NCBI GenBank assembly: GCA_023402015.1
Contig: JAEXCU010000015.1
Location: 67,879-131,878 of the forward strand
Origin: Pseudomonadota bacterium
GTDB lineage: Bacteria > Pseudomonadota > Alphaproteobacteria > Rs-D84
Direction of reading: 5' to 3'
DNA: 64,000 nucleotides
Part shown: piece by piece, positions 1 to 64,000 of the stretch
Layout: each line of letters starts with the position of its first letter
Numbering within the stretch: the first letter of the stretch is position 1
Notes under the pieces: model-generated
The model's database searches: none
What the model saw: only the letters and a program-made list of their open reading frames with translations
Told to the model about the DNA's origin: nothing
Translations under genes and position numbers: made by a program

Positions 1-128
1 AGCGTGATGAAGAAGGCTTTGTCCTGCGCATGATTTCCAGCGACCAGTATGAAACACTGACCCAGAAACGTCGTGATATGTTTGGCGATACTGTTGGTAG
101 AAAAACGTATAAAAGCATGTCTTGGTAA
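1..128 (+). CDS. 3' end of an unidentified CDS entering from upstream (...GRKTYKSMSW, stop TAA 126-128)
   Basis: The frame is open from position 3 to TAA at 126-128. It is too short to name. Confidence 0.3.
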   Translation, partial: RDEEGFVLRMISSDQYETLTQKRRDMFGDTVGRKTYKSMSW

Positions 129-136
129 TTTGCATT

Positions 137-880
137 ATGTTGCAGATGCAAAAAATTTTGCACAAATTTTTCTATCATTTAAATGATTTCTTGTTTCCAC
201 CCGTCTGTCCGTTATGCGGTGCGCCTGTGTCTGTTCATGGCGAATTGTGCGTGGATTGTTGGACGGCGTTTAATTGGATTGGAAATCCAAAATGTTATCG
301 TTGTGGTTATCCGTTTCCCGCAGATTTGGATTTGGGGCCGCGTCCAATGTGTCCAATTTGCGCGGCGGGAAAATGCGAACTGGATTTCATTCGCAGTGCA
401 TGCGTTTATGACGATGCGTCGCGCGCGGCAATGTTGCCGTTCAAACACGGCGGACGTATAAAATATGGCGTGTTTATGTCGCGTGGCATGATTTGGGCAC
501 TGCGTGATTTAGATATTTCACCAGATATTGTGATGCCGGTTCCGTTATCTTATCGCAGGTTATGCAAACGCGGTTATAATCAGGCGACAATTCTGGCACG
601 TCCGATTGCCCGTGCGTTTGGTGTTCACGTGGATGTTAATTCTGTTCGCAGAAAACATCGCCCAGACATGGGACACAAAAATGCCCGCGACCGCGCAGAA
701 AATATTCATGGTGTGTTTAATGTAATTCACCCGGATAAAATTCGGGGTCGTAAAATTTTATTGGTTGATGATGTTATGACAACCGGTGCAACATTTTCTG
801 AATTACGCCGCGCGTTAATGAATGCCGGTGCATCAGCCGTTTACGGTGTTTCTTTTTGTCGTGTTGTTCGCGCAATATAA
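137..880 (+). CDS. comF: ComF-family phosphoribosyltransferase-like protein
   Basis: Four CxxC pairs lie near the N-terminus (CPLC, CVDC, CYRC, CPIC). The PRPP loop LLVDDVMTTGAT is present. The track ORF opens at TTG 122; the first ATG is at 137. Confidence 0.8.
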   Translation: MLQMQKILHKFFYHLNDFLFPPVCPLCGAPVSVHGELCVDCWTAFNWIGNPKCYRCGYPFPADLDLGPRPMCPICAAGKCELDFIRSACVYDDASRAAMLPFKHGGRIKYGVFMSRGMIWALRDLDISPDIVMPVPLSYRRLCKRGYNQATILARPIARAFGVHVDVNSVRRKHRPDMGHKNARDRAENIHGVFNVIHPDKIRGRKILLVDDVMTTGATFSELRRALMNAGASAVYGVSFCRVVRAI

Positions 881-941
881 ACATTGCCAAACCATATTTT
901 ATTTTGATACGATTTTTATCACATTTACCAAAGGGGATAAT

Positions 942-1466
942 ATGAAAATAAAATTAATTACTGCATTTGTTTTTGCCATGTGCGCGCCGCTGGCGACACA
1001 TGCCGCAATGCCATTCGTGGGAACGTATCAAACAATTGACGACGAAACAAATTCACCCAAATCAATTGTTGCACTGTATGAATACGAAAATGGCACTGCA
1101 TTGGCGGGGCGTATTGTTGCGCTGTATGGTGCGGATGGGGTCATTACTGAAACAATTGTGTCCCCGGTTAAGACGGCAGAAAAAGTTTCAGGTAAACCAA
1201 AATATTCGGGGCTGGATATAATTTGGGATATGGCGTGGAATGCAAAAGATAACGAATACCGCGGTGGCAAGATAATGGACCCGGCCAAGGGCAAGGTTTA
1301 TTCATCTGTCATTTGGCAAGACGCGGATAAAACAAAACTGCGTGTGCGTGGTAAAATCGGCCCGTTTGGCCGTACCCAGACATGGAATGTTTTAAATGCA
1401 AATGATTTACCGGCCCAGTTGCAAAATCTGAATACAGATGATTGGACACCGGTTGTGCATAAATAA
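942..1466 (+). CDS. DUF2147-family secreted protein
   Basis: Signal peptide MKIKLITAFVFAMCAPLATHA. The motif GGKIMDPAKGKVY...LRVRGKIGPFGRTQTWN is typical of DUF2147. ATG at 942 is preceded by AAGGGG. Confidence 0.75.
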   Translation: MKIKLITAFVFAMCAPLATHAAMPFVGTYQTIDDETNSPKSIVALYEYENGTALAGRIVALYGADGVITETIVSPVKTAEKVSGKPKYSGLDIIWDMAWNAKDNEYRGGKIMDPAKGKVYSSVIWQDADKTKLRVRGKIGPFGRTQTWNVLNANDLPAQLQNLNTDDWTPVVHK

Positions 1467-1470
1467 AAAC

Positions 1471-1486
1471 GGGCGCATTGGCGCCC
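1471..1486. terminator. Bidirectional intrinsic terminator (GGGCGC-ATTG-GCGCCC) between convergent genes
   Basis: A perfect 6-bp GC stem flanked by an A-run and a T-run. Confidence 0.7.
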
Positions 1487-1490
1487 ATTT

Positions 1491-1898
1491 TTATTTTTGA
1501 TTTTCTTTTTTTAATGCATTTAAGAAATTTTGTACATCGGTTAGTTTTTTTATATATGTGTTTTCTGTCTTGGATTTACATAATTTAATTATTTTGACAA
1601 TATAATCATCTTCACTGGTGGATATTGTTGTATTGTTCAAAGATATTTTGCCGGAATGCACACTGCATTGTTTTGCGTATACGCATTTATTGCCAATGTA
1701 AATTTCCACCATTTGCATGGATGGGGTATGGGAAATTTTTAATACGGATGTGTTTATTTTGCGGTTGTTTGTCGTGTATTTCGCATTAACCTGATAATTA
1801 TTTACAGGCATATCGCCCTTAGCCGAGAAAGTTATCTTATGCGAAATAGGGTTTTCTTGTAAAATGCTTAATATCAAATCAAATGTTTCCGGGGTCAT
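1491..1898 (-). CDS. hypothetical protein (135 aa from MTPETF)
   Basis: An ORF with an internal ATG at 1898. No recognisable motif. Confidence 0.5.
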   Translation of the reverse strand: MTPETFDLILSILQENPISHKITFSAKGDMPVNNYQVNAKYTTNNRKINTSVLKISHTPSMQMVEIYIGNKCVYAKQCSVHSGKISLNNTTISTSEDDYIVKIIKLCKSKTENTYIKKLTDVQNFLNALKKENQK

Positions 1899-2034
1899 CA
1901 GATTTTCCTTGTTTTGTAAAAAAATATAACACAAATAATTGATTTGTCAACATAATATTTCTGATGATACTTGAATTTTGATTTAAATCTGATATGGTTC
2001 GGGGTATACTATTTACATTACAGGGACGCATATT

Positions 2035-4431
2035 ATGAACATAGAACTTGGCAAAAACATAAACCCGCGCGAAATTGAAACCAGAATTCAAAAATTCTGG
2101 GATGAAAATCATTTCTGGGAAAACAATGTAAATTCCGACAAAACGCCGTTTTGCATTATGATGCCGCCACCAAACGTAACGGGGAATTTGCATATGGGGC
2201 ACGCACTGGATAATGTTTTGACCGATATTATTTGCCGGTATAAACGTATGGCGGGTTATGACGTCCTGTGGCAACCGGGAACTGACCACGCATCAATTGC
2301 CATGCAGTTAATGGTGGAACGCGACCTGTCAAAACGTGGTATTAATCCGCGCGCATTGACCAAAGAACAATTGCTGGACGCGGCATGGGAATACAAAACT
2401 GACAAAGGCGGCCAGATTATTAATCAATTGCACACAATTGGTGCAACGCCGGCATGGTCGCGCGAACGCTTTACCATGGATGCGGGTCTGTCGCATGCGG
2501 TGAATAAATTGTTTGTTAAAATGTATAACGACGGTTTGATATACAAGGCGCGCCGTCTGGTAAACTGGTGCCCGAAACAGCAGACGTCCATTTCAGATTT
2601 AGAGGTCGATGTTCGCGAAGAAAAGGGCAAATTTTATTACTTTAATTACCCATTAAAAGACGGTGGATTTATAGAAATTGCAACAACCCGTCCGGAAACC
2701 CTGTTCGGCGACCAGGCGATTGCAATTCACCCGGAAAATGAGAAGTTAAAACATCTGATTGGGAAAACGGCAATTATTCCGTTGACCAATATCGCGATAC
2801 CTGTTATTGCCGACGTGCATGCCGACCCGGACAAAGGAACAGGCGCGGTTAAAATTACCCCTGCGCATGACAAAGACGACTGGGCGGTTGGGTTGCGTCA
2901 TAACCTGACACCGGTATGCATTCTGACAAATGACGCCAAAATGGCCGATATTCCCGTTGTGCCGGAAAAATATCGCGGCATGGACAGATTTGCCGCCCGC
3001 GCAGAAATTATGAAAGACATTGCAGACGCGGGATTGTTGATTAAGGTTGAAGATAAAACAATCCCGACCCCGTATTCTGAACGTGGTAATGTTGTTATTG
3101 AATACATGGTTCGCGATGAATGGTTTGTGGATGCGAAAAAATTGGCCGAACCCGCAATTGCCGCGGTAGAGGCCGGCAAAATTAAATTCATGCCGGAACA
3201 CAGATATAATCTGTTTATGTCCTGGATGAAAGACATTCATGAATGGTCCATTTCACGCCAGTTATGGTGGGGACACCAGATACCGGCATGGTATGATAAG
3301 GATGGAAATATTTACGTTGCCGAAAACGAAGCGGATGCCATTAAACAATCGGGCGGACGGGAATTAACACGCGATACATCGTGCCTGGATACATGGTTTT
3401 CATCCGCGTTGTGGCCGTTTTCTACATTAGGATGGCCGGAAAAAACACCGGAATTGGCGCGGTACTATCCGACAGATTTATTGTACACCGGCGCGGACAT
3501 TATATTCTTTTGGGTTGCGCGCATGGTTATGATGGGAATTTACGTCATGGGCGATGTTCCATTTCATACGGTGAATTTCCATGGCTTGGTTCGCGACAGC
3601 AAAGGTCAAAAAATGTCCAAGACCAAGGGCAACGGTACCGACCCACTGACCACGGTTGAAAAATTTGGTGCCGACGCAATGCGTTATTGGGTTTCCACCG
3701 CGCCGATTGGGACAGACATCAGATACAGCGATGACGAAGTAAAACGCGGTTCAAAACTGCTGACCAAATTGTGGAATGCGGCGAAATATGTCCTGATGAA
3801 CCTGAACGATTTTGATCCAAAAACCGCCGCGCCCGTTGCGGTTTGCGACAGATTTATTGAAGACCGCTGGGTACTGTCTGAATTAAATCGTGCGGTTGCA
3901 GATGTTCGTCGCAACTTGGATAAATATGATAATTATAATTCACGCGCGGCAATTGATACGTTCTTTTATGACGTATTTTGCGACCAGTACCTGGAATTTA
4001 TCAAGGATCGTTTCTGGTCGCCGGAAAAATACAGCGCGCAATCCAAACTGTCTGCCCAGTGGACATTGTGGACGGTACTGCGTGCGATTATCGGACTGTA
4101 TGCGCCGTTTATCCCATTTTTAACCGAGGAATTATGGCAAAAAATTTATATGCCGTTTGAAGGCGGCGAAACACTGCATCTGACACAATATCCGACGGTA
4201 AACGCGGAATATGACACGGACGTTGCAGATATGGACATTGCACTGAATATTTTAAAGACGGTGCGTGGCCTGCGTACAGAACGCAAAATCGGCAACGGGG
4301 CCAAGTTGGAAACGCTGACGGTCCCAGCAAACACGCCCGATGTATTAATTGGTGTAATTAAATCCGGCGCGCGTGCAAACGATGTTGTTGTTGCGGGTGA
4401 TGTGGTGGACTTTGTCGTCGCGGCACAATAA
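2035..4431 (+). CDS. valS: valine--tRNA ligase
   Basis: Class I HIGH-type motif PPPNVTGNLHMGHA, the KMSKT motif, and a ValRS-like editing and anticodon-binding layout. At 798 aa it lacks the long C-terminal coiled coil. Confidence 0.9.
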   Translation: MNIELGKNINPREIETRIQKFWDENHFWENNVNSDKTPFCIMMPPPNVTGNLHMGHALDNVLTDIICRYKRMAGYDVLWQPGTDHASIAMQLMVERDLSKRGINPRALTKEQLLDAAWEYKTDKGGQIINQLHTIGATPAWSRERFTMDAGLSHAVNKLFVKMYNDGLIYKARRLVNWCPKQQTSISDLEVDVREEKGKFYYFNYPLKDGGFIEIATTRPETLFGDQAIAIHPENEKLKHLIGKTAIIPLTNIAIPVIADVHADPDKGTGAVKITPAHDKDDWAVGLRHNLTPVCILTNDAKMADIPVVPEKYRGMDRFAARAEIMKDIADAGLLIKVEDKTIPTPYSERGNVVIEYMVRDEWFVDAKKLAEPAIAAVEAGKIKFMPEHRYNLFMSWMKDIHEWSISRQLWWGHQIPAWYDKDGNIYVAENEADAIKQSGGRELTRDTSCLDTWFSSALWPFSTLGWPEKTPELARYYPTDLLYTGADIIFFWVARMVMMGIYVMGDVPFHTVNFHGLVRDSKGQKMSKTKGNGTDPLTTVEKFGADAMRYWVSTAPIGTDIRYSDDEVKRGSKLLTKLWNAAKYVLMNLNDFDPKTAAPVAVCDRFIEDRWVLSELNRAVADVRRNLDKYDNYNSRAAIDTFFYDVFCDQYLEFIKDRFWSPEKYSAQSKLSAQWTLWTVLRAIIGLYAPFIPFLTEELWQKIYMPFEGGETLHLTQYPTVNAEYDTDVADMDIALNILKTVRGLRTERKIGNGAKLETLTVPANTPDVLIGVIKSGARANDVVVAGDVVDFVVAAQ

Positions 4432-4446
4432 AACAAAGGCAAAATT

Positions 4447-5175
4447 ATGTCAGAAATATTGGTTGAAAAACGTACTTTACAGGCATATCAATGCGACCGT
4501 TATGGCAATATGCGTCCGCTGATTTTAATGAATGAATTACAGGGCATGGGCGACAAACACGCGGAAAAATTGGGCGTGGGATATGAATATTGCCAATCGC
4601 ACGGAATGGCGTGGGTTGTTACCCATTACCTGGTGGATATTATCGAAATGCCAACCGAACGCGAAGAATTGCAAATAATGACATGGCCGTCATGCCAGGA
4701 TAAATTGCGTGCCACGCGTGATTTTGAAATCCGTGGGGCGGACGACCGTTTGCTGGTACGGGCAACATCCCAGTGGGTTCTGATTGATATGGCGCGTCGT
4801 CGTCCATTGCGTTTGGATGAAAATTTGCCGCGGTGGTTAATAAACGAATGCCGCGCGTGGGACCGAACATTTGATAAATTCCCGGATTTTGCCGCGCAAA
4901 AAACACATACGTTTAAATGCCGGTTTGACGACATTGACGTGAACCAGCATATTAACAATGCCGTTTATGCCGTTTGGGCGACCGAAAGCGTCGGTTATGC
5001 ATTCCGTAATCAGCATCAGTTAAAACGCATAGAATTAAACTTTAAAAAAGAAATCAGTCCCGACACACCGGAAATTCAGATAGACGTTGCAATTGACGGC
5101 AATGTTTCGCATCACAAAATTCGCACCGGCGACACAGAACATGCGTCGGTCGTTTGTTTTTGGGAAAAAATGTAA
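4447..5175 (+). CDS. acyl-ACP thioesterase family protein
   Basis: A double hot-dog layout and N-terminal similarity to FatA/B-type bacterial acyl-ACP thioesterases (YQCDRYGNMRP..., HINNAVY). Confidence 0.65.
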   Translation: MSEILVEKRTLQAYQCDRYGNMRPLILMNELQGMGDKHAEKLGVGYEYCQSHGMAWVVTHYLVDIIEMPTEREELQIMTWPSCQDKLRATRDFEIRGADDRLLVRATSQWVLIDMARRRPLRLDENLPRWLINECRAWDRTFDKFPDFAAQKTHTFKCRFDDIDVNQHINNAVYAVWATESVGYAFRNQHQLKRIELNFKKEISPDTPEIQIDVAIDGNVSHHKIRTGDTEHASVVCFWEKM

Positions 5176-5326
5176 ATTGGGACCGTCCATATGGATGGGG
5201 GGCGGCGGCGATATATTTGAATAAGTATCACTATGGCATTAAACGTGGTGGCTGAACCCCGGCCACCACCGTTTTTAATGGTTTTCTTTTATTGAAAAAT
5301 TTCTTATATTATTATATAATGCCCGT

Positions 5327-5526
5327 GCAGCAACGGATTGTTGCTGTGGGGAATAAGAACCCCTAGAAGTCCGCCTTGAAACAAGGTGAAATAACTCCAA
5401 CTGTCGGTTGGAGGGCGGTGATATATAAAAATAAACCCGCTATAGACTTCTATAGTTCTTATCCTCCAACCACCTGAATTTTCTGGTGGTTATTTTTTTA
5501 AATGTTTAAACCGGGAGAGAGGATAA
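5327..5526 (+). promoter_or_regulatory. Structured 5' leader with intrinsic terminator (copy 1 of a two-member leader family)
   Basis: Promoter TTGAAA 5292-5297, 17-nt spacer, TATAAT 5315-5320. Hairpin 5395-5413. Terminator AACCACC/GGTGGTT 5468-5491 plus a T-run. About 110 nt are colinear with the leader at 33580-33701 on the minus strand. Confidence 0.6.
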
Positions 5527-5793
5527 ATGACAACAAATAAAAAAAATATTCCAGAAGAAATGCAAATCTTAGAAGGTGAACAAGAATTTTACATCAGCCT
5601 GGGCCAGCGTTTGCGCAAATTCCGCGAAATGAATGAAATATCATCTGCCCAAATGGCCGAAATCGCCGGCACAACCGCCGACCAATGGGAAAAATATGAA
5701 ACCGCAGAATTGGCATTCCCGCTGTATCATTTGGTGCCGGTTCTGGAACACTATGGTTTTCCGCCAGAATTAAAATTATGGCAATTTAATTAA
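5527..5793 (+). CDS. small XRE-family helix-turn-helix protein (88 aa)
   Basis: HTH segment LGQRLRKFREMNEISSAQMAEIAGTTADQWEKYE. An SD sequence lies directly upstream. Confidence 0.7.
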   Translation: MTTNKKNIPEEMQILEGEQEFYISLGQRLRKFREMNEISSAQMAEIAGTTADQWEKYETAELAFPLYHLVPVLEHYGFPPELKLWQFN

Positions 5794-5796
5794 AAA

Positions 5797-5818
5797 ACCG
5801 CCAATTGGCGGTTTTTTT
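5797..5818. terminator. Bidirectional terminator ACCGCC-AATT-GGCGGT with flanking A/T runs
   Basis: A stem-loop between the convergent XRE gene and rpmH. Confidence 0.7.
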
Positions 5819-5969
5819 AATTTGCTGCGGTTGCAGCCAATCTTTTACGGCCCGCGGCGCGGCGACGATTTAAAACCTCGCGTCCGCCCTTGGTTGCCAT
5901 ACGTTCACGAAACCCGTGCGTGCGAACACGACGTGTTTTGGACGGTTGATAAGTACGTTTTGTTGCCAT
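5817..5969 (-). CDS. rpmH: 50S ribosomal protein L34
   Basis: My own translation of the minus strand gives [50 protein letters not shown], a clear L34. It is absent from the ORF track because it is under 60 aa. Confidence 0.9.
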
Positions 5970-6144
5970 AACTAAATCCTTTTGTGCGTCTATTTAATCA
6001 TACGTTTTTATAAAACGCAACCTTTTTATTTAGATTTTACCAATCCCAGTTTTTTCATACCTTCCAGCATCAGGTAATATGAAAATAACAGCGAAAATAA
6101 TTTCCAAAATGGTAAAAACATAATTTTATTCCGTTTTTGTTTAA

Positions 6145-6330
6145 TTATCTGGTTTTGTCGTTGTTTTTGGTGCGGATTTTATCAATCCGGTCCATTGCAT
6201 TTAATGTTCGCGTCAGGTGCCATTTCATTATTTTTAATTGGGTCATGCGCAACGGATCGCCCGCGTTGCATTTCATCATATCTTCCACCATTTTAATGGC
6301 ATCAAAAACACTATCTTTTATGGTACCCAT
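6145..6330 (-). CDS. small hypothetical protein (61 aa)
   Basis: ATG start and weak RBS. It sits in the intergenic space between rpmH and gyrA. Confidence 0.3.
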   Translation of the reverse strand: MGTIKDSVFDAIKMVEDMMKCNAGDPLRMTQLKIMKWHLTRTLNAMDRIDKIRTKNNDKTR

Positions 6331-6473
6331 TGTATTGTTTTCTGGTTTGATTAACTGATAATTATATTACCACCAAGTGGCATTTTGTCAATTTATTTTT
6401 TGGGGTTTATGTCTTGACCCGCGGTGCAGAAATTTGCTATTGTTCATATGTTAAAAATAAGGGAAATTTTAGT

Positions 6474-9236
6474 ATGTCTGAAACAAATAATACAAATGAA
6501 ATTAATGAAATAAAGGTTCCGCAATCTTCCCTGGAACATGAAATGCGGACCAGTTTTTTGGACTATGCCATGTCGGTTATTGTGGACCGCGCGTTGCCTG
6601 ATGTTCGCGACGGTTGCAAACCCGTTCATCGCCGCATTTTATACGTTATGAATGATGTTGCGCCGGCAACCAAGGCGACGGTAAAATCTGCGCGTATCGT
6701 TGGTGATGTTATGGGTAAATATCATCCCCACGGCGACAGTTCTATTTACGAAGCAATGGTTCGCATGGGCCAGGATTTTTCCATGGGTGAAATGTTGGTC
6801 CAAGGGCAGGGTAATTTCGGGTCCCGCGACGGGGACAAGGCCGCGGCCATGCGTTATACCGAGGCGCGCCTGTCCAAATTGGGTGCGTCGTTAATGGACG
6901 ATATGGAAAAAGACACCGTGGATTGGATGCCGAACTTTGACGGCACTTTGTCCGAACCGGTTGTATTGCCGGCAAAATTCCCAAATTTCTTGGTTAACGG
7001 GGGCAGTGGTATTGCCGTTGGTATGGCGACAAACGTTCCGACATATAACTTGGGCGAGGTCAGTACCGGTATCCTGGCAATATTGGATAATCCAGAAATT
7101 ACAGATGATGAATTGTTCCAAATAATCCCTGGGCCAGATTTTCCAACGGGTGCGATTATCATGGGCCGTGCCGGCGCGTACAAGGCACACACCACGGGAC
7201 GTGGTTCAATTATCGTTCGCGCAAAAACACACCAGGAAACATTCCATGATCACCAGGCGATTGTTGTTGATGAAATCCCATACCAGGTGAACAAGGCACA
7301 ACTGATTATTCACATTGCCGAACTGATTAAAGACAAACGCATCGAAGGTATTGCCGAAATTCGCGATGAATCATCCAAAGAAGGCCTGCGCATCGTTATT
7401 GAATTAAAGCGCGATGCTATGCCCGATGTTGTTTTAAATCATCTGTTTCAATATACAGAAATGCAGACGAATTTCCCGGTAAACATGATGGCACTGAACC
7501 GCGGACGGCCGATGCTGTTTAATGTTCGCGGGGTATTGGATGCATTTATTGAATTCAGAACGGACATCATTCGTCGCCGTACAATATTTGATTTGAACAA
7601 GGCACGCAATCGCGCGCATACTTTGTTGGGGTTGTCAGTTGCGGTTGGTAATTTGGACGAAGTTATTGAACTGATTAAAACCAGTCCGAATCCCGACGCT
7701 GCACGCAGTGCCTTGATTTCACGTGGGTGGCGTGCGTCAGATATTGAATCATATATTAAATTAATTGATGATCCGAATACGGAATATAAAGACGGAATGT
7801 TCTTTATGTCCGAAGACCAGGCGCGCGCAATTCTGGAATTGCAATTGCATCGTTTGACCGGGTTGGAACGCGATAAAATTCACGATGATTTGACCGCGTT
7901 GGGCGCCCAGATAAAAGACCTGTTGGAAATATTGGGCAGTCATGAACGCATCATTCAAATTATCCGTGATGAAACAACCGCGGTGCGCGATAACTGGGCA
8001 TCGCCGCGTCGTACAGAAATTTCTGATGCCGAAATTGATATTGACATAGAAGACCTGATTGCACGTGAAGATATGGTTATTACCGTTTCCAACACCGGTT
8101 ATATAAAACGCGTGTCGCTGGATACATATCGCGCACAAAAACGCGGTGGCAAGGGTCGCAATGCAATGACAACCAAAGACGATGATTATGTGGTTCAGGT
8201 ATTTGTTGCGAATACGCATACCCCATTGTTATTTTTCAGTTCCAAGGGAATTTGTTATAAACTGAAAACATATAAATTACCCGAAGCGGCCGCCGCGGCC
8301 AAGGGACGCCCATTGGTCAACCTGTTGCCGTTGTCTGCGGGTGAAACAATTACGGCAATCCTGCCCGTCAGCGAAGAAGACGTTCAACGTGTCCGCGAAT
8401 CCGGCAAAGAACATTTCTTGATGTTTGCAACTGCATCCGGTACGGTACGTCGTAATCGCATGTCTGATTTTGATTCAATCCGCGCAAATGGTAAAATTGC
8501 CATGAAATTGGACGAAGGCGACAGTTTGATTTCCGTACTGCCGTGCAGTGAAGACCAAGACGTATTCTTGGCAACATATCGCGGCCGTTGCATACGTTTC
8601 CCGGTTCCGGAAATTCGTATATTTGCAGGCCGCAATTCCACCGGTGTTCGTGGTATGTCGTTGCCCACAGATGACCGGATTATTGGTATGGCAATGCTGA
8701 ATCACGGTGAATCCGATGCCGCAGTACGCGCCGCATATATCAAACAATCCCGCGCCGCACGTCGCGCGGCCGGTGGCGCAGAAGAAGAATCCGACGGTGA
8801 AGAAGAAACAACAAATCTGGTGTTGGATGATGCCCAAATGGCAAAAATGGCCGCCGAAGAACAGTTCATTTTGACCGTATCTGAAAACGGATTTGGCAAA
8901 CGCACCAGTTCGTATGAATACCGTACAACACACCGTGGTGGTGGCGGATTTACGAATATTAAATTGGGTGGGAAAAATACTGCCGTTGCCGGGTCTTTCC
9001 CGGTTGCTGATGACCATGATATCATAATGGTAACAGACGGGGGTAAAATAATCCGCACACCTGTTGCCGATGTTCGCATTGCGGGTCGCGCAACGGCGGG
9101 CGTAACACTGTTGCGTACGGCGGAAAATGAAAAGGTCGTTTCTGCAATTTCCATTGTCAGCGAAGACGAAGAGGCCGCAGAGGTTGAAACCGAAGTCGCC
9201 GCCCAGGAAACCCAGGAATCCCAAACTGAACAATAA
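6474..9236 (+). CDS. gyrA: DNA gyrase subunit A
   Basis: Motifs [22 protein letters not shown] and C-terminal beta-pinwheel repeats, with an acidic tail. ATG at 6474 follows AAGGGAAA; the track ORF starts at TTG 6414. Confidence 0.95.
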
Positions 9237-9238
9237 GG

Positions 9239-9643
9239 ATGTCAGGCATGGATAGCGAATACTTTGCATCTATTAACGAGGTTTCAAAAAAATTGTCTGT
9301 GCCTGCGCATACTTTGCGTTATTGGGAAAAACAATTCCCGGTTGCCATTCGCCCAACAACGGGCGCCGGTGGTCGGCGTTATTATCGCGCCGAAACCGTG
9401 CGGCGTTTGACGGTTATTAAGGATTTGCTGTATACCCGGGGAATGACAATTGCGGGTGTAAAAAAATTACTGCGCGACGGCAATTTGCCAGAAAACGTAG
9501 ATGATTTTATGACCCCAATGGGCACGTCTGCCAAAACGGTTCCCGCAACGCCTGTGCCATCCGCCGCACCATCTGTTGATGCCGCGCAATTGGATATGGC
9601 AATAACATTGCTGACCCAGGCACGGGAATTATTGGCAAATTGA
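9239..9643 (+). CDS. MerR-family transcriptional regulator
   Basis: The N-terminal HTH SINEVSKKLSVPAHTLRYWEKQF...GGRRYY is typical of MerR. Confidence 0.8.
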   Translation: MSGMDSEYFASINEVSKKLSVPAHTLRYWEKQFPVAIRPTTGAGGRRYYRAETVRRLTVIKDLLYTRGMTIAGVKKLLRDGNLPENVDDFMTPMGTSAKTVPATPVPSAAPSVDAAQLDMAITLLTQARELLAN

Positions 9644-9652
9644 TATAAAGAT

Positions 9653-9675
9653 AAAACGCCCAAATGGGCGTTTTA
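9653..9675. terminator. Bidirectional terminator AAAACGCCC-AAAT-GGGCGTTTT
   Basis: A perfect stem between convergent genes. Confidence 0.7.
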
Positions 9676-10254
9676 TTTTGTGTGATTATTTACCAGGTTT
9701 AATTTTTTATTTAATAACGAATCCATTCGCGCCTGCAATTGTGTTATGCGATTGTTTGCAACGCTGTCAAAATGACTGCGGATTGCGCGTTGCAGATTTG
9801 GATTCATGGACTTAACACGGTCATATTGACGAATTTTTTTATCGTTTGCCCAATATTTCCACCCGCTGTTTCGTACAGTTGGAATTTCAGAAAATTCCGT
9901 AAACACTGTTGTGTTGTGCTTTGGTACATTGAACATGGAATGCCTGTACGCCGCATTATATGCACGGTCCAGGATTTGGTCGTTTGCTTTACGCAAACTG
10001 TCAATTGCGGGGCCATTTTCAACCAGGTATGTATACGTATCGTTTTTGTTCAATGAATCGGAAATTAAACCGGGCAGGGCGGTGCGTATGCGCTGGATTT
10101 CGTCGCGTGTGGCATCAATATTTTTATCGGTTTCAGCCAGTAATTTATTTTTTGCTGATTCCTGGTTTGCCGTCATGCTGAGTAAAATTGCAATCATAAA
10201 CAATAATACAACGGTGGATGATGATACCAGAATCGCATGTGTTTCACGTTTCAT
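9673..10254 (-). CDS. hypothetical membrane-anchored protein (193 aa)
   Basis: ATG preceded by AAGGGG. There is one N-terminal TM helix. No known motif. Confidence 0.6.
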   Translation of the reverse strand: MKRETHAILVSSSTVVLLFMIAILLSMTANQESAKNKLLAETDKNIDATRDEIQRIRTALPGLISDSLNKNDTYTYLVENGPAIDSLRKANDQILDRAYNAAYRHSMFNVPKHNTTVFTEFSEIPTVRNSGWKYWANDKKIRQYDRVKSMNPNLQRAIRSHFDSVANNRITQLQARMDSLLNKKLNLVNNHTK

Positions 10255-10301
10255 ATTTCACCCCTTGGATAATGTATGAATTTATATCTGTTTGTACAGG
10301 A

Positions 10302-10523
10302 CAAAATTTAATTTCACCTGACGGTGTAATAAAATTTTGGCAGTCTTGGCGGGAATGTAATTCCCACTTGCCTGGGCTGCGTGGGCCCCTTTCGGCTGCG
10401 TAAGGCACGAACTGCGCATTTGCTTGTTCATGCCAACTTCGCACACGAACCCTACGGGTTCGCTTTCCGGGCACGTGCTCAAAATTTAATTTCACCTGAC
10501 GGTGTAATAAAATTTTGGCAGTC
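10302..10523. repeat. Two identical 44-bp direct repeats (10302-10345 and 10480-10523), period 178 bp. The second overlaps the 3' end of tRNA-Glu.
   Basis: The sequence CAAAATTTAATTTCACCTGACGGTGTAATAAAATTTTGGCAGTC occurs twice. Copy 1 is followed by a decayed T-arm-like stretch (GGGAATGTAATTCCC, versus GGGAATCGAACCCG in the tRNA). Confidence 0.85.
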
Positions 10524-10590
10524 CCAACGGGAATCGAACCCGTGTCGTCAGAATGAGAATCTGATGTCCTAACCGCTAGACGATGGGACC
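10516..10590 (-). tRNA. tRNA-Glu (anticodon CUC)
   Basis: Hand-folded cloverleaf of 75 nt: GGTCCCA TC GTC..GAC A TCAGA TTCTCAT TCTGA CGAC ACGGG TTCGATT CCCGT TGGGACT G CCA. Confidence 0.85.
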
Positions 10591-10758
10591 GCAGCGCATG
10601 TATCTTAGCATTTTTTTCTGCGTTTGCAAATAAATACGATTTTTATCGCGTGGACACAATTGCCACAAAATCCAGGAATAATTTCGTTTTAAATTTTATT
10701 GACCGATTAATCGTTATGTGCAACATTTGTTGAACTTTGAACAGACGGGTATTTAACG

Positions 10759-11430
10759 ATGCAGACAGACGGTAATTTAATCACAGAACCAAAATTCTCA
10801 GTTTTAAAGCAGGCAATTCAAGATAAAGTTTATTATACGAAATTGTTCATGACGGACATTTTGCCAAAAATCGCACAAATATCAAACCAACCGCGATATG
10901 GATATCATGGATTAACCCACACGACCCAGGTCGCACTGTTTGGTGTGGAATTATCGTTGGCGTCGGGCGCGGAACCATTGCCGGTAATGTTGGCGGCCGG
11001 TTTGCATGATTGCGCACGAACCCATGATAAAGATTGCCTGATGCATGGGCCAAAATGTGAACCGATTGCGCATACGTTTTTGGATACCCATTACCCAACA
11101 TTGTCTTATCAAACGCATCAACAAATTGTTTATGCCGTTGTAAATCATTCGCGAAATATTCCTGCACCGGACGCGGTTTCGGCATGCCTGTGGGACGGGG
11201 ACAGAATCAGATTGGCATGGGAATTGGGTTATAATCCGAATTTCTTTGCGACCGAATATGGACGGAAAATTGCATCTTTGACCCCGCGGGGCCAGGCACA
11301 GTATATCGCCCGCCAGGAACGGTTTTTAATACAACACGGTATAAAAACCCGTGCCCAGATTGATCATGAAAATGTGATGAATGCAATTTTTTGCGCAACG
11401 AACACAAATTTTAAAGACCGGGTGAAATGA
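10759..11430 (+). CDS. hypothetical protein, possibly HD-superfamily
   Basis: The H...HD pattern (GLTHTTQ ... AAGLHDCARTHD) is suggestive only. Confidence 0.55.
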   Translation: MQTDGNLITEPKFSVLKQAIQDKVYYTKLFMTDILPKIAQISNQPRYGYHGLTHTTQVALFGVELSLASGAEPLPVMLAAGLHDCARTHDKDCLMHGPKCEPIAHTFLDTHYPTLSYQTHQQIVYAVVNHSRNIPAPDAVSACLWDGDRIRLAWELGYNPNFFATEYGRKIASLTPRGQAQYIARQERFLIQHGIKTRAQIDHENVMNAIFCATNTNFKDRVK

Positions 11431-11443
11431 TTCAGGCGAAGTA

Positions 11444-12481
11444 TTAATCGCGAATATTTTTCATTTGATTTATAATTTCATTTTCAATTGCATATGAACT
11501 CAGTTCCGTGGCCGATTTGTGATAATCATCAAAATTCTGTTGTATTTCAGTATATGTTTTTTTGTCCAGTTTCTGTATCTGGGGGCCCAATGCGCCGGCG
11601 CGTGGTTTTAAATCATCCAACGCATGATGCATTTCATGTGCAAACATCGCAATCATTCTGTCAAATGTTTTGGTGCCGTTTTTGGCTTCGTTTCTTTTGG
11701 CAAAATCCAGATTCAGGCGAATAATTTTCTGCTCTATTGCATCCGGGTGCGTTTTTGGGGATTTTTTAAATTCGTTTATTACAGATTTTTGTTGTTCTGG
11801 GGACATATCTTTGGGCAGTGTGATTGAATAACCGTTCTGTTTATAGGCGCCGGTTTGATTTGGTGAACTCGGCTTAAAATCGGCTGTTTCCCAATTTTTT
11901 ACCGCCGCGACATTTATGGATTGTGGGTGCAGGTTATATTCATCGCAAAAATCACGGGCCAGTGCCTGAAACAATGCGTTGTACGCGGCAATCTCGTCCC
12001 CGGGCTTGGCGTTTTTAACTTTCGCCACCAGGTCATTATGGTTATTCAGACGACGAAACCAATCATATGCGAATTGTTTCGCCAAATTATATCTGTTTAC
12101 GGTGGCAACGTTAAAGCGATTACGTATTTCATCGTCTTTTGTGGGATCTTTGGACATTTGACTTAACTTTAAATCAAATGTGTTAAATTCACCCTGAATG
12201 TTGTTTAAATCATTACTGACCGCCAATAAAAACAGCGACATGTTCTTGGGTCTGTATTTGTTCAATTTTATTGCGGATTCATATTGCGTTATTAATTCAT
12301 CCGGTTTGTGGCCATGCGATATAAAACCGCGTGTCATCGGGTGAAACTGTCCTGATATTTTATTTTTCGTTTCTGGGTCCGTCGCCGCGATATATCGGTT
12401 CAGTAAATTTATATCATTTTGCATGATCTCTATTTCAATATCGCGCGCGGCAATTTGAAATTTATTCGCCGTGTCTGTCAT
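11444..12481 (-). CDS. hypothetical protein with an HExxH zinc-metallopeptidase-like motif
   Basis: The motif FAHEMHHALDD lies near the C-terminus. There is no signal peptide and no other recognisable domain. Confidence 0.6.
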   Translation of the reverse strand: MTDTANKFQIAARDIEIEIMQNDINLLNRYIAATDPETKNKISGQFHPMTRGFISHGHKPDELITQYESAIKLNKYRPKNMSLFLLAVSNDLNNIQGEFNTFDLKLSQMSKDPTKDDEIRNRFNVATVNRYNLAKQFAYDWFRRLNNHNDLVAKVKNAKPGDEIAAYNALFQALARDFCDEYNLHPQSINVAAVKNWETADFKPSSPNQTGAYKQNGYSITLPKDMSPEQQKSVINEFKKSPKTHPDAIEQKIIRLNLDFAKRNEAKNGTKTFDRMIAMFAHEMHHALDDLKPRAGALGPQIQKLDKKTYTEIQQNFDDYHKSATELSSYAIENEIINQMKNIRD

Positions 12482-12608
12482 GTGAAGTATTATAACATAA
12501 CGCTGCGTAATTATAAACAGAAAAGGACGGTCGGGCGACTTGGTTTTATTTGTGTTTTGTATGATAAAAAGTTAAAAATAAATCCCGGGGTTTCAGCCCG
12601 GGAAATAT

Positions 12609-13469
12609 TTATCTGCCAGATTTTTCTTTTATAAACATTTGCGTGGCGTCAAATGATTTTGATACCAATCCCGCAAAGACTTTTTTCTGGTCTGCCACAC
12701 TCAGATTTGGATTAAATGCACCTTTTTTAATTAGTACCTGGATGGTTTCGGCGGTGGCATTTAAAACCTTGGCATTATTTTCAATGAACAAGTTTAATGC
12801 GTCGCTGTCTTTTTTGTTCTTTTCCGGGTCATAAGAAACACTGTATAGGCGATTTTTTGCATCCGCCGCCAATTTAGCATTGGGCAATTTTTTCAATTTT
12901 TCCGGGGCGTATTTGGGCAATATTTCTTTGCGGTAAATATCAACAACAGATGTGCCCCAATCAAAGTTATCGGGGATATATAATTTTTCACCCGGTTTAA
13001 CGTTTTTTAATGCCTGTATGAATTCTTGCAGGGTGTAATTTGCCAATTCGGTGCCCGCATTTGCAATATCTGTACCTGTGTTATATTTTTTTGGCGAAAG
13101 CATTGCCGGCGTTTTATTTGTCTTCCATGCCAGGTCAAACCAACGATTATTTAATTTTAAGAAATTCGGCAAAGCATTCGGATTTTTTAATGCCAGCAAC
13201 AAAATTACATATTTATCGCTTTCTATGACGGCATTTAATTGCTTGTCCGGGGACAGTTTTAAGAAGTTGGCGGCGTATTGGTTTAAATCCATAACGGTTC
13301 CATTGACATCGTTAACGACGCCAATCGGATGCGTCCATGTTCCGAATTCTGCGCCTTTGTTATCCTGGGCTTGGCTTTTTAATGGCAACAAAGACAGTGC
13401 CGATATACCAAAAACGGTCAGGGCCTTTTTGATGTTGCCACTGGCTGCATTAAATGTTGATGATTTCAT
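12609..13469 (-). CDS. hypothetical secreted protein (286 aa from MKSSTF)
   Basis: Signal-peptide-like N-terminus ALTVFGISALSLLPLKSQAQ, with ATG at 13469. Confidence 0.6.
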   Translation of the reverse strand: MKSSTFNAASGNIKKALTVFGISALSLLPLKSQAQDNKGAEFGTWTHPIGVVNDVNGTVMDLNQYAANFLKLSPDKQLNAVIESDKYVILLLALKNPNALPNFLKLNNRWFDLAWKTNKTPAMLSPKKYNTGTDIANAGTELANYTLQEFIQALKNVKPGEKLYIPDNFDWGTSVVDIYRKEILPKYAPEKLKKLPNAKLAADAKNRLYSVSYDPEKNKKDSDALNLFIENNAKVLNATAETIQVLIKKGAFNPNLSVADQKKVFAGLVSKSFDATQMFIKEKSGR

Positions 13470-13689
13470 AATGAACCCCTTTCTTATAATTGTATCACTA
13501 AAAACCACGAAAGCAAAAGGTCGTTGGGAATATATTATGAAACAGTCCATTGGATTTTATTTAACTTAATCTTGAGAAAAACAAGATTAATCGTTGACAA
13601 TTTTAAAAAAGTGCAAAAGTTATCAAAAAATATGGCCTGCAAAATAGAAAAATAAAATAAATTTAACTGGCCAAGTTTTTGTCTTTATA

Positions 13690-14040
13690 TGGTTTGGGCG
13701 CACACAGGGGTGTGGGGATGCCCCCCACTAGTGTTTTGGAACAAAACACGTACAAAACGTTAATAACGTTTTGCAGTACAAATACGCGGTCATTTGTACT
13801 ATCTGGCGTACGCACCAAATAAAAAAAGCCCCCTTGTGGGCGTTTTTATTTGGTTTGGGCGCACGGATTCCCACGGACTTTGTCCTGCGGGGCATTCGTA
13901 TGATGTTTGCTGCACTGGGTTTGCAAACATCAACTCATTGTCAAACCAAACGACATTCGTCGTGTGGCCTTATCCTTGTCTCGCGCCCAAAAATAAAAAC
14001 ACCGCAAGGGTGTTTTGATTTTTGGTTGTGCACGGAGCGC
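13690..14040. repeat. Array of three decayed copies of the tRNA-Gln 3' end
   Basis: Compared with the tRNA 3' end TGGTTGGGGCGCACGGATTC (24582-24601): copy 13690-13703 is TGGTTTGGGCGCAC; copy 13851-13870 is TGGTTTGGGCGCACGGATTC (19/20); copy 14023-14036 is TGGTTGTGCACGGA. The second and third copies adjoin a terminator-like hairpin. An inverted core, CTCGCGCCCAAA, lies at 13980-13991. Confidence 0.75.
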
Positions 14041-14360
14041 CATACGGTATTTGCATTCAATTTGTGATTTTGCCGAAGCACGATTTAGACCATTTAACAG
14101 GGATTAGCAGGGATTTTTCGCAAAAACACCCACCGAAATACTAACATGATACAATTTGTGCTAGAATTCATGTCCAGTTTTCCGCGGTTTTTTGTGTGTC
14201 TAAAAATTCCCTAAAAAAACTAACAGGAAATTCGATTTTAGTATCAGGGAAAACTGCAAAATAACAGCGAAAAAGCCGCATAAAAACAGGATAACGCACT
14301 TTCTGGTAATATCTGGGAAAATTTGAGAATAAAAGTAATTCCAGCTTTCCCAGATTTATT

Positions 14361-15314
14361 CTATAAAAGATCATTTAGCAAGTTCATACATTTAATTTTC
14401 TGCTGCATGTTTGCCCTGCCATAGACATTTAACGTAAAGGACACGTTCTTATGTCCCAGAATTTCGGACAGAGATTTAATATCAAAGTCCGGTATTTCAA
14501 TAGCACGCACGGCAAATGTGTGCCTTATTTCATGAAACTTGACAGTACGCAGATTATGCTTTTTTAAGAATCTCGCAAAGAACTGACGATATGTCCTAGG
14601 CTCCGTTGGCTTGGTCTTTCCGGTTAAAAAATACTGATTAGGGTTATCTGAATAGTACTTTTTAATGATATTTATCAGCAAAGACGGCACCGGAATCGTT
14701 CGTGCCGAACAGGCGGTCTTGGGTGCGCCAATATGAACATACGAGGTTCCTTTAGTTTTATCATAAATTCGCTGAACCGTGCGTTGGATAGTGATAGTTT
14801 TATCAGTCAGAGATATATCACGCACCTGCAGACCACACAATTCACCAATGCGAATGCCGGTAAACAATGCGACCAAGACACCAGCTGTGCGGCGGTTCAT
14901 TTTCATATAAATACATTGAATAAGAGCCAATTCTTCATCCTTAGACAAAGTAATGACGCGCTTGATTGAAAAGTCCTTAGGATATTCAATCAAATCCCAA
15001 TTCAACATAGGGATAATTTTTTCTTTATACGCATAAAGCATACATAGCCGCAGGACTAAAATAATATCACGAATGGTTTTGATGGTAAGACCGCCGGTTT
15101 TATCCAATCGCCCCTCATTATGTAGCAGAGTAATATACGCCTGAATATCAGATTCAGTAATATTGCCAATCTTTTGCTTGCCAAAGTGAGGTATCAGATG
15201 ATTTTCTGCAATCAGCATAAAGCTGGCATAAGTCGACGGTGTAATCATAGGGCTTTTTTGGCTAAGCCATACATTGATCAAGTTTTTGAAGTGACTATTT
15301 GATGTTAGTGTCAT
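14361..15314 (-). CDS. tyrosine recombinase (phage-integrase family), likely the hsdS invertase
   Basis: Catalytic signature HEIRHTFAVRA ... LGHKNVSFTLNVYGRA. RBS AAGGAG. It lies directly beside the inverted hsdS cassettes. Confidence 0.85.
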   Translation of the reverse strand: MTLTSNSHFKNLINVWLSQKSPMITPSTYASFMLIAENHLIPHFGKQKIGNITESDIQAYITLLHNEGRLDKTGGLTIKTIRDIILVLRLCMLYAYKEKIIPMLNWDLIEYPKDFSIKRVITLSKDEELALIQCIYMKMNRRTAGVLVALFTGIRIGELCGLQVRDISLTDKTITIQRTVQRIYDKTKGTSYVHIGAPKTACSARTIPVPSLLINIIKKYYSDNPNQYFLTGKTKPTEPRTYRQFFARFLKKHNLRTVKFHEIRHTFAVRAIEIPDFDIKSLSEILGHKNVSFTLNVYGRANMQQKIKCMNLLNDLL

Positions 15315-15366
15315 TGTACATACTCCTTTTTAAGTACAGATGTATGTTGAGAAGAAAAAACACTAA

Positions 15367-16491
15367 AAACAAACCTCTAGTATTGGTCTTGAACCGCCCC
15401 TCCGTTTCCCAGAGTTTGAGGGAGAATATACAAAATTTAAGCTAGGTGACATATGCATTAAGGTTCAACGCAAAAATCAAGATTCTGATGCGCCTATCAT
15501 GATGTTATCTGCAGGAACAGGATTCATAATGCAATCAGAAAAGTATTCCAGAGATAATGCTGGGCAAAGCCTTGCAAAATACACTATCTTGAAGCGTACT
15601 GAACTGGCCTACAATCACGGGGCTTCAAAGCAAAAACCATTTGGATGCTGCTATATGCTAACAGAAGAAAAAGCGAGGGTTCCATATGTATACCACTGCT
15701 TTTCGATCCAAAATAATACCCCACAATATATAGCCATATTACTTAATAATCAACGTATAGAAAGACAACTGAAAAAGCTAGTTTCTTCAAGTGTTAGAAT
15801 GGACGGTTTATTGAATATTTCTTTTGATGATTATATGACTGTTGACCTATATTTACCCGACATTTCTGAACAACAAAAGATTGCGGACTTCCTGTCCCTG
15901 GTTGATGAAAGAATTGAAAAACAGCGGCAGCTGGTCGATGCCCTGAAGAAGTATAAAAGAGGAGCTTTATCAAGAGTTTTTAACGATGTTTTGAAAACCG
16001 TAAAATTATCGGATATTTCTAATTTTATTTCTTCCGTAAGGACATTGTCTACAATATTAAATAGCAATAAGGGAATTTATCCTGTTTACGATGCGGCTGG
16101 TATAGCTGGATATATTGACCATTATGATATTGATTCTGACTATATAACAATAGTTAAAGATGGATCGGGAGTGGGCCGCTTGCAAAAATGTGATAAAAAA
16201 TCTAGTTTTATTGGAACTCTGGGAGCATTGGTTGCGAAAAATTGTACTACAGATTTTTTATATGCAGTTCTGCAAACAATAAATTTTTCTAAATTTGTTA
16301 CAGGAATGGCTATTCCTCATATTTATTACAGGGACTATAAAAGCACTCTACTTCCATTTCCTAGTGAAGAAAAGCGACATTTTATATCGCAATTATTTAA
16401 AGAATTTGATATTCACATAGAAAATGAAACCCAAAAATTAAACAATATACTGACATATAAACAAGGATTGCTCCAGCAGATGTTTATATAA
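15367..16491 (+). CDS. hsdS: start-less (silent) hsdS cassette with two target-recognition domains
   Basis: The frame is open from just after TAA 15364-15366, with no start codon before the conserved SSIGLE..LRFPEF segment. It has the central repeat EQQKIADFLSLVDERIEKQRQLVDALKKYKRG and the C-terminal KQGLLQQMFI. Confidence 0.75.
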   Translation, partial: KQTSSIGLEPPLRFPEFEGEYTKFKLGDICIKVQRKNQDSDAPIMMLSAGTGFIMQSEKYSRDNAGQSLAKYTILKRTELAYNHGASKQKPFGCCYMLTEEKARVPYVYHCFSIQNNTPQYIAILLNNQRIERQLKKLVSSSVRMDGLLNISFDDYMTVDLYLPDISEQQKIADFLSLVDERIEKQRQLVDALKKYKRGALSRVFNDVLKTVKLSDISNFISSVRTLSTILNSNKGIYPVYDAAGIAGYIDHYDIDSDYITIVKDGSGVGRLQKCDKKSSFIGTLGALVAKNCTTDFLYAVLQTINFSKFVTGMAIPHIYYRDYKSTLLPFPSEEKRHFISQLFKEFDIHIENETQKLNNILTYKQGLLQQMFI

Positions 16492-17671
16492 ACATTTTTT
16501 GTAAAAGTCCTTGTTTTTGAGTATTCAATCTCTCTAATACATCATTTTCTGTTGTTATTTTTTTATCTAAAATAGCAAATATTTTTGCAATGTTATCTTG
16601 CATCTCTTTGGTCGGTAATTTTATGAGCATATCACTTAACGTGGAAAGAACAATATATGGAGTATTACCGGCTTTTTTTTCAGCATCTATTCGTGGGTGC
16701 AAATTTGCTTGCAAATAGTAATAAATATACATTATATTTTCTTGAAAACTATCCAATACATAGGTTCTTTGATAAGCATTAAATTTTCCACAATAATGGT
16801 GGATGTAACCAACATTAGCTCCGTTACCAGAAATTAGTAATGCATCCGTGTCAAATGCATAAGTATCTATTTCAAAATATTCTCTGGCACATGTATAAAA
16901 ACGATATTTCCCTCCCACAACCATTGCATTTGCGTCTAATTTACCTGTTGTGATATTACAAATTTCACCTAATGTTAATGTGTTATTTGAAGATATTTTA
17001 TTAAAAAAGGCGGATAACAACCCTCTTTTATACTTCTTTAAGCTCTCAACCAACTGTCGCTGTTTTTCGATGCGCTGGTCAATAAGAGAGAGGAAATTAG
17101 CAATTTTTTGTTGTTCTTCTATGTTTGGACTTAAAAAATGAGTGGTGGCAAAAAAATCATCTGTTGGTACATTAAGTAGACCATGATTTCTAGCTCCTTC
17201 AGCTGAAATAAAGTAGATTTGACGATACCATTTTAATGAATCAAAATAATGTCTTATATAATCGGAGCAATGTTTTTTTAAAGAAAAACAAATGTAGAGA
17301 GTCGACAATGCTCCCATTTCGTATCGTTCTAATCTTTTTATTGATCCAAAATCATAACCATTCGAATAACTTTTATTGTATGCAAATTCTCCATTTTTTA
17401 GAAGATAATATCCAGACATATCTTTACTAGATACTTTTTTATTAAAGAATGTAACTTGGTCAACTAATCCATCTTTAGATGATATTGTTAAAGGCAAATC
17501 AGTTTGATTTTTATTATTTTTTCTCGTTACTCTTAACGTTAAATCAGACAGTTTTTCTGTAATCCATGGATCACTATACGACGAAAATCGTAGTGCAGGA
17601 ACTTTACCTTCAAGACCAATACTAGAGGATACATTTTTTGATAAAATTTGGCTTTTTGCATTATTTGTCAT
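16484..17671 (-). CDS. hsdS: Type I restriction-modification specificity subunit HsdS (expressed copy)
   Basis: Layout TRD1, central conserved repeat (EQQKIANFLSLIDQRIEKQRQLVESLKKYKRG), TRD2, KQGLLQKMFI. It lies 3 nt downstream of hsdM. Confidence 0.9.
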   Translation of the reverse strand: MTNNAKSQILSKNVSSSIGLEGKVPALRFSSYSDPWITEKLSDLTLRVTRKNNKNQTDLPLTISSKDGLVDQVTFFNKKVSSKDMSGYYLLKNGEFAYNKSYSNGYDFGSIKRLERYEMGALSTLYICFSLKKHCSDYIRHYFDSLKWYRQIYFISAEGARNHGLLNVPTDDFFATTHFLSPNIEEQQKIANFLSLIDQRIEKQRQLVESLKKYKRGLLSAFFNKISSNNTLTLGEICNITTGKLDANAMVVGGKYRFYTCAREYFEIDTYAFDTDALLISGNGANVGYIHHYCGKFNAYQRTYVLDSFQENIMYIYYYLQANLHPRIDAEKKAGNTPYIVLSTLSDMLIKLPTKEMQDNIAKIFAILDKKITTENDVLERLNTQKQGLLQKMFI

Positions 17672-17674
17672 GGC

Positions 17675-19249
17675 TTAGTTCTCCATGTCAAAAGGGAAAT
17701 CTAACCCCAGTTCATCAAAGTATGGCTTCAATTTCGCGTTGATTTCCTTGATATCTGAATTTAGCTTTTTGATTTCTGCAGAAGTAGCGTTCAAATCGAT
17801 AGGCTCTTCCTCCTCAAATGTGTCCACGTAGCGGGGAATATTCAGGTTAAAACCATTTTCAGCAATCTCTACCATTGTCGCAACATGTGCATACTTTTCG
17901 ACATCCTGGCGTTTGACATAAGTATCCACAATTTTATCAATGTCGCAGTCACGCAGGATATTTTGGTTCTTGCCTGGTTCAAATTCCTTGGACGCGTCAA
18001 TAAACAAAATATTGTCTTTGTTACCGTTACGGTTCTTTTTCAGCACCAATACGCAGACAGGGATCCCCGTTCCAAAGAACAAATTGGCAGGCAGGCCAAT
18101 AACGGCATCCAACAGGTTCAATTTTTCGATCAAGTATTTACGAATAGTTTCTTCTGCGGCACCGCGGAAAAGCACCCCATGGGGCAGCAATACAGCAATG
18201 CGACCATCTTCGTCCATATGGTGAACCATATGTTGCACAAACGCAAAATCTGCCTTGCTTTTTGGGGCAAGTTTGCCATATTCGCTGAAACGTTCGTCTT
18301 CTAGGAACTTATCATCAGCAGACCAGTTTGCAGAGTATGGCGGGTTTGCAACTTGGATTCGATACTGTTTGTCATTAGCAAGTTCTGTAAAGAAGTCATG
18401 TTCCAAGGTGTCGCCATTGTATATTTCAAAATTACGGTACGGAATACCGCGCAAAATCATATTCATGCGAGCCAGATTATAGGTGGTAGAAGTCAATTCT
18501 TGGCCATAATAATTACGCACATTTACATACTTTTTCAGCCGTAACAGCAATGAGCCAGAACCACAAGTCGGGTCGGCAGCCGCTTTAACATCGGTCAATC
18601 CATAACACGCCAAGCGGCACAATAATTCAGCCGGTCCCGATGGCGTATAAAACTCTCCGGCTTTTTTGCCGGCAGTGGCGGCAAACTGACCAATCAGATA
18701 TTCGTACGCATTACCAAGAACATCAATCTTTGTATCTTCTACACTAAAGTCAATCTCATCCAAAGCTGCGATTATCTTGGCCATAACTGCAGAACGGTCT
18801 TTGACAGTATGCCCCAGTTTTGTGGAATCCAACTGCATATCAGAGAACAGATCTTCAAAATCGTCTTGCGATGCATTGCCGATCGTGGATTCCATTAAGC
18901 TGTTGATGGCAGTCTGCAAGAATTCAATGTCAAACGAACGGTTTTCAACCATTGCAACTAAATTGCGAAATAGATATTGAGGCTCAATAACAAATCCCAA
19001 ATCGTTTAATGCTTCTTCTATTATTGCCACCTTGTACTCAGGATTTTCCCAGGCCTGTTCATAAGACATCGCATCGTCTTTTAGAATCTTGGTCATATAT
19101 TTTTCCGTGCGGTCAGATAGATAATAATAGAAAATCATGCCAAGAATATAATTCTTGAATTCATAGGCTTCCATATTACCCCGCAGGGCATTTGCCATAT
19201 TCCACAATTTATTACACAGTGTTTTCTGATGCGCTTGAATATCGTCCAT
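17675..19249 (-). CDS. hsdM: Type I R-M N6-adenine DNA methyltransferase subunit HsdM
   Basis: An HsdM N-terminal domain, the AdoMet motif DPTCGSGSLL, and the catalytic motif NPPYS. Confidence 0.9.
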   Translation of the reverse strand: MDDIQAHQKTLCNKLWNMANALRGNMEAYEFKNYILGMIFYYYLSDRTEKYMTKILKDDAMSYEQAWENPEYKVAIIEEALNDLGFVIEPQYLFRNLVAMVENRSFDIEFLQTAINSLMESTIGNASQDDFEDLFSDMQLDSTKLGHTVKDRSAVMAKIIAALDEIDFSVEDTKIDVLGNAYEYLIGQFAATAGKKAGEFYTPSGPAELLCRLACYGLTDVKAAADPTCGSGSLLLRLKKYVNVRNYYGQELTSTTYNLARMNMILRGIPYRNFEIYNGDTLEHDFFTELANDKQYRIQVANPPYSANWSADDKFLEDERFSEYGKLAPKSKADFAFVQHMVHHMDEDGRIAVLLPHGVLFRGAAEETIRKYLIEKLNLLDAVIGLPANLFFGTGIPVCVLVLKKNRNGNKDNILFIDASKEFEPGKNQNILRDCDIDKIVDTYVKRQDVEKYAHVATMVEIAENGFNLNIPRYVDTFEEEEPIDLNATSAEIKKLNSDIKEINAKLKPYFDELGLDFPFDMEN

Positions 19250-19265
19250 TTCCTGAATCCTTTAA

Positions 19266-22064
<2,799 letters not shown>

Positions 22065-22227
22065 AAATTGTCTCCTTATATCAAAACAATACCTGTTTAT
22101 AAGAAAAAAATCAATAAAGTAATCATATAGAAATCTGTTATGTAAATGAACACTATTATTGTGTTGAAATAACTTGACTTATACCCCTTTGTAAGCAGTA
22201 ATTGCGTGAGCTTACAAAGGAGTAATT

Positions 22228-22431
22228 ATGGGGTATAAAAATCCGCCGGTGGAATATCGGTTTCGACCGGGGCAATCGGGTAATCCATACGGGCGAATGG
22301 GACGCCGTGTGTCCGAGCATGAGCGGCAATGCCTGCTGCGTATGATGGTGGATGCGATATGTGATTATCGGCCGAAAAACAACACACGTTTACGCAAAAT
22401 TATGGGGATATTACATGAAGCAATTGAATAG
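22228..22431 (+). CDS. small DUF5681-like protein
   Basis: The motif FRPGQSGNPYGR is typical of that family. It sits upstream of the DUF2924/recombinase pair, as in other alphaproteobacterial islands. Confidence 0.55.
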   Translation: MGYKNPPVEYRFRPGQSGNPYGRMGRRVSEHERQCLLRMMVDAICDYRPKNNTRLRKIMGILHEAIE

Positions 22432-24409
22432 TATCCCGACCAATTTCTCGGATCTGCAAAAGATGCCTAAAGCCGCCCGTGTCGCCCTGTGGGCGCGATA
22501 TGTGCCGCACCCGTTCGCGGGCCAAAATAAGGCCCTGTGGTACTATATTCAATGTGAGCAAATGGGGGTGCGCATACTGCCGAAACATATGATTAAATTG
22601 CGTAAGTACAGGGATAATCCAGCCGATTGTATAACACGGGTTTATAAAACCAAATATCGCCTGGCGCCCGGCACGATTATAACCAAATCTTTTCGTGGTG
22701 TTGCGCATCGCGTGATGGTCTGTGACGATGGCATGCTTGAATATAACGGCCAGAAATTCAGAACTTTGTCCGGTGTGGCAAGCATTATTGCAGGGATAAA
22801 AATATCCGGCTCCGACTTCTTTGGATTTAGCAAAAGGAAAAAGAATGCCGAAATTACGTGCGCGATTTACACGCGAAAATCAACCGAGCATGGTTTGGAA
22901 TTAGAGTTTAATTCACTGCAAAACCAAGAAGAGGCATGCAAGGCGTATATTGCATCCCAATCATTTAATGGATGGGAGTATTATAAAACATATACCGATG
23001 CGGCTATATCGGGCGGCACAATGTCGCGCCCCGCATTACAGCAAATGTTGGACGACATGTCGCGTGGCCTTATAAATGTGGTTGTTGTATACAAGGTTGA
23101 TTACCTGTCGCGGTCTATTCTGGATTTTCACAGTATGATGAAATACTTTGAAAAATATAATGCCAATTTTGTATCCATTACCCAGTCGTTTGATACATCA
23201 AATTCTATGGGAAAATTGACACTGAATATGCTGCTGTCATTTGCCCAGTTTGAGCGCGAAGTAGCATCCGAACGTGTGCGCGATAAAATTCGTGCCAGCA
23301 AGGCTAAGGGAATGTGGCTGGGCGGTGCGCCACGTTTGGGATATGATTTGCAAGATAAAAAGTTGATTGTAAATGAACAAGAGGCAGAACAAATCCGGGA
23401 TTTATTTAACACATACCTGCGTCTGGGCAGTGTGTCGGCCCTGATTGAATATGCGGCAGATAAAAATATATGTAATAAGCAATGGAGGTCAAAACGCGGT
23501 GCCATATGGGGAGGACGGGAACTCACCAAACATTCGCTGCATCGCATTTTGCGAGACAAGATTTATATCGGAATGATAGAAAGCAATGTTACCAATATCT
23601 GCGCCCCGGGTGAGCATCAGGCAATTGTTGATATCGATACATTTAATCGTGTGCAGGAAATGCTGGCCAAAAATGACAACGATAAGACTGCGCGCGGCGG
23701 TTCGCCAAACCTGATTACGGGAAAGTTATTCAATGCGGCGGGCGTAAAATTTACCAATCAGCGTACCTGTGGCGTGGGCAAGGTAACAAAATATTATTAC
23801 GCCACACGGGGATTTTATCTGCCGGCACCGGAATTGGATGCGATTGTTGCGCGTGCCATAAATGACTTTATGGACTCCGATATGTCAAACCTTGGCGATA
23901 GTGTTGCAACAATGCTGAAGCGTATTGATATGCACGCCATGGAGTATGATGCGCGGCGTAAATTCATTCGCACAATGATACGCAAGGTCGTGTACACTGA
24001 AAATCAAATAATGATATTTATAAACCCCAGTGCCGGCGAATTACCAAAATATACGGGCGAAACGTTTAATCAAAAATCCAACCCTATGGAATATACGACG
24101 GACGCCGATGGTGTAATTATAAAATGCCCGGTATTTTTGAAAAAGCACAGCAAGACAAACTCACTGCTACACATCGTTGATAACAACCATTTAATCGTGC
24201 GTGCTTTTGCCACGGCGTTTCACTATCGTGATGTGTACGAGCGTGGGCGCACCGTCCCAGAAATAGCAACAGATGAACACGCATCAGAAACAACTGTGCG
24301 GCGATATCTGAAACTGGCGTATATCAATCCGCAAATGATAAATGATATTTTAGATGCAAAAACGCCGTATCGTGTGGACGACCTGTTCCACATATCGCCA
24401 ATGTTTTGA
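22415..24409 (+). CDS. DUF2924-like domain fused in frame to a large serine recombinase
   Basis: The N-terminal ~145 aa are DUF2924-like (GVAHRVMVCDDGMLEYNGQKFRTLSGVASIIAG..FFGF). A resolvase domain follows (AIYTRKSTE...VVVYKVDYLSRS...SFAQFEREVASERVRDKI), then a recombinase domain. Confidence 0.8.
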   Translation: MKQLNSIPTNFSDLQKMPKAARVALWARYVPHPFAGQNKALWYYIQCEQMGVRILPKHMIKLRKYRDNPADCITRVYKTKYRLAPGTIITKSFRGVAHRVMVCDDGMLEYNGQKFRTLSGVASIIAGIKISGSDFFGFSKRKKNAEITCAIYTRKSTEHGLELEFNSLQNQEEACKAYIASQSFNGWEYYKTYTDAAISGGTMSRPALQQMLDDMSRGLINVVVVYKVDYLSRSILDFHSMMKYFEKYNANFVSITQSFDTSNSMGKLTLNMLLSFAQFEREVASERVRDKIRASKAKGMWLGGAPRLGYDLQDKKLIVNEQEAEQIRDLFNTYLRLGSVSALIEYAADKNICNKQWRSKRGAIWGGRELTKHSLHRILRDKIYIGMIESNVTNICAPGEHQAIVDIDTFNRVQEMLAKNDNDKTARGGSPNLITGKLFNAAGVKFTNQRTCGVGKVTKYYYATRGFYLPAPELDAIVARAINDFMDSDMSNLGDSVATMLKRIDMHAMEYDARRKFIRTMIRKVVYTENQIMIFINPSAGELPKYTGETFNQKSNPMEYTTDADGVIIKCPVFLKKHSKTNSLLHIVDNNHLIVRAFATAFHYRDVYERGRTVPEIATDEHASETTVRRYLKLAYINPQMINDILDAKTPYRVDDLFHISPMF

Positions 24410-24430
24410 CACATTCCGCCACTATAAAAA

Positions 24431-24455
24431 TCGGGGTTGTATGTAACCCCGATTG
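24431..24455 (+). terminator. Intrinsic terminator ATCGGGGTT-GTATGT-AACCCCGAT plus T-run after the recombinase gene
   Basis: A perfect 9-bp stem followed by TTGTTTTT. Confidence 0.7.
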
Positions 24456-24581
24456 TTTTTGCGGTTTGGCACCTGGTGCTACTACATACAAAATAAGAAA
24501 ACAAAAAATACCCCGAAATTTGCGCGGAATTCCGGGGTGTTAAAATCACAATTAAACCATAGTGATTTCAATAAAATATCG

Positions 24582-24655
24582 TGGTTGGGGCGCACGGATT
24601 CGAACCATGATAAAGAGAACCAAAATCTCTTGTCCTACCATTAGACGACACCCCA
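24582..24655 (-). tRNA. tRNA-Gln (anticodon UUG)
   Basis: Hand-folded, 74 nt: TGGGGTG TC GTC..GAC A AGAGA TTTTGGT TCTCT TTATC ATGGT? TTCGAAT .. CGCCCCA A CCA. Confidence 0.85.
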
Positions 24656-24667
24656 AAAGCATCACCG

Positions 24668-24695
24668 ATTATAAATACTTTTAACATTTTTGCAA
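24668..24695 (-). promoter_or_regulatory. Predicted sigma70-type promoter of tRNA-Gln (TTGCAA, 16 nt, TATAAT)
   Basis: The -35 element is at 24690-24695 and the -10 element at 24668-24673 (minus-strand reading). It lies about 12 nt upstream of the tRNA 5' end. Confidence 0.5.
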
Positions 24696-24767
24696 TAATA
24701 AAATAAACGTTGTGCAATTTCTGATTTACTTTTTGTCCTTTTATCAATATAATATATAACGAATCCA

Positions 24768-25025
24768 TAGGGATTGTGGGTTCGGGCTGTCGTAAGCCTT
24801 ACATTAAAGCAATATGCCGCTGCATATTGAATCCGCATGGGTATAAGGGCGGTGCTTTGGGCACCTTTTCTTATATCAACCCCGCACTGCCAGCCAGGTC
24901 GGGGAGCCGCCTGCATATAAAACAGGGTATCTTCCCGAAAGCAGTGCGGAATCATTCTTTAATGTTGATTTACGAACTCCCCGGCCGCCATTTCCTGTGG
25001 CGGTTTTTAATTCTGTGTATGGGGT
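24768..25025 (+). promoter_or_regulatory. Long structured 5' leader ending in an intrinsic terminator, upstream of the 810-aa orphan gene
   Basis: Several perfect helices: 24762-66/24771-75, 24784-88/24795-99, 24851-55/24861-65, 24882-90/24941-49 and 24900-06/24977-83. The terminator is CCGCCA-TTTCCTG-TGGCGG-TTTTT at 24985-25008. Confidence 0.55.
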
Positions 25026-25031
25026 GTGCCT

Positions 25032-27464
25032 ATGGCGGTAAAGTTCAAAGATTTCATGTTAAATTGGTACAAGGCGTATCATCTGTACAACATGGATGAC
25101 CCGCGAAAACAACGTTGGGCCGATTTGCGTGGAAAATCGTACGAAATTAATTCCAAGGGCGAATATGTATATTTGGAAGACGCGCGAAACGGTGTGCAAA
25201 AGGGATGGGCAAATCCAAAAACAGGGGAATTGGCAACTGAATTGCCGTTGCCGGATTTAAGTGAAGAAGATTGGGAATATTTTTATCGCCTGTGTCGCAC
25301 GGCAATACGAAACATTAATGACAAACGCGAAGATTTGTTGCGAAATGACCCTGATAAAAACCCATTGCCGATTGATAAATGGTTCGGCAGTAAGAATTTA
25401 AAGGCGTTCAGTGTTCAAGAGGTCAAGCAACCAATCAAAGACAAACTGAAACAATTTGCATCGGTGGTATTGGAAACGCCACGATTGAAAAACAAACTGA
25501 TGGACAGTTTTTCTGCTGATTATTCCATAGATACATTTTTGGCCGATTTAATTGACCAGGATTATTCGCGTAATTCGCAATTTACAATTGCGAAAATTCA
25601 AACTCTGGTGCGTATATTACCGGGACTGTTGCGTCCGGAATATGATTTCAAGGTCGGTGATTATAAAAATCCATTTGATGATAAAACCAATGACGCGATT
25701 CAACGCATATTTATTGGTACCGGTTATGACCCGATTGCCGGAATTGCAATGGATGATTTGGAAAATCAGTTTGATGAAATATCCGCCGAATTGGACCCCG
25801 CGAACGAGCAAATAAACCCAATGCAATTGGCGCAGTTTAAACACCCCAGTGTTTATAAAGAAATATTAAAGGCATTGTATGCGCCGGACAAACCAGAAAA
25901 GAAATCGCCATTTCATTCCCAATTTGCATCCAACGGTGGTGGGGAAATCACGGGATACATGAACGAAGTTGTTGGTGGGAATAATTATGAATCCGGCGCA
26001 AACGAATTGGTCCCGAAACTGGGCAAAGAATTAAATATCCGTGAACAGTTTAATAAAAAAATCGGTGATTTTCAGGACGAACATTTTTTGCGTCTGACGG
26101 ACCGCGCGGCCCGGCATGTTTACATAGAACCCGCCGCCAAAGGCATTGTGGATGCAATTATTAAAGAAAAAATATCCCCAACGGATGGATTGAGCAAAAT
26201 CATTGAAAAAAAGGATGCCATTGCAAAACGCGTCCAGGCCAAATCACCCGTCAGCAAAAAGGGGTGTGATTTTTTCTTTGAAGCGCTGTCATATATCCAG
26301 GCGTCCGGCGACATGGACGAAGCGTTATCCGGCGCATTAAAAAATGGTCGCAAGGCCGAGGCAATTGCATTTGAAATAATAAAATATGCAATTTCCAAAC
26401 GTAAAATTAACGAAGCCAAGGCCGCATTGGAAGTCTTCGCAGTTATGCGGTACGATACTTTTTCGTCCGCCCATTGGAATGATTTAAAGAAATCCCAAAA
26501 CGATATCTTTGGCGACAAAAATTTGTCTTTTAATAAAAATGAAACCATGTCGTTTTTAACCCGCGCATTGGATAAAACGATTTGGTTGGGTGTTAATGGT
26601 GCATTTTGGACCGGCGTTTTGACACGCAATTTAATTCAACACGGTCGCGGTAAAATGTCGCCTGATGATATGGCACGTATGAAATCGGCACTGACGAAAA
26701 TAAATGCAGACAGCCAAGAATTCACAAATCTGGCCGATGCGCAGGCGCAACATAATGAAATCCGTACGCAATTATTGGCCGCCCAGGAAAATTTTGGTTA
26801 TGCAATGATTCTGCGCGATGAATATGGTGAATTAAATAATGAAATCACACGTTTGGAATCTAAAATCCCCGCGGCCACCAAAGATACAGATTTATCACGT
26901 TTAACTGCGTTGCAGAATGAAATTGCCGTTAAAAAAGATGCGCGGGACAAAATGCATTCAAAGTTAACGGCGCATGCCGATGAATTTGTGAAATTGGATG
27001 AATTGCAACATAAAATAAAGGGTTTAAATCACGAAATTGCCGCCCAGGGTGATGCGCTGCGAACAGAAACAGATGCGGCGCGCATAAATATAATTCGCGA
27101 TGAATTAGAAACCAAGAACAAACAGTTAAAATTATACAGTGGGTGTTTAAATGTATACGATAAAATGCGTCAAGACTATATGGAATTGGAACGCGAAGAC
27201 CGTGTCGCCCAGGAATTGGCCACGCGATTGGGCGCCGCGGCCGAACGTGGGCACGCCAAGGAAACAGATTCCAAACCATATAATGCGCCCAAATCAGATA
27301 TTCAAAATATGCAAATGCTGATGGCATTTTGGAATGCGGCAAACGGTTATACGCGCGGAATTAATGTTAATTCGTATAATATTTTACGTAATATAAAAAA
27401 TGTTCGCAAAAATGCAAATCTGCAAAAGACATTTAATCAAATGGTAAATTACGAACACGAATAA
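25032..27464 (+). CDS. large hypothetical protein (810 aa from ATG 25032), with a coiled-coil-rich C-terminal third
   Basis: A long uninterrupted ORF with no signal peptide and no motif I recognise. Confidence 0.7.
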   Translation: MAVKFKDFMLNWYKAYHLYNMDDPRKQRWADLRGKSYEINSKGEYVYLEDARNGVQKGWANPKTGELATELPLPDLSEEDWEYFYRLCRTAIRNINDKREDLLRNDPDKNPLPIDKWFGSKNLKAFSVQEVKQPIKDKLKQFASVVLETPRLKNKLMDSFSADYSIDTFLADLIDQDYSRNSQFTIAKIQTLVRILPGLLRPEYDFKVGDYKNPFDDKTNDAIQRIFIGTGYDPIAGIAMDDLENQFDEISAELDPANEQINPMQLAQFKHPSVYKEILKALYAPDKPEKKSPFHSQFASNGGGEITGYMNEVVGGNNYESGANELVPKLGKELNIREQFNKKIGDFQDEHFLRLTDRAARHVYIEPAAKGIVDAIIKEKISPTDGLSKIIEKKDAIAKRVQAKSPVSKKGCDFFFEALSYIQASGDMDEALSGALKNGRKAEAIAFEIIKYAISKRKINEAKAALEVFAVMRYDTFSSAHWNDLKKSQNDIFGDKNLSFNKNETMSFLTRALDKTIWLGVNGAFWTGVLTRNLIQHGRGKMSPDDMARMKSALTKINADSQEFTNLADAQAQHNEIRTQLLAAQENFGYAMILRDEYGELNNEITRLESKIPAATKDTDLSRLTALQNEIAVKKDARDKMHSKLTAHADEFVKLDELQHKIKGLNHEIAAQGDALRTETDAARINIIRDELETKNKQLKLYSGCLNVYDKMRQDYMELEREDRVAQELATRLGAAAERGHAKETDSKPYNAPKSDIQNMQMLMAFWNAANGYTRGINVNSYNILRNIKNVRKNANLQKTFNQMVNYEHE

Positions 27465-27469
27465 AAATA

Positions 27470-27486
27470 ATCGCCCATGTGGCGAT
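27470..27486 (+). terminator. Terminator ATCGCC-CATGT-GGCGAT
   Basis: A stem-loop followed by TTTCTTTT, directly after the stop codon. Confidence 0.6.
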
Positions 27487-27594
27487 TTCTTTTAAAATTC
27501 TGTGATTTTATACTTGCATTAAAATTATTAAAATATATAATTATTCAGATTTTTAATAATTAAACATTTCTTTTATATTATAAAGGGGATTATT

Positions 27595-28044
27595 ATGTCG
27601 CGCAAGGAATTTATTCGCCTGATGGAATCTAATATTTGGATTCTGGACAAATTGTCTGCACGTCTGAAACGGGAACCATTTGGTTTGTCGGGTTATCCAC
27701 GTCAACAAATGGCAATCTTGGTTCGTTTGCATGTGGGGGGGCGGGCCAGATTAAAAGATATCGCAATTCGTGAAATGGCAACAACGCCAAATCTGTGTGC
27801 TGCGTTCAGAAAATTAGAACGCGACGGGTTGGTTGCGCGCGCGATTGATGAACAAGACCGTCGCAACACATGGTATTCGTGCACACCGGCCGGTTCTGAA
27901 ATGGCATGTCGGGCATTGGATACATTTCGCGATGGTATTGAAAAATTGTTCAGTGGACTAAGTCGTGAAGACGAAGATGCATTGACGGGTGCGCTGAAAA
28001 CAATGAACAAAGTGTTAACAAAGATGGAGATAAGTAATGCATAA
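27595..28044 (+). CDS. MarR-family transcriptional regulator
   Basis: Winged-HTH core LKDIAIREMATTPNLCAAFRKLERDGLVARAIDEQDRRN. Confidence 0.85.
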   Translation: MSRKEFIRLMESNIWILDKLSARLKREPFGLSGYPRQQMAILVRLHVGGRARLKDIAIREMATTPNLCAAFRKLERDGLVARAIDEQDRRNTWYSCTPAGSEMACRALDTFRDGIEKLFSGLSREDEDALTGALKTMNKVLTKMEISNA

Positions 28045-29368
28045 AACAAGACTGGTATCAGTTTGTGCTGTTATATGTTTGGGGGTTGTGGGACAAAACG
28101 CCATGGCATTGGATTTGTCGCTGAACGATACGATTGAAAAAATCGTTCATGAATCCCAGGATGTGAAAAAGGCCGATGCAAACGTCAGCAAAGCGACCGC
28201 CCAATTGGCCGCCGCGAATGCAAACCGTTGGTTCAAGGTTGACGGAACCGCGACATATATGAACATGATAAACGTTGAAAATCCGTCAAAATCCAACGCG
28301 GTTGATTTGCCACCGGCGCTGGGGGGACTGATATCAGACAGTTTAAAGAACCAATCTGTTCATATTGAAATACCGGACAACATCTTTATGGTTGGTGTTT
28401 CCGTGTCCCAGCCGATTTACACGTTTGGTAAAATCGGTAATGCGGTCAACAGTGTAAAATCTGCAATTAAAATGACCAAGGCCAGTCGTGAATTAACCCT
28501 GCGCGAGGTTAAATACAGTGCGGCCGACATTTATTGGACCGCAAAAATGACAGATGAAATCGTCAAGATTGCACAATCTGATTTACAGTCCGCACGCGCC
28601 GCGCGTCGCAATCTGTCATCGGCGGGTCGTGCATCGCGCAGCAACCTGGTTAAAATTGAATCGGATATCGCAACCAAGGAAATAAACCTGTCCGATGCAG
28701 AGTTTAATCGTGATACCGCGTACAGAATGCTGAAAATTCTGGCGGGCATAGATATGGACGAAGAAATCACGCTGACTGATAATTTCCCCCAGACGTTTGG
28801 TGCCCTGGATGCGGGCAAATTGACCGCGAATCCGGAATGGGAAATATTAACCCAACAGGTTCAAATGTATGAATCCAAGGTCAAGGCCGCACGGGCGGAA
28901 TATTTGCCGACATTGGCGGCCACGGCGTCGTATAACTATGTCGCCATGGGTCAGGAATACGACAGCATGTTTGATAAAAAGGGCAGTCAGTCTGCATATT
29001 GGGGATTGGCGTTGCAGATTCCGATTTTTAACGGCGGCGCAACGCGCGCGAACGCAACCATGGACGCCATGGATGCCGAATCCGCGCGTCAAGATTTGGA
29101 TAAATCCAAAAAATTAAAAACCGAAGAATATGACAATGCGATAAAGAAATACAATCATTTACGTGGAAATTTGGCGACATTGGAAAATGCCAGAAACCTG
29201 GCCGCCAAGGCATATAAATTTTCCCAGGACCGCTTTGCGTCTGGGCAAACATCTGCGGTGGAGTTGGCCGAAGTGTCTGCGGGTCTGTACCAGTTGGACA
29301 TGGCGTTGTTAAATGCAAAATACAATATTTTGATGTCGGCGGAATCTGTTAAAAAATTGGGTGAATAA
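28037..29368 (+). CDS. TolC-family outer-membrane efflux protein
   Basis: A signal peptide and the two-repeat OEP architecture (LSLNDTIEK..., ...AVELAEVSAGLYQLDMALLNAKYN). Confidence 0.85.
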   Translation: MHKTRLVSVCAVICLGVVGQNAMALDLSLNDTIEKIVHESQDVKKADANVSKATAQLAAANANRWFKVDGTATYMNMINVENPSKSNAVDLPPALGGLISDSLKNQSVHIEIPDNIFMVGVSVSQPIYTFGKIGNAVNSVKSAIKMTKASRELTLREVKYSAADIYWTAKMTDEIVKIAQSDLQSARAARRNLSSAGRASRSNLVKIESDIATKEINLSDAEFNRDTAYRMLKILAGIDMDEEITLTDNFPQTFGALDAGKLTANPEWEILTQQVQMYESKVKAARAEYLPTLAATASYNYVAMGQEYDSMFDKKGSQSAYWGLALQIPIFNGGATRANATMDAMDAESARQDLDKSKKLKTEEYDNAIKKYNHLRGNLATLENARNLAAKAYKFSQDRFASGQTSAVELAEVSAGLYQLDMALLNAKYNILMSAESVKKLGE

Positions 29369-29370
29369 AA

Positions 29371-29991
29371 ATGGAACGTATATTAGATAAATTTGAACAA
29401 TTAAAAAATTGGTCGCGCAGACCGCGTACTAAAAAAAGACTGTACGTTGTTTTTGTTGCGATTCTGGTGCTGTGGGTTGCGTATCGCTTTGTGATGATTG
29501 GTATTGAAAACCGGTTGTTTGTATTTAATCCGGCCCGTATGGCCACGGAAACTGGCATTGTGGTTGATGTTCAAAATGCAAAAAAACAAACCGGCACATT
29601 ACAAGAACCATTGACGGTTAAAAACAATCGTGCGTTGGTTTCCGGTGCGCGTGCCCAAACACTGCGGGCGGGTCAACGTGTGGGCGACGGTGTTATCGTT
29701 TCTGTTTCCGCCAATATTGATTTGGATACCGGTATGCATGTTGTTCGTACACGTGGCGTGTCAGACGGATTAAACTTTGCAGAATATCAAACATCGGGAT
29801 ATTTTGTTCCGTCGTATGCCGTTGTTAATGATACGGTTTATGTGATTTCTGATGGCGTGGCCACCGCGCGCCCGGTCCATGTATCGCGCAGTGATGCAGA
29901 TACAACCGTCATCACAGACGGATTAACCGACGGCGATGTTATAATATTGTCGCGCGTTGATGACGGCGCAAAAGTTAGAATAAAAAAATAA
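29371..29991 (+). CDS. short periplasmic-adaptor-like protein (206 aa) of the efflux operon
   Basis: It has an N-terminal TM anchor and a beta-rich body. Its position between tolC and the RND pump matches an adaptor. It is much shorter than canonical adaptors. Confidence 0.55.
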   Translation: MERILDKFEQLKNWSRRPRTKKRLYVVFVAILVLWVAYRFVMIGIENRLFVFNPARMATETGIVVDVQNAKKQTGTLQEPLTVKNNRALVSGARAQTLRAGQRVGDGVIVSVSANIDLDTGMHVVRTRGVSDGLNFAEYQTSGYFVPSYAVVNDTVYVISDGVATARPVHVSRSDADTTVITDGLTDGDVIILSRVDDGAKVRIKK

Positions 29992-30018
29992 TCTGATTTC
30001 AAGGATAGGAGAAATTAA

Positions 30019-33000
30019 ATGCTGAAATTCTTCGTAAGCAGACCCATCACTACGCTGATGTTTGTATTGTTTTGGGTTGTTTTGGGATTGGTGTCTTTCC
30101 CAAAAATGAACATTGAACGTACGCCGTCATTGGACTTTCCCATGGTTACGGCCACATTTGTTTATCCGGGCGCGGAACCTGCGGAAATAGAATCCCAGGT
30201 TATTAAAAAGGCCGAAGATGCAATATCCGAGGTTGCCGGATTAAAGAAAATAACATCCCAGGCATTCGAGAACGGCGGGTATGTTATGGCTGAATTCAAC
30301 CTGGGCGTGAATGTTAACGACAAAGCGTCCGAGGTTAAAACCAAAATTGACGCGTTGGCATCGGAATTTCCAGATGATTTAAAACAACCTGTGGTTGAAA
30401 AATTGAATCCATTACAAGAATCTGTGGTGGACATCGTTTTGCGTGGTGCAGATGCGCGTGATTTAGAAGAATATGTTGATAACACATTGGCCACAAAAAT
30501 CACCGCGATAAATGGTGTTGCCAGTGTATCTGTTTTCGGTGGTCGCGAACGCGCGGTTCGCATTCAAATGGACCCGGATCAAATGGCGGCCCGTGGCGTT
30601 ACAATTATGGATATTGTATCTGCGCTGGGGAATAAAAACCTGAACGTGCCTGGCGGTAAAATTGAAAGTGGAACCGCATCGTCCAACGTGCGCTTTATTG
30701 GTGAATTTGCCATGGTTGATGAAATTGAAAACCTGCAAATCGTTACCATGGAAGGCCAAAAGTTCAAAGTATCAGATGTTGCCACCGTGGTGGATGCCGC
30801 GCGCGATATTGAAACCGGTGCACGTTATAACGGCCAAGACGTCGTGGTTGCATCCGTGGTCAAGGCATCTGACGGTAATGCAATTAAAATTTCCAACGCA
30901 TTGCGCGAAAAATTGCCTGATTTCCAGGCGGACATGCAGGCCCGTTTCCCAAATGCAGAAATGCAGATTGTGTCCGATTCATCCATTTCAATTGCTGATG
31001 AAACATACAGCACAATTTGGGGTATCGTACTGGGGATTATATTCACGATTTTGGTTTTGTTGGCGTTTACACGCAACTGGCGTTCCACAATTATTGCGGG
31101 TGCGGTTATTCCGGCGTCCTTGATTGCGGGATTCTTCTTTATGGATGCCAATGGATTTACAATCAATGCGATGACGTTGTTGGCGTATTCATCTGCGCTG
31201 GGGACGTTGGTGTCTAATGCGATTATTCTGATTGAGTCTGCATTACAGGAAATGCACAAAGGTAAAAATCCAGAAAACGCCGCAATTGACGGTACCAAGA
31301 AAGTCGCGGTTTCCGTTTTGGCGGGCGTTGGAACAAACGTTGTTGTGTTCTTGCCGTTGGCATTTATGGGCGGAATTGCGGGTCAATTCATGTCCCAGTT
31401 TGGTATGACGGTTGTGTATTTAACATTGTTATCATTGATGTTCTCTTTCACGTTGGCACCAATGATGATTGCAAAATTCCTGCGTCTGACCGCGCCGGTT
31501 GATAAAAAATCACCGGTTGCAAATGATGCACCGGTGCCGGTTGAAAAGACGCCGTTGCGTCAATGGTTTGATTTTCAATTTCGTCGTCCGGGATTGGTTG
31601 TTGGTGGTGCATTCGTGATTTTAATTGCATCTGCCATGTTGATGAAATTCGTCGGTAATGAATTTACACCGTCAACCGATACAAATGAAATCACCATAAC
31701 GGCGCGCGCGCCAATGGGTGCAACATTTGAAAAATCGCAACATATTGCCGAACAAATAGAAGATGTTTTGGCCCAATTCCCAGATGTCAAGGCGACGACT
31801 GTGAAAATCGGTGAACGCGGTTTGCAAAATATTACAGTAAAACTGGAATTGCAAGAATTGGGCCCGCGCAAGATTTCCGACAAACAATTGGCACGTGATA
31901 TTCTGCCCCGTTTGGCGGAAATTCCCGATACAGAATTTCAAATCAAGGCCGGTGCCGGAATGTCTTCGTCAATTTCATCGGATATGGTGTTAAATATTTA
32001 CGGTGAAGATGACGCAAAACGCGGGGCGTATGCAGACCAGATTCTGAAAATGATAAATGAAATTCCAGAAGTGCAAACGGCCGTCTTTGCGGTATTGCCA
32101 CCCAACAATGAAATTCAATTTGTGGCGGACCAGGCGAAAATGAATTTCTGGGGAGTGTCCAATGCATATGCTGGCGCGGCATTGCGCGCGGCCCTGTATG
32201 GCAACGACGATTACAAATACAAAGAACGCGGCGAAGAATATCCAATTATTGTTGAATTTGCCAAACCGTTTAAAAATGGTGCATTGTTTGACAATGTGTA
32301 TGTAAATTCACAAAAGGGTATGGTTTCAGTATCTGAATTGGGTGAAATCAAACGCCTGCCTGCGACGCCAAACATTAATCGTTTGGATAAAAACAGAATT
32401 ACCGAAATTGACATTAATATCGGTAAATCCACAATGGGGCCTGTTCAGCAAAAAATTCAGGCCGGTCTGGATGAAATGGAATGGGAAATGGGATATTATG
32501 CCGAATTTGGTGGAATGTCTGAAACCCAGGATGAAACAACCGGTGAAATCGGCCAGGCGTTCTTGCTGGCAACAATTCTGACGTTCATGTTGTTGGCGGC
32601 GATATTGAATTCACTGGTTCATCCGTTTACCATTGCAACGTCCATTATCACCAGTTTTGCCGGCGTGTTCATCATGCTGTTCCTGTCGGGGGCATCAATG
32701 AACGTTGGGGCCATGTTGGCGTTCGTTATGTTGGTCGGATTGGTGGTTAACAATAACATTTTGGTGTTGGAACCAACGATTAAGCGAATATCCGAAGGTG
32801 CGGTCCCACGCGTTGCATTGTGGACAGAATTAACAGATAAAAAGAACATGGTGTTAATGACATCTATCGCGGTTGTAACGGGTATGTTGCCCCAGTTATG
32901 GTCAACCGACGGTATGAAGGTCGCCATGGCGGCGGTTATGATTGGTGGTATGTTGGCATCCCTGGTGTGGACATTTACATTAACACCCGCGCTGTTCTTC

Positions 33001-33084
33001 TTATTGGAAGGTTTGCGCGAACGGGTCAAAGCAAAACGCCGCGTTCATAAAATCGCACGCAAAACCAAGAAAGTGAAAAAATAA
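30019..33084 (+). CDS. RND-family efflux transporter permease (AcrB-like)
   Basis: A 1021-aa protein with a 12-TM layout, two large periplasmic loops and an AcrB-type N-terminus. Confidence 0.9.
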   Translation: MLKFFVSRPITTLMFVLFWVVLGLVSFPKMNIERTPSLDFPMVTATFVYPGAEPAEIESQVIKKAEDAISEVAGLKKITSQAFENGGYVMAEFNLGVNVNDKASEVKTKIDALASEFPDDLKQPVVEKLNPLQESVVDIVLRGADARDLEEYVDNTLATKITAINGVASVSVFGGRERAVRIQMDPDQMAARGVTIMDIVSALGNKNLNVPGGKIESGTASSNVRFIGEFAMVDEIENLQIVTMEGQKFKVSDVATVVDAARDIETGARYNGQDVVVASVVKASDGNAIKISNALREKLPDFQADMQARFPNAEMQIVSDSSISIADETYSTIWGIVLGIIFTILVLLAFTRNWRSTIIAGAVIPASLIAGFFFMDANGFTINAMTLLAYSSALGTLVSNAIILIESALQEMHKGKNPENAAIDGTKKVAVSVLAGVGTNVVVFLPLAFMGGIAGQFMSQFGMTVVYLTLLSLMFSFTLAPMMIAKFLRLTAPVDKKSPVANDAPVPVEKTPLRQWFDFQFRRPGLVVGGAFVILIASAMLMKFVGNEFTPSTDTNEITITARAPMGATFEKSQHIAEQIEDVLAQFPDVKATTVKIGERGLQNITVKLELQELGPRKISDKQLARDILPRLAEIPDTEFQIKAGAGMSSSISSDMVLNIYGEDDAKRGAYADQILKMINEIPEVQTAVFAVLPPNNEIQFVADQAKMNFWGVSNAYAGAALRAALYGNDDYKYKERGEEYPIIVEFAKPFKNGALFDNVYVNSQKGMVSVSELGEIKRLPATPNINRLDKNRITEIDINIGKSTMGPVQQKIQAGLDEMEWEMGYYAEFGGMSETQDETTGEIGQAFLLATILTFMLLAAILNSLVHPFTIATSIITSFAGVFIMLFLSGASMNVGAMLAFVMLVGLVVNNNILVLEPTIKRISEGAVPRVALWTELTDKKNMVLMTSIAVVTGMLPQLWSTDGMKVAMAAVMIGGMLASLVWTFTLTPALFFLLEGLRERVKAKRRVHKIARKTKKVKK

Positions 33085-33088
33085 AGAA

Positions 33089-33106
33089 ATGGGGCCACGG
33101 CCCCAT
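33089..33106. terminator. Bidirectional terminator ATGGGGC-CACG-GCCCCAT
   Basis: A perfect 7-bp stem between convergent genes, flanked by A/T runs. Confidence 0.7.
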
Positions 33107-33108
33107 TT

Positions 33109-33579
33109 TTAATTGCTGTAATAACAGTTGGACGTGTATGTAAAACTGCCCGACGAATCTGAACCGGTGGTACCGACGGCCAGATAACATTCTGTTATTG
33201 ATGTTGCGCCACTGGTCGCGGTCGTGCCATAAACGCCGCCTGACGATGGACATCGCGTGCATGTTTTATCAAGACGTGTGGGGACCCCGTAATAACCGAC
33301 CGCGCATTTGTACGATATTATGTTTGCGCATTCTGCATATGCAGTATTGTTTTCACATTTTGTGGATTTTTTCTTGGTATTAATTTCTATTACACCGCCA
33401 GACAGTGTGGTTTCGGTTGTGCCACTGCAATTACAAATACTGCTGTTGGTGCAACTGCTGTCATATGTCGGGGATGTACCACCCACCAATGCCGGACAAA
33501 CATTTCCGCAACAATTAAACGCCGCAAATGCATGGTTGCCAAAACCGCATATTGCGGTGGCGATTATAATTTTCTTCAT
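33109..33579 (-). CDS. Cys-rich secreted protein (156 aa)
   Basis: Signal peptide MKKIIIATAICGFGNHAFA and 16 Cys in the mature part. It contains the motif CAVGYYG...CTRCPSSGGVYG...GATSITECY. The SD is GGAGG. Confidence 0.7.
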   Translation of the reverse strand: MKKIIIATAICGFGNHAFAAFNCCGNVCPALVGGTSPTYDSSCTNSSICNCSGTTETTLSGGVIEINTKKKSTKCENNTAYAECANIISYKCAVGYYGVPTRLDKTCTRCPSSGGVYGTTATSGATSITECYLAVGTTGSDSSGSFTYTSNCYYSN

Positions 33580-33775
33580 TTCTAACCTCCGTTTTTTTCA
33601 TAAAGAAAACCACCAGAAATTCAGGTGGTTGGAGGTTAGCGACTATCTTGTAAATAGTGGTGGTATTTGGTATTTCCACACCCTCCAACCAGTGGTTGGA
33701 GATTAAAAAATGCACCACATAACGCCGCGGATGCCTGCGTACAAGAATGGGTCGCTAAACCCCGTTATCAGAATA
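33580..33775 (-). promoter_or_regulatory. Structured 5' leader with intrinsic terminator (copy 2 of the leader family)
   Basis: All elements read on the minus strand. Candidate promoter TTGCAC, 17 nt, TATGAT. Hairpin 33683-33701. Small hairpin 33642-33658. Terminator AACCACC/GGTGGTT at 33608-33630. Anti-SD 33631-38 pairs with SD 33583-90. Confidence 0.6.
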
Positions 33776-33878
33776 CCTGACAACATTTTTATCATAACAA
33801 TATAAAATTTGCGGTGCAAGCAAAAGGTTGCTATAATGCATGCGTGAATAAATGCTTAACATAAAAAGGGTTTATAAT

Positions 33879-34481
33879 ATGTTAGAAAAATCAGATATTG
33901 TCGTTTTTGATTTTGACGGAACTTTGTCCGCCGGCGATTCAAATGTGGAATTTGCAAAATATTGTTTTAAACATTCAATTCGGCCATGGTTTTATTTACC
34001 ATTAATGGGGGTTGCGGGTATTGCACGTTTATTTAAGCCGGCCGGCGTTTGGTGGCGTGAAAATATTCGTCGTTTTCTGACCGCGGACATGGTGAATAAA
34101 TTCGCGCCCGATTTTATAAAACAACACCGGCGTGAACGTTTTGGCTGGTCCAAAGAACAGGTCGCGGCCGAACGCGCGGCGGGTCGCCGTGTTATATTAA
34201 TATCGGCCAGTCCGAATTACCTGTTGGAACCATTGGTGCGCGATATAAAATTTGATGCCGTGTTGTGTTCACAAATGGATGCCACGCGTCCATGGAAATA
34301 TAAATTCCTGTGTTGGGGTGAAAACAAAGTTCGCGCCATGGATGAATGGGCGAAAAAGAACAGAATTATTCCGCGTGTTGTGCGTTCTTATTCTGATTCT
34401 AAATCCGATATGCCGTTAATGGAAATCGCATCAGAGCAGGTTTGGGTTGATCGCAAAACGGGGTTAAGAAAACAGCCCTAG
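33879..34481 (+). CDS. HAD-IB family hydrolase
   Basis: Motif I is VVFDFDGTL and the SDSKSD motif is present. ATG 33879 has an AAAGGG RBS. The alternative ATG 33852 would be almost leaderless. Confidence 0.75.
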   Translation: MLEKSDIVVFDFDGTLSAGDSNVEFAKYCFKHSIRPWFYLPLMGVAGIARLFKPAGVWWRENIRRFLTADMVNKFAPDFIKQHRRERFGWSKEQVAAERAAGRRVILISASPNYLLEPLVRDIKFDAVLCSQMDATRPWKYKFLCWGENKVRAMDEWAKKNRIIPRVVRSYSDSKSDMPLMEIASEQVWVDRKTGLRKQP

Positions 34482-34514
34482 TGCAATCTGAACCGCGTGG
34501 TGTATAATAACCGC

Positions 34515-34766
34515 ATGGTTATAACAGATGTGATATATGATTTGACCGTCGGCGTTTTGGGTGCGGTTTTGGGCGCACTGATAATGTTGATGTTTGGACG
34601 TAAAAAGACCAAACGTCTGTCCAATGAAATTGTGTTAAGTCGCAAAGATTTGGAAAATCTGCGCCTGGAAAACAACCATTTGATTGAAACGATAAAAGAC
34701 CGTGAAAATCAAATTTTGGATTTACAGAAAAAAATTCTGAATAAAAAAGCAAAAACGGGGAAATAA
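34515..34766 (+). CDS. small membrane-anchored coiled-coil protein (83 aa)
   Basis: One TM helix followed by the heptad-like LENLRLENNHLIETIKDRENQILDLQKKIL. Confidence 0.45.
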   Translation: MVITDVIYDLTVGVLGAVLGALIMLMFGRKKTKRLSNEIVLSRKDLENLRLENNHLIETIKDRENQILDLQKKILNKKAKTGK

Positions 34767-34782
34767 AATTCCCCGTTTTTTA
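34755..34782. terminator. Bidirectional terminator ACGGGG-AAATAAAATT-CCCCGT
   Basis: A stem with flanking A and T runs, overlapping both stop codons. Confidence 0.65.
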
Positions 34783-35661
34783 TTGGTCTTCGCCGAAATC
34801 CATATTACGCAGTGATGTTGCGCGTGGATTAATTTTATCTATGGATGTTTGCAAATCTTTGATATCTGTCGCCGCCAGGTTAAAGTGTTGTTGCACTTTG
34901 CCCGCACGGTCGGATAGGCGTGATAAATCCGTCAGCAATAAATCCAATTCCCGTTTAATCTTGGTGGCGACGCGTTTGATTTTTATATCGGACAGCACTG
35001 CGCGTATCGTGTTTAATGTTGCCCATAATGTGGACGGGGAAACAATAAATACTTTGCGTCGTGCGGCATAATCCACGGTTGCGCCAAATTCACGATGCAG
35101 CATTTCAAATATTGATTCGGATGCAATAAACATCATTGCCGATTCCGCGGTTGTGCCCGGAATAATATATTTTTCTGCAATTGCATCAATATGTTTGCGC
35201 ACGTCCAGTTCAAACTGTTTGCGCGCCATACCGTCATCGGGTGCGGCCTGCATGCGGTTAAAACTTTCCAGTGGGAATTTGCTGTCAATTACCATGTCGC
35301 CCGGCGGATATGGCAGGCGGATTACACAATCCGGTCGTACGCCCGTGTTTAAAACGCACTGAAATGCGAATGTTTCCGGCGGCATGATATCCGAAACCAA
35401 ATCTTCCAGTTGGCGTTCGCCAAATGTTCCGCGCGCCTGTTTATTGCCCATCAGGATGTTCTTAAAGTTTGCAATATCGCCACTGATGTTTTTCAATTCG
35501 TTGGCATTTTGCGACAATGCCCCCAGACGTTCCGCCAAACGTTCACGCAGGCGTGCATTATCTTCGCGCAGGGCCGAAATATCCACCGTTGGCCGCCGCA
35601 TTAATAATGCCAGCAACAATGCAATAATTATAAACAGCAATACAAAAATATAAGTTGTCAT
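34780..35661 (-). CDS. rmuC: DNA recombination protein RmuC (short form)
   Basis: An N-terminal TM helix and coiled coil, then the RmuC nuclease-like core (PDCVIRLP...VIDSKFPLESF...FIASESIF...VSPSTLWATL). Confidence 0.8.
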   Translation of the reverse strand: MTTYIFVLLFIIIALLLALLMRRPTVDISALREDNARLRERLAERLGALSQNANELKNISGDIANFKNILMGNKQARGTFGERQLEDLVSDIMPPETFAFQCVLNTGVRPDCVIRLPYPPGDMVIDSKFPLESFNRMQAAPDDGMARKQFELDVRKHIDAIAEKYIIPGTTAESAMMFIASESIFEMLHREFGATVDYAARRKVFIVSPSTLWATLNTIRAVLSDIKIKRVATKIKRELDLLLTDLSRLSDRAGKVQQHFNLAATDIKDLQTSIDKINPRATSLRNMDFGEDQ

Positions 35662-35702
35662 TTCCCAATCCTTTGATAAAATCATTATAAAAGGATTTAT
35701 AG

Positions 35703-36206
35703 ATGTTGCAAATGAAACTTTGCGGGGATTTGGTTTTGCGCGAAAAATGCGCGCCGATTACTGAAATTACCCCGGAAATATTAACAACACTGGATGAAAT
35801 GGTGCAAATGATGCACGACCAGAATGGTGTCGGCCTGGCCGCGCCCCAGGTTGGCATATTACAACGGTTCTTGGTTATGATGGACCCGGATACAAATACT
35901 GTTTTTAAAATGCTGAATCCGAAAATTTTATCACGCAGTGATGATGTTTGCAAAATGGAAGAAGGATGCTTGTCCGTTCTGGGACCGGATAATTTGCCGG
36001 TGTATTCCAACGTATCGCGTCCTAAATCGGTTCAGGTTGAATGGAACAATGAAAACGGCGATTTAATGCGCGCGGAAATGTCCGGATTGCCGGCCCGCAT
36101 TGTTCAGCATGAAACAGACCATTTAAACGGCGTGTTGTTTATTGATTATCTGTCCCCGGTTCATCGCGAAATGGTTATGCGCAAAGTGCGGAGGCACAAA
36201 TCATGA
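35703..36206 (+). CDS. def: peptide deformylase
   Basis: Motifs GVGLAAPQVG, EGCLSV and HETDHLNG. Confidence 0.95.
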   Translation: MLQMKLCGDLVLREKCAPITEITPEILTTLDEMVQMMHDQNGVGLAAPQVGILQRFLVMMDPDTNTVFKMLNPKILSRSDDVCKMEEGCLSVLGPDNLPVYSNVSRPKSVQVEWNNENGDLMRAEMSGLPARIVQHETDHLNGVLFIDYLSPVHREMVMRKVRRHKS

Positions 36207-37009
36207 AATTGGTCTTGATGGGAACACCGCAATTTGTTGTTCCGATTTTTGACAATATTCTGCGTTCCGGTCATGAAATCTTGGCCGTATTTACCCGTGC
36301 GCCGAAGCCCGTTGGACGGAAACAGGTTTTAACCCCGTCCCCGGTGCACGATTGGGCGGTAAAAAACAATTTGCCCGTTTACACCAATATTGGCGATTAT
36401 AATTTTTCACCCGATATGGTTGTGGTTATTTCGTATGGTGTAATTTTACGCGACAATGTTTTAAATTCTGCGCCATGCGTTAACATTCACCCCAGTGATT
36501 TACCCAAATACCGTGGGCCATCCCCAATTCGTACGGCCATTTATAATGGCGATGCGAAATCTGCCGTATGCCTGATGAAAATCACGCCTGAATTGGACGG
36601 GGGTGATATATACATGCGCCGTGAATTCGCCATTGGCCCCGATGATACGAATGATATAATTGAAAAACGTGTGTCAGACATCGCATCAGAAATGTTGTTG
36701 GAATATTTGGCCGCGCCGGAAGAATTTCCACCACACCCGCAATCGGGCGATGCAACATATACACATAAATGGAACGGCAATGATGAAATCATTGATTGGT
36801 CCCGTACGCCACACGAAATCCATAACCAGATTCGCGCACTGGGTGCGGGGCGCACGCAGATAAATGGCGTGGATGTAAAAATTCTGGAAACAAAAATTGT
36901 AAACGACAAATTGGAAATTTTGCGGATTCAGCCCGCGGGTAAACGGCCCATGGATTGGACAAGTTTCGTAAACGGCCTGCGTGGCGCGCCAATTGAATTT
37001 GGAAAATAA
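36203..37009 (+). CDS. fmt: methionyl-tRNA formyltransferase
   Basis: Motif NIHPSDLPKYRGPSPI. It overlaps the def stop codon and is somewhat short at 268 aa. Confidence 0.85.
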   Translation: MKLVLMGTPQFVVPIFDNILRSGHEILAVFTRAPKPVGRKQVLTPSPVHDWAVKNNLPVYTNIGDYNFSPDMVVVISYGVILRDNVLNSAPCVNIHPSDLPKYRGPSPIRTAIYNGDAKSAVCLMKITPELDGGDIYMRREFAIGPDDTNDIIEKRVSDIASEMLLEYLAAPEEFPPHPQSGDATYTHKWNGNDEIIDWSRTPHEIHNQIRALGAGRTQINGVDVKILETKIVNDKLEILRIQPAGKRPMDWTSFVNGLRGAPIEFGK

Positions 37010-37752
37010 TGACACGATACAGATTAATTCTTGAATACGACGGCACAGATTTAATCGGGTGGCAGGAAAACCGCCAGGGCCCGTCTGTTCAATCATTGGT
37101 TCGGGATGCGATTTTTTCGTTCTGTGGCACGCGGCCGGATGTTGTTGCCGCCGGACGGACGGATGCGGGTGTTCATGCGGTTGCAATGGTTGCGCATTTT
37201 GATTTACCGAATGACGTAGATGCGGAAACCGTTATGCGGGCGTTGAACTTTTACCTGGCCAATGCACCGGTTTCCGTTTTGGATTGCGCGGTTGTACCGG
37301 ATGATTTTAACGCACGATTTGATTGCATTGCCCGCCATTACAAATATGTTGTTTTAAATCGGCGCGCGGCACCGGTATTGAACCGAAATCGTGTCTGGTG
37401 GGTTCCGCGGCCATTAAATTTGCGTGCGATGCGCGCGGCCGCAAAACAATTAATTGGTCAACACGATTTCACCAGTTTTCGCGCCACCCAATGCCAGGCA
37501 CGCAGTCCGATTAAAACCCTGGATAAATGCAAGATTACCTGCCGCGGCGATGAAATCATATTTGAATTTTCTGCGCGGTCATTCCTGCATCATCAGGTGC
37601 GCAATATTGTTGGGACTTTGGTTGAAATTGGGTTGGGCAAACCATATAATATCGCGGAAATATTTGCGGCCCGTAATCGCAGTGCCGCCGGACCAACCGC
37701 GCCGGCATCGGGTTTATATTTTATGGCCGCGGATTATGCCAATAACGATTAG
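37009..37752 (+). CDS. truA: tRNA pseudouridine(38-40) synthase TruA
   Basis: Motifs RYRLILEYDGT..GWQ and GRTDAGVHA. Confidence 0.9.
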   Translation: MTRYRLILEYDGTDLIGWQENRQGPSVQSLVRDAIFSFCGTRPDVVAAGRTDAGVHAVAMVAHFDLPNDVDAETVMRALNFYLANAPVSVLDCAVVPDDFNARFDCIARHYKYVVLNRRAAPVLNRNRVWWVPRPLNLRAMRAAAKQLIGQHDFTSFRATQCQARSPIKTLDKCKITCRGDEIIFEFSARSFLHHQVRNIVGTLVEIGLGKPYNIAEIFAARNRSAAGPTAPASGLYFMAADYANND

Positions 37753-39700
37753 TTTTTATGTAATTTATCCGTCCGGATTTATAAATCACCAGGCCACCAT
37801 TTAAAATCTTGTGATTACATTTTTCAGAATTAATTTGAAAATAAGAAACAATGTAATCTATGTTATCATCATTACATAACCGGGCGATATTGTTTTTCAA
37901 CGGAACAAATTTCTGGATATATGCCAAATTGAAATTTTCTGTTTTATAAATATAAACGCCATTGTCATGTGGGCGACGCCGGTTTGGTGTTTCAGGCGCC
38001 AGACCGTTTAATTGTTTCCATGTGCCGAATGCGAAATAATGGTTTGCCGCGCGTGATTTATTAAACGTCAGTTCGCCATTATCATAAAATCCAACCAATT
38101 CATGATCGTACGTTGCATAAAATACCGGCTTTGCACTTGTTGCAATAATTATCCCGGCAATTGTGATAAACACGCCAAATAAAATATAATTTGTGCGGGA
38201 CCGGTTGGTACGAATAAACATTAACGCCAGAAATCCCAAAATTATAAAACACATGGCGGAATTGGGAATGTGCGGCATAGGAATTGTTGCGCCGGGCAGC
38301 GTCGCGATTTTATGTGCGATATGTAATGTGAAATTATAAATTGTATCCGCCATGATTAATGGACCATGCCAACCCAATACTGCGGTAATTGTTCCAATCA
38401 TCACCAATGGCATAATCGCCACGGAAAATATTGGCAATAAAATCAAATTACCAATCAGGCCGTACATCGGCATGGTTCCAAAATGTGCAATTACAAATGG
38501 CGCGGTAAATATTGTTGCAACCACAGAAGTTAAAATTGTCGCGGTGATAAATTTCATAACTTTATTATTTGGCATTTTTGGTTTAACCGTTCCCCAAAAC
38601 CACACCAGGCCAAATATTGCAGAAAAAGACAATTGAAATCCCGCCTGCATAATGTAATGCGGATTCATCAGAAATATAATGCAAAATGCGACGCAGACAT
38701 TCCGCATGGAAATTGCATTACGACTGAAAATAAATGCGGCGAAAATCAATGTGGTCATCAAGAATGCACGAATTGTTGCAACATCTATGCCAGACAGAAA
38801 CAAATAAAACAGTAATCCAAACCATGCGCATATCATGGCCGGAATTCGTGCGGGAACGCGCCGTGTTATCGGTGCAATCAAACGAAAGATTAAATAAAAG
38901 AAACCAAACAACCAACCCGACACCAACGTCATATGAAATCCACTGATTGACCAGACATGACCAATGCCGGTTGCCGTCCATATCTTGCTTTCTTCTTTGG
39001 GAACTGAATTTTTATAACCCAAAACCAAACTGTCGGCCAAGAATGAATTTGTCCGCCGGTGTAAATATTCACGCATTGCATTTATGTTGGGGTAATTATG
39101 GTGATTAATTACATGAATATCTGTTAAATACCCTGTTGCGGTCAGGTGGTTGAAATACGCCCAACGTGCATAATCAAATGTCCCGGGCGCATCGGGCAGG
39201 GCCGGACGAAATAAATTCACCGTTGCGCGAACCGTGTCGCCAATTTCCGGTACGGGCATGTCATCGCCCATACTGACGCGGATAATTGCGGTTTTGCCGT
39301 TTGCACCAATTTGATCAGAATTTAGTTTCATGTAAATTCTGGCCCGGGAATCGGTATAGTCAATTTTCATTACGTGTGCCGTGATATCCATATTGCGAAC
39401 ATCGCGCGTCAGTTGCGGTGTTGAAATAAAATGTGTAAATGCCGCGGCATAGAAAAATCCGAATGCAAAAATAACTATGCCACGTGCCAACAACGGAATG
39501 CGTTTAATAAACATCAGTGCAAATAAAATCGCGGCAAATATGCCCGGGAAACCCAAATGTGGTTCCATGGGCAATGTGAAATATAAACCTGCGCCAAATG
39601 CCATTAAAAACGGCACCCACAGAAACACATTATGAAATTGGTTTTCCAATAAATCACGCATACGAAAAGTATAGGAATTTATATTGTAAATTGGCAACAT
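37721..39700 (-). CDS. comEC: ComEC/Rec2-family membrane protein
   Basis: A polytopic membrane protein with a competence-domain core and no beta-lactamase-like C-terminal domain. Confidence 0.8.
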   Translation of the reverse strand: MLPIYNINSYTFRMRDLLENQFHNVFLWVPFLMAFGAGLYFTLPMEPHLGFPGIFAAILFALMFIKRIPLLARGIVIFAFGFFYAAAFTHFISTPQLTRDVRNMDITAHVMKIDYTDSRARIYMKLNSDQIGANGKTAIIRVSMGDDMPVPEIGDTVRATVNLFRPALPDAPGTFDYARWAYFNHLTATGYLTDIHVINHHNYPNINAMREYLHRRTNSFLADSLVLGYKNSVPKEESKIWTATGIGHVWSISGFHMTLVSGWLFGFFYLIFRLIAPITRRVPARIPAMICAWFGLLFYLFLSGIDVATIRAFLMTTLIFAAFIFSRNAISMRNVCVAFCIIFLMNPHYIMQAGFQLSFSAIFGLVWFWGTVKPKMPNNKVMKFITATILTSVVATIFTAPFVIAHFGTMPMYGLIGNLILLPIFSVAIMPLVMIGTITAVLGWHGPLIMADTIYNFTLHIAHKIATLPGATIPMPHIPNSAMCFIILGFLALMFIRTNRSRTNYILFGVFITIAGIIIATSAKPVFYATYDHELVGFYDNGELTFNKSRAANHYFAFGTWKQLNGLAPETPNRRRPHDNGVYIYKTENFNLAYIQKFVPLKNNIARLCNDDNIDYIVSYFQINSEKCNHKILNGGLVIYKSGRINYIKTNRYWHNPRP

Positions 39701-39727
39701 TAAATTATAAAAATGCAGTTTGGATAT

Positions 39728-40042
39728 TTATTTGCCAAATATAAAAGAATCATTTGCGGTTATTTTAATTATTTCATCCACATTATCGTTGTCGGTTGTA
39801 CGCTGACGCTTTACTTTGCCGCAAATTTCGCATTTGTGCGTGATTATGAAACCATCCCCGGACGGGGCGGCGGAAATGGGCCGCATCATTCCACCACATG
39901 TTGCCGCGCGGTCGCCCGGATTGTTATCCACATGGCGCGACCACAGGCAATGCGGGCAATGGTTTGTGTATCCATTACCATGTACAACTGCGCCACAATG
40001 GGCGCAGTTAAAATCTTCTATTTTTTTTATGAAAGCCTTCAT
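39728..40042 (-). CDS. RNHCP-domain protein
   Basis: The motif TNHCPHCLWSRH and further Cys pairs (CAHCG, CEICG). Confidence 0.7.
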   Translation of the reverse strand: MKAFIKKIEDFNCAHCGAVVHGNGYTNHCPHCLWSRHVDNNPGDRAATCGGMMRPISAAPSGDGFIITHKCEICGKVKRQRTTDNDNVDEIIKITANDSFIFGK

Positions 40043-40050
40043 GGGCGATT

Positions 40051-40299
40051 TTAAATTCCCAATGCGTTGCGATACATTTGTGTTAATTCATCAACTTCGT
40101 CAATTTCATCCGGGTCCAGTTTGCGCAGACGTATCATCTGGCGGATGTATTTCGGGTCAAATCCGGCGGATTTAGCCTCGCTGTAAATTTCTTTTACATC
40201 GGCGGCGATTGCGGCCGAATCTTCGTTTAATTTTTCAATTCTTTGAATAATGCTGATTAACTGCTGGTTATCAATTGCGCCGTGATTTGCGTTTTTCAT
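40051..40299 (-). CDS. DUF2312 (GapR-type) small DNA-binding protein
   Basis: The sequence LISIIQRIEKLNEDSAAIAADVKEIYSEAKSAGFDPKYIRQMIRLRK belongs to an alphaproteobacteria-typical family. Confidence 0.85.
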   Translation of the reverse strand: MKNANHGAIDNQQLISIIQRIEKLNEDSAAIAADVKEIYSEAKSAGFDPKYIRQMIRLRKLDPDEIDEVDELTQMYRNALGI

Positions 40300-40389
40300 G
40301 CAGATTTCCCCTTGTTTCTTGTCGTTCTTTATGATATACCATAAATCGCAAAAATCAAGAAAAATGACATTAAAATAATTGGAAGAAAT

Positions 40390-41760
40390 ATGAATAAATT
40401 TACAAAAATTACTGCATCAATCGGTCCCAACTGCGAAGACAGGGAAACACTGACAAAAATGATACTGGCGGGGGCAAATATGTGTCGCCTGAATTTCAGT
40501 CATGATACCGGCGATGTCCAGGGCAAGAAAATTGATTTAATCCGTGAAATTTCACACGAAATTAATCGGCCTGTTGCAATCGTAATTGATTTGCAGGGAC
40601 CAAAACATCGTATTGGTAATTTCGCCAGCGAAGATAAATATCCCCTGACAATTGGCCAGAAATTTGTTTTTGATACCGACCCAACGCCGGGCGACGGCAC
40701 ACGTGTGCAATTGCCGGACGCAGACGTTATGAATTCTTTGAATGTTGGCGACAGAATTTTGTTAAATGACGGCAAAATTGAAATGCGGGTGGAAACTGTT
40801 TCCCCAAACAAGATTGTTGCAACGGTTTTACGTGGCACAGAAATATGGTCCCGCCGCGGATTTAATTTGCCGGATACTGAAATTGCGACATCTGTTTTAA
40901 CGGAAAAAGACCGTGCAGATTTGGAATATGCGATTACAAAAAATCCGGATTGGGTTGCGATTTCATTCGTGCAAAAACCCGAAGATGTGGCCGAGGTTCG
41001 TGATTTCATTACCGCGCGCACGGCGCATCCGATTAAAATTATCGCCAAAATTGAACGTCCAAACGCCGTCGCCAGAATCAGCGAAATTGCCGCCGTCGCA
41101 GACGGTATCATGATTGCCCGTGGTGATTTAGCAGTTGAGGTTCCTTTTGAAGAAGTGCCTGCCATTTCCCGTCGTATAATTCGCGAATGCCGCAAAATGA
41201 ATAAACCTGTCATTATGGCCACGCAAATGTTGGCAACCATGGTGAACAGTGAATTCCCAACCCGCGCCGAAATCAGCGACGTTGCAAACGCCGCGTATCT
41301 GCGCGCAGATTCAACCATGACATCTGAGGAAACAACAATTGGTATAAACCCGGTAAACGTAATTGAAACGATGACCAAAATTTTGGCATATGCCGACAAA
41401 GACGCGATTGAAAATCCATATGATTGGTCGCGCGTGGAAAATGTGCCTGAAAATGACTGGTCCCGCAGTGTCGCATCAATGGCGTATTTAAACCGTGCAT
41501 GTGCAATTGTTGTGTTTGCACGTGATACCGATGCGACAACCCAAATTTCTTGTCGTAAACCTGATATTCCAATCATTGCCGTATGCAATGAACCGGTGGT
41601 TGCAAACCAATTGTGTTTGTCCCGCGGTGTGTTCCCAATTTATGACGAAGCATTATTCGGCCAACGTGATGGATTTAATTCCGCACGCGCATTTGGAATA
41701 ATGACAGGCAAATTGGTTATTGTTGACGAAGACAAAATCAGCCTGCGCACATTGGATTAA
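40390..41760 (+). CDS. pyk: pyruvate kinase
   Basis: Motifs TKITASIGP, NMCRLNFSH, MIARGDLAVE and MATQML. Confidence 0.9.
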   Translation: MNKFTKITASIGPNCEDRETLTKMILAGANMCRLNFSHDTGDVQGKKIDLIREISHEINRPVAIVIDLQGPKHRIGNFASEDKYPLTIGQKFVFDTDPTPGDGTRVQLPDADVMNSLNVGDRILLNDGKIEMRVETVSPNKIVATVLRGTEIWSRRGFNLPDTEIATSVLTEKDRADLEYAITKNPDWVAISFVQKPEDVAEVRDFITARTAHPIKIIAKIERPNAVARISEIAAVADGIMIARGDLAVEVPFEEVPAISRRIIRECRKMNKPVIMATQMLATMVNSEFPTRAEISDVANAAYLRADSTMTSEETTIGINPVNVIETMTKILAYADKDAIENPYDWSRVENVPENDWSRSVASMAYLNRACAIVVFARDTDATTQISCRKPDIPIIAVCNEPVVANQLCLSRGVFPIYDEALFGQRDGFNSARAFGIMTGKLVIVDEDKISLRTLD

Positions 41761-41839
41761 TATTGCGCATATATCTGTTGCCGGCATGCGGGAAATTATG
41801 TTGACCGCGGCCGGCATTTTTTATTAAACTTTAACAGGT

Positions 41840-43003
41840 ATGAAAAGACTGCTGGGCATTTTATTTTGTTGGTTGGCGTTTCCTGCATTTGGGGCGCAGT
41901 ATCGCGCGGCCCTGGTGGCCAATATGGACACCGGCCAGGTGTTGTACCAAGAAAACGCAAATGATGCGAATTATCCGGCATCGCTGACAAAAATAATGAC
42001 AATTTATCTGACGTTTGATGCGTTGGAACACGGGCGGTTGCATCTGGACGATTATTTAATCGTGTCGCAATCTGCGGCAAATGCGTCACCGGTAAAACTG
42101 GGCGTTGCCGCGGGCAGCAAGATTAAGGTTGAAGACGCGATTAAGGCCCTGACGGTGATGAGTGCGAATGACGTCGCCCGCGTTTTGGCCGAAAACTTAA
42201 AGGGCGGCAAAGAAGGAAATTTTGCCGATTTAATGACACGCGTGGCAACAGAAATCGGATTATCGCATACAAATTTTGAAAATTCATCCGGTTTGCCAAA
42301 TGACGATCACATGTCAACTGCGCGTGATATTGCGTTAATGTCCATGGCCGTGTATAAACATTTCCCACAATATTGGAAATATTTTGGAATAAAAACGTGG
42401 ACGTATAACGGCAAAACATACACAAATGGCAATCGCCTGCTGGGGACATATCCGGGTTGCGACGGGATGAAAACAGGTTTTACCAATAAATCGCGTTATT
42501 CATTGGTTGCAACGGCGCGGCGGAATGATACACATCTGATTGCGGTGGTATTGGGTGCAGAAAACAAAGACGTTCGTGCGGCGGTTGCGACACAATTGCT
42601 GGATCGCGGGTTTGCGATAAATTCTGGTGCATCCGCCCCGGTTGTTCGTAAAACGGACGTATCGCCGATTCAAAAAACGACGAATGTGAAATCGCCGACC
42701 CCGGCCGCCAACCCGGCCCCAACATTTACGGCCGCATACGCGGCGGCGACATCCGCACCGGCGGCAAAGTATACCGCCGCATCGTCCGGTACGGCGGGTG
42801 TACAATTCGGGGCATTTTCATCACGCGATGCGGCCACCGCACAGGTGGCGCGTGTAAAAAATGCATTAAATGCGAACGCGGTTGTGGAACCTGCGCCAAA
42901 TGGAATGTTTCGTGTGCGGGTAAATAATATGACTGAAACCGCGGCACAGAAATTGAAATCATCTGCCAGTGCAGCCGGCATTGACAGTTATATATTTCAC
43001 TAG
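41840..43003 (+). CDS. dacA: D-alanyl-D-alanine carboxypeptidase with a C-terminal SPOR domain
   Basis: SxxK motif PASLTK, SxN motif SANDVA and KTG motif. The SPOR-like tail is GVQFGAFSSRDAATAQ...GMFRVRVNNM. Confidence 0.85.
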   Translation: MKRLLGILFCWLAFPAFGAQYRAALVANMDTGQVLYQENANDANYPASLTKIMTIYLTFDALEHGRLHLDDYLIVSQSAANASPVKLGVAAGSKIKVEDAIKALTVMSANDVARVLAENLKGGKEGNFADLMTRVATEIGLSHTNFENSSGLPNDDHMSTARDIALMSMAVYKHFPQYWKYFGIKTWTYNGKTYTNGNRLLGTYPGCDGMKTGFTNKSRYSLVATARRNDTHLIAVVLGAENKDVRAAVATQLLDRGFAINSGASAPVVRKTDVSPIQKTTNVKSPTPAANPAPTFTAAYAAATSAPAAKYTAASSGTAGVQFGAFSSRDAATAQVARVKNALNANAVVEPAPNGMFRVRVNNMTETAAQKLKSSASAAGIDSYIFH

Positions 43004-43015
43004 GTAATATTTATC

Positions 43016-43615
43016 ATGAATTCAAAGATTGAAAAGTTAATAAAACAATTTGCAAAATTGCCGCGCCTGGGGTCCCGCGCGGCGCAACGTATTGTTCTGG
43101 CCCTGTTGCAGGATAAAACCGGGCGCGCAGAAAAATTGGCCGCGGCGTTATTGGATGCGGCGGAAAATATTCGGCCATGCCCAATATGTGGAATGTTAAC
43201 CGATGCGGATGCCGGCGCATGTGAATTCTGTCGTGATGCATCGCGCGCAAATGGGCAATTATGTGTTGTGCGCGATTTGTCAGACGTTTGGGTGTTGGAA
43301 AAATCCGCGGTTTTTCATGGTCGTTATCACATTTTGGGCGGACAATTATCCGGTGCGGTCGGAACAACCCCGGATGATTTAAATATTGCCGGATTGCCAG
43401 AACGGATAAAAAATGAAAATATAACTGAAATTATTTTTGCGTTGCCCAACACGGTTGAGGGTAAAACAACCCAGCATTATGTTATGTCTGTTGTGGGCCC
43501 AGATTGTGGTGCGGCATTTTCAGAATTGGCGTCAGGGGTTCCATTGGGTGGCGATTTGGATTATTTGGATGACGGCACATTGACATTGGCATTCGGGGGG
43601 CGCAAGGCATTATGA
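43016..43615 (+). CDS. recR: recombination protein RecR
   Basis: An HhH N-terminus, a Cys4 finger (CPICG...CEFC) and a Toprim domain. Confidence 0.9.
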   Translation: MNSKIEKLIKQFAKLPRLGSRAAQRIVLALLQDKTGRAEKLAAALLDAAENIRPCPICGMLTDADAGACEFCRDASRANGQLCVVRDLSDVWVLEKSAVFHGRYHILGGQLSGAVGTTPDDLNIAGLPERIKNENITEIIFALPNTVEGKTTQHYVMSVVGPDCGAAFSELASGVPLGGDLDYLDDGTLTLAFGGRKAL

Positions 43616-44442
43616 CCACAGATAAAATTGCATCTTTGCCCCCCGTTTCTGAAATGATGCGCGAATGCGGATTGGAACCGAAAAAGCAATTTGGCCAAAA
43701 TTTCTTGTTTGATTTAAACCTGACAGGGCGCATCGCGCGCAGTGTTCCGAACATCGCGACAACCCCAGTGGTAGAGGTTGGCCCCGGTCCCGCCGGCCTG
43801 ACGCGTGCGTTGTTATTGGCAGGCGCGCCGCGCGTTGTTGCCATTGAAAAAGATAAAACAACCGAACCGATATTATCGCGCGTGGCGGATGCGGCCGGTG
43901 GTCGTTTGACCGTTATTTATGATGATGCATTGCGGGTTAATTTTGCGGCACTGGGGCTGACGGAATATGCAATTTGCGCAAATTTGCCATACAATGTTGG
44001 AACAGAATTACTGACGCGCTGGCTGGTGCGTGCGGCGGGGGGCGCGCCGATAAAATCCATGACGCTGATGTTTCAACGCGAAGTGGGCATGCGTATTGTT
44101 GCCGCGCCCGGCGACGAACATTATGGGCGTTTGGCGGTGTTAACATCATTGGTTGCAGATGCGCGGATACTGTTTGACGTTCCAAATACCGCATTTGTGC
44201 CACGGCCCAAAGTTCAAAGTGCGGTTGTCCAGATAATTCCAAACGCGGACAAGATTTGCAAAATCCCAGATATTACGCGCATTGAAAAAATAACCGCAAA
44301 ATTATTTGGCCAACGTCGCAAAATGATACGCGGAATAATGCCGGGCGTTGATTGGGCGCGATTTGGTCTGACCGGTACCGAACGCGCCGAAGAATTATCG
44401 CCATCGCAATTTGCGCAATTGGCCCATGAATTAATGTCCTGA
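43612..44442 (+). CDS. rsmA: 16S rRNA (adenine1518/1519-N6)-dimethyltransferase
   Basis: Motifs KKQFGQNFL, VVEVGPGPAGLT and ANLPYNV. Confidence 0.9.
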   Translation: MTTDKIASLPPVSEMMRECGLEPKKQFGQNFLFDLNLTGRIARSVPNIATTPVVEVGPGPAGLTRALLLAGAPRVVAIEKDKTTEPILSRVADAAGGRLTVIYDDALRVNFAALGLTEYAICANLPYNVGTELLTRWLVRAAGGAPIKSMTLMFQREVGMRIVAAPGDEHYGRLAVLTSLVADARILFDVPNTAFVPRPKVQSAVVQIIPNADKICKIPDITRIEKITAKLFGQRRKMIRGIMPGVDWARFGLTGTERAEELSPSQFAQLAHELMS

Positions 44443-44503
44443 TGTTTGAATTTCTGATATAATCAAATTAACCCGGGGCTGAATACAAGAGAGAGAGAAA
44501 CAA

Positions 44504-46204
44504 ATGCCACTGTCAATATTAATATTTTTCGGAATTGTTTTTGTATTGGTTTTTTTATTGCGTGTGGCGCGTATTGGGGCGCTGTCTGCGTTTTTATTGG
44601 CCGGCGTAATATCCGGACCATTTGTTTTAAATATATTTCAATTGTCAGAAACCTGGACGTTCCTGGGCGATTTGGGGATACTGTTTTTATGGTTTAATTT
44701 GGGACTGGAAATAAATATCAAACGTCTGTGGAATATGCGTCATACAATATTTGGATTTGGCGCCGCCCAGGTTTTAATGGTTGCGGTTATGCTGTTCCCG
44801 TTGCTGTTTGGGATTACTGGCTGGTCAATTATGGGATGCGTGATGATTGCATTACTGTTGGCAATGTCCAGTACGTCCGAAGATTTGCAATTATTAACCG
44901 ATCGTAATCAGTTAAACACAAACATGGGGCGCCAGACGTTTTCCATTTTATTGTTCCAAGACTTGCTGTCCATTCCATTATTGGCCATGTTGCCTGTGTT
45001 TGCGGGACATACATTTAACCTGGGGGCAACGGCGATTGATATTGCGGTAATGTCGGTTGCGTTGGTCGTGGGTGTGGTGGTAATTGGTCGGTTTATATTA
45101 AACCCACTGATGCGTATGGTTGCCAAAATAAAATCCAAAGAGGCATTTCTGCTGGCCGTTATGCTGAACATAATCGTGTGGGCGGTGATTATGGACCTGA
45201 TGGGATTGCCGGCGGGGTTGGGTGCATTTATGGCCGGTATGCTGATGTCGGAAACGATTTATCGTCATCAGGTCAGTGCCGAAATCAGTCCGTACGCAAT
45301 GCTGTTCTTGGCGTTCTTTTTCATATCTTTGGGTATGGGATTAAATCTGCCGATGCTGGGCCAGAATTGGTATATCATTTTGGGCGGTTTGGTTGGATTG
45401 ATTGTTGTGAAATTCATTGCCATATTTATGGTTGCGCGCGTGCGGCGTGTGGCGGTTCCTGATGCAATAATGATTGCGCTGATTTTGGCCCAGGGTGGTG
45501 AATTCGGACTGTTGATGTTGCAAACGATGAAGACCGCCGGTATTGATATATTGCCGCCACAACACCAAGAAATCGTAACGGCAATTATCATATTGTCAAT
45601 TATGGCAACCCCACTGTTGTTGGCGGTTTATGACCGTATTCGTCATTCTGGAAAATTATTTAATGGCGCCGCACTGCAAACAGATGTTGCAACCAAAGAA
45701 AAAACAGATGTTATCATTTGTGGTTTTGGTCGTGTTGGTCAGATTATTGCGCAAATGCTGACGTCCCAGGGAATATCATATGTTGCAATTGATTTGGATG
45801 TTAATGCGGTGATGCAGGGTCGTGCACGCGGATTTAATGTTGTATACGGTGATTGCCGCAATGCCGATGTATTGCGCGATTTCGGATTATCGCCACGTAA
45901 AACACGCGCGGTGGTAATCGCATTGGATAATGCGACAACGGCGCGCAACACTGTGCTGACCGTACGTGGTATTGCGCCGCGTGTTAAGATATTTGCACGT
46001 GCACGCAACCTGGATGACAGCAAGATTTTACTTAAACAGGGTGTCCAGTGCGCATTGCCCGAAACGATTGAATCATCGTTCTTTTTGGGATACAACGTTT
46101 TGGAACATTTGGGTGTATCTGAACGCAAAATGGATGATTTACTGGACGAAATGCGGCGCGATAATTATGCCCAGGTTGGCAGTCCGATTTCAGATAAACA
46201 ATAA
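44504..46204 (+). CDS. CPA2-family cation:proton antiporter with a TrkA-N domain (KefB/KefC-like)
   Basis: A polytopic N-terminal domain plus the Rossmann motif VIICGFGRVGQ. Confidence 0.85.
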   Translation: MPLSILIFFGIVFVLVFLLRVARIGALSAFLLAGVISGPFVLNIFQLSETWTFLGDLGILFLWFNLGLEINIKRLWNMRHTIFGFGAAQVLMVAVMLFPLLFGITGWSIMGCVMIALLLAMSSTSEDLQLLTDRNQLNTNMGRQTFSILLFQDLLSIPLLAMLPVFAGHTFNLGATAIDIAVMSVALVVGVVVIGRFILNPLMRMVAKIKSKEAFLLAVMLNIIVWAVIMDLMGLPAGLGAFMAGMLMSETIYRHQVSAEISPYAMLFLAFFFISLGMGLNLPMLGQNWYIILGGLVGLIVVKFIAIFMVARVRRVAVPDAIMIALILAQGGEFGLLMLQTMKTAGIDILPPQHQEIVTAIIILSIMATPLLLAVYDRIRHSGKLFNGAALQTDVATKEKTDVIICGFGRVGQIIAQMLTSQGISYVAIDLDVNAVMQGRARGFNVVYGDCRNADVLRDFGLSPRKTRAVVIALDNATTARNTVLTVRGIAPRVKIFARARNLDDSKILLKQGVQCALPETIESSFFLGYNVLEHLGVSERKMDDLLDEMRRDNYAQVGSPISDKQ

Positions 46205-46302
46205 CGGAATATCTTCCTGATACATGTCCCCGGGTACAGGGGACATTTTATTTGATTTTGTGCACGGGGACTGTTATATTGCGACAAATGGGGAACAGGT
46301 TT

Positions 46303-46842
46303 ATGAAAAAGAAATTATTAAAGTATCTGGGTATTATTTTTGCCGTTATTTTGGCGGACCAAATTTCCAAAGGAATATTGCTGTACATCATTACCGGCCA
46401 GGTGCCATTGGTTGGTGATGCGTGGACATTGGTGCAATATCCGCACCTAATGACCCAGGTGGCAAATTTCTTTAATATTGTATTTACGTGGAATCCAGGT
46501 GCGTCTTTTTCAATGCTGCGCGGCCTGGGCGAGGCCGCCCCAATCGTAATTATCATCGCAACCGGATTTATTATTGGATTTATCGGATATTATTTGTTTA
46601 CCCGCGCGGCCAAATATGAACGCGTGCCATTGGCGTTAATTGCGGGCGGTGCAATTGGTAATCTGATTGACAGAATACGCTTTGGCGCAGTGATTGATTT
46701 CTTGGATTTTCATATTGGCGGTTGGCATTGGCCGGCATTTAATGTTGCAGACATTTGCATTTGTGTGGGTGTTGCACTATATATACTGAACTGGTTGATT
46801 GCCAGACGTCGTTGTACGAAACAATTAAAGGAAAGTAAATAA
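46303..46842 (+). CDS. lspA: signal peptidase II
   Basis: Motifs NPGASFS and GGAIGNLIDR, and FNVAD. The ATG is at 46303. Confidence 0.9.
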   Translation: MKKKLLKYLGIIFAVILADQISKGILLYIITGQVPLVGDAWTLVQYPHLMTQVANFFNIVFTWNPGASFSMLRGLGEAAPIVIIIATGFIIGFIGYYLFTRAAKYERVPLALIAGGAIGNLIDRIRFGAVIDFLDFHIGGWHWPAFNVADICICVGVALYILNWLIARRRCTKQLKESK

Positions 46843-46844
46843 CC

Positions 46845-48446
46845 ATGGTAAAGTTTTTGGATAAAAATTCCGGTTTTTCACAGTGGAATGCGAACCAGGC
46901 CGCATCCCAGAAAAATGCCACCACGAAAAAGTCGCCTTTTGGTGGATTTCTGTGGTGGGTTGTATTATTTGTTGCATCATTTTGGTTGATTAATTCATTC
47001 TTGTCCCCCAAAAAGAACCAGGTCGCGGAAACCACCGATACCGTTGTGGCCGTGGATGTATCCGGTGTTCCGACATCAGAAATAAAATCTGACAAGATTT
47101 CTGCCACCGTTCAGGGATTACGCGTATCTGATATAAAATTACATGAATTTGCACAAAATGGCGCGGCCGGTGATGATGAAAATGCAGAACCTGTTTCTTT
47201 GCTGGGCGCCCCAGATAATTTTGCCGAGGTTGGCCTGCTGTCCACCGGAACAACGGCGCCGGGTGCAACAACCGTATGGCGCGCCGTTGACGGTGCCCAG
47301 GTTTGGCGTAATAACGACGGGGTGAATTTCCGACGCGCATATAAAACCGACGGATATGTAATTACAATCACAGACGAAATTAAAAATAATACTAAACGTG
47401 AAATTTCCGTTGCACCATACGTTCGCATTATGCGCGACAACGATGTTAAATCGTCCGCCGGCGTTTATACCGGCGCGGTCGCATTTGTAAATTCTGATAT
47501 AGAACATCAGGATTGGAAAGACATGGACCGCAAATCATACGCATATTCCACCACAAACGGATTTGTCGGATTCGCAGACCAGTATTGGGAATCCGTTGCC
47601 GCAATAAATCGCCCGGACCAAACAATCCGCGTTAAAAAGATTGGTGATAAATATCAGGCAGACGCGGCGGCCGCAGCCGTTGTTATTGCACCGGGCGCCA
47701 CAGAAACAATTACGACACATATTTTTGCCGGTCCCAGAAATCAAGAGGTTTTAAGTACCGTCGCAACCCAAATTCCGGGCGTAAATAAAACCGTTGATTA
47801 TGGATGGTTTGGATTCTTGGCGCGACCAATGCTGTGGGCATTGAACGCGATTAATTCTGTTGTAATGAATTACGGTGTTGCGATTATTATCTTTACATTA
47901 CTGTTGCGTTTGCTGATATGGCCACTGACACGTAAATCATATACGTCTATGATGGCCATGCAGAAAATGCAACCGGAAATGGCACGTATCCAGAAACTTT
48001 ATGCGAATGACAAGCCACGCATGCAAATGGAAATGATGCGCCTGTATCAGACGCACAAGACATCGCCTATGTCGGGATGTCTGCCAATGCTGATTCAAAT
48101 TCCGATTTTCTTTGCATTGTACAAGGCATTACTGATTTCCGTACCGATGCGCAGTGCGCATTTCCTGTGGATTTCTGATTTGGCGGCAATGGATCCGTAT
48201 TTCATATTGCCAATATTAATGGGCGCAACAATGTGGTGGCAACAACACCTGCAAACCGTCGCAGGCCCGAAAACATCTGCGCCGGGCGATCCGGTTGCCC
48301 AGACCCAGCGGGTTATGAAATGGATGCCAATTGTATTTACGGTTCTGTTTGCGTTTATGCCGGCGGGATTGGTGCTGTATTGGACGGTATCTAATCTGTT
48401 TGCAATCGGTCAGATGTATATCATCAAACGCCGCACCGCAAAATAA
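46845..48446 (+). CDS. yidC: membrane protein insertase YidC
   Basis: A large periplasmic P1 domain and the conserved C-terminal 5-TM core (GCLPMLIQIPIFFALY). Confidence 0.9.
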   Translation: MVKFLDKNSGFSQWNANQAASQKNATTKKSPFGGFLWWVVLFVASFWLINSFLSPKKNQVAETTDTVVAVDVSGVPTSEIKSDKISATVQGLRVSDIKLHEFAQNGAAGDDENAEPVSLLGAPDNFAEVGLLSTGTTAPGATTVWRAVDGAQVWRNNDGVNFRRAYKTDGYVITITDEIKNNTKREISVAPYVRIMRDNDVKSSAGVYTGAVAFVNSDIEHQDWKDMDRKSYAYSTTNGFVGFADQYWESVAAINRPDQTIRVKKIGDKYQADAAAAAVVIAPGATETITTHIFAGPRNQEVLSTVATQIPGVNKTVDYGWFGFLARPMLWALNAINSVVMNYGVAIIIFTLLLRLLIWPLTRKSYTSMMAMQKMQPEMARIQKLYANDKPRMQMEMMRLYQTHKTSPMSGCLPMLIQIPIFFALYKALLISVPMRSAHFLWISDLAAMDPYFILPILMGATMWWQQHLQTVAGPKTSAPGDPVAQTQRVMKWMPIVFTVLFAFMPAGLVLYWTVSNLFAIGQMYIIKRRTAK

Positions 48447-48452
48447 AAAAAT

Positions 48453-48475
48453 CCCCGCCACCGCGGGGATTTTTC
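48453..48475 (+). terminator. Intrinsic terminator TCCCCGC-CACC-GCGGGGA-TTTTT
   Basis: A perfect 7-bp stem plus a T-run after yidC. Confidence 0.8.
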
Positions 48476-48574
48476 ATGATATGCTATACGTGATATGTGT
48501 CGCCGGGCACTTTGTACCTGCGCGTATCTTCTATCCCTATTCAAACTGCGCTGCGCTTGTTTTCATATACTCGG

Positions 48575-48710
48575 ATTCATTGCGAGCGTAGCGTGGCAAT
48601 CCAAACATAAAGCAGTAAAGTTCATCAATTTACTGGATTGCCGCGGTCGTTTCAATCCCTCGCAATGACAGAGGTGATATATCTTTACAACCTCACAATG
48701 ACAAAGGAAA
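48575..48710. repeat. Cluster of short palindromic/direct repeat units built on the CGCAATGAC core
   Basis: The units are CATTGCGAGCGTAGCGTGGCAATCC, GGATTGCCGCGG..CCCTCGCAATGACAGAGG and CCTCACAATGACAAAGG. The track ORF across them reads like the repeat-derived ...LDCHATLAM peptide. Confidence 0.5.
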
Positions 48711-48722
48711 AATTTATTATTA

Positions 48723-49085
48723 TCAGATGCTGAATTTAAGAATAATATATCTGTATAATGCGTCGGGGGTTTGGATACGCATATGGTGCAGGCCAATTGC
48801 GCGTTTGGTAAATATTACGCATGTTGGTACGCGGCGGGCATCAATTGTGGGTGTCGGTTGACTGCCCGGCAAATATAAAAATTCCCATCCGTGCGCGCGC
48901 AGTATTTTTAAATCGCGCAATGACAGTGATATTTTTACGATATTGCTCGCACGTACAAATTGATACATTAAAAATGGTTTAGTCTTATTTGCCGTTAATA
49001 TAATTGGTGCACAATGGCGAAAATGGCGGCAAAGTATCCGCGGCAGAATCTTGGTCGTTTTGGTACAAAATGCAATAATAATCAT
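48723..49085 (-). CDS. hypothetical protein (120 aa)
   Basis: An ATG with a weak GGAAG RBS, lying downstream of the 115-aa gene. Its 3' part runs into the repeat cluster. Confidence 0.3.
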   Translation of the reverse strand: MIIIAFCTKTTKILPRILCRHFRHCAPIILTANKTKPFLMYQFVRASNIVKISLSLRDLKILRAHGWEFLYLPGSQPTPTIDARRVPTCVIFTKRAIGLHHMRIQTPDALYRYIILKFSI

Positions 49086-49127
49086 CGGTTTCTTCCAATT
49101 CCCGCACGCCGTGGCGTGCGGAATAAA

Positions 49128-49475
49128 CTATTCAATCCAACCGCGGGCAGTGGCGGCCGTGCCAATTGTTGCCATTGCGCGACGCCATAAATCTGCGGCA
49201 CGATTTTCCGCATAAATATATTGATGTGGTGCGCGCCTACGGTCGCCAAATTTTTTCATAACGGATAATTGTTCTTCGTCCAATTTGCCCGACAAATACA
49301 GTTTGGTTATTAATGTTTCCACATCCAACAATTCGCATACACGTCGCGTGGCGCGGGAACCGTTATGTGTAAATCCGTTTTGCATAGATTTAGAATATAA
49401 AAACCAAAACCATAATTGTTCTGCATTTTGGAATTTTTCAGGGGTGTATACGGTTTTTACATTTTGTGTGGTCAT
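49128..49475 (-). CDS. hypothetical protein (115 aa from MTTQNV)
   Basis: A strong RBS (AAGGAG) and an ATG at 49475. No recognised motif. Confidence 0.6.
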   Translation of the reverse strand: MTTQNVKTVYTPEKFQNAEQLWFWFLYSKSMQNGFTHNGSRATRRVCELLDVETLITKLYLSGKLDEEQLSVMKKFGDRRRAPHQYIYAENRAADLWRRAMATIGTAATARGWIE

Positions 49476-49814
49476 TTTTGTTTTCTCCTTTTTATGACTT
49501 TCGTTTGTTTTACATATATAGAATAAGAATAGAATCCTGTAAAACATTACAACCAATGGTTGAAATACGATTCGGATTTCTGATTCTTTAATCATTTTTG
49601 TCTGGTGGCCTGCGAATCGTATAAAACGGTGCGAATGCCGGCCCCCGGCCGCGGAATTGTTAATAAAAAAAGCGCGCATTTGCGCGCACTTTAAATATAA
49701 AAGAAAATAACCCTCTCTGTTTTTTTGCTTTGCAAAAAACACCCCTCCGTTGGGGGGGGGATTTTGTTTTTATTTATATAATTCGTACCATAATGTTTTT
49801 CAATACCATGCAAT

Positions 49815-49843
49815 AAAAAACAAACCCGCCAAATGCGGGTTTG
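49815..49843 (-). terminator. Intrinsic terminator after virB10 (CAAACCCGC-ATTTG-GCGGGTTTG plus T-run on the minus strand)
   Basis: A perfect 9-bp stem lying 8 nt after the stop codon. Confidence 0.8.
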
Positions 49844-49851
49844 TTTGATAT

Positions 49852-52272
49852 TTATAATATCGGTGGGAAGCAATCGCCACCAGTTTCTGGACAACAATTA
49901 AATCCTTGGTCGCCCATGTCTGTATATATTTCCCCGGTACAGCATCCATTTGCGTCAGGGTTGGTACCGTCTTCGCATGTGATGATTGCGGCGGCCTGTT
50001 CTTCTTGCTTTTCCGCACCTGCAAACGGGTTTTGAATACTGCCGTCTTCGTTGTATGTCAGACCCAAAACCTCTTGATTATATTTCTGATCGCCGGCAAT
50101 TCCCGTCAGGCCCGTTCCAGATTGTGATACGTTGTAATTGTTCTGGAACTGTTGCTGTTGGTTCTGGTATACGGCATCCTGTTTGGCGTTGTTAATCGCC
50201 TGGTAATTCATGGATTGGCAATACATCAAAACTGTTCTGTAATCGTATCCGGCGTTGTTAATGGCGGCCTCTTGATTGGCCTTGATTCCCCATACGCCTT
50301 TGTTATCCTGGGTGCAATATTGCGTCAGGTTAAATGAACGTACCTGGCCGGTCCAAGAACCATCTTCGTAATTCGGTGTCGCATCACTGAGATGCGATGC
50401 GCGTGGTGTTGAACTGTATTCAGAAATCGCACATTTCTTGCCGGCATTTTCGGGATCATTGGGTGAACCGCATGTAACCAACAAATCAACCGGTGAATAC
50501 ACCGTTATACGCGTACCGGCCGCAATGGAAAATGGCGGCACAGTATTATCCATCATATCAACCAATAATTTCTGGGCAACCTGGTTCCATGCAGTGATGA
50601 TTTCATTCTTGGCCAATTCAGACGAACGAACCGTACCCGATTGCACAACCGTGTTATTGTCCAAATCAATTTGATTAATAAATGTATCAGATATTGGGGC
50701 AATCAAATTCACCGCCGCCGGAACAATTGCCGTTAACATCGGCATAATAAATTGTTCAACATAATCGGTACTGCCGCGGCCGGGTACACCAGAACGACCC
50801 TGAGAATCGGCGGAAAAAGGATTGTTGCCACCGAAATTAAATTCAACACCGTCCGGACGAATAAACTGGTACCATTTGATATCCATGCGCCCGACTGTTG
50901 TGTATGGTCCCGGCAGGGTACCCGTTACATATCCCAACATCAATGTTCCGGTTGGCAAAATAACCGTGCGGCCATTATCGGAATAAACATTACGGTCAAC
51001 CGTTGCACGCACCGGCAGGCCGGTCTTTAAAGCCTCGGTATCGGCCAAGATTTCAGAAACAATCGTTGCCGGTATTGGTTTATATTGACGCAAAATAAAA
51101 CTGCGGTCATATGGCATACTGGATACAACTGTTTCGCCCATTGCAGAACCCAAATAAGTTTTCGGGTCAATGCGCGATGGTTGTAATGCCACGCGGCCAA
51201 AACCACTGCCACTGGGGGCGGTGGCGGCACCACCAACGATTTCTTCGGTGGTTAATTGAAATGCGCGGTTAACACTTTTTGTTCCCGTTGGATTGGATAA
51301 TTGCGGTAATGTGCCATTTGTTATCGCAGTATATCCGATATGTTCCGCATCGGTTCCGATTTTTTTTGCTTTGTCATTTATATCAGTAATGATTCCATTA
51401 TCCGGGTTATACATCCCCGTAGGTGAATCACAATCTTTGTCGGCAAACGGGTGGAAATAATACGCACCGCGTTCGGGACGAATCCATCCAATCTGGACGC
51501 CAGATAAATTATATCCCGGAAATGCAAAGTCCGAACATGCCTCGGCCGGGATGTCAGATGTAATTGTGTCATTAACAACAATTTGTTCTGTGGCCGGTTG
51601 TGCGGGTGCAGATTTTTTTGCAAACGGATCGGATTCAGATGAAGATATCAGTTCTATTTCCTGGCGTATTTCTTCGCGGATTGGTTTTGGTTCCACCGGT
51701 GCCGGTTCAATCACAGGTTCCACAACCGGCGCGGTTTGCTTGGGTTGCTGGGGCGCGGTTGCCGGTGCCTGGGCGCCCAAAACCAAAATGATTTTGTCCG
51801 TTTTTTTCATTTCATCGGGTTCATTTGCCGCGCGCCAGTCAATAAATAATGCGGTTGTTTCCGGATTCATTGCGGTTGTTGGTTTGTATTCCAATACAAT
51901 TGTGCAGGACGCATTTTTATCAATCTGGCCCATACGGGTGCATGTTTGCTGGTCAGACAATCCGGGGATGTCCTTGGTCCGACGCACAGCCAAAACCTTG
52001 GCCGGGGCGGACGCAGATATTTTAACAGATTGTGTTTTTGTCGTTCCAACAGGTGTCTCGGCCCAGTTCACTGAATCTTGGGTCGGTGAAAAAATCAAAT
52101 TTACAGGCACGTCATCAACGTTTGCAATTTTTGTTTCTTTTTTACTTTTTCCGCTAAGCAACAAAGTCAACAAAATTAGTACCACAATAAATGCCGCCGC
52201 CAACAACAACCATTGAATGTGCTTTGGCGTCGTCTTGCGCAGGTCTGAAATTTGTTTTTTTATACTGGTCAT
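49852..52272 (-). CDS. virB10: VirB10/TrbI-family type IV secretion protein, greatly expanded (806 aa)
   Basis: An N-terminal TM helix, a Pro-rich linker (APQQPKQTAPVVEPVIEPAPVEPKP) and a TrbI core at about aa 385-598 (LPVRATVDRNVYSDNGRTVILPTGTLMLG...FSIAAGTRITVYSPVDL). It also carries the extra modules described in the findings. Confidence 0.85.
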   Translation of the reverse strand: MTSIKKQISDLRKTTPKHIQWLLLAAAFIVVLILLTLLLSGKSKKETKIANVDDVPVNLIFSPTQDSVNWAETPVGTTKTQSVKISASAPAKVLAVRRTKDIPGLSDQQTCTRMGQIDKNASCTIVLEYKPTTAMNPETTALFIDWRAANEPDEMKKTDKIILVLGAQAPATAPQQPKQTAPVVEPVIEPAPVEPKPIREEIRQEIELISSSESDPFAKKSAPAQPATEQIVVNDTITSDIPAEACSDFAFPGYNLSGVQIGWIRPERGAYYFHPFADKDCDSPTGMYNPDNGIITDINDKAKKIGTDAEHIGYTAITNGTLPQLSNPTGTKSVNRAFQLTTEEIVGGAATAPSGSGFGRVALQPSRIDPKTYLGSAMGETVVSSMPYDRSFILRQYKPIPATIVSEILADTEALKTGLPVRATVDRNVYSDNGRTVILPTGTLMLGYVTGTLPGPYTTVGRMDIKWYQFIRPDGVEFNFGGNNPFSADSQGRSGVPGRGSTDYVEQFIMPMLTAIVPAAVNLIAPISDTFINQIDLDNNTVVQSGTVRSSELAKNEIITAWNQVAQKLLVDMMDNTVPPFSIAAGTRITVYSPVDLLVTCGSPNDPENAGKKCAISEYSSTPRASHLSDATPNYEDGSWTGQVRSFNLTQYCTQDNKGVWGIKANQEAAINNAGYDYRTVLMYCQSMNYQAINNAKQDAVYQNQQQQFQNNYNVSQSGTGLTGIAGDQKYNQEVLGLTYNEDGSIQNPFAGAEKQEEQAAAIITCEDGTNPDANGCCTGEIYTDMGDQGFNCCPETGGDCFPPIL

Positions 52273-52289
52273 TATTTATATATCCGCCA

Positions 52290-53831
52290 CTATTGAATAC
52301 GTACAACGCTGCAACTGGCACCACTGAATTTTAACAGTTGGTCGCACAGTTTTTGCGCCGTATCTATGTCTGACAACGGCCCAATGCGCAGACGATACAG
52401 ACGTGCCGTGGATGAATCCGCACCTAAATCGCCAACGCCTTGTTCGTCAACCGCAAAGAACACCATGTCTTTGTACGGTGTCAGCAATCCCTGGCCGTCT
52501 TCGCCACTGAATTTTGCCAACATGCCCGTCCAATAATCGTCCAGTGCCTTGACAGATGTATCGGCCTTTAATTCAACGGCAACACCTGTTTGGTTGCTGG
52601 TAATCAATGGAATGTTTGATTGGGGCAGATAAGAACCCGCGGTCAAACGCGCCGTTGGCATCATAGAAACGCCATTGGTGCCATATGTTTGGGACGCGGC
52701 GGTTGAAAATCCGGCCGGCAAATAATATCCGGTTGTTGCATTGTTTGATGTATTGCCAATCATAACCGGTGTGCCTGTATAACTGACACCGGCCGCGTTA
52801 ATTGCCGCCTGGTCCATGCTGTATGCAATATTATTCAGCGATTGGCCCGACATCATGGATTGGGCAACATTTGCCTCGGCCAATGCCATGACAGATGCAG
52901 TATCGGCAATCAAGAACGGTTTTTCTCGTTTTTTGATGCAAACGATGCGCTGACCACTGCGCAGGACCATGTCGCCAACGGCCTCTACAATTAATAATCT
53001 GCCGTCTTCGCCGTCTGTGCGGAAACCAACGGGGGATTCGCCGCCTTCAACCAACAGGGATACAACCGGGCGCTGGGTCATGGCGATTACTTTGTCGCCA
53101 AAGTCAATGTATGTAAATATGCGGTCGCGCCATACACGCTCGGGTGCAATTACGTAATCATCCGGATTGGGAACAAATATATCCAAATCAAATCTGAATT
53201 CAGACGGGTCAATCTTCATTGATTTTATCCAACCGTAATCTTCGCCGTCAACACCGATTGTCGTACTGCCCGATTTTGCCTTTTTAAATATTGAACTGGC
53301 GCCGCCACCTGTGGTTGCAGTTGATGCAGTTGCGTTTGGCAATGTTGCGTTGCCGTCTAAAACGACGTCAACCTGGGAATATGTAATTTCGCTGGAATTA
53401 GATGGTTCGCTGCGCAGATAAAAGATATATTTATTTCCCGATTTACCCGTCACAATCAGGTTTGTATCAGATCCTTGGTTGCTGGCCTCAGGACTGATGA
53501 ACATTGTGCGGTCGCCCTGGTTTGCCTCAATCGTGAACAGACCCTGGTTTCCGATAACTGCGTCGGCGATTTGTTCGCCATTTGGCAATGAAACCATTGT
53601 AACCATTCCATTCCGCAGTTTAATTGGCAAAACACTGCCTGTGCCCCAACTCAGTTGTGCATATCCTGGCTTAATACTGCCCGATGCCATATTTGCGGTT
53701 GGGTTATCCCATGCCTCTTGCACACCGTAATTTGTGCCGGCGGCCATGACGGTCATGGGCGCGCCCAGCACGCAACATGCCCCCAGGCAGAAAACGGAAA
53801 CATTTAATTTAACTGCTTTTGAGAATGTCAT
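52290..53831 (-). CDS. virB9: VirB9/TrbG-family type IV secretion protein with a C-terminal SPOR-like domain (513 aa)
   Basis: A signal peptide, a VirB9 N-domain (MVTMVSLPNGEQI...NLIVTGKSGNKYIFYLRS), a C-domain (RIFTYIDFGDK...PVGFRTDG...LIVEAVGDMVLRSG), then ...RLYRLRIGPLSDIDTAQKLCDQL. Confidence 0.8.
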   Translation of the reverse strand: MTFSKAVKLNVSVFCLGACCVLGAPMTVMAAGTNYGVQEAWDNPTANMASGSIKPGYAQLSWGTGSVLPIKLRNGMVTMVSLPNGEQIADAVIGNQGLFTIEANQGDRTMFISPEASNQGSDTNLIVTGKSGNKYIFYLRSEPSNSSEITYSQVDVVLDGNATLPNATASTATTGGGASSIFKKAKSGSTTIGVDGEDYGWIKSMKIDPSEFRFDLDIFVPNPDDYVIAPERVWRDRIFTYIDFGDKVIAMTQRPVVSLLVEGGESPVGFRTDGEDGRLLIVEAVGDMVLRSGQRIVCIKKREKPFLIADTASVMALAEANVAQSMMSGQSLNNIAYSMDQAAINAAGVSYTGTPVMIGNTSNNATTGYYLPAGFSTAASQTYGTNGVSMMPTARLTAGSYLPQSNIPLITSNQTGVAVELKADTSVKALDDYWTGMLAKFSGEDGQGLLTPYKDMVFFAVDEQGVGDLGADSSTARLYRLRIGPLSDIDTAQKLCDQLLKFSGASCSVVRIQ

Positions 53832-53857
53832 AACAATTCCTTCCCTTAATCATGCGA

Positions 53858-54538
53858 TTATAAACCGCTGTTATTTAAATAACCGGTATCCAGTGGATCG
53901 CCATTGCCGGATTCAATTCTGTATTCTGCAACGCGGATGCCCAACGGGTTATTCAGGCGGTCTGACCATTTTATTGTCGCGTCGCCATCCAATTCCAATC
54001 TTAATACAATTGTATAATCTTTTTTATCTATCTGTCCATCACTATTTGCGCAGAAATAACTGAAACTGACGGCATAGGTATCATTTGAACGCGGGGCAAT
54101 GGCACCGGGCTGGAATTCCACAGGACATGTGAATTCAAAATCTGGCACATCGTTCATTAATGCCGTCCATAAATTCGTTTGGGTAAATGCATTGTAAACA
54201 TCCGACGTGGACCATGTGCGAACAATTCCATTTTCGTCATTGTTCCATTTTTGACACATTGTTTTTGTGTTCGGGACGATTTCATTGCGCGCCTTGATAT
54301 ATTCGCGTATAAATGCCCGTTTATAAATATCCAGATTTTCATCCGTTGGCGGTAATTCAGCCAACCGGATTTCCAAATCGCTGCGCGGTTGTGTCATCAA
54401 AAAGAACACCTGGGGGCGGTTCAGTGGGAACATTTTATACAATGTAATAATTAAAACCACCACCACGACCAACGCCGCGGCAAAGACAAATGTCATTATA
54501 CGTGATAGCAAAGTTGGCGGTTCTATGCGGTCTGGCAA
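53858..54538 (-). CDS. virB8: VirB8-family type IV secretion protein
   Basis: One TM helix plus an NTF2-like periplasmic domain ending NPLGIRVAEYRIE. The preferred start is TTG at 54538, 7 nt after GGGGGAG, with a TTGCAC-18 nt-TACAAT promoter at 54565-54594. The track start at TTG 54652 has no RBS. Confidence 0.75.
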   Translation of the reverse strand: MPDRIEPPTLLSRIMTFVFAAALVVVVVLIITLYKMFPLNRPQVFFLMTQPRSDLEIRLAELPPTDENLDIYKRAFIREYIKARNEIVPNTKTMCQKWNNDENGIVRTWSTSDVYNAFTQTNLWTALMNDVPDFEFTCPVEFQPGAIAPRSNDTYAVSFSYFCANSDGQIDKKDYTIVLRLELDGDATIKWSDRLNNPLGIRVAEYRIESGNGDPLDTGYLNNSGL

Positions 54539-54800
54539 CGTTTTTCTCCCCCTTGGATAAATGAATTGTAGACAAAATTGCGGCAATGGTGCAAGTAAAA
54601 AGTGCGCCAAATCTGTATTTTGCGGTCCAAAAAATCTGGTTTGGTCAGACAATATAAAAATGGGTGATTAATTTTTGCTTGCACGGGGCCGAAGAAAATC
54701 ATATAATACTTTCCACTTGATTTTTTATATTGCTGTGCTATTCTAGCGCAGACTATTGGGGTATAGCGGTACAAAAGACAGGTAAATATTGCATGAAATT

Positions 54801-54874
54801 AGGGGCATAGTTCAACGGTAGAATATCGGTCTCCAAAACCGCGGATGAGGGTTCGATTCCTTCTGCCCCTGCCA
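54801..54874 (+). tRNA. tRNA-Trp (anticodon CCA)
   Basis: Hand-folded: AGGGGCA TA GTTC..GAAT A TCGGT CTCCAAA ACCGC GGAT GAGGG TTCGATT CCTTC TGCCCCT G CCA. Confidence 0.9.
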
Positions 54875-54925
54875 GATTTCTGGGCTTTAATAGTCGCAAG
54901 TTTGGACAAAATTGGATAAAATTTT

Positions 54926-55105
54926 ATGAAGAAAATACTAGAATACATCAAATCAGTACGCAGCGAATGGTTTAAAATTGTATGGCCGTCGCGCGACAGT
55001 GTTATTCGTGCAACAATCATGATTCTGGTTTTTTCTGGTTTGGCTGCACTGTTCTTTTTTGTGATTGACAGTGTGTTAAACGCGATTGTTGGGTGGATTT
55101 TCTAA
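54926..55105 (+). CDS. secE: preprotein translocase subunit SecE (59 aa)
   Basis: My own translation gives MKKILEYIKSVRSEWFKIVWPSRDSVIRATIMILVFSGLAALFFFVIDSVLNAIVGWIF. It sits between tRNA-Trp and nusG. It is absent from the ORF track because it is under 60 aa. Confidence 0.85.
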   Translation: MKKILEYIKSVRSEWFKIVWPSRDSVIRATIMILVFSGLAALFFFVIDSVLNAIVGWIF

Positions 55106-55128
55106 AAAAACGGTCAAAGGAAGTGCAT

Positions 55129-55662
55129 ATGGAAAATAAAATGCAATGGTTCGTGGTCAATGTTCACACCGGTTGCGAAGACAAAGTTGCCCGCGGTTTG
55201 CGTGAACAAATTGATAAACGCCGCTTGAACGCACTGTTTGGTGAAATTTTGGTGCCAACGCGCGAAGTTAATGAAATCAAGGCCGGTAAACGTGTTAAAT
55301 CCGAAAAAAAGTTTTTTCCTGGATACATTGTTGTTCAAATGGTTATGAATAACGAAACGTTTTCGTTGGTCAAACTGATGCCCCAGGTTGTTATGTTTTT
55401 GGGCGCAAAAAATAAACCAATTGCTGTCAGCGAAGAAGAAGCCCGCCGTTTGCAAAAACAGGTTGAAGAAGGCAGCGTTATTACGGATGATATTGAATAC
55501 GATGTCGGTCAAGAGGTTCATGTTATTGACGGGCCATTTGCCGGATTCAATGGCATCGTGTCAGAGGTTGATAATTTAAAGCAGAAAATGACCGTAACAA
55601 TTTTGGTCTTTGGGCGCGAAACCAGTGTTGAATTAGATTTCAGCCAGGTTGAAAAAGTTTAA
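55129..55662 (+). CDS. nusG: transcription termination/antitermination protein NusG
   Basis: NGN domain (WFVVNVHTGCEDKV) and KOW domain (GQEVHVIDGPFAGFNGIV). Confidence 0.95.
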   Translation: MENKMQWFVVNVHTGCEDKVARGLREQIDKRRLNALFGEILVPTREVNEIKAGKRVKSEKKFFPGYIVVQMVMNNETFSLVKLMPQVVMFLGAKNKPIAVSEEEARRLQKQVEEGSVITDDIEYDVGQEVHVIDGPFAGFNGIVSEVDNLKQKMTVTILVFGRETSVELDFSQVEKV

Positions 55663-55768
55663 TCGGGAAACCGACGGGCGTGTGTAAGGCGCGCAATCGT
55701 GGTGGATTTGCCAAATCGTACCACGGACACAACCAGGTGCATCTGCATCATACAAAATGGAGTGAAAA

Positions 55769-56200
55769 ATGGCAAAAAAAGAAGTAAAGGGAATGGTCAA
55801 ATTGGTCGTTCCTGCAAAACAGGCGAATCCTGCGCCACCGATTGGGCCCGCGTTGGGTGCCGCCGGTGTTAACATCGCGGAATTCTGCAAACAGTTTAAC
55901 GACAAAACGGCTGATAAAGAACCGGGTATGCCGATTCCATGCATTATCACTGTTTATACGGACCGCAGTTTTGAATTTATTATGAAACTGCCACCTGTGT
56001 CGTACTATATTAAAAAGGCATTAAAACTGAAACTGGGTTCTAAAAAACCGGGCCGTGATTTTGTCGGCACAATTTCCCAGGATCAAATCAAACAGATTGC
56101 CGAAGCAAAAATGCCGGACTTGAATTGCTCTACCATTGAATCTGCAATGAATATCGTTGCCGGTCAATGCCGTTCTATGGGCGTAAAGGTGGGGGAATAA
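55769..56200 (+). CDS. rplK: 50S ribosomal protein L11
   Basis: Sequence [26 protein letters not shown]. Confidence 0.95.
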
Positions 56201-56203
56201 GAC

Positions 56204-56878
56204 ATGAAACAGACAAAAAGACAAAAGACATGGGCAAATCTGGATACTGACAAAGTGTATTCTTTGACAGATGCCATTGAAACTTTGCGCGGATACACGT
56301 CCAAAAAGTTTGACGAAAGTCTGGAAATCGCAATCCGTTTGGGTATTGATGTAACCAAGGCTGATCAAAACATCCGCGGTATGTTGTCCCTGCCGAATGG
56401 TACGGGTAAAACAGTCCGCGTTGCGGTGTTTACTGTCAACAGTGCTGACGAAGCCACCAAGGCTGGTGCAGATGTTGTTGGCGGCGAAGACCTGATTGAA
56501 AAGGTTGCGGCCGGTGAAATCAATTTTGATCGTGTTATCGCAACACCGGATATGATGCCGAAAATGTCAAAAATTGCACGCGTTTTGGGACCCAAGGGGC
56601 TGATGCCGAACCCGAAGTTGGGTACGGTTACCAACAACGTTGCCGAAGCAGTTAAAACAGCCAAGGCAGGTCAGATTGAATATCGTGCGGAAAAGAAAGG
56701 TATCATTCATGCCGGTATCGGTAAAATGTCCTTTGCAACAGACAAATTGGTTGAAAATGCAAACGCATTGATTGACCAATTGAAAAAGGTAAAACCTGCA
56801 TCATCCAAGGGTCAATATATCTTGGGCGCCGCCGTTGCGACAACCCAGGGACCGGGTTTAAAGGTTGATGTAAAATAA
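56204..56878 (+). CDS. rplA: 50S ribosomal protein L1
   Basis: The L1 signature FDESLEIAIRLGIDV...MPNPKLGTVT. Confidence 0.95.
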   Translation: MKQTKRQKTWANLDTDKVYSLTDAIETLRGYTSKKFDESLEIAIRLGIDVTKADQNIRGMLSLPNGTGKTVRVAVFTVNSADEATKAGADVVGGEDLIEKVAAGEINFDRVIATPDMMPKMSKIARVLGPKGLMPNPKLGTVTNNVAEAVKTAKAGQIEYRAEKKGIIHAGIGKMSFATDKLVENANALIDQLKKVKPASSKGQYILGAAVATTQGPGLKVDVK

Positions 56879-56879
56879 T

Positions 56880-57084
56880 AAGTCGCGGTTCGGCAATTTG
56901 CCGGACCGCGCAACAGATTTCTGTCCAAGACTGATGGTGCCAGCAGGCTTAATTTCCATCATAGACAAAGAAAAAATTCTTTGGGGCAGGAAAAGGCCCC
57001 ATCCCGGGCAAAACCGGATGGAAAGTTTAACGAAACAGGGATTTTGGAATTTTTAATTCTGAAATCTGAAAAAGGGATAAAGAT
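56880..57084 (+). promoter_or_regulatory. rplJ (L10) leader region with a post-rplA hairpin (GCGGTTCGGCAAATTGCCGGACCGC-type stem)
   Basis: A long untranslated, structured spacer at the position of the known L10/L12 autoregulatory leader. Confidence 0.45.
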
Positions 57085-57561
57085 ATGAGACGCGAAGAAA
57101 AATCAGATTTGATTTCAGCGTTGCAGTCGTCCTTGAAAGAAGCGAACGGTGTTTTCGTTATTGAAAACCATGGCTTGACTGTGAAAGAAATGGAAAGCCT
57201 GCGCAATGAATTGCGCCCATTGGTTTCCATCTTTAAAGTCGTTAAAAACCGTTTGATGAAATTGGCGTTGCAAGACACCGATTTCGCACCTGTATCCGAT
57301 ATGATGAAACGCCCGACCGCCGTTGCAGTTGCAACAGACGGATTGGCCGTTACCAAAGTGTTGGCTAAATTCGCCGAAGAACATCCGAATTTGACCATCG
57401 TCGGCGGTAAAATGGATGCAGATGTTCTGGACAAAGACGGAATTGTGCAATTATCCAAACTTCCTTCCTTGTTGGAAATCCGCGGCACGATTGCGCGTAT
57501 CCTGGTGGAACCGGGTTCTCGCTTGGCGCGTGTTTCTGCAGAATATGGAAAGAAAAATTAA
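57085..57561 (+). CDS. rplJ: 50S ribosomal protein L10
   Basis: L10-like sequence at the conserved operon position. Confidence 0.9.
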   Translation: MRREEKSDLISALQSSLKEANGVFVIENHGLTVKEMESLRNELRPLVSIFKVVKNRLMKLALQDTDFAPVSDMMKRPTAVAVATDGLAVTKVLAKFAEEHPNLTIVGGKMDADVLDKDGIVQLSKLPSLLEIRGTIARILVEPGSRLARVSAEYGKKN

Positions 57562-57608
57562 AATTTATCAGAATGATTACATTCTGATTACCTAAATAGG
57601 AGCTTAAA

Positions 57609-57974
57609 ATGGCAGACATTCAGAAATTAGTTGAAGAATTGTCAAAATTGACCGTTTTGGAAGCAGTTGAATTGTCCAAAGCGTTAGAAGAAACATGGGG
57701 CGTCAGTGCCGCCGCCGCTGTTGCAGTTGCAGCAGGCCCGGCCGCCGCAGCCGCCGAAGAAAAAACAGAATTTGACGTTGTACTGGCCGAAGTTGGTGCA
57801 AACAAATTGGCTGTTATCAAGGCTGTGAAAGACATCACAGGTTTGGGATTGGGCGAAGCCAAAGCATTGGTTGAATCCGCACCCAAGGCCGTGAAAGAAG
57901 CAGTTGCCAAAGACGAAGCTGAAAAAATGAAAGCAACGTTGGAAGCAGCGGGCGCCAAAATTGAATTGAAATAA
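57609..57974 (+). CDS. rplL: 50S ribosomal protein L7/L12
   Basis: An Ala-rich hinge and the C-terminal domain [24 protein letters not shown]. Confidence 0.95.
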
Positions 57975-58151
57975 TTCAATTTGGAACCACGTGTTCCGAA
58001 ATAATGATAAGCCGCGATATATTGCGGCACAACGCCACAGCCCGCCCGGGAATTTTTCCCAGGCGGGCGCCAAGGCGTAAAAGCATATATAAAAAATGGC
58101 GGTATTGCACCGCGTCGTTTGCAAAACGCACAAAAAAAAGGATTGAGACCC

Positions 58152-61100
58152 ATGGCAGTTATCCAGAAACTTAGAAAATCTTTTGGAAAAAGTTTTTTGC
58201 AAACTCCGCTTCCTGATTTAGTTGAAATTCAATATAATTCTTATAAAGACTTCTTACAGGCTGATGTAGAGCCCCAGAACCGCAAAAATATTGGGTTGCA
58301 AAACGTTTTCTCGTCCATGTTCCCAATCAAGGATTATGCCGGCATTGCCGATTTGGAATTCGTTGAATATACCTTGGACAAGCCTGTTTATAACGTAAAA
58401 GAATGCATGCTGCGTAATATGACATATTCCAGCAAGCTGAAATTGAAGCTGAGATTGATTTTATGGGATGTCGCCGAAGATGGCAAAAAGACTTTGCGCG
58501 ATATCAAAGAACAAGAAATATTTATGGGCGAAGTGCCGTTAATGACAGAACGCGGCAGTTTTATCGCATCCGGTGTTGAACGCGTTATTGTTTCCCAGAT
58601 GCATCGTGCCCAGGGTGTTGTGTTTGCCACAACCAAAGAAGCCAAGGTTGCAGGGAATCCGACGACATATACCGCGCGTATTATCCCAGAACATGGCAGT
58701 TGGATTGACTTCGAGGAATACAAAGGCATCATTTACGTTCGTATTGACCGCCGCCGCAAAGTACCGGCAACTGTGCTGTTGCGTTGCCTGCCGGCCGCAG
58801 AAGATGAAAAGAAATGGGCCGCCGACCCACGCAAAGCCGCCATCCGCGGAATGAGCGAAACAGAAATTCTGTCCGCATTTTATAAACGTATACCGTTGAA
58901 ATTCGACGGCAATATGTGGCGTGGCGAAACATCTGTGTTCGAAGGACTGGATAAATACCGTTTGAACTATGATTTAATTAATCCCAAAGATAAAAAGCCA
59001 TTGGCCAACAAAGGCGACCGTTTGAATAACAAACGCCTGACTAAAATTATGTCGGCATCCAAAGAATTTGGAATTATGCCAGACAGCCTGGTTGGTGAAT
59101 ACCTGTTTGACCCGATTATGAACGGCGGCGACGTTGTTTTCCCGGCGGGTACAGAAATCACCGAAGAAATCTTGGCCGATTTGGAAAAGATGAATGTTAA
59201 AGAAATCTCGCTGATTTCTATTGATAACACAACAATCAGCGCGCACATGCGCAACACATTGATGGCCGATAAAACCACCAATCGTGAAGAAGCACTGATT
59301 GAAATTTATAACATCATTCGTCCGGGTGAACGCCCAACACTGGAAGCGGCGATTAATCTGTTCATGCGCCAGGGATTTGACGCATCTTACTATGATTTGT
59401 CCGCAGTTGGTCGCTTTAAGATGAACAAACGTTTGAAAATTGATTCTGGCAAAAAGCCCGAAGATGAGCGTTTGCTGACCAAGGGCGATTTCTTGGCCGT
59501 GTTGAAAACACTGACCAACATTATTGACCGCAAAGATACAGTTGATGATATTGATAACCTGTCAAACCGTCGTGTTCGCACGGTTGGCGAATTGCTGGAA
59601 CAGAATTTCCGCACAGGTATGGTTCGTATTGAACGCCTGGTTCGTGAAAGTCTGTCTTCACCAAACATTGCAAATATGCAGCCCCAGGATGTTATTAACG
59701 TTAAACCATTAATGTCGTTGGTATCTGAATTCTTGGGTACATCACAATTGTCCCAGTTTATGGATGCGTATAATCCGCTGTCTGAACTGGAACACAAACG
59801 TCGTATATCTGCGCTGGGGCCGGGCGGGTTAAATCGTGAACGCGCCGGAATTGATGTCCGCGACGTTCATCCGACACACTATGGTCGTTTGTGCCCAATT
59901 CACACACCCGAAGGCGCGAACATTGGTTTGATTAACCATTTGGCATCTTATGCCCGCGTGAATCCATATGGATTTATTGAAACGCCGTATTACGTTGTTG
60001 AAAACAGCAAGATTACCGACAAAATGGTATATCTGACGGCCGACGAAGAATTGGGACATAAAATTGCCCAGGGTAATACCCCGACAACATCTGCGGGTGT
60101 TTTGGCCGAAGATATGGTAACGGCCCGTGTTGACGGCGAATTTACCATGGTGCCAAAAAATGAAATTGACCTGATTGACGTTGAACCGCGTCAGGTGGTG
60201 TCCATTGCAACCGGATTAATCCCGTTCGTTGAAAATGACGACGCGAACCGTGCATTGATGGGTTCGAACATGCAACGCCAGGGCGTGCCTTTGTTGCGCG
60301 TTCAGGCGCCATTGGTTGGAACGGGTATTGAACGCGAAGTGGCACGTGATTCACGCACCGGCGTTGTTGCCAAGCACAGCGGTGTTGTTGAATCTGTTGA
60401 TGCAAACCGCATTGTGGTAAAATGCATGAACAGCCGCAACGTCGTAACCGGTGTTGATATTTACAATCTGGAAAAATTTGAACGTTCCAACAGTGAAACC
60501 CTGATTCATCAGAAACCATTGGTCAAGGTTGGCGACCGCATTTCCGCGGGCGACATTATTGCCGACGGTTCATCTATGAACTATGGTGAATTGGCATTGG
60601 GCCGCAACGTATTGGTGGCATTTATGCCATGGCGTGGATATAACTATGAAGATTCTATTGTTATTTCCGAACGCATTTCCCGCGACGACGTTTTCACATC
60701 TGTCAAGATTGTTGAAAAAGAATTTAAAGTTCGCGATACCCAATTGGGCCCAGAAAGTTTCACACGCGACATTCCAAACGTTGGTGAAGAAGCACTGAAA
60801 AATCTGGACGAATCCGGTATTATTTATGTTGGTGCACGCGTAAAACAGGGCGACATTTTGGTTGGCCGTGTTTCACCGAAATCCGAAACGTTGTTGACCC
60901 CCGAAGAAGCGTTGCTGCGCAACATCTTTGGTGAAAAGGCCTTGAATGTTAAGGATACATCACTGCGCGTTGGACCGAACGAAGAAGGTACAGTTATCGG
61001 TGTTAACGTTTTGACACGCCACGGCGTCAAGAAAGACGAACGCACCCAGATGATTGAACTGCAAAAAATTGAAAAAATTAACAAAGACCGCGAAGAAGAA

Positions 61101-62288
61101 ACTTCTATCATTGAAAAGGGCTTTGCAGACCAGGTATTCCAGATTGCCGAAGGAATGGTTATTGATGCCGGCACAGGCAGTCTGAAACCATTCATTGGCA
61201 AAAAACTGACGGGCGAAGTATTTGAAGGTATTAAACCATCTGATATTAAAAAGTTGGTTGTTCGCAACAAAGAAGCGCAGGCGAAAATTGACGAATTGCG
61301 TGAACAACATGTTGTTAAGTTAAAATTGCTGAATGAAAAGGCCGATGCAGAAATTGCCAAGGCAACAGAAAGCAATTCCCTGAACGCAGGCGTGTTGAAA
61401 GAAGTCAAGGTTTACATCGCGCATAAAATGAAATTACAGCCGGGTGATAAAATGGCCGGTCGTCATGGAAACAAGGGTATCGTATCCAAGGTTGTTCCGA
61501 TTGAAGACATGCCATATCTGGAAGACGGAACACCCGTTGATTTGGTCTTGAATCCGTTAGGTGTGCCATCGCGTATGAACATCGGTCAGATTCTGGAAAC
61601 CCATTTGGGTATGGCCGCACGTACATTGGGCCAGCAAATTGGCGAAGTTCTGGAAGAAGTCAAGGCTAAACGTGCCGTAACGGACGATTTGCGTACCATT
61701 ATGGGCAAGATTTACGGCAAAGAAACATCTGAAAAGTTGGAAAAAATGACAGACACAGATGTTCGCGCCGAAGCCGCCCTGTTGCGCGACGGTGTGCCAA
61801 TGGCAACGCCAACATTTGACGGTGCCACACCCGAAGACATTCGCAAAATGCTGAAATTGGCGAAACTGCCGGAAACGGGTCAGTTCACGCTGTATGACGG
61901 TATGACAGGCGAAAAGTTTGCGCGACCGGTAACGGTTGGTGTCATGTACATGATGAAACTGCATCACTTTGTTGATGAAAAGATTCACGCGCGTTCAATT
62001 GGTAATTATTCGCTGGTTACGCAACAGCCGCTGTCTGGTAAAGCCCACATGGGTGGCCAGCGTCTGGGTGAAATGGAAGTTTGGGCACTGGAAGCGCATG
62101 GTGCTGCACACCTGTTGCGCGAAATGCTGACCGTTAAATCGGACGATATCGCCGGCCGAAACAAGATGTATGAATCCATCATTTCCGGCAGCAATGATAT
62201 CCAAACCGGCACACCAGAGGCATTTAACGTATTCGTACGCGAATTGCGCGGATTGGGTCTGGCAATGACACCCAAAAAAATTGATTAG
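58152..62288 (+). CDS. rpoB: DNA-directed RNA polymerase subunit beta
   Basis: Motifs [25 protein letters not shown] and [15 protein letters not shown]. The ATG at 58152 follows AAAGGA. Confidence 0.95.
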
Positions 62289-62385
62289 TGGTTGGTCCCG
62301 GTTGCAGGTTAATTCCTGCAACCGGAACTGGCAACTAATGACTAACCACTAACAACCTCTTAAGCGACTGAAAGGAGCAAAATAT

Positions 62386-64000
62386 ATGACCAATATGTTG
62401 CAGAAGATATTCGGACAAATTGAAACCAAAGAACAGTTTGACGCCCTGCGCATCACCATCGCGTCCCCAGAAGAAATACTGTCTTGGTCCCATGGCGAAG
62501 TAAAAAAGCCCGAAACCATTAATTATCATTCTTTGAAACCAGAAGCAGAAGGATTATTCTGCCAGCAGATTTTCGGTCCGGTCAAGGATTATGAATGTGC
62601 ATGCGGTAAATATAAAAGAATTAAATTCCGTGGTGTTGTTTGCGAACGCTGTAATGTGGAGGTTGGACCATCCACAGTTCGTCGTGAACGCATGGGCCAC
62701 ATTAAATTGGCAATGCCCGTCGCGCATACATGGTTCCTGCGCGAAGGCAAAATTGCGACATTGTTAAACAATCTGCCCCAGAAAAAACTGGAACAGGTTA
62801 TTTCATATGATGCGTACATTGTTGTTGAACCGGGTTTAACCAACCTGAAACAATATGACGTCATCAGCGAAGATGAATACCAGGCCGCCGTTGAAGAATT
62901 CGGTGCGGACGCATTCCACGTTGGCATTGGTGCCGAAGGCGTACGCAATATTATCGCGAACCTGGATATGGGCGACGAACGCACACGTCTGCGCGCGGAA
63001 TTGGCCGAAACCAAATCTGAGGCCAAACGCAAAGCGTTAATCAAACAATTAAAATTGGTAGAGGCATTCTTGGATTCCAAAACCGATCCTGCATGGATGT
63101 TGCCGGATATTATCCCGGTTATCCCACCAGATATGCGTCCATTGGTAACATTGGATGCGGGACATGTTGCGGCATCTGACCTGAACGATTTGTATCGTCG
63201 CGTTATCATTCGCAACAATCGTTTGAAAAGATTTATTGAAATGCATGCGCCGGAAATCATTGTTCGCAATGAAAAACGCATGTTGCAGGAAGCGGTTGAT
63301 TCATTATTTGACAACGGCCACAAGGCCCGTCCAATGGTGTCGCAAAACCGCCGCCCACTGAAATCATTGTCTGATTCACTGCGTGGAAAATCCGGTCGTT
63401 TCCGTATGAACATGTTGGGTAAACGTGTTGATTATTCCGGCCGCAGTGTAATTGTATCTGGTCCGTCATTAAAACTGCACCAGGTTGGTTTGCCGAAAAC
63501 AATGGCATTGGAATTGTTCAAACCATTCGTTTTTGCGCGTCTGTTGTCGGGTGATTATGCAAATACATTAAAGACAGCCCGTAAAATGGTTGAAAACGGC
63601 GAAGACGTTGTTTGGGAAATATTGGAAAAAGTTATCCATGAACACCCCGTTTTGTTGAACCGTGCGCCGACATTGCACCGTTTGTCATTGCTGGCATTTG
63701 AACCGGTTTTGATTGAAGGCAAGGCGATACGTCTGCACCCATTGGTCTGCAAAGGATTTAATGCTGACTTTGACGGCGACCAGATGTCCGTTCACGTTCC
63801 AATTTCACTGGAAGCACAATTGGAAGCACGCACATTAATGTTATCTTCTAATAACATTTTGTCCCCGGCCAATGGTGAACCTATGATTGAATTGTCCCAG
63901 GACATGGTTTTGGGTGTATACTATATTTCGTTGATTAATGGCGAACACACGGAAAAATCACCGCATTTTGCCAATATGGACGAAGTGAAATTGGCGTTGG
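62386..64000 (+). CDS. rpoC: DNA-directed RNA polymerase subunit beta' (5' part; continues beyond the window)
   Basis: My own translation gives [47 protein letters not shown]...CACGKYKR. The motif NADFDGDQM lies near 63760. RBS AAAGGAG. Confidence 0.95.

Follow-up and report, generated by a model that had tools for sequence, protein, structure and literature searches.

The window, as we call the whole 64,000-nucleotide stretch of DNA analyzed here, carries two genes that are each preceded by a copy of the same structured leader RNA. Copy 1 (5327-5499, plus strand, ~175 nt) lies ahead of a gene for an 88-amino-acid XRE-type HTH protein (5527..5793, plus strand; HTH_31, E = 1.8e-07), which starts 28 nt past the T-run of the leader and has a terminator of its own at ~5800. 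Copy 2 (33602..33784, minus strand) lies ahead of a gene for a 156-amino-acid Cys-rich protein (33109..33579, minus strand), which has a signal-peptide-like N-terminus and found no match in a Pfam search. Both genes are monocistronic.

Several motifs of copy 1 had been pointed out in the original prediction, and all are located where they were reported. These include a promoter at 5292..5320 (TTGAAA 5292-5297, a 17-nt spacer and TATAAT 5315-5320), which agrees with the consensus at 11 of 12 positions and predicts a start site at ~5327, the hairpin CTCCAAC-TGTCG-GTTGGAG at 5395-5413, and the paired segments CTATAG/CTATAG at 5440-5455. Also present are the exact 9-nt complementarity between CCTCCAACC (5463-5471) and GGTTGGAGG (5406-5414), and a terminator formed by AACCACC (5468-5474) and GGTGGTT (5485-5491) followed by a T-run. 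A second copy, which precedes the ATG at 33579 on the minus strand, had been described as colinear with the last ~110 nt of the first. The colinearity holds, but the shared part is larger: structural conservation begins at the predicted start site and covers the full ~175-nt transcript, including the elements P1, P2, B and P3 that lie upstream of position 5395. Likewise, the ‘small hairpin’ at 5440-5455 does have a stem, here named P6, but its loop pairs with a single strand located upstream. The 5′ half of the RNA, both of its long-range pairings, the size of the family and its taxonomic restriction were all missing from that first account.

The elements of copy 1, all on the plus strand, follow one another closely. 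The 5′-terminal hairpin P1 (5327..5347, where 5328-5334 pairs with 5340-5346) is followed by P2 (5348..5363), a GGGG/CCCC hairpin whose loop contains segment A, ATAAGAAC (5353-5360). Segment B, TAGAAGTC (5364..5371), has its partner B′ at 5445-5452 and is followed by the hairpin P3 (5372..5388, where 5372-5378 pairs with 5382-5388). P4 (5395..5413) is composed of CTCCAAC (5395-5401), which we propose to be an anti-anti-terminator strand, a loop, and GTTGGAG (5407-5413). The latter is contained within the 5′ strand of the anti-terminator, GGTTGGAGG (5406..5414), which has 5463-5471 as its alternative partner and takes part in the three-way covariation described below. P5 (5415..5440) pairs GCGG (5415-5418) with CCGC (5437-5440) around the AU-rich loop GATATATAAAAATAA, and the short CTAT/ATAG stem of P6 (5440..5455) presents B′, GACTTCTA (5445-5452), within its loop. 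Segment A′, GTTCTTAT (5455..5462), is the partner of A in the P2 loop, and it is followed by the tail CCTCCAACC and the terminator (5463..5499), with a terminator loop at 5475-5484 and a T-run that extends to 5499.

Copy 2 repeats this layout on the minus strand. Its predicted promoter (33791..33819) consists of TTGCAC (33819-33814), a 17-nt spacer and TATGAT (33796-33791). P1 (33784-33764), the GGGG of P2 (33763-33760), segment A (33758-33751) and segment B (33746-33740, with B′ at 33652-33646) come next, followed by P4 (33701-33683), whose 3′ side overlaps the anti-terminator strand (33690-33682), by P5 (33679-33660), A′ (33643-33636) and the tail (33635-33627), and by a terminator (33630-33608) plus T-run. 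Chance does not account for the motifs that the two copies share. The window contains exactly two occurrences of the 16-mer CCTCCAACCACCTGAA, where 0.25 would be expected even with three mismatches allowed, none of 100 shuffles reached the observed count, and the chance expectation for the P4 hairpin pattern is 0.00. A covariance model (R1) scores the copies at 126.5 bits (copy 1) and 108.9 bits (copy 2), and with this model we found no further convincing copy in the 64-kb window.

The original prediction had proposed that a covariance model be built from the two copies, and covariance-model searches of other genomes do reveal a large family in related MAGs, comprising at least 217 copies when both window copies are included. 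A scan of a species-representative genome collection for the P4-plus-tail pattern returned 94 stretches, hosted by MAGs from animal and human guts that are labelled Candidatus Enterousia, ‘Rickettsiales’ or Alphaproteobacteria. A single MAG among these hosts is labelled Bacteroides fragilis, and this label is presumably wrong. In the 94 loci that were fetched, R1 identifies 112 copies, or 114 with the window. A second scan, whose pattern combined the P5 loop with the terminator and admitted any base but A after CTCC, returned 89 more stretches from the same clade, and R1 yields 103 matches there. The restrictive pattern of this second scan alone detects at least 13 copies in each of some MAGs. 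Published Enterousia genomes (order Rs-D84) belong to uncultured gut bacteria and measure 0.75-1.0 Mb with a coding density of ~90% (PMC12306168). The retention of 13 or more copies of a non-coding element of ~200 nt in such small, dense genomes implies strong selection. Only one syntenic relative exists among the fetched loci, namely L024, which is 74.5% identical at the DNA level across the 2.2 kb that surround copy 2.

The family appears to be undescribed so far. The original prediction could match it to no known family, and Rfam 15 agrees. At gathering thresholds, only tRNAs are matched, both in the window and across 18 loci that together contain ~30 copies. In E-value mode, copies of both of the allele types introduced below give best values of E = 0.14-0.19 (to SgrS, Y RNA, Qrr and a miRNA), far below the gathering scores. 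A text search of the literature with sequence strings and the host name returned no description of the leader RNA. The first 200 of the 408 supplementary files of Fremin and Bhatt (2021) contain no matching string; that study lists 3161 unnamed candidates, among which the leader RNA may already be present (PMC8040213).

We read the anatomy of the family from an alignment of 96 copies. The −10 hexamer is nearly invariant (TATAAT in 59 copies, TAAAAT in 16), and each leader copy has its own predicted sigma-70 promoter. P1 begins 6-7 nt after the −10 element and is at least 6 bp long in 94 of the 96 copies, which use 55 different stem sequences for it. It is followed in order by P2, B, P3, an A-rich linker, P4, P5, P6, A′, the tail and the terminator. 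P2 is GGGG/CCCC, or GCGAG/CUCGC in one subfamily, and is 81% paired with four of four pairs changed on both sides. P4 takes the form CUCCAAC-N5-GUUGGAG; it is a simple stem-loop whose loop varies and offers no obvious ligand pocket, which speaks against a riboswitch-like role. The stem of P5 covaries around a conserved AU-rich loop with the consensus GAAUAUAUUGAAUAA, and P6 is represented by the stem variants CTAT/ATAG, CAAT/ATTG and GCA/TGC, the ends of which are overlapped by the B:B′ pairing. At the 3′ end are found the tail AACCUCCAACCACC, a loop of ~10 nt, GGUGGUU and the U-tract.

This 3′ end has the features of an intrinsic terminator, a stem and a U-tract with a gene start within 80 nt. 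At least five T residues occur within the 8 nt after the stem in 176 of 183 copies, the hairpin has a mean ΔG of −9.6 kcal/mol, and the distal part of the stem shows rare compensated CCGCC/GGCGG changes. The original prediction had proposed that this terminator competes with an anti-terminator for a common strand, and comparative evidence now supports such a switch, both through covariation within the anti-terminator and through an allele in which three strands have changed together. P4 and the tail are invariant by construction in the pattern-selected set, and the informative copies are therefore those found by the model independently of the pattern and those from the second scan. The type I allele, which combines CUCCAAC as the P4 5′ strand with GGUUGGAGG as the P4 3′ strand and CCUCCAACC as the tail, accounts for at least 104 of 112 distinct rows. 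In the 92 copies of type II, the P4 5′ strand is CUCCUGAC or CUCCUGA(C), the P4 3′ strand is GGUCAGGAGG and the tail is CCUCCUGACC, with a tail variant ending in UGGCC that forms a G·U wobble.

Minor alleles show the same coordination. At locus L020, the P4 5′ strand UCCCGACC accompanies the P4 3′ strand GGUCGGGA and the tail CUCCCGACC. At L090 and L010 the P4 5′ strand is absent, and the P4 3′ strand GGUUGGAAG faces the tails CUUCCAACC (L090) and CUUCCAGCC (L010). Furthermore, L044, L049 and L064 pair GGUUGGAGU with ACUCCAACC through a change from G-C to U-A at a position located outside P4, and this change is therefore specific to the anti-terminator helix. Over 112 distinct copies, the 9-bp anti-terminator is 99.1% paired with four positions changed on both sides, which none of 500 shuffles equalled, and this covariation falls into a few allele classes that represent perhaps 5-6 independent events. 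Types I and II occur together on the same contigs (L018, L042 and L070), which makes RNA-RNA pairing a likelier cause of the allele difference than a lineage-specific change in the specificity of a protein. The requirement that three strands change at once also accounts for the conservation of the P4 and tail segments while the other helices drift. This arrangement is an unusually clean natural case of a switch built from a terminator, an anti-terminator and an anti-anti-terminator.

The remainder of the RNA is held together by helices that covary strongly. P3 is 93% paired in the type I set and 90% in the type II set, whose members are longer due to an expanded P3, and five of five pairs are changed on both sides. 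The A:A′ pairing is 86-96% paired across the alignments, with both-side changes in 5-6 of six pairs. A MAFFT alignment made blind to structure gives 85.6%, and both-side changes at six of six positions. The longest Watson-Crick run between A and A′ averages 6.05 when both come from the same copy versus 3.2 when copies are mismatched. The B:B′ pairing is too variable in length to be aligned, and was therefore judged by this own-versus-cross comparison, in which the longest run between B and the P6 loop is 7.4 nt in a copy's own sequence versus 3.7 nt in mismatched copies. Compensatory changes are also evident between copy 2 and its orthologous leader at L024 (TCTTGTA/TACAAGA versus CTTAGA/TCTAAG). 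A de novo scan for mutual information placed A:A′ highest, and P3, P5, P6 and B:B′ share the top ranks with it.

Over the whole structure, pairing reaches 90.8% of cells for type I and 92.8% for type II, a set that was retrieved independently, and each set contains 28 pairs changed on both sides. The covariation score is ~0.34 versus 0.13 in shuffles, none of 500 of which were as good for either set, and shifting the register reduces the paired share to 33-52% (type I) or 29-53% (type II). This complex covarying fold also includes conserved unpaired segments, namely the P5 loop and the linkers. Because A resides in the P2 loop and B′ in the P6 loop, A:A′ and B:B′ must be either loop-to-strand pseudoknots or alternatives to those two stems. 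In the minimum-free-energy fold computed with ViennaRNA, A:A′ and B:B′ appear as one long interrupted helix. This helix joins GGGG to CUCC of the tail and closes a junction of P3, P4 and P5.

The position of the leader relative to genes is also constrained. Among type I leaders, 113 were evaluable, and 99 of them are followed within 80 nt by a same-strand start codon bearing an SD, as scored by an automatic criterion. Among the remainder, three have an ATG in the flank that missed the SD filter, seven precede another copy that in turn leads to a gene, one has a gene at +85, and three are without a gene. In the type II set, a same-strand start is located within 80 nt in 96 of 99 copies. Only ~15-35 nt separate the U-tract from the start codon. 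This distance is too short to accommodate a promoter, and so the gene can be expressed only by read-through of the leader terminator, which is the main argument that the RNA is a cis-acting attenuator.

The downstream genes are heterogeneous. Those behind type I leaders encode XRE-type HTH proteins (15 Pfam HTH matches), surface proteins with Listeria-Bacteroides repeats or a YadA anchor, one C5 and one N6/N4 DNA methyltransferase, and many unannotated proteins. One leader subfamily precedes a family of 61-68-amino-acid proteins that has no Pfam match and a weak PDB profile match to the N-terminal region of regulators (E = 0.0095), and that probably represents a degenerate XRE HTH. We also considered these small proteins as a candidate for the effector, and nothing singles them out for this role. 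Judged by eye, approximately nine of ten proteins behind type II leaders have signal-peptide-like N-termini, and most of these proteins are Cys-rich. We propose that the regulon comprises the secreted and surface Cys-rich repertoire, XRE regulators and DNA methyltransferases. The leader would then head what is apparently the main outward-facing gene set of these cells.

Taken together, these observations make it probable that the leader is a cis-acting, riboswitch-like conditional terminator that operates by transcription attenuation and that has no match in Rfam 15. Each unit would be transcribed from its own sigma-70 promoter, and the RNA would fold into P1 through P6, held by pairing of the P2 loop A with A′ and of strand B with the P6 loop B′. 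In the default OFF state, P4 (CUCCAAC:GUUGGAG) would form first and sequester the anti-terminator strand, leaving AACCACC of the tail to pair with GGUGGUU and transcription to end ~30-40 nt short of the start codon. The ON state would instead arise when the P4 3′ strand GGUUGGAGG pairs with the tail CCUCCAACC. This pairing would take AACC, or four of the seven nucleotides, from the 5′ arm of the terminator and would close a P5/P6 junction able to dock onto the 5′ domain via A:A′ and B:B′, and RNA polymerase would then read into the downstream gene.

We infer alternation of the two states in vivo, with OFF as the default and with an effector that favors the ON fold. Nested-only ViennaRNA models give the OFF fold a mean advantage of 12.4 kcal/mol over the ON fold, a value that overstates the gap because pseudoknots of the ON fold are not counted. 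With OFF favored energetically, the ON fold would need help, either from a strong effector or from pseudoknot contributions. If the leader works in this manner, a small molecule would come first among the candidate effectors and a protein second, whereas a kinetic or physical cue seems less probable than either, and an RNA less probable again. Should the leader be a sensor, the identity of its signal would provide the first handle on the regulation of host or partner interaction in these organisms.

A more ambitious version of this proposal, to which we give only tentative credence, is that the family constitutes an orphan riboswitch class or other direct RNA sensor. A pseudoknotted aptamer of ~180-220 nt would gate the anti-terminator, at least two orthogonal alleles of the switch helix would coexist in one cell, and the class might control essentially the whole Cys-rich secreted and surface repertoire, along with XRE regulators and DNA methyltransferases, in gut Alphaproteobacteria of the order Rs-D84 with reduced genomes. 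Terminated leaders and ORF-less tandem or 5′-truncated units could in addition engage in cross-talk in trans.

Activity in trans is also the basis of the alternative that survives best, which we nevertheless consider unlikely. The units might be ‘sibling’ sRNAs or dual-function leaders whose active form is the terminated product of ~175 nt, with the CCUCC tail acting as an anti-SD seed to which access is modulated by P4 and the long-range helices. Each unit indeed has a conserved promoter and terminator of its own, and a 5′-terminal hairpin and a U-tail would favor a stable RNA. An A-rich linker and the CCUCC motif are present. Moreover, tandem arrays at L044, L049, L064 and L079 hold ORF-less units with their own promoter and terminator, and 5′-truncated ‘mini’ copies behind some full copies resemble sibling sRNA genes. 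However, approximately 90% or more of the copies abut a same-strand start codon, which is unexpected for free-standing sRNA genes, and the orphan units always precede another unit that leads to a gene. The position of the units is therefore not independent of the neighboring gene, as that of trans-acting sRNAs would be. Furthermore, a cis switch predicts that P4-5′, P4-3′ and the tail covary as a trio, which a seed does not need, and no alphaproteobacterial sRNA family in Rfam matches.

Complementarity to ribosome binding sites, taken over the whole family, counts against this alternative. In copy 1, TTATCCTC (5459-5466) is complementary to GAGGATAA (5519-5526), immediately before the ATG at 5527, and the original prediction had regarded such pairing as a shared feature of the two leaders. 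Across the family this idea fails. The mean longest run between A′ plus CCUCC and the RBS is 4.84 nt for a copy's own RBS and 4.54 nt for the RBS of other copies, which is no better than the cross-control, and 4.5% of own pairs versus 1.8% of cross pairs contain a run of 8 nt or more. The exceptions, with 8-11 nt of complementarity, are the two window copies (8 and 9 nt), L011 and L055, and these can be counted in favor of sRNA function. A search of the window for trans partners, using GGUUGGAG, CUCCAACC and the complement of the P5 loop, returned only the two copies themselves.

Less likely again is a constitutive structured leader that does not switch, in which a leaky terminator would fix a low level of read-through or the RNA would stabilize the 5′ end of the mRNA, and in which the similarity of P4 and the tail would reflect a structural or processing need. 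The strong preference for the OFF fold in nested models fits such a role, and the modest terminator stem (−9.6 kcal/mol on average, with a 10-nt loop) makes partial read-through plausible. Yet this alternative leaves unexplained why a 9-nt complement to the tail, including a position outside P4, is maintained by coordinated change in three strands, and why the RNA has such an elaborate covarying long-range architecture.

It is highly improbable that the leader is a mobile repeat of the REP or MITE kind that carries a promoter and a terminator by chance. Such elements would be multi-copy, as this one is with at least 13 copies per genome in some MAGs, tandem and truncated copies exist, and several members of the family are located near tRNA genes. 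The original prediction had stated that scatter regardless of gene context or orientation would mark the unit as such a repeat, but we find the context to be fixed, with the same orientation and start-codon distance in approximately 90% or more of copies, and this largely refutes the idea. Copies from one genome are not near-identical but have diverged strongly, with compensated helices, the syntenic ortholog is retained at 74.5% DNA identity with compensatory changes, and mobile-element collections gave one match in viral contigs (IMG/VR) and none in phage or plasmid collections.

A ribosome-mediated leader-peptide attenuator like those of trp and his, or a tRNA sensor of the T-box kind, is an equally remote prospect: the 1:2, 2:3 and 3:4 helix logic is like that of classic attenuators, the GGAGG in P4 resembles an SD, and a frame of 19 codons opens with GTG in copy 1 (5418-5477), but inspection of the aligned copies by eye shows neither a start codon nor a frame that is conserved, the frame corresponding to GTG 5418 is interrupted by a stop in copy 2, many copies have GGUAAA at the start-codon position, and RF00230 has no match at either Rfam threshold.

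Leaders with conditional terminators are known as a kind of regulator, and it is this family that appears to be new; for genomes of such small size it is also unusually abundant. Like the expression platforms of riboswitches and T-boxes, the RNA resides in a 5′ leader, the 5′ arm of its terminator can also enter an alternative helix, the anti-terminator strand is contested by a third strand, and a large covarying domain is located upstream. Unlike them, it has no match in Rfam 15, its anti-anti-terminator is the simple mid-fold hairpin P4, its architecture of P2 loop:A′ and B:P6 loop fits no class to which we could match it, and its downstream genes are non-metabolic.

The closest analogy for the regulon is provided by the c-di-GMP-I (GEMM-I) and cGAMP riboswitches, many of which can occur per genome, sometimes in tandem, upstream of heterogeneous non-metabolic genes for secreted and surface proteins and regulators. 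The leader is likewise multi-copy, associated with heterogeneous non-metabolic genes and occasionally tandem, whereas its fold is unrelated, Rfam yields no match, and each unit of a tandem leader has its own predicted promoter. If it is a sensor, a structurally complex new class would join the short list of regulatory RNAs with non-metabolic regulons.

With regard to architecture, cobalamin riboswitches, through their kissing loop, and other pseudoknotted riboswitches link a sensor domain to an expression platform through hairpin loops that pair with remote segments. Hairpin loops of the leader likewise pair over long distances. In contrast, its two long-range pairings of 6-10 bp are hypervariable in sequence between paralogs, and they may also represent one long nested helix. 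Finally, the alphaproteobacterial sibling sRNAs AbcR and αr14 (‘cuckoo’ RNAs) are multi-copy and sometimes tandem, and have their own promoter, a Rho-independent terminator and an anti-SD CCUCC. The leader resembles these RNAs in being multi-copy and sometimes tandem, with its own promoter and terminator and a C/U-rich motif that could pair with an SD. Unlike AbcR and αr14, it has no Rfam match and its CCUCC is not placed in a hairpin loop, while its location is fixed directly upstream of start codons and its three-strand covariation points to a switch that acts in cis.

Two or three full units of the leader RNA can follow one another in tandem with a period of ~245 nt, as in L044 4212-4855, L049 3816-4457, L064 5037-6042 and L079 565-966 (L numbers denote loci from other genomes or contigs that hold copies of the leader). 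A promoter and a terminator are present separately in every unit of these arrays, and the upstream units carry an SD-like remnant without an ORF. A further arrangement involves 5′-truncated 'mini' copies located 3′ of a full copy (L022 6177-6333, L023 383-537, L010 just after 1745, and L090 1854-1986), which consist only of the anti-terminator strand (the 3′ strand of P4), P5, P6, A′ and the tail with its terminator. Because the P4 5′ strand, our proposed anti-anti-terminator, is absent from them, mini copies would be expected to stay permanently in the anti-terminated fold. At L023, A′ is identical between the mini copy and the full copy upstream.

In the window, a weak leader match (18.7 bits with the covariance model) spans 5153-5290 on the plus strand, directly 3′ of the ORF at 4447-5175 and 5′ of the promoter of copy 1. 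It includes a P5-loop-like GCGGCGATATATTTGAATAAG and, at 5245-5269 on the same strand, a strong terminator formed by GTGGTGGC-TGAACCCCG-GCCACCAC and a T-run. This region may be a decayed leader copy whose present role is to serve as the terminator of the upstream gene.

In several cases, a tRNA gene is found no more than a few hundred bases from a leader copy or array (L044 3967-4040, L001 595-668, L012 3175-3364 and L139 871-944). An ORF resembling ribosomal protein L34 (rpmH), at window positions 5830-5970 on the minus strand, adjoins the gene of copy 1 on the opposite strand, and at the related locus L010 the leader is 5′ of a recF-like gene; therefore, some copies may reside near the replication-origin region.

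Typical copies also appear in MAGs with non-alphaproteobacterial labels, namely CAVGNU (L040, L078 and L079), labelled Bacteroides fragilis, and CAZJGX (L123 and L160), labelled Muribaculaceae, which are probably mis-binned or mislabelled assemblies. The sole copy found in the IMG/VR viral-contig collection (L095 8452-8612) is 5′ of a 595-aa membrane-protein-like ORF, and its 10-kb contig may not be viral.

Columns 17 and 232 of alignment A4 (roughly 5352 and 5439 in copy 1) covary, with the combinations U-A (41), C-G (31), G-U (18), A-G (12) and U-G (4). These positions correspond to the first P2 loop nucleotide after GGGG and the purine between P5 and P6, and their covariation may reflect a tertiary pair or merely a subfamily signal.

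Finally, inspection by eye of promoters in the subfamily preceding 61-68-aa proteins (for example, the promoter at about L004 560-612, minus strand) revealed a 6-1-6 palindrome, CAAATA-A-TATTTG, between the -35 and -10 elements. It looks like a candidate operator through which the HTH-like protein encoded downstream would regulate its own expression.

Follow-up and report, generated by a model that had tools for sequence, protein, structure and literature searches.

A putative family of three-strand transcription attenuators in Candidatus Enterousia and related gut Alphaproteobacteria

What is the role of the highly structured, terminator-ended segment that lies directly upstream of a gene encoding an 810-aa protein in the alphaproteobacterial lineage Rs-D84? 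This segment belongs to a 64,000-nucleotide stretch of contig JAEXCU010000015.1, referred to below as the window. A first-pass annotation, made from the letters of this DNA alone, had described it as a candidate riboswitch or attenuator of no known class, a description which comparative sequence analysis supports. Positions 24761-25008 of the + strand represent a single member of a family of structured 5' leader RNAs. With moderate confidence, the segment is assigned as the 5' mRNA leader of the 810-aa gene and attributed to a large family of attenuators that act in cis on transcription in the Candidatus Enterousia group.

Extent of the leader family

In ~1.2 Mb of DNA from 86 MAG assemblies, which belong to Candidatus Enterousia and to gut Alphaproteobacteria related to it, approximately 150 copies of the family were counted. 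Their length ranges from 145 to 250 nt. A minimal copy of 192 nt, devoid of hairpin P3b, is found in L021, and the second copy of L020 measures only ~145 nt. Two further copies, both of type 2, are present in the window itself (Table 1), together with a degenerate half-copy at 5176-5290. The type-1 model (R1) detects the other type with 38 bits (E 4.6e-8) and the type-2 model (R2) does so with 48 bits (E 1.2e-10); by this reciprocal detection, types 1 and 2 are to be regarded as the same family. Model matches on the reverse strand (e.g. window 33606-33800 +, 30 bits) were ignored, being due to the self-complementary segments a, a' and a'' described below. A pattern match in L027 (Acidimicrobiales) was discarded as a chance occurrence that neither model recovers. 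In viral contigs, the type-2 pattern gave no match and the type-1 pattern gave three, one of which is a real copy located on a putative viral contig (L147).

The search of Rfam 15 in sensitive mode with regions 24400-25200 and 5280-5540 returned no family at the gathering score, and only three tRNAs pass this score in the whole window. The best match below threshold, sRNA-Xcc1 (RF02221), reaches 29.5 bits for a cut-off of 53. Like the leader, it has two small hairpins closed by a G-rich/C-rich helix (alignment to 24898-24993), but the alignment covers the a'-a'' part only and the type-2 copies give no match. An identity with sRNA-Xcc1 was consequently rejected as a chance-level resemblance. 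No description of the motif was found in the full-text literature on Enterousia, or on Rs-D84 combined with the term riboswitch. Judged by sequence comparison, this leader family is real, conserved, folded, previously undescribed and ends in a predicted transcription stop signal.

Fold and covariation

The + strand between 24760 and 25030 folds at -107.8 kcal/mol (z = -4.45), and none of 200 shuffled sequences folded equally well; the z value of the - strand of the leader region is -3.9. All the elements listed by the first-pass annotation are present in the sequence, and the family allowed them to be sorted into those that are conserved, those that must be redrawn and those that are local. 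The resulting features are collected in Table 1.

Table 1. Positions of the leader elements, of the genes behind them and of the additional family copies in the window (MFE, minimum free energy; SD, Shine-Dalgarno)
Feature	Position	Strand	Sequence or detail	Basis or pairing
Predicted promoter	24725-53	+	-35-like TTTACT 24725-30, 17-nt spacer, -10 TATAAT 24748-53	consensus scan
P1, 5'-terminal hairpin	24761-69 with 24775-83	+	GAAUCCAUA, loop GGGAU, UGUGGGUUC	MFE fold; compensatory changes in type 1
P2 hairpin	24785-98	+	GGCU 24785-88 with AGCC 24795-98	covariation
PK 5' strand	24790-94	+	UCGUA, in P2 loop	pairs with 24971-75
P3 5' strand	24801-09	+	ACAUUAAAG	pairs with 24957-65
Variable insertion hairpins inside P3	24810-77	+	P3a, P3b	
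Segment a	24880-84	+	CCCCG	can pair with a' (CGGGG)
Segment a', switching strand	24897-24906	+	GGUCGGGGAG	pairs with a'' over 10 bp
P4/P5 domain	24907-49	+	P4, conserved loop, P5, then GAAAG	
P3 3' strand	24957-65	+	CUUUAAUGU	pairs with 24801-09
PK 3' strand	24969-75	+	UUUACGA; bases 24971-75 pair with 24790-94	H-type pseudoknot with P2
Segment a''	24977-86	+	CUCCCCGGCC	predicted antiterminator with a'
Predicted intrinsic terminator	24983-90, 24998-25005; U-tract 25004-08	+	GGCCGCCA, loop UUUCCUG, UGGCGGUU	scan
Putatively controlled gene, 810 aa	25021-27464	+	SD-like GGGG 25021-24, ATG 25032	translation
Second family copy, type 2	5324-5507	+		R2 146.3 bits; R1 38.2 bits, E 4.6e-8
ORF behind second copy, 88 aa	5527-5793	+	XRE-type HTH	HTH_31
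Third family copy, type 2	33787-33592	-		R2 136.4 bits; sequence
ORF behind third copy, 156 aa	33579-33109	-	Cys-rich, signal-peptide-like start	sequence

The proposed helices are strongly sustained by covariation in both types. Two of the results that the first-pass annotation had named as refuting its reading, a confident Rfam match and a lack of conservation or covariation, thus did not occur. Type 1 is 92.4% paired and has a covariation score of 0.425, as compared with 0.170 for shuffles (0/500 as high) and 0.06-0.10 for slid controls. In type 2 (109 copies), the corresponding values are 95.9% paired and 0.591, versus 0.173 for shuffles (again 0/500) and 0.05-0.07 for slid controls. Alignments based on covariance models are biased towards the modelled helices; the comparison of own versus cross complementarity in a MAFFT alignment, which is independent of any model, agrees with these scores. 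The pairs of highest mutual information all fall within the proposed helices.

At the 5' end, the helix AATCC/GGATT of the first-pass annotation gives way to P1 as the hairpin supported by the family. Both sides of P1 change at 7/7 pairs in type 2, and its complementarity reaches 8.8 bp within a copy for 4.9 bp across copies. The next element, previously listed as GGGCT/AGCCT, is P2 and is conserved in the family. P2 was left out of both covariance models; a pair of this hairpin occurs as CG 6, UA 4 and UG 1 in type 1, and its outer pair as GC 59, AU 23 and GU 21 in type 2. The pseudoknot PK, formed with the loop of P2, is 100% paired in type 1, where two of its pairs read GC 6 / AU 6 and UA 6 / AU 4 / CG 1 / GC 1. 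In type 2, at least 7/8 of its positions are complementary in 116/117 copies despite many different sequences, and 5/6 pairs covary; own and cross complementarity amount to 7.4 and 4.0 bp. The long-range helix P3 shows both-side changes at 7/7 pairs in types 1 and 2 and contains the pairs of highest mutual information. P3 and PK, the best-supported long-range helices, had been missed by the first-pass annotation. On either side of the 3' strand of P3 lie AAUCA (24950-54) and UGAUU (24966-70), which can close over this strand as a short local helix resembling P6; the type-2 equivalent, P6 itself (CUAU/AUAG versus CAAU/AUUG), reads UA 77 / AU 27.

P3 encloses insertion hairpins that vary between copies. 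P3a (24810-17 with 24822-29) differs in sequence between the window and L001 while its pairing is kept. P3b consists of UAUAAG/CUUAUA around GGUGC/GCACC (24851-55 with 24861-65); this last helix, already noticed by the first-pass annotation, is kept within the subfamily of the window copy and belongs to an optional insertion. Further downstream, P4 pairs CCGC-C-UGC (24907-14) with GCA-GU-GCGG (24941-49) and changes on both sides at 4/6 pairs. Its conserved loop, AUAUAAAAC, precedes P5, made of GGG (24925-27) and CCC (24934-36), and the type-2 equivalent of this loop, GAAUAUAUUGAAUAAG, is likewise conserved and unpaired. The 9-bp helix reported earlier between 24882-90 and 24941-49 does exist, but its nine pairs are confined to the four closest relatives. 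It was rejected as a family feature because it is restricted to the subfamily of the window copy; elsewhere the 3' strand pairs with the strand immediately behind a' to produce P4 (8-9 bp).

A lone long-range pair located outside the modelled helices also covaries (UA 57 / CG 35) and was counted as support for a predicted compact tertiary fold. The covariation of P1, P2/PK, P3 and P4, the conserved P4 loop and this isolated tertiary pair together describe what appears to be an aptamer-like domain. The GGGG that follows P1 is paired with a'' in the RNAalifold and MFE folds, in columns that are not informatively variable.

A predicted switch ahead of the start codon

The first-pass annotation had read the -10 box as TATAAC; the box supported by the family is the TATAAT of Table 1, about 7 nt upstream of P1. 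The predicted transcript start, at ~24760-61, coincides with the first base of P1, and a TATAAT-like hexamer precedes the model start by 9-10 nt in 98/138 copies. At the other end of the leader, the scan finds a terminator-like site (24983-25005) followed by a T-run. The stem of this terminator covaries, with CCAUCA/UGAUGG in the second copy of L012 and GC 57 / AU 50 at one type-2 pair.

Between these two signals, three pairings compete. The alternative helix CGGGGAG/CTCCCCG, proposed previously at the edge of the terminator, is the core of the 10-bp helix between a' and a'' and covaries across relatives. That proposal was right in substance: the last four nucleotides of a'' (24983-86; columns 280-284 in the type-2 alignment) are shared with the 5' arm of the terminator, and a'.a'' is thus a predicted antiterminator, an uninterrupted and perfect helix of 9-10 bp. 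Pairing amounts to 94% in type 1, where one pair occurs as AU 6, UA 3, GC 1, GU 1 and UG 1, and to 99.9% in type 2, where 5 double changes were counted. Both strands are changed in types 2b, 3 and 4, and segments a, a' and a'' vary in concert across types 1, 2, 2b, 3 and 4. The type-2 copies were gathered with a pattern in which these three segments are fixed, so that their covariation rests on fewer, model-found copies. In the window copy, a' has two possible local partners, segment a, which overlaps CCGCACUGC (24882-90, the 9-bp partner of 24941-49), or CUUCCCGA at 24931-38, the strand selected in the MFE fold. The pairings form a 1:2 / 2:3 / 3:4 attenuator topology, in which a' can associate with a as a local hairpin or with a'', itself overlapping the terminator. 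The promoter and its position, a terminator before the start codon and a conserved alternative helix overlapping it are all found, and by these predicted elements the segment is a terminator/antiterminator leader.

Comparative data show the architecture of the leader. The RNA begins at its own predicted promoter and folds into a pseudoknotted, putative sensor domain comprising P1, P2 with PK, the long-range P3 and P4 with its conserved loop. When paired with a (or, in the window copy, with the nearby C-rich strand), a' leaves the terminator free to form, and its pairing with a'' takes away the four base pairs at the foot of the terminator stem. The default state is presumably the terminator fold, with the gene off. 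An input received by the sensor domain would then move a' to a'' and allow RNA polymerase to read into the gene. The G-rich ribosome-binding site may in addition be masked by the C-rich a'' whenever a'' is free of a'. The terminator fold is favored by 12-19 kcal/mol for whole leaders, a value obtained from nested-only energies that do not properly treat the antiterminator state because a'.a'' crosses P3 and PK.

The position of the leaders argues for a role in cis. A same-strand ORF lies just downstream in 140/147 copies, and the distance from the first U of the U-tract to the start codon has a median of 31 nt (at most 45 nt in 85% of the copies), so that the downstream genes depend on read-through. 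This arrangement bears directly on the idea that the terminated transcript of 150-250 nt is a multi-copy trans-acting sRNA, with a constitutive terminator and the genes as passengers. Alphaproteobacteria do contain multi-copy sRNAs with CCUCC motifs. Each copy of the leader is equipped with a promoter of its own and with a strong terminator, and segments a and a'' (CCUCCAACC, CUCCCC) match Shine-Dalgarno-like sequences by complementarity, so that a C-rich, CCUCC-like segment could pair with ribosome-binding sites. However, a median of 31 nt offers no space for a second promoter and would deprive the genes of any means of expression, the fixed orientation to the downstream gene is left unexplained, and a constitutive sRNA would have no use for a conserved antiterminator that is incompatible with its terminator. 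This possibility is therefore regarded as improbable.

The same topology evokes attenuators of the trp type, with which the leader shares three mutually exclusive pairings, a terminal intrinsic terminator and a default fold that would terminate. A short peptide translated over segment a could in principle select between 2:3 and 3:4, and a' does contain a GGAGG-like motif. No conserved short ORF overlapping the first switching strand was found, however: any ORF of at least 8 codons with SD and ATG occurs in just 23/140 leaders. In addition, the decision region is located within a covarying, tertiary-structured domain, the region 5' of a is filled with covarying RNA helices and, as read from the sequence, stops are present in 2/3 frames of the conserved P4 loop. 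Ribosome-mediated attenuation was rejected on this count of short ORFs, and its probability is very low.

The 810-aa gene provides a view of the leader at orthologous loci. The leader is kept before orthologues of 62-96% identity despite differing upstream neighbors (tRNA-Gln, DUF1015, PagL), and indels of 1-2 nt within it rule out a coding constraint. In the distant orthologues (at most 49% identity; L002-L010, L018, L019) the leader is absent, and the family is found elsewhere in some of these genomes, for example JAKSTC (L002 versus L122) and JAISAB (L006 versus L035, L099, L129). The module has therefore been placed before the 810-aa gene in one sublineage only. The high copy number, the weak sRNA-Xcc1 match over a'-a'' and the degenerate half-copy could also be expected from a selfish repeat of the MITE or REP kind, or from a known RNA family that escaped the searches. 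Such explanations are hardly tenable, since compensatory changes keep every helix as sequences diverge, neither the promoter nor the orientation nor the spacing to the following gene varies, and conservation extends to orthologous loci; as for a known family, neither type attains an Rfam cut-off and type 2 lacks even the sRNA-Xcc1 likeness.

Candidate inputs and regulon

The leader is not specific to one gene, a property that was invisible to the first-pass annotation: copies precede many unrelated genes. Downstream genes (n = 140) comprise 79 with signal-peptide-like products, 44 small ones mostly of the XRE-type HTH class, 7 copies of the 810-aa gene and 10 others, including DNA methylases and a helicase. 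The family probably switches these genes, chiefly those of exported proteins and of small regulators, in response to a signal. These 140 genes show no association with one metabolite or pathway, and a context of exported proteins, XRE regulators, DNA methylases and an orphan points to no ligand. The 810-aa protein is all-helical (AF2 pLDDT 79), has no match in Pfam, NCBIfam or PADLOC, and its AF2 model has no fold match in the PDB at E <= 0.001 with Foldseek; the protein therefore offers no functional hint and no clue to a ligand. Its description as an orphan holds with respect to these databases but it is not a singleton, as it has 19 homologues.

The presence of the same leader before many unrelated genes implies that the input would report a global state. 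Tentatively, the likeliest input is a small molecule or an ion bound directly by the RNA, in other words a riboswitch, be it ligand-on or ligand-off. Riboswitches built on a terminator platform, such as c-di-GMP-I/GEMM, have in common with the leader a structured 5' region, a pseudoknotted conserved core and the competition between terminator and antiterminator. Multi-copy c-di-GMP-I/GEMM riboswitches also occur many times per genome before heterogeneous genes, often those of exported or surface proteins of unknown function, as this family does. The leader nevertheless matches no Rfam riboswitch model even at E <= 10, its fold is made of the P2/PK pseudoknot, P3 and the P4 loop, and it possesses a third, anti-antiterminator strand (a) that is conserved and co-evolves with a' and a''. 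The T-box is comparable as a long structured leader, present many times per genome, that governs the same choice. It differs in that RF00230 gives no match at E <= 10, the leader antiterminator is devoid of the T-box bulge and the genes behind the leader are not related to aminoacyl-tRNA.

The same architecture could respond instead to a trans-acting input, an antiterminator protein or a small RNA recognizing the a/a' hairpin or the P4 loop and freeing a', the types then corresponding to different factors. Across the 86 assemblies, segments a, a' and a'' hardly vary within a type, whereas P1, P3 and PK drift without restraint; this invariance could mean recognition by such a factor rather than by a ligand. 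The coexistence of several types in one genome (the window; L020, L074, L109, L131), the conserved and unpaired P4 loop, and a regulon that looks more like accessory and exported genes under common control than like a pathway are in line with this view. Known targets of antiterminator proteins (RAT, ANTAR, PyrR and TRAP sites) consist of short hairpins or of repeats, unlike a pseudoknotted domain of 145-250 nt with isolated tertiary pairs. Moreover, the invariance is more simply explained by a pairing constraint shared by three strands, in which changes are difficult. Trans partners of the P4 loop or of a' were sought in the rest of the window, with no match beyond chance or self, and no candidate protein can be named. 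A trans-acting factor is considered less likely than direct binding, of which it is the most serious alternative.

If the riboswitch reading is pushed further, one new class of RNA sensor, which may number dozens of copies in a genome of ~0.9 Mb, would be a main gene-control device of Rs-D84 (Candidatus Enterousia). It would sense a global signal, for example a second messenger or a compound derived from the host or a partner, and gate exported and surface proteins, a group of small XRE-type regulators and certain restriction-modification genes by means of a three-strand terminator switch on a pseudoknotted fold seen in no curated family. This larger proposal is speculative and is held with less assurance than direct ligand binding itself.

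Uncultured, genome-reduced gut Alphaproteobacteria have genomes of 0.75-1.0 Mb (PMC12306168). Such organisms may reuse one RNA module before many genes, in particular those of exported proteins, which probably mediate contact with the host or a partner. Should the leader work as proposed, it would represent an orphan class of riboregulators whose comparative record is unusually rich. Since ~150 diverse copies define the helices, the pseudoknot and the three-way switch, structure probing, ligand screens and reporter tests are directly feasible. The covariance models would also clear annotations of spurious ORF calls, such as a 177-aa 'gene' drawn across leader RNA and tRNA in L011, or a false N-terminal extension of 63 residues given to P0005 in L016.

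A leader outside the curated RNA families

The first-pass annotation had described a terminator-ended leader of unknown class ahead of the 810-aa gene, and every element that it listed was found in the window sequence. Folding of 24760-25030 (+ strand) gave -107.8 kcal/mol (z = -4.45), a value equalled by none of 200 shuffles, and a scan recovered the terminator-type hairpin with its T-run at 24983-25005. At the gathering score, Rfam 15 reported only tRNAs across the whole window, and the leader reached no family cut-off even in sensitive mode, where its top match was sRNA-Xcc1 (29.5 bits against a cut-off of 53). Full-text literature searches found no description of it. The leader family belongs to no curated family. 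It would work like the riboswitches and attenuators built on an intrinsic-terminator platform, as a new class among these regulators.

Nineteen homologues of the 810-aa protein were found, every one in an uncultured alphaproteobacterium of the gut. Conservation and covariation at homologous loci had been named as one test of the leader, and both were observed. The leader precedes each orthologue of 62-96% identity (the window and the loci L011, L012, L014, L001, L016 and L017, fetched from other assemblies), even where the upstream neighbour has changed to DUF1015 (L016) or PagL (L017); it is absent upstream of the orthologues of 49% identity or less in the fetched loci. The window and L001 copies of the leader share 86% identity, and in one hairpin the sequence has been swapped for another that retains complementarity. 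The 1-2-nt gaps between these two copies exclude a coding constraint, and a leader peptide is disfavoured because a conserved leader ORF, searched for among the copies, was not found.

Copies and downstream genes

A type-1 pattern built from the 3' part of the leader (GAACNNCCCGRCCGCCA...GTGGCGGTT) detected the same RNA ahead of unrelated genes in other Enterousia MAGs. R1, a covariance model of 12 type-1 sequences, matched further copies, including two diverged ones in the window at low score. These belong to type 2, which has the same architecture and different switching strands. The type-2 pattern matched at least 119 stretches; those listed came from 86 different assemblies (counted by accession prefix) and from ruminant, horse, mouse, human and termite guts, and zero matches were obtained in IMG/VR. 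With a second covariance model, R2, the fetched loci yielded 131 strong copies, two of them together in each of eleven 8-kb loci, and an R1 search of the loci fetched for type 2 added type-1 copies. The two types are treated as one family since either model detects the other type. All genomes searched were MAGs. Enterousia belongs to the order Rs-D84, with genomes of ~0.75-1.0 Mb (PMC12306168); extrapolation from the three copies in the 64-kb window suggests tens of copies per genome.

In 98 of 138 copies a TATAAT-like hexamer begins 9-10 nt ahead of the model start. Counted from the first U of the U-tract, the start codon follows at a median of 31 nt (45 nt or less in 85% of copies), and a same-strand ORF immediately follows 140 of the 147 unique copies. 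These genes are therefore expected to be transcribed only through the terminator; these data speak against the leader being a stand-alone sRNA or a selfish repeat. Sorted by a simple rule on their N-termini, 79 of the 140 downstream genes have signal-peptide-like starts; 44 are small and without such a start, seven encode the 810-aa orphan and ten are of other kinds. A Pfam scan of 121 downstream proteins revealed XRE-type HTH domains (HTH_31 in 16, HTH_3 in 10, HTH_19 in 7), Listeria-Bacteroides repeats in 10, and one each of EcoRI methylase, N6_N4 methylase, UvrD helicase and OMP beta-barrel.

Features of the window
Feature	Position	Strand	Remark
P1	24761-69 with 24775-83		covariation
P2	24785-88 with 24795-98		covariation
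PK, P2 loop with distant strand	24790-94 with 24971-75		covariation
P3	24801-09 with 24957-65		covariation
Optional hairpins P3a, P3b	24810-77		covariation
P4/P5	24907-49		covariation
a' with a''	24897-24906 with 24977-86		potential pairing
Terminator	24983-90 with 24998-25005		U-tract to 25008; covariation
810-aa ORF	ATG at 25032	+
tRNA-Gln(UUG)	24582-24655	-	upstream of leader
Promoter-like site of tRNA-Gln	24695-24668
Large serine recombinase with DUF2924	22352-24409	+	farther upstream than tRNA-Gln
Type I restriction system			farther upstream of leader than tRNA-Gln
MarR gene and OEP/MFP/RND efflux operon	27595-33084		directly downstream of 810-aa gene
Second copy (type 2)	5324-5507	+	R1 extent 5327-5499; precedes 88-aa XRE-type HTH ORF 5527-5793
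Third copy (type 2)	33592-33787	-	R1 extent 33783-33600; precedes 156-aa Cys-rich ORF 33579-33109 with signal-peptide-like start
Degenerate 3' half-copy	5176-5290	+	R2 21.7 bits
Island	13854-24601		~10.7 kb
Direct repeats flanking island	13854-70 (1 mismatch); 24585-24601
Tyrosine integrase in island	14361-15314	-
Two opposed hsdS genes in island	15499-16491; 16484-17671	+; -

Covarying helices and a candidate three-strand switch

In a MAFFT alignment of type 1, 92.4% of the cells are paired and the covariation score is 0.425, against 0.170 after shuffling (0/500) and 0.06-0.10 with slid partners. The 109 type-2 copies give 95.9% pairing and a score of 0.591 (0.173 shuffled, 0.05-0.07 slid), with two-sided changes in every P1 and P3 pair and in five of six PK pairs. 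Alignments based on covariance models are biased towards modelled helices; in a model-independent test, duplexes between strands of the same copy were longer than those between strands of different copies for P1 (8.8 vs 4.9 bp), PK (7.4 vs 4.0 bp) and P3 (8.1 vs 4.5 bp), and control region pairs gave no such difference. P2 (GC 59, AU 23, GU 21) and P6, a short helix around the P3 3' strand (UA 77, AU 27), covary though they lie outside the model. We read the geometry of P2 and PK as an H-type pseudoknot, its first stem of 4 bp, its loop of 1-2 nt and its second stem of 5-7 bp. P6 and the full P3 are probably mutually exclusive, and the conservation of both hints at a second conformational choice. 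The top ranks of a mutual-information scan held only the proposed helices and one isolated, unmodelled long-range pair (columns 47/239 of the type-2 alignment A10; UA 57 and CG 35 of 109 copies). It joins the base after GGGG to the base before P6 (CUAU in the second window copy), bridging the pseudoknot loop and the P4/P6 junction; its type-1 equivalent pairs in about half of the copies checked by eye.

The strand a' can form 10 bp with a'', whose final 4 nt are also the first four of the terminator's 5' arm. The same overlap occurs in type 2 (columns 280-284), where a' and a also form an 8-bp local hairpin; the pattern used to gather the type-2 copies had all three strands fixed. The three strands change in concert between types, and a single a'.a'' pair reads AU 6, UA 3, GC 1, GU 1 and UG 1 across type 1.

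Switching strands of the leader types
Type	a	a'	a''
1	CCCCGAC or CCCUGAC	GGUCGGGGAG	CUCCCCGACC
2	CUCCAACC	GGUUGGAGG	CCUCCAACC
2b (three copies)		GGUUGGAGU	ACUCCAACC
3 (locus L049)	CCUUCUGC	GCAGGAGG	CCUCCUGCC
4 (locus L074)	CCUGACC	GGUCGGGUG	CACCCGACC

Such concerted changes argue that selection keeps two mutually exclusive predicted helices, one of which would destroy the terminator; by its sequence, the pattern is the signature of an anti-antiterminator/antiterminator/terminator device. In the window subfamily a' has additional local partners. The 9-bp helix proposed in the first-pass annotation holds there, 24941-49 preferring 24882-90 over P4, and is not shared by other members. The comparisons establish a new, widespread, multi-copy family of predicted structured leaders, in which covariation supports a pseudoknotted domain and a putative three-strand terminator switch.

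For whole leaders, nested-only folding puts the terminator state 12-19 kcal/mol ahead, and for the window 3' part alone 2.3 kcal/mol; such folding has no means of representing the antiterminator state, which is pseudoknotted. On this modelling basis termination is probably the default state. The leader would attenuate transcription conditionally, the terminator fold being its resting form. Known multi-copy second-messenger riboswitches have heterogeneous regulons rich in surface proteins. This similarity of regulons and the large, compact, tertiary-structured domain favour direct sensing, and a small molecule or ion reporting a global state is tentatively proposed as the input. Recognition of the invariant a/a' hairpin or of the P4 loop by a trans-acting protein or RNA is a serious, somewhat less probable alternative.

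Genomic surroundings and minor observations

The 105-nt spacer between leader and tRNA-Gln is read as containing two divergent promoters, since tRNA-Gln owns a promoter-like site. A public 177-aa ORF call in L011 (2351-2884, -) spans leader and tRNA-Gln, and in L016 the orthologue P0005 (3001-5622) is called 63 residues too long, its start being placed within the leader. The order MarR, OEP, membrane-fusion and RND efflux genes after the 810-aa gene is kept in L011, L012 and L014, and not in L016, L017 and L019.

A good type-1 copy (R1 134 bits) precedes a lipoprotein-like ORF at 13238-13453 (-) of L147, a 14-kb contig whose viral label comes from its listing in IMG/VR. A typical type-2 copy lies on a contig labelled Bacteroides fragilis (L038, CAVGNU010000003.1); the name probably reflects an error of binning or labelling, because the other matches are all Alphaproteobacteria MAGs. 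The half-copy in the window begins directly past the stop of ORF 4447-5175 and shows a CCGUCC/GGAUGG hairpin, a P4-like loop GAUAUAUUUGAAUAAG and a terminator GGUGGC/GCCACC with a U-run; it could be a remnant that now serves the upstream gene as terminator.

The island upstream of the leader lies between 17-nt direct repeats of the tRNA-Gln 3' end, and also includes hsdM, hsdR and the serine recombinase. It is missing from the close relative L011, where another partial repeat of tRNA-Gln is present. Two hsdS genes in opposed orientation adjoin the integrase, which suggests that the type I system is phase-variable.

Follow-up and report, generated by a model that had tools for sequence, protein, structure and literature searches.

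What kind of RNA precedes the gene for a cysteine-rich protein on the minus strand of this 64,000-nt stretch of DNA (hereafter the window), and how could it control that gene? The preliminary description had recognized here a structured leader without known family, the second copy of a leader that lies ahead of another, unlinked gene. Copy 2 is quite probably a cis-acting transcription-attenuation leader, which belongs to a new lineage-specific RNA family and operates as a terminator/antiterminator switch. Its RNA extends from about 33785 to the start codon (minus strand, about 33580) and is larger than the stretch first flagged. The parts of both copies are given in Table 1.

Table 1. Parts of the two leader copies and the genes behind them (positions in the window).
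Feature	Position	Strand	Sequence and remarks
Copy 2 promoter	33791-33819	-	-35 TTGCAC 33819-33814, 17-nt spacer, extended -10 TGnTATGAT 33799-33791; read from the sequence
P0, 5′-terminal hairpin	33764-33784	-	GUUGUCAG / CUGAUAAC; at or just after transcription start; MFE fold
S1 hairpin	33749-33763	-	GGGG 33763-33760 pairs with CCC 33751-33749; loop contains PKa
PKa	33758-33751	-	UUAGCGAC; pseudoknot 5′ strand, in S1 loop
P2 5′ strand	33740-33746	-	UCUUGUA; covariance-model alignment
P3, variable and optional hairpin region	33739-33711	-	Length highly variable
A/U-rich linker between P3 and P4	33710-33702	-	
P4, anti-antiterminator hairpin	33683-33701	-	CUCCAACC 33701-33694, loop ACU, GGUUGGAG 33690-33683
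Antiterminator 5′ strand	33682-33690	-	GGUUGGAGG; P4 3′ arm plus G33682; SD mimic
P5 stem	33657-33681	-	Bulged C; A-rich internal/terminal loop, GAAAUACCAAAUA in copy 2
HP, alternative hairpin	33642-33658	-	ACUAU-UUACAAG-AUAGU; ON state; DNA motif ACTATTTACAAGATAGT
P2 3′ strand	33652-33646	-	UACAAGA; corresponds to the HP loop
PKb	33636-33643	-	GUCGCUAA; pseudoknot 3′ strand; immediately 5′ of the distal block
Distal block	33627-33635	-	CCUCCAACC (DNA CCTCCAACC); antiterminator 3′ strand
Intrinsic terminator	33601-33630	-	AACCACC-UGAAUUUCU-GGUGGUU 33630-33608, then UUUUCUUUAU (U tract)
SD and start codon of regulated gene	33577-33590	-	GGAGG 33590-33586; ATG 33579-33577
Regulated gene of copy 2	33109-33579	-	156 aa, signal-peptide-like N-terminal segment, 14 Cys
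Copy 1, whole element	5292-5526	+	Covariance model, 117.8 bits
Copy 1 promoter	5292-5320	+	TTGAAA-17-TATAAT
Copy 1 P0	5327-5347	+	
Copy 1 sensor core	5348-5471	+	
Copy 1 terminator	5468-5492	+	
HTH_31 gene behind copy 1	5527-5793	+	88 aa

Read on the minus strand, all motifs quoted for copy 2 in the preliminary description are present where it had placed them, and the distance between hairpin 1 and CCTCCAACC is indeed 45 nt in copy 2 versus 47 nt in copy 1. At the DNA level, the P4 motif CTCCAACC-ACT-GGTTGGAGGG occupies 33701-33681. Within the window, the 19-mer CCTCCAACCACCTGAATTT and the 21-nt hairpin pattern are found only at the two leaders, while window shuffles give 0.00 and 0.02 matches, respectively. 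The view of a structured leader without known family was confirmed, as both leaders fold far better than shuffled sequences (z = -5.1 and -6.6) and Rfam holds no counterpart. At the gathering threshold, the 4227 covariance models of Rfam 15 recovered only three tRNAs in the window; at E <= 10, both leaders gave chance-level matches only (the best had 19 bits, versus a gathering score of 70), and 12 further loci with family members yielded only tRNAs. A literature search by lineage, theme and block sequence found no description of the leader motif. The leader is a lineage-specific RNA family not described before. A covariance model derived from other genomes detected copy 2 with 71.6 bits (33627-33763, minus strand) alongside the much higher-scoring copy 1, the next best match in the window having only 15 bits. 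These scores, together with the more than 180 instances of a conserved, heavily covarying family, bear out the proposal that two unlinked genes carry the same switch.

In species-representative genomes the family occupies more than 119 loci, nearly all in Enterousia-like MAGs, and metagenome contigs add 63 further copies (members were sampled as loci of at most 15 kb). The covariance model matched 110 sites in the genome loci and 63 in the metagenome loci. The leader, about 190 nt long, is strongly conserved, and the hosts are gut Alphaproteobacteria with tiny genomes (Enterousia / Rs-D84). This lineage has never been cultured, has genomes of 0.75-1.0 Mb and is devoid of the TCA cycle, respiration and standard transporters (PMC12306168). 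Because MAFFT and RNAalifold alone misaligned the variable P2/P3 region and recovered the structure only partly, they were replaced by anchor-based parsing and a covariance model. The comparison with orthologues in relatives, proposed in the preliminary description, revealed leaders at syntenic positions in related genomes and ahead of homologous genes, so that the refuting outcome named there, orthologues lacking the element, did not occur. Cargo genes differ between syntenic sites and cassettes are duplicated in tandem.

Two alternative folds are conserved in the family. The first, State A, consists of the pseudoknot, P2, P4, P5 and the terminator; 96.2% and 94.8% of its cells are paired, with a covariation score of 0.63 and 0.66 versus 0.17 and 0.18 for shuffled and at most 0.10 for slid alignments. 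G-U pairs are frequent in its helices, hence the structure acts as RNA, on the leader strand. PKa and PKb are perfect complements in 121 of 122 instances, in dozens of different sequences, and the helix that they form is 98.7% paired with covariation at 7/7 pairs. Similarly, P2 averages 7.1 bp with its own partner versus 4.2 bp in mismatched controls, is represented by 96 distinct sequences and covaries at all pairs. The 5′ ~75 nt, previously described as sharing no sequence between the two copies, are structurally homologous and provide the 5′ strands of both the pseudoknot helix and P2. Covariation extends to P0 throughout the family (e.g., UA54/CG33/AU16, RNAalifold), to P5 (e.g., GC52/UA24/CG16) and, locally, to S1 (pair 2-18, GC56/GU27/AU22). 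P4 is 97-100% paired family-wide and, in variant alleles, changes jointly with the distal block, P3 is missing in about 15 short-form members and an optional P5b hairpin is inserted in some members. In the sensor core of about 125 nt, the conserved unpaired nucleotides are the A-rich loop of P5, the bulged C and the linker; the family consensus of the P5 loop is GAAUAUAUUGAAUAA, with several positions at least 90% conserved in a sample not selected on the loop. In the MFE fold, the main partner of GGGG is the distal CCUC. This pairing was discarded as the main one, since covariation is seen with the local S1 partner (CAGG/CCUG, AUGG/CCAU and others), and the local S1 hairpin with the pseudoknot is preferred. 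An alternate pairing of GGGG with the distal CCUC is possible beside S1.

In the second fold, State B, the 3′ arm of P4 and the distal block form an antiterminator around P5 and the small alternative hairpin HP. The key to the switch is GGUUGGAGG, which partners either CUCCAACC in P4 or the distal CCUCCAACC in the antiterminator, and which in copy 2 (33682-33690) is the perfect 9-bp complement of 33635-33627. This exchange of partners is an addition to the preliminary description, where it was not spelled out. State B has 93.8% and 94.0% of its cells paired and a covariation score of 0.28 and 0.35 versus 0.12 and 0.14 after shuffling. The antiterminator, a perfect 9-bp helix without bulge, is 98.7% paired with four covarying pairs in a sample drawn without reference to its sequence, and its specific pair G33682-C33635 changes from GC to UA in 4 genome and 5-6 metagenome copies. 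At least five alleles were found in which the P4 3′ arm and the distal block change jointly and the P4 5′ arm follows, a three-way covariation (triple-block alleles AACC, UGACC, UGCC and AGCC, and the G-C to U-A change at the antiterminator-only pair), with the CCUCC core retained in every allele. The small hairpin ACUAU...AUAGU noticed earlier, which corresponds to HP, covaries (CUAU/AUAG 69, CAAU/AUUG 22, CUAC/GUAG 3, CUAA/UUAG 2; pair 221-241, UA31/AU24). However, it is absent from the terminator fold, excludes P2 and belongs to the antiterminator state. The gap between P2b and HPb is 0 nt in about 90% of the members, HP and P2 being sterically exclusive, and ViennaRNA predicted HP unprompted once the antiterminator was forced. 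Natural covariation alone supports both conformations and the relation between anti-antiterminator, antiterminator and terminator, which makes this an unusually clean RNA case and renders the switch model directly testable.

The signals expected of an attenuator surround these folds. In 110 of 114 units, the -10 box agrees with TATAAT at no fewer than 5 of 6 positions; it lies 27-28 nt ahead of GGGG, and the TTG of the -35 box is conserved; the promoter of copy 2 escaped the promoter scan of the window because of its weak -35 box. The terminator previously proposed in the leader is present as a stem (33630-33608) followed by a U tract. In copy 2 it begins inside the distal block, whose CCUCC is an anti-SD and whose AACC constitutes the base of the terminator 5′ arm. 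Across the family, the stem is perfect over 5-9 bp in 112 of 114 units, starts at AACC in 86 units and covaries (GC59/AU57), while at least 5 of 8 nts are U in 107/112. Hence, in copy 2 as in the family, a G+C-rich stem and U tract stand between promoter and start codon, and an antiterminator supported by covariation overlaps the terminator 5′ arm. Termination and read-through at the leader are predicted from these sequence features.

In the proposed mechanism, the leader would be transcribed from its own sigma-70 promoter and would use one sequence logic three times, in the P4 5′ arm CUCCAACC, the SD-mimicking P4 3′ arm GGUUGGAGG and the distal block CCUCCAACC. In State A (gene OFF), the S1 loop would pair with the stretch immediately preceding the distal block to form an H-type pseudoknot, P2 would close a 3- or 4-way junction of (P3), P4 and P5, and the free distal block would engage in the terminator; the SD of any read-through transcript could then be masked by CCUCC. 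In State B (gene ON), P4, P2 and the pseudoknot would open and the 9-bp antiterminator GGUUGGAGG:CCUCCAACC would form around P5 and HP, thereby blocking the terminator and sequestering the anti-SD. The analysis establishes the two folds and that they exclude each other, as well as promoter, terminator and the location ahead of co-oriented genes; which way the genes are regulated and what kind of effector acts are inferences. State A reaches -72.7 and -71.8 kcal/mol versus -53.6 and -56.1 kcal/mol when the antiterminator is forced (the pseudoknot lying outside the energy model). Since nearest-neighbour models put the antiterminator state about 15-19 kcal/mol above State A in energy, a trigger is needed for read-through, and with State A as the thermodynamic default the effector must disfavour State A or stabilise State B during transcription. 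Against this model, P4 is a stable local hairpin transcribed ahead of the distal block, and entry into State B would take a further factor to explain.

The 156-aa protein encoded behind copy 2 has no match in Pfam. Its homologues (33-40% identity) in two other loci (L004 and L062) also lie behind the same leader type, and related cargo proteins match Ephrin_rec_like and Flg_new. A co-oriented ORF begins 40-57 nt past the distal block in 113 of 123 genomic instances. The 113 cargo proteins include about 40 XRE-type HTH proteins, about 50 signal-peptide or repeat proteins, two DNA methylases and one EamA protein; none of the genes is biosynthetic or transport-related and no association with a single metabolite was seen. 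Since 64 kb of a ~0.9 Mb genome already hold 2 copies, and MAGs contain several each, the regulon is probably large, rather than small as initially suggested. Because one leader design with its own promoter precedes many secreted, Cys-rich and adhesin-like proteins and small regulators, it is probably a main global regulatory layer in Enterousia / Rs-D84, timing the surface and secreted repertoire. A practical use of the covariance model is the annotation of this regulon in MAGs from gut and rumen.

Several known systems share part of this design. Like class I and II c-di-GMP riboswitches (RF01051, RF01786), the leader is complex and promoter-proximal, has an intrinsic terminator and an exclusive antiterminator, occurs in many copies per genome and governs surface or adhesin-like proteins and regulators. 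It differs from them in that it matches no Rfam model even at E <= 10 (the GEMM-I and class II c-di-GMP covariance models found no match in the window, both leaders or the 12 loci), the 5′ strand of its antiterminator doubles as an invariant arm of a hairpin within the sensor, SD/anti-SD mimicry is threefold and no nucleotide-signalling genes were seen in its gene context. T-box leaders (RF00230) are also large multi-helix leaders with a terminator/antiterminator decision and a multi-copy regulon responding to one effector type. However, the T-box sequence, the specifier loop and the NCCA-binding bulge are absent here, RF00230 gave no match to either leader at E <= 10, the cargo does not consist of aminoacyl-tRNA or amino-acid genes and the lineage is alphaproteobacterial. 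The serial arrangement of anti-antiterminator (1:2), antiterminator (2:3) and terminator (3:4) is that of four-segment attenuators (trp/his/pyr; PyrR RF00515), but the leader has no conserved leader peptide and no PyrR, TRAP or ANTAR-like motif, and its segment 1:2 forms part of a pseudoknotted junction fold. In H-type pseudoknot riboswitches (SAM-II, preQ1-II, fluoride), a hairpin loop likewise pairs with a downstream strand beside the expression platform, and the SD or terminator region is controlled through the pseudoknot. These RNAs are about 50-80 nt long with a short loop 3, whereas loop 3 of the leader is a ~110-nt multi-helix junction, and sequence similarity is lacking.

Other explanations were weighed as well. 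The preliminary description had placed the terminator within an 8-bp anti-SD/SD helix. Such a pairing exists in copy 2, where it measures 9 bp (CUAACCUCC, DNA CTAACCTCC, 33639-33631, with GGAGGUUAG, DNA GGAGGTTAG, 33590-33582), and UUAUCCUC pairs with GAGGAUAA in copy 1, which together with the invariant CCUCC core could point to translational control only, for example by an RNA thermometer whose stem-loop would serve as a structural insert and nothing more. Such control is very improbable, because leaders complement their own SD region no better than those of other leaders (5.03 versus 4.92 bp), the stem-loop carries a conserved U tract like intrinsic terminators and the covariation of the antiterminator would be left unexplained. 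The extended helix was accordingly rejected as a family feature: its extension is copy-specific, and only generic CCUCC:SD complementarity is found family-wide, pairing beyond CCUCC not being conserved. Multi-copy sRNAs with anti-SD motifs exist in Alphaproteobacteria and Listeria, such as the alphaproteobacterial alpha-r14, 'cuckoo' and CcsR with their CCUCCUCCC motifs, and Listeria LhrC1-5. The leaders resemble them in their C/U-rich anti-SD motifs (CCUCC in all alleles), the promoter and terminator of each unit, their paralogues and tandem arrays and the link to surface-protein genes; in about 10% of the metagenome copies, complete units stand in tandem without intervening ORFs and with no ORF behind (L155, L160, L212, L174). 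Nevertheless, stand-alone sRNA genes of ~190 nt acting in trans through a CCUCC seed, for which the position upstream of a gene would be secondary, are improbable. In about 90% of cases, a co-oriented ORF follows the terminator directly and within a narrow range of distances, the motif is CCUCCAACC, mostly base-paired in a hairpin with one of two C-rich blocks paired in P4, and there is no Rfam match to those sRNA families. Moreover, the antiterminator covaries with the terminator base, an overlap sensible only for read-through control, and one array unit is visibly decaying, its pseudoknot broken, as would fit orphaned duplicates. A DNA-level element (recombination or invertible-promoter inverted repeats), a MITE-like cassette or leader-peptide attenuation is hardly credible. 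One 8-9-mer does occur three times, in inverted and direct orientation, cargo varies at syntenic sites with tandem cassette duplication and the helix logic recalls trp-type attenuators. However, abundant G-U pairs and compensatory changes in the pseudoknot, P2, P5 and HP are strand-specific RNA signatures, on the grounds of which an inverted-repeat or invertible DNA element was rejected, and no transposase or terminal repeats were seen. An ORF with SD and ATG reaches the P4 5′ arm in only 7 of 116 leaders, the stretch upstream of P4 being variable and missing in short forms, and leader-peptide attenuation was rejected.

If the leader is an attenuator, what does it sense? A small molecule or second messenger is a serious candidate, short of being the expected answer; in such a true riboswitch, the pseudoknotted junction or the three-way junction of antiterminator, P5 and HP would be the aptamer and the ligand would select the fold. 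The ~125-nt core is complex and aptamer-like (pseudoknot, multi-helix junction, optional P3 and P5b, conserved A-rich internal loop), structure and covariation coincide with conserved unpaired nucleotides and the family is multi-copy. In Clostridia, c-di-GMP riboswitches control adhesin-like or secreted proteins and regulators, a regulon that resembles the present one. On the other hand, the 113 cargo genes give no ligand clue, sensor and expression platform are interwoven rather than modular (the antiterminator 5′ strand being part of P4), State A is very stable already without ligand and no known riboswitch class in Rfam matches. Somewhat doubtful, by comparison, is a protein or RNA antitermination factor, which would bind the nascent leader at the A-rich linker and CUCCAACC, or at the P5 loop, and block P4, P2 and the pseudoknot. 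The OFF default is very stable and P4 forms first, hence State B would most simply be reached through a factor that actively opens the fold; in addition, the repeated block is conserved beyond pairing needs and several protein-controlled antitermination systems govern surface proteins and regulators. However, no candidate factor was identified, known protein-binding leaders usually have simpler folds and block conservation is also explained by the three-way pairing constraint and SD mimicry. The complement of the block, GGUUGGAG, occurs nowhere else in the 64-kb window, where a trans partner was likewise rejected, GGTTGGAG being confined to the leaders and absent from the three tRNAs. A physical or other signal is unlikely.

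Tentatively, the leader may represent a new class of riboswitch or effector-sensing RNA, in which one signal gates most of the secreted and surface proteome and many XRE-type regulators of these gut symbionts with their reduced genomes (~0.8-1 Mb), and the abundant terminated leaders perhaps act as trans anti-SD sRNAs; the signal could possibly be a second messenger of nucleotide type or a cue from a host or partner. Identification of the effector would tell to which cues these dependent symbionts respond, and could yield a further class of riboswitch or of antitermination. The most conserved nucleotides of the family lie in the switching helices, not the junction, and the regulated genes are non-metabolic, both being atypical for metabolite riboswitches. 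Finally, the ORF-less tandem copies hint at a possible separate function of the terminated RNA.

The motifs reported for copy 2, the leader RNA under study, in the preliminary description are present in the minus-strand sequence, and the spacing of 45 nt, versus 47 nt in copy 1 (the second copy of the element, upstream of an 88-aa HTH_31 gene), is correct. A 19-mer common to both leaders, together with the hairpin pattern, occurs in the window at these two leaders only, while shuffles yielded 0.00 and 0.02 matches. Both leaders also fold far better than shuffled sequences (z = -5.1 and -6.6). Two mechanically called ORFs overlap copy 2, of 67 aa (33515-33718, minus) and 132 aa (33308-33706, plus). 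They are almost certainly spurious, since RNA structure explains the region and coding sequence is not conserved there.

Features of copy 2 in the window
Feature	Position	Strand	Basis
Promoter TTGCAC-17-TGnTATGAT	33819-33791	minus	
Hairpin 1, CTCCAACC-ACT-GGTTGGAGGG	33701-33681	minus	read from sequence
Hairpin 2, ACTATTTACAAGATAGT	33658-33642	minus	read from sequence
Distal block, CCTCCAACC	33635-33627	minus	read from sequence
Terminator AACCACC...GGTGGTT, then U tract	33630-33608	minus	read from sequence
SD region, GGAGGTTAG	33590-33582	minus	read from sequence
Start codon ATG of the 156-aa ORF	33579	minus	read from sequence

The anatomy of the unit was derived from 122 aligned instances. Each unit carries its own promoter, with a -35 TTG conserved across the family and a -10 box at least 5/6 identical to TATAAT in 110 of 114 units, located 27-28 nt upstream of a conserved GGGG. 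The RNA starts with P0, a covarying hairpin, and ends with an intrinsic terminator. The invariant block contributes the AACC at the start of the terminator's 5′ arm; the stem is perfect over 5-9 bp in 112/114 units and is followed by at least 5 U out of 8 in 107/112. An ORF in the same orientation lies downstream in 113 of 123 instances, its start codon usually 40-57 nt past the block, hence the element is a genuine 5′ leader. In the window, strong terminator-like hairpins at the end of the upstream thioesterase gene, immediately ahead of the copy 1 promoter (5245-5269), and at the end of the Cys-rich cargo gene (33087-33108) make the leader and cargo units appear transcriptionally insulated.

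Anchor-based parsing identified the helices of the sensor domain. The long-range helix PK (7-8 bp, of the form U-NNNN-AC / GU-NNNN-A), whose 3′ strand adjoins the distal block, is perfectly complementary in 121 of 122 instances despite dozens of different sequences (UUAGCGAC/GUCGCUAA in copy 2, AUAAGAAC/GUUCUUAU in copy 1). Because its 5′ strand lies within the loop of the small hairpin S1 (GGGG/CCYC), which covaries locally (GAGG/CCUC, CAGG/CCUG, AUGG/CCAU, GGAU/AUCC), PK and S1 form an H-type pseudoknot. P2 averages 7.1 bp, compared with 4.2 bp in mismatched controls, and was found in 96 distinct sequences (UCUUGUA/UACAAGA in copy 2, UAGAAGUC/GACUUCUA in copy 1). P3 is a variable, optional hairpin, and P4 the invariant hairpin of the family. 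The 5′ ~75 nt of the two copies, previously described as unrelated, proved to be structurally homologous, supplying P0, S1 with the 5′ strand of PK, the 5′ strand of P2, and P3. P5 comprises 5 bp and a bulged C, and its A-rich loop, GAAUAUAUUGAAUAA, is conserved. In six loci (L023, L029, L075, L083, L101, L118) an extra G+C-rich hairpin, P5b, is inserted mid-loop in the conserved GAAUA...AAUAA, so that the A-rich segments form opposite strands of an internal loop, likely a tertiary-contact or ligand site. Finally, HP is a 4-bp mini-helix that encloses the 3′ strand of P2, leaving 0-1 nt per side, and covaries (CUAU/AUAG 69, CAAU/AUUG 22, CUAC/GUAG 3, CUAA/UUAG 2). Since a P2-paired strand cannot also close into a zero-linker hairpin loop, HP and P2 belong to different conformations.

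A covariance model built from 13 seed sequences recovered copies 1 and 2 alone within the window (117.8 and 71.6 bits, next match 15), and 110 copies in the genome loci. In the genome alignment (A5), the predicted OFF conformation, State A (S1 + PK + P2 + P4 + P5), paired in 96.2% of cells with a covariation of 0.63 (shuffled 0.17, slid ≤0.08), and the predicted ON conformation, State B (S1 + antiterminator + P5 + HP), in 93.8% with 0.28 (shuffled 0.12, slid ≤0.05), in an alignment biased to PK, P2, P4 and P5, which the model included, S1, HP and the antiterminator being outside it. Compensatory changes at every PK, P2 and P5 pair, together with many G-U pairs, indicate that the structure works at the RNA level, on the leader strand. 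Among 63 metagenome copies aligned with the same model (A6), State A reached 0.66 (shuffled 0.18) and State B as a whole 0.35 (shuffled 0.14); the antiterminator was 98.7% paired with four covarying pairs, and HP pair 221-241 was split between UA (31) and AU (24).

Extended by one G to GGUUGGAGG, the P4 3′ arm is the perfect complement of the distal block CCUCCAACC. Concerted changes were found in eight divergent copies that the exact pattern had missed: four combine GGUUGGAGU with ACUCCAACC, which turns G-C into U-A at a pair present in the long-range helix only, two carry CUCCUGA(C) / GUCAGGAGG / CCUCCUGACC and one GCCUUCUGC / GCAGGAGGC / CCUCCUGCC. A metagenome scan guarding against ascertainment bias, with a pattern limited to the P5 loop plus the 5′ arm of HP, revealed at least five internally consistent alleles among 47 candidate elements.

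Concerted alleles of the P4 3′ arm and distal block in the metagenome candidates
P4 3′ arm	Distal block	Candidates
GGUUGGAGG	CCUCCAACC	majority
GGUUGGAGU	ACUCCAACC	5
GGUCAGGAGG	CCUCCUGACC	4, plus one G-U variant
GGCAGGAGG	CCUCCUGCC	4
GGCUGGAGG	CCUCCAGCC	1

Together with the A6 covariation, these alleles imply that the P4 3′ arm has two alternative partners: the P4 5′ arm, giving the anti-antiterminator, and the distal block, giving the antiterminator. The base of the terminator is formed by the 3′ half of the distal block. The GGAGG/CCUCC core is retained in every allele, which fits a distal CCUCC acting also as anti-SD, with the P4 3′ arm as SD mimic. The anti-SD/SD helix proposed earlier around the terminator is real in copy 2 (9 bp), but as a family trait only generic CCUCC:SD pairing is shared: over 105 leaders, the anti-SD region is equally complementary to its own SD region (5.03 bp) and to those of other leaders (4.92 bp).

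State A is the minimum free energy fold at -72.7 kcal/mol in copy 2 and -71.8 in copy 1, versus -53.6 and -56.1 kcal/mol with the antiterminator forced, in which case ViennaRNA independently placed the P5 and HP hairpins inside. Termination is thus the predicted default state. P4, being a local hairpin, is made ahead of the distal block, so State B would be reached only with an effector or through special folding kinetics.

Of the mechanisms considered, a transcription attenuator acting in cis has the best support; it would have a secondary anti-SD effect and, as we propose, be gated by the pseudoknotted junction domain. A small ligand, which would make the element a riboswitch, is a credible effector, if short of an even bet, and would suit the complex fold with its optional stems. 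A protein or RNA factor is also plausible, though somewhat less probable than a ligand, since the OFF state is very stable, the block invariant in sequence and the regulon non-metabolic. Leader-peptide attenuation was rejected, as an SD and ATG ORF reaches P4 in only 7/116 leaders, and so was a DNA-level element, given that the G-U pairs are strand-specific.

At four loci (L155:120-1030, x4; L160:629-984; L212:2244-2573; L174:202-523), two to four complete units (promoter, RNA and terminator) follow one another in tandem, with a period of ~200-230 nt and no ORFs between. At L155 an ORF follows the last unit only, and the pseudoknot helix of unit 2 has decayed. Such arrays suggest that the cassette was duplicated in tandem, or that it acts on its own like an sRNA. 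They speak for a trans-acting sRNA, but a purely trans-acting one is unlikely since leaders are positionally coupled to ORFs; the terminated RNA of the attenuator may, given these arrays, have a secondary role in trans.

The principle of terminator, antiterminator and anti-antiterminator is classical. Rfam contains no matching model, neither copy matching a family even at E ≤ 10, and no paper was found in a literature search covering subscription journals in part. The sensor fold, triple SD-mimic block, promoter-leader cassette organisation, regulon and host lineage are new.

Scanning species-representative genomes with a pattern from two conserved blocks yielded at least 119 family loci. Among the matches listed, nearly all hosts are gut or rumen MAGs (Candidatus Enterousia, uncultured Alphaproteobacteria, 'Rickettsiales'), and several loci in one MAG are frequent. 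L029 (CAZJGX010000002.1), unlike all other matches listed, comes from a contig assigned to 'uncultured Muribaculaceae' (Bacteroidota); this contig is probably alphaproteobacterial and mis-binned. Enterousia, a member of the order Rs-D84, has genomes of 0.75-1.0 Mb in which the TCA cycle is missing, as are respiration and standard transporters (PMC12306168). The window can be assigned to this lineage because its GyrA shares 90% identity with the one encoded by the complete 958-kb MAG OZ007020.1.

Cargo genes, those behind the leader, often encode XRE-type HTH proteins (HTH_31 24, HTH_3 15, HTH_19 15), with BLAST clusters of 26 and 13 members. By a crude test, 52 of 113 cargo proteins carry a signal peptide; Listeria-Bacteroides repeats occur in 10/113 and the Cys-rich Ephrin_rec_like domain in 4/113. 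Other cargo includes two DNA methylases and one EamA, and there are no metabolic operons among the 113 cargo genes. Seven small signal-peptide proteins of 51-80 aa (L016, L018, L041, L050, L084, L086, L002) form one cluster that shares ...A(D)IAS(T)xYV...(T)ANQTMAG as a motif and is assigned to no family. A Pfam search with the 156-aa Cys-rich protein of the window gave no match.

The preliminary description called for homologous leaders in related genomes, which were found at syntenic sites and, in L004 and L062, before homologues of the Cys-rich protein (33-40% identity). Window regions 4447-6414 and 30019-35685 were compared with L064, L072 and L092. L064 has a leader and small HTH gene upstream of gyrA, like copy 1; in L072 the leader directly follows the acyl-ACP thioesterase gene, with a secreted protein as cargo instead; L092 shares the AcrB/HAD/RmuC neighbourhood, with the cassette at another position and orientation. 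Hence the leader is conserved and the cargo fluid (HTH versus secreted protein). The leader and cargo cassettes resemble variable islands. Elsewhere in the window, positions 12000-20000 have a GC content of 0.36-0.39, versus ~0.44-0.46 in the remainder, with several ORFs of 300-900 aa; the stretch may be accessory or acquired DNA.

Follow-up and report, generated by a model that had tools for sequence, protein, structure and literature searches.

Why should a VirB10 protein be about twice its usual length, and what might the added parts do? The question is raised by the gene at positions 49852-52272 (minus strand, as for every feature placed below) of the window, by which is meant the whole 64-kb stretch of DNA analysed here, from a genome of Candidatus Enterousia (Alphaproteobacteria, order Rs-D84). 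The gene has an ATG start and encodes 806 amino acids followed by a stop codon, and its product is a real, double-length member of the VirB10/TrbI family. A sequence-only reading had picked out a TM helix (aa 21-40), a Pro-rich segment (aa ~168-200) and a TrbI core, together with three additional modules, and had suggested that the last of these, a 208-aa Cys-rich tail, could be exposed at the cell surface. The familiar parts were borne out by sequence, the AF2 model, Pfam and NCBIfam, and the three additions by the AF2 model and by conservation across 120 homologues; the placing of the tail at the surface has fared less well.

Family membership and the virB8-virB9-virB10 operon

The TrbI model of Pfam (PF03743) matches aa 396-592 with 63.7 bits, above its gathering threshold of 35. 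The NCBIfam VirB10 model (T4SS_VirB10, NF038091) aligns with aa 389-597 at 63.1 bits, far under its equivalog cut-off of 220, so the protein is a family-level relative of VirB10 and no equivalog; the ComB10 model NF038092, at 50.9 bits, does not reach its curated cut-off of 300. In a search of PDB sequences with the full-length profile, matches fell in the barrel alone, apart from chance-level ones to RF2; CagY gave the best (E 3.7e-5), with ComB10 (E 0.006) and TrwE also found. Foldseek matches of the core were 8rt6_A, 7o3j_A, 6x6k_AY and 6odi_b, TrwE and CagY being among them, and identity to VirB10 from rhizobial plasmids is 32-33% over the core.

The TrbI/VirB10 barrel domain itself occupies aa 385-598 (50479-51120), with column identities of 0.82-0.96. 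Two long helices are predicted within it at the position of the antenna (aa ~509-532 and 550-576, with pLDDT <50 there); the first of these putative antenna helices is hydrophobic, and hardly any residue varies in the loop that joins the two. The full-length AlphaFold model has a mean pLDDT of 57, with low confidence for the barrel and much of the tail. At the other end of the protein, aa 1-40 (52153-52272; column identity 0.78-0.91) comprise a short cytoplasmic N-terminus and the single TM helix at aa 21-40, for which the AF2 model places helices at aa 2-14 and 17-39. Together with a disordered Pro-rich periplasmic linker at aa 171-245, this gives the bitopic layout of the family. The protein would appear to have kept the canonical VirB10 frame (short cytoplasmic N-terminus, TM helix, Pro-rich periplasm-spanning linker, barrel with a two-helix antenna) and to have gained three parts in this lineage: immediately beyond the inner membrane an ASH/PapD-like Ig domain, ahead of the barrel a small beta-domain, and after it the 208-aa tail. 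Agrobacterium VirB10, R388 TrwE and pKM101 TraF (all PF03743) share the TM helix, the Pro-rich linker and the barrel, and have the two-helix antenna that is predicted for the Enterousia protein; such minimal VirB10s are likewise encoded directly after virB8 and virB9; at about 400 aa, however, the canonical proteins have no ASH domain, mid beta-domain or Cys-rich tail. In the 403-aa VirB10 of an Agrobacterium pAt plasmid the aligned core is preceded by 179 aa and followed by 24, as against 388 and 209 in the Enterousia protein.

Full-length homologues, at 48-67% identity, were found in 80 GTDB species genomes of Ca. Enterousia (>120 protein clusters), and they lie in the same housekeeping setting, the gene order being constant in 80 species: rplA-rplK-nusG-secE, then virB8-virB9-virB10, then yidC-lspA-kefC. 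The first gene of the three-gene operon, virB8 (53858-54652), matches Pfam VirB8 (PF04335) with 52.1 bits against a cut-off of 23.2, and from about aa 32 its product is conserved across 75 related loci. The virB9/CagX-like gene (52290-53831; 513 aa) matches Pfam CagX over aa 59-301 with 74.8 bits and has a median identity of 76.5% over 79 loci; its product carries a C-terminal extension of ~210 aa tipped by a SPOR peptidoglycan-binding domain (aa 473-511, 22.3 bits vs a cut-off of 21). Both genes lie directly upstream of virB10 on the same strand. Five nt past the virB10 stop codon lies a strong intrinsic terminator (49818-49846; a 12-bp stem with 6 G-C pairs, then a T-run), which closes the virB8-virB9-virB10 operon. 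No VirB7-like gene was found in the interval from tRNA-Trp to virB8.

That the long ORF is an artefact of assembly or sequencing, with virB10 fused to a separate downstream gene, can be dismissed with near certainty, since the frame is uninterrupted in 80 independent species-level genomes and >120 clusters from different studies and assemblers, 13 of the 14 cysteines of the protein are 100% conserved in an alignment of 120 homologues (C111 is 95% conserved) and the terminator stands right behind the stop codon; nothing was found in support of a fusion, and a short ORF in which the tail follows an unrelated N-terminal part (P0134) looks chimeric or fragmentary. A conjugative or mobile element has also been rejected, because in every species the operon has tRNA-Trp-secE-nusG on one side and yidC on the other, and its surroundings encode neither a relaxase nor a coupling protein. 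The virB8-virB9-virB10 operon is chromosomally fixed and vertically inherited.

The rest of a type IV secretion system was looked for in several ways. VirB4, VirB6, VirB11 and VirD4, and also VirB3 and VirB2, were not found in the 64-kb window, where Pfam scans covered 40 of the larger ORFs, including all of at least 500 aa. A tblastn search with Agrobacterium VirB1-B11 and VirD4 against 286 related loci (3.7 Mb, representing few genomic regions) matched only VirB9 and VirB10, and a literature search found nothing linking Rs-D84 with type IV secretion. Canonical operons adjoin virB1-B7, virB11 and virD4, whereas the Enterousia operon ends after virB10. In its setting the operon resembles the rvh system of the Rickettsiales, which also belongs to reduced-genome Alphaproteobacteria, has its genes scattered among housekeeping genes and is inherited vertically; in rvh, however, virB11 and virD4 come after virB8-virB9-virB10, while the Enterousia virB10 is followed by the terminator and then by unrelated small ORFs, with neither virB11 nor virD4. 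Neither an ASH domain nor a Cys tail is known to us from any rvh VirB10. Helicobacter pylori CagY, which with ComB10 is the best PDB match of the core, is also an "expanded" VirB10, though its extra mass consists entirely of N-terminal repeats and its VirB10 domain lies at the very C-terminus; neither CagY nor ComB10 has the tail or the six-Cys module described below. The ComB system is a chromosomal, non-conjugative type IV system working with ComEC. Genes for ComEC and ComF are present in the window.

The added modules

After the TM helix and ahead of the Pro-rich region, aa 55-170 (51763-52110), which contain the conserved pair C111/C123, are modelled confidently (pLDDT about 88-95, around 92 for the region) as an ASH/PapD-like beta-sandwich of Ig type, superimposable on solved ASH domains. 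Foldseek matched this region with a probability of 1.00 to 6fvi (CEP192 ASH), 2e6j (HYDIN) and 3qbt (OCRL ASH); the superposition on 6fvi has a TM score of 0.57, normalised to the target, and an rmsd of 3.4 Å. The predicted fold is that of the ASH/PapD-like/MSP-type Ig domains (CEP192, HYDIN, OCRL and the bacterial DUF1573 and choice-of-anchor D families), whereas the sequence match is weak, every score lying under its family cut-off: Pfam ASH (PF15780) 17.0 bits vs 27 and Cep192_D4 (PF22073) 17.4 vs 35.5, both at E about 0.006, and NCBIfam choice_anch_D at a sub-threshold E of 4e-4. The guess of an Ig-like or ASH-like module at aa ~55-165 thus held up, by fold comparison and by these weak family matches, and no description of an ASH domain in this position of a VirB10 was found in the literature.

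The ASH-like module is followed by a disordered Pro/Glu-rich linker (aa 171-245; 51538-51762), the classical proline-rich region of VirB10, which varies in length and is gapped in the alignment (column identity 0.32-0.55, pLDDT <50). Then comes a small beta-rich mid domain (aa 246-335; 51268-51537) with the invariant cysteines C246 and C281, six predicted strands, pLDDT about 82-87 over aa 246-315 and column identity 0.81-0.85. It had no Pfam match even at E<=1, and none in NCBIfam or among PDB sequences. The mid insertion had been drawn at aa ~235-380 as a Cys-containing segment; cysteines are indeed there, but only aa ~246-330 are predicted to be folded, and the rest, to aa ~384, is a variable linker.

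The tail (aa 599-806) contains ten cysteines, at positions 601, 614, 653, 685, 766, 777, 778, 793, 794 and 801, the residue listing agreeing with the earlier count of ten with two CC pairs. It starts (aa 599-640; 50353-50478) with the invariant pair C601/C614, after which comes an indel-rich, variable linker. Next is a predicted alpha/beta subdomain with a conserved Gln-rich helix (aa 641-712; 50137-50352; pLDDT about 80-88 in the full-length model and about 80 in a model of the tail only), which bears the invariant motif GQxRSF and the pair C653/C685, absent from the most divergent members of the clade (P0141 and P0144). From aa 713 to 764 (49981-50136) there is again mostly variable linker, with the conserved motif YNxxxLGLxY...NPF, and the tail ends in a six-Cys module. 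It would therefore be best described, from the models, as a series of folded islands (a Cys-clamped linker, an alpha/beta subdomain, a Gln-rich helix and the terminal module) with variable linkers between them. The Gln/Asn-rich stretch singled out earlier is present (consensus DALYQNQQQQFQxNY), but it is no low-complexity filler; being conserved and lying within a long predicted helix, it does not fit a prion-like or low-complexity reading, which was rejected.

The tail-only AlphaFold model, built on a 23-sequence alignment, has a mean pLDDT of 59 and found nothing in the PDB with Foldseek at E<=0.001, so that no fold can be assigned to the tail. Relaxed scans by segment gave no match in Pfam or NCBIfam, nor was there one among PDB sequences or folds; the tail is a lineage-specific addition. 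A literature search found no Cys-rich C-terminal extension of VirB10, and no homologous extension already characterised in a known type IV secretion subtype has come to light.

The terminal six-Cys module and its other carriers

The module at the end of VirB10 (aa 765-806; 49855-49980) follows the consensus CxDGxxPDxNGCCxGExYTDMGxxGFNCCPxxGGDCFPP plus 1-3 residues, that is, a Cys pattern C-x10-CC-x14-CC-x6-C ending in CFPP, over about 40-45 aa. Its column identity of 0.95-0.97 is the highest among the folded parts outside the core, and its pLDDT in the full-length model is about 79. An exhaustive HMMER search with the tail returned 212 proteins, among which the whole tail was confined to VirB10 orthologues and to short ORFs that are mostly fragments. 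The module has travelled more widely. Its Cys spacing is identical in 329 of 416 instances, about 85% of the 416 end 1-3 residues short of the protein C-terminus, and tandem internal copies also occur.

At least 3 or 4 further families of secreted or membrane-anchored proteins in the same genomes carry it. These include bitopic proteins of 600-850 aa, consisting of a cytoplasmic domain, a TM helix, a Pro-rich linker and the module; proteins with a signal peptide, about 180-330 aa long, that contain 1-3 copies; and proteins of about 80 aa that are little more than a TM helix and the module. Single carriers are a lipoprotein-like protein and a trypsin-like protease. VirB10 and the other carriers are encoded in the same MAGs (e.g. 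RGIG5256: L044, L082 and L147), and in a conserved gene neighbourhood module proteins directly follow an ABC transporter of the MacB/LolCDE type. The bitopic carriers share with TonB and VirB10 the layout of inner-membrane proteins that reach through the periplasm toward the outer membrane. The likeness to TonB (which is anchored in the inner membrane, spans the periplasm by a Pro-rich linker and contacts outer-membrane partners with a small C-terminal domain) is one of design only, and no sequence or fold relationship between TonB and the carriers was detected.

A scan of 185,579 GTDB species genomes with a degenerate DNA motif for the module gave at least 119 matching stretches, and the 80 loci listed among them belong only to uncultured gut Alphaproteobacteria and Enterousia. 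Searches of the isolated module and four carrier proteins against Pfam and NCBIfam, including sorting- and anchor-domain models, gave no match at E<=1. From these sequence comparisons it appears to be a mobile, lineage-restricted C-terminal module with no earlier description, and it is a clean candidate for a new domain family.

Location and possible role of the tail

Where the tail lies, whether its cysteines form disulfides or hold metal, and what it does are matters on which we infer rather than observe. The reading we favour is that the extra modules are periplasmic structural decorations, which would enlarge a minimal core complex to an "expanded" one. Stabilising and anchoring, the task of separate small subunits like VirB7 in canonical systems, may here have passed to the tail and the SPOR-tipped extension of VirB9. 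The six-Cys module would then not be specific to type IV secretion, but would serve as a general, lineage-restricted envelope module, binding its carriers to a partner they have in common or to one another. Taken whole, with its expanded VirB10, its periplasmic decorations and its shared envelope module, we regard this proposal as plausible and evenly balanced between right and wrong.

The position of the tail is bound up with the course of the chain through the barrel. In known VirB10, according to PMC9259494 (citing Chandran 2009), the surface is reached only by the loop between the two antenna helices, and on that account the chain would have returned to the periplasmic side by the time it reaches the C-terminus; a conjugation-proficient machine tolerates a Strep tag at the C-terminal end of TrwE/VirB10 (PMC9259494). 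Against this stands the earlier suggestion of a surface-exposed tail for adhesion or host contact, according to which the tail passes through to the cell surface, its Cys-rich tip being an adhesin, or a device by which the channel contacts a host or partner. Dependence on partner cells has been proposed for Enterousia (PMC12306168), and a device for contact would suit such a life. The tail does come after the outer-membrane-proximal barrel, Cys-rich knots are typical of extracellular proteins, and the module is also found on small, Sec-exported signal-peptide proteins that possibly end up outside the cell. The exposure of the antenna loop alone speaks the other way, however, and the tail has no hydrophobic or amphipathic segment able to re-cross the outer membrane. 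The linkers vary but the module is 95-97% conserved, the reverse of the usual picture for exposed contact surfaces, and it also sits on bitopic proteins anchored in the inner membrane and on those made up of a TM helix and the module. Its sharing with other envelope proteins argues against an adhesin tip specific to VirB10 and favours a lineage-wide binding or docking module. We consider a surface tail unlikely.

Another possibility is that the module is a C-terminal sorting or secretion tag, read by a lineage-specific export or attachment pathway in the manner of the T9SS CTD or the PEP-CTERM signal; in its extreme form it would mark periplasmic proteins for two-step export through a T4SS-like channel, as with pertussis toxin. 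The nearly terminal position of most instances would suit such a tag, as would the attachment to unrelated N-terminal domains, the protease and the lipoprotein-like protein among them, the restriction to one lineage among the matches listed and the conserved placing of module genes directly after the ABC transporter. A tag would not be expected in tandem internal copies or on carriers that an N-terminal TM helix keeps in the inner membrane, though, and a cleavable export tag would be odd on a structural subunit like VirB10; no NCBIfam sorting-signal model matched either. This reading seems to us quite improbable.

More doubtful again is the idea that the cysteines of the tail bind metal (Zn or Fe) or work as a redox switch, instead of forming structural disulfides, with the tail gating the channel as a regulator or sensor. 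The CC doublets and the invariant Asp, Glu and Gly around the cysteines are what make it attractive. Enterousia is moreover reported to be a strict fermenter without respiratory chains, which leaves its capacity for oxidative folding by the classical DsbA/DsbB pathway uncertain, so that the cysteines could bind metal (PMC12306168). Yet their number is even, and the local pairs 601/614 and 653/685 resemble ordinary disulfide clamps; many of the proteins that bear the module have no obvious reason to sense anything, and no metal-binding family was matched.

The most far-reaching idea, and a distinctly long shot, is that the module is a lineage-wide docking tag which physically couples Sec-exported and membrane proteins to the tail of VirB10, the virB8-virB9-virB10 complex then being the outer-membrane exit of a two-step route from periplasm to surface, used for contacting or feeding on other cells.

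To our knowledge, all well-studied expanded VirB10s (CagY, DotG) grew N-terminal to the barrel. With a conserved, folded extension after it, the outer-membrane core complex would have been elaborated in a new manner, the more so given the SPOR-tipped VirB9 and the lack of a visible VirB7. Enterousia and its relatives in Rs-D84 are widespread gut bacteria with genomes of <1 Mb, and we know of no cultured member; Enterousia depends on a partner organism. A strictly conserved envelope complex derived from a type IV secretion system is a concrete candidate for machinery of this lifestyle, in which metabolites are obtained from partners, and the family of six-Cys module proteins is likewise a candidate.

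The VirB10 protein and its added domains

The last gene of the virB8-virB9-virB10 operon is a genuine ORF at 49852..52272 on the minus strand, encoding an 806-aa VirB10. Its sole Pfam domain is TrbI (PF03743), at aa 396-592 (63.7 bits against a cut-off of 35), and the NCBIfam VirB10 domain was detected at aa 389-597 with 63 bits, far under the equivalog cut-off of 220. Foldseek and sequence-profile searches both match the barrel to TrwE and CagY, and it shares 32-33% identity with rhizobial plasmid VirB10; the protein is a VirB10/TrbI member at the family level and the equivalog of no curated subtype. The TM helix (aa 21-40), the Pro-rich stretch and the ten tail cysteines, including both CC pairs, lie where a sequence-only reading had placed them. 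The full-length AlphaFold model (76 homologues) has a mean pLDDT of 57 with four confident regions; the barrel is poorly modelled because the alignment is shallow.

That reading had also guessed at an Ig-like or ASH-like fold for the N-terminal module, and rightly so: AlphaFold places a beta-sandwich at aa 55-170 (pLDDT 88-95), for which Foldseek returned CEP192 (6fvi; TM 0.57 normalised to the target, rmsd 3.4 Å) and also HYDIN (2e6j) and OCRL (3qbt), all ASH/PapD-like, in agreement with weak matches to Pfam ASH and Cep192_D4 (E about 0.006). The NCBIfam choice-of-anchor-D model weakly matches aa 62-134. A six-stranded mini-domain follows at aa 246-315 (pLDDT 82-87), with invariant C246 and C281 and no relatives in Pfam or PDB. 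In a 121-sequence alignment, column identity is 0.95-0.97 for the terminal module of the tail, 0.82-0.96 for the TrbI core, 0.81-0.85 for the mid domain, 0.57-0.65 for the ASH domain and 0.3-0.55 for the linkers, which carry insertions and deletions; 13 of the 14 cysteines are invariant and the remaining one is 95% conserved.

In a canonical 403-aa VirB10 from an Agrobacterium plasmid, 179 aa precede the aligned core and 24 aa follow it, against 388 and 209 aa here. CagY and DotG are known expanded VirB10 proteins, with their extra mass N-terminal. In PDB, Pfam, NCBIfam and the literature searched, no description was found of a VirB10 that has an ASH domain, the mid domain seen here or a Cys-rich tail after the barrel.

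Distribution, gene order and neighbouring genes

Full-length homologues form more than 120 clusters among 5.8 billion proteins searched, with 99-100% length coverage and 56-67% identity, and in a scan of GTDB, with each species represented by one genome, 80 loci gave full-length matches (48-61% identity). These loci carry the labels Candidatus Enterousia, uncultured Alphaproteobacteria or "Rickettsiales bacterium", and their sources are the guts of humans, ruminants, horses, chickens, mice and termites. All 80 share the order rplA-rplK-nusG-secE, virB8-virB9-virB10, two small ORFs, yidC-lspA-kefC. A terminator with a 12-bp stem lies on the minus strand 5 nt past the TAA stop of virB10, so that the operon holds three genes and no more, and the tail is where the protein truly ends. 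Given the full-length clusters, the 80 loci, the conserved cysteines and this terminator, an artefactual long ORF was rejected; the operon is vertically inherited and strongly constrained. Records titled "Bacteroides fragilis" and "Muribaculaceae bacterium" (related loci L052, L125 (CAVGNU01) and L162 (CAZJGX01)) contain contigs with Enterousia-type virB10 or a bitopic protein carrying the terminal module, and these bins are probably mislabelled or contaminated.

Downstream of the terminator, the minus-strand ORFs at 49128-49742 and 48723-49085 are conserved in 70-76 related loci and match no Pfam or NCBIfam family; in most loci the former is conserved only from about aa 70 onwards, and its true length is therefore probably about 115-135 aa. 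Elsewhere in the window, a low-GC island (14361-22064, GC down to 0.32) carries a tyrosine integrase gene and a convergent pair of hsdS genes (33% identical, one being shortened) whose conserved middle is spanned by a 116-nt inverted repeat; hsdM and hsdR come next, and the layout, judged from sequence, is that of a putative phase-variable type I restriction "shufflon". At the end of this region is a large serine recombinase, 22352-24409 (+), with DUF2924, Resolvase and Recombinase domains; the flanking tRNA-Glu (10516-10590) and tRNA-Gln (24582-24655) suggest an integrated element carrying the restriction system. At 25026-27464 (+), an 812-aa ORF that matches nothing in Pfam or NCBIfam precedes genes for a TolC-like protein (28037-29368), an unknown protein of 206 aa and an AcrB-type RND pump (30019-33084).

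The tail and its six-cysteine module

Within the tail, the full-length model has a small alpha/beta unit at aa 650-690 (pLDDT 80-88, with C653/C685) and the six-Cys end at aa 765-806 (pLDDT about 79). A tail-only model is of low confidence (pLDDT 59) and gave no Foldseek match at E<=0.001. An exhaustive HMMER search with aa 599-806 against 1.84 billion representative proteins gave 212 matches, in which the whole tail is restricted to VirB10 orthologues of about 800 aa and short ORFs, mostly fragments; one of the latter, P0134, joins an unrelated N-terminal part to the tail and looks chimeric.

Unlike the whole tail, its last 45 or so amino acids recur as a C-terminal module on other proteins: bitopic proteins of 600-850 aa (conserved cytoplasmic domain, coiled coil, TM helix, long Pro-rich linker, module), signal-peptide proteins (about 180-330 aa) that carry it one to three times, small proteins of about 80 aa consisting only of a hydrophobic N-terminal helix and the module, a lipoprotein-like protein and a trypsin-like protease. 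The spacing C-x10-CC-x14-CC-x6-C is fixed in 329 of 416 instances, with the consensus CxDGxxPDxNGCCxGExYTDMGxxGFNCCPxxGGDCFPP, and about 85% of them end 1-3 residues short of the C-terminus. The same MAGs encode the carriers and the VirB10, and in a degenerate DNA motif scan covering 185,579 species genomes, at least 119 stretches matched; all 80 loci among the matches listed belong to this gut Alphaproteobacteria lineage. The most divergent clade members have lost the C653/C685 pair and retained the module, which matches no Pfam-A or NCBIfam model and is a candidate new domain family.

Secreted carriers of about 200-260 aa are often directly followed by the gene for the 80-aa type (L082:6001-6792; L170:251-1110; also L173, L203, L209, L213, L220, L229, L232 and L255), the pair being preceded by a conserved neighbourhood in which two unknown genes, first one of 451 aa and last one of 212 aa, enclose a MacB/FtsX-type permease followed by an ABC ATPase. 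In the circular complete Enterousia MAG OZ007020.1 (L095:3044-7357 (-) next to L095:7959-10190 (+)), a bitopic carrier divergently adjoins a short type IV prepilin-peptidase-like gene, Peptidase_A24, after which come three proteins of 301, 395 and 570 aa with no Pfam matches; the region is possibly a pilus or secretion cluster that has yet to be characterised.

The core complex and the proposed role of the tail

Among the operon's three proteins, the VirB9/CagX homologue (52290-53831, minus strand) shows the highest conservation (median identity 76.5%). Its 513 aa compare with a usual length of about 270-300 aa; it contains a linker rich in Ser, Thr and Asn and, at the C-terminus, a peptidoglycan-binding SPOR domain (22.3 bits, cut-off 21). 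Both outer-membrane core subunits bear C-terminal add-ons, SPOR on VirB9 and the Cys-rich tail on VirB10. A Peptidase_S11 D-Ala-D-Ala carboxypeptidase at 41840-43003 (+) also ends in SPOR, so this organism seems to use SPOR repeatedly as an envelope-targeting module. No gene resembling virB7 is visible, and VirB4, VirB6, VirB11 and VirD4 were found neither in the 64-kb window nor in 286 related loci, which sample few genomic regions.

The O-layer is built by VirB7, the VirB9-CTD and the VirB10-CTD. Of VirB10, nothing but the loop joining its two antenna helices reaches the surface, and the protein tolerates a C-terminal tag (PMC9259494). The tail would begin on the periplasmic side and most likely remain there, where it may decorate and stabilise the core complex, its terminal module binding either a partner common to all carriers or other copies of itself; we give this an even chance of being right. 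The proposal that the tail is exposed at the surface for adhesion or contact is unlikely, since the module is highly conserved and occurs also on inner-membrane-anchored TonB-like proteins, and the tail has no membrane-crossing segment; the same points favour a periplasmic tail. Less probable still are a sorting tag and, on a par with it, a metal or redox role of the cysteines, neither fully exclusive of periplasmic decoration. Bacteria of this lineage depend on partners and have genomes smaller than 1 Mb; they also lack respiratory chains (PMC12306168), so that classical Dsb-dependent oxidation of the cysteines is not guaranteed.

The system itself could, by analogy with Rickettsiales, be effector or contact machinery; it could also be a repurposed envelope scaffold, or ComB-like DNA uptake machinery, considered because ComEC (37721-39700 (-), Competence and DUF4131 domains) and a ComF-like protein (122-880 (+), double zinc ribbon and phosphoribosyltransferase) are present in the window. 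Helicobacter DNA uptake is coupled to the ComB T4SS, and retention of both genes in so small a genome hints at DNA uptake. The expanded VirB10 is a real, conserved and unexplained elaboration, in a little-known lineage, on the frame of a well-known protein family.
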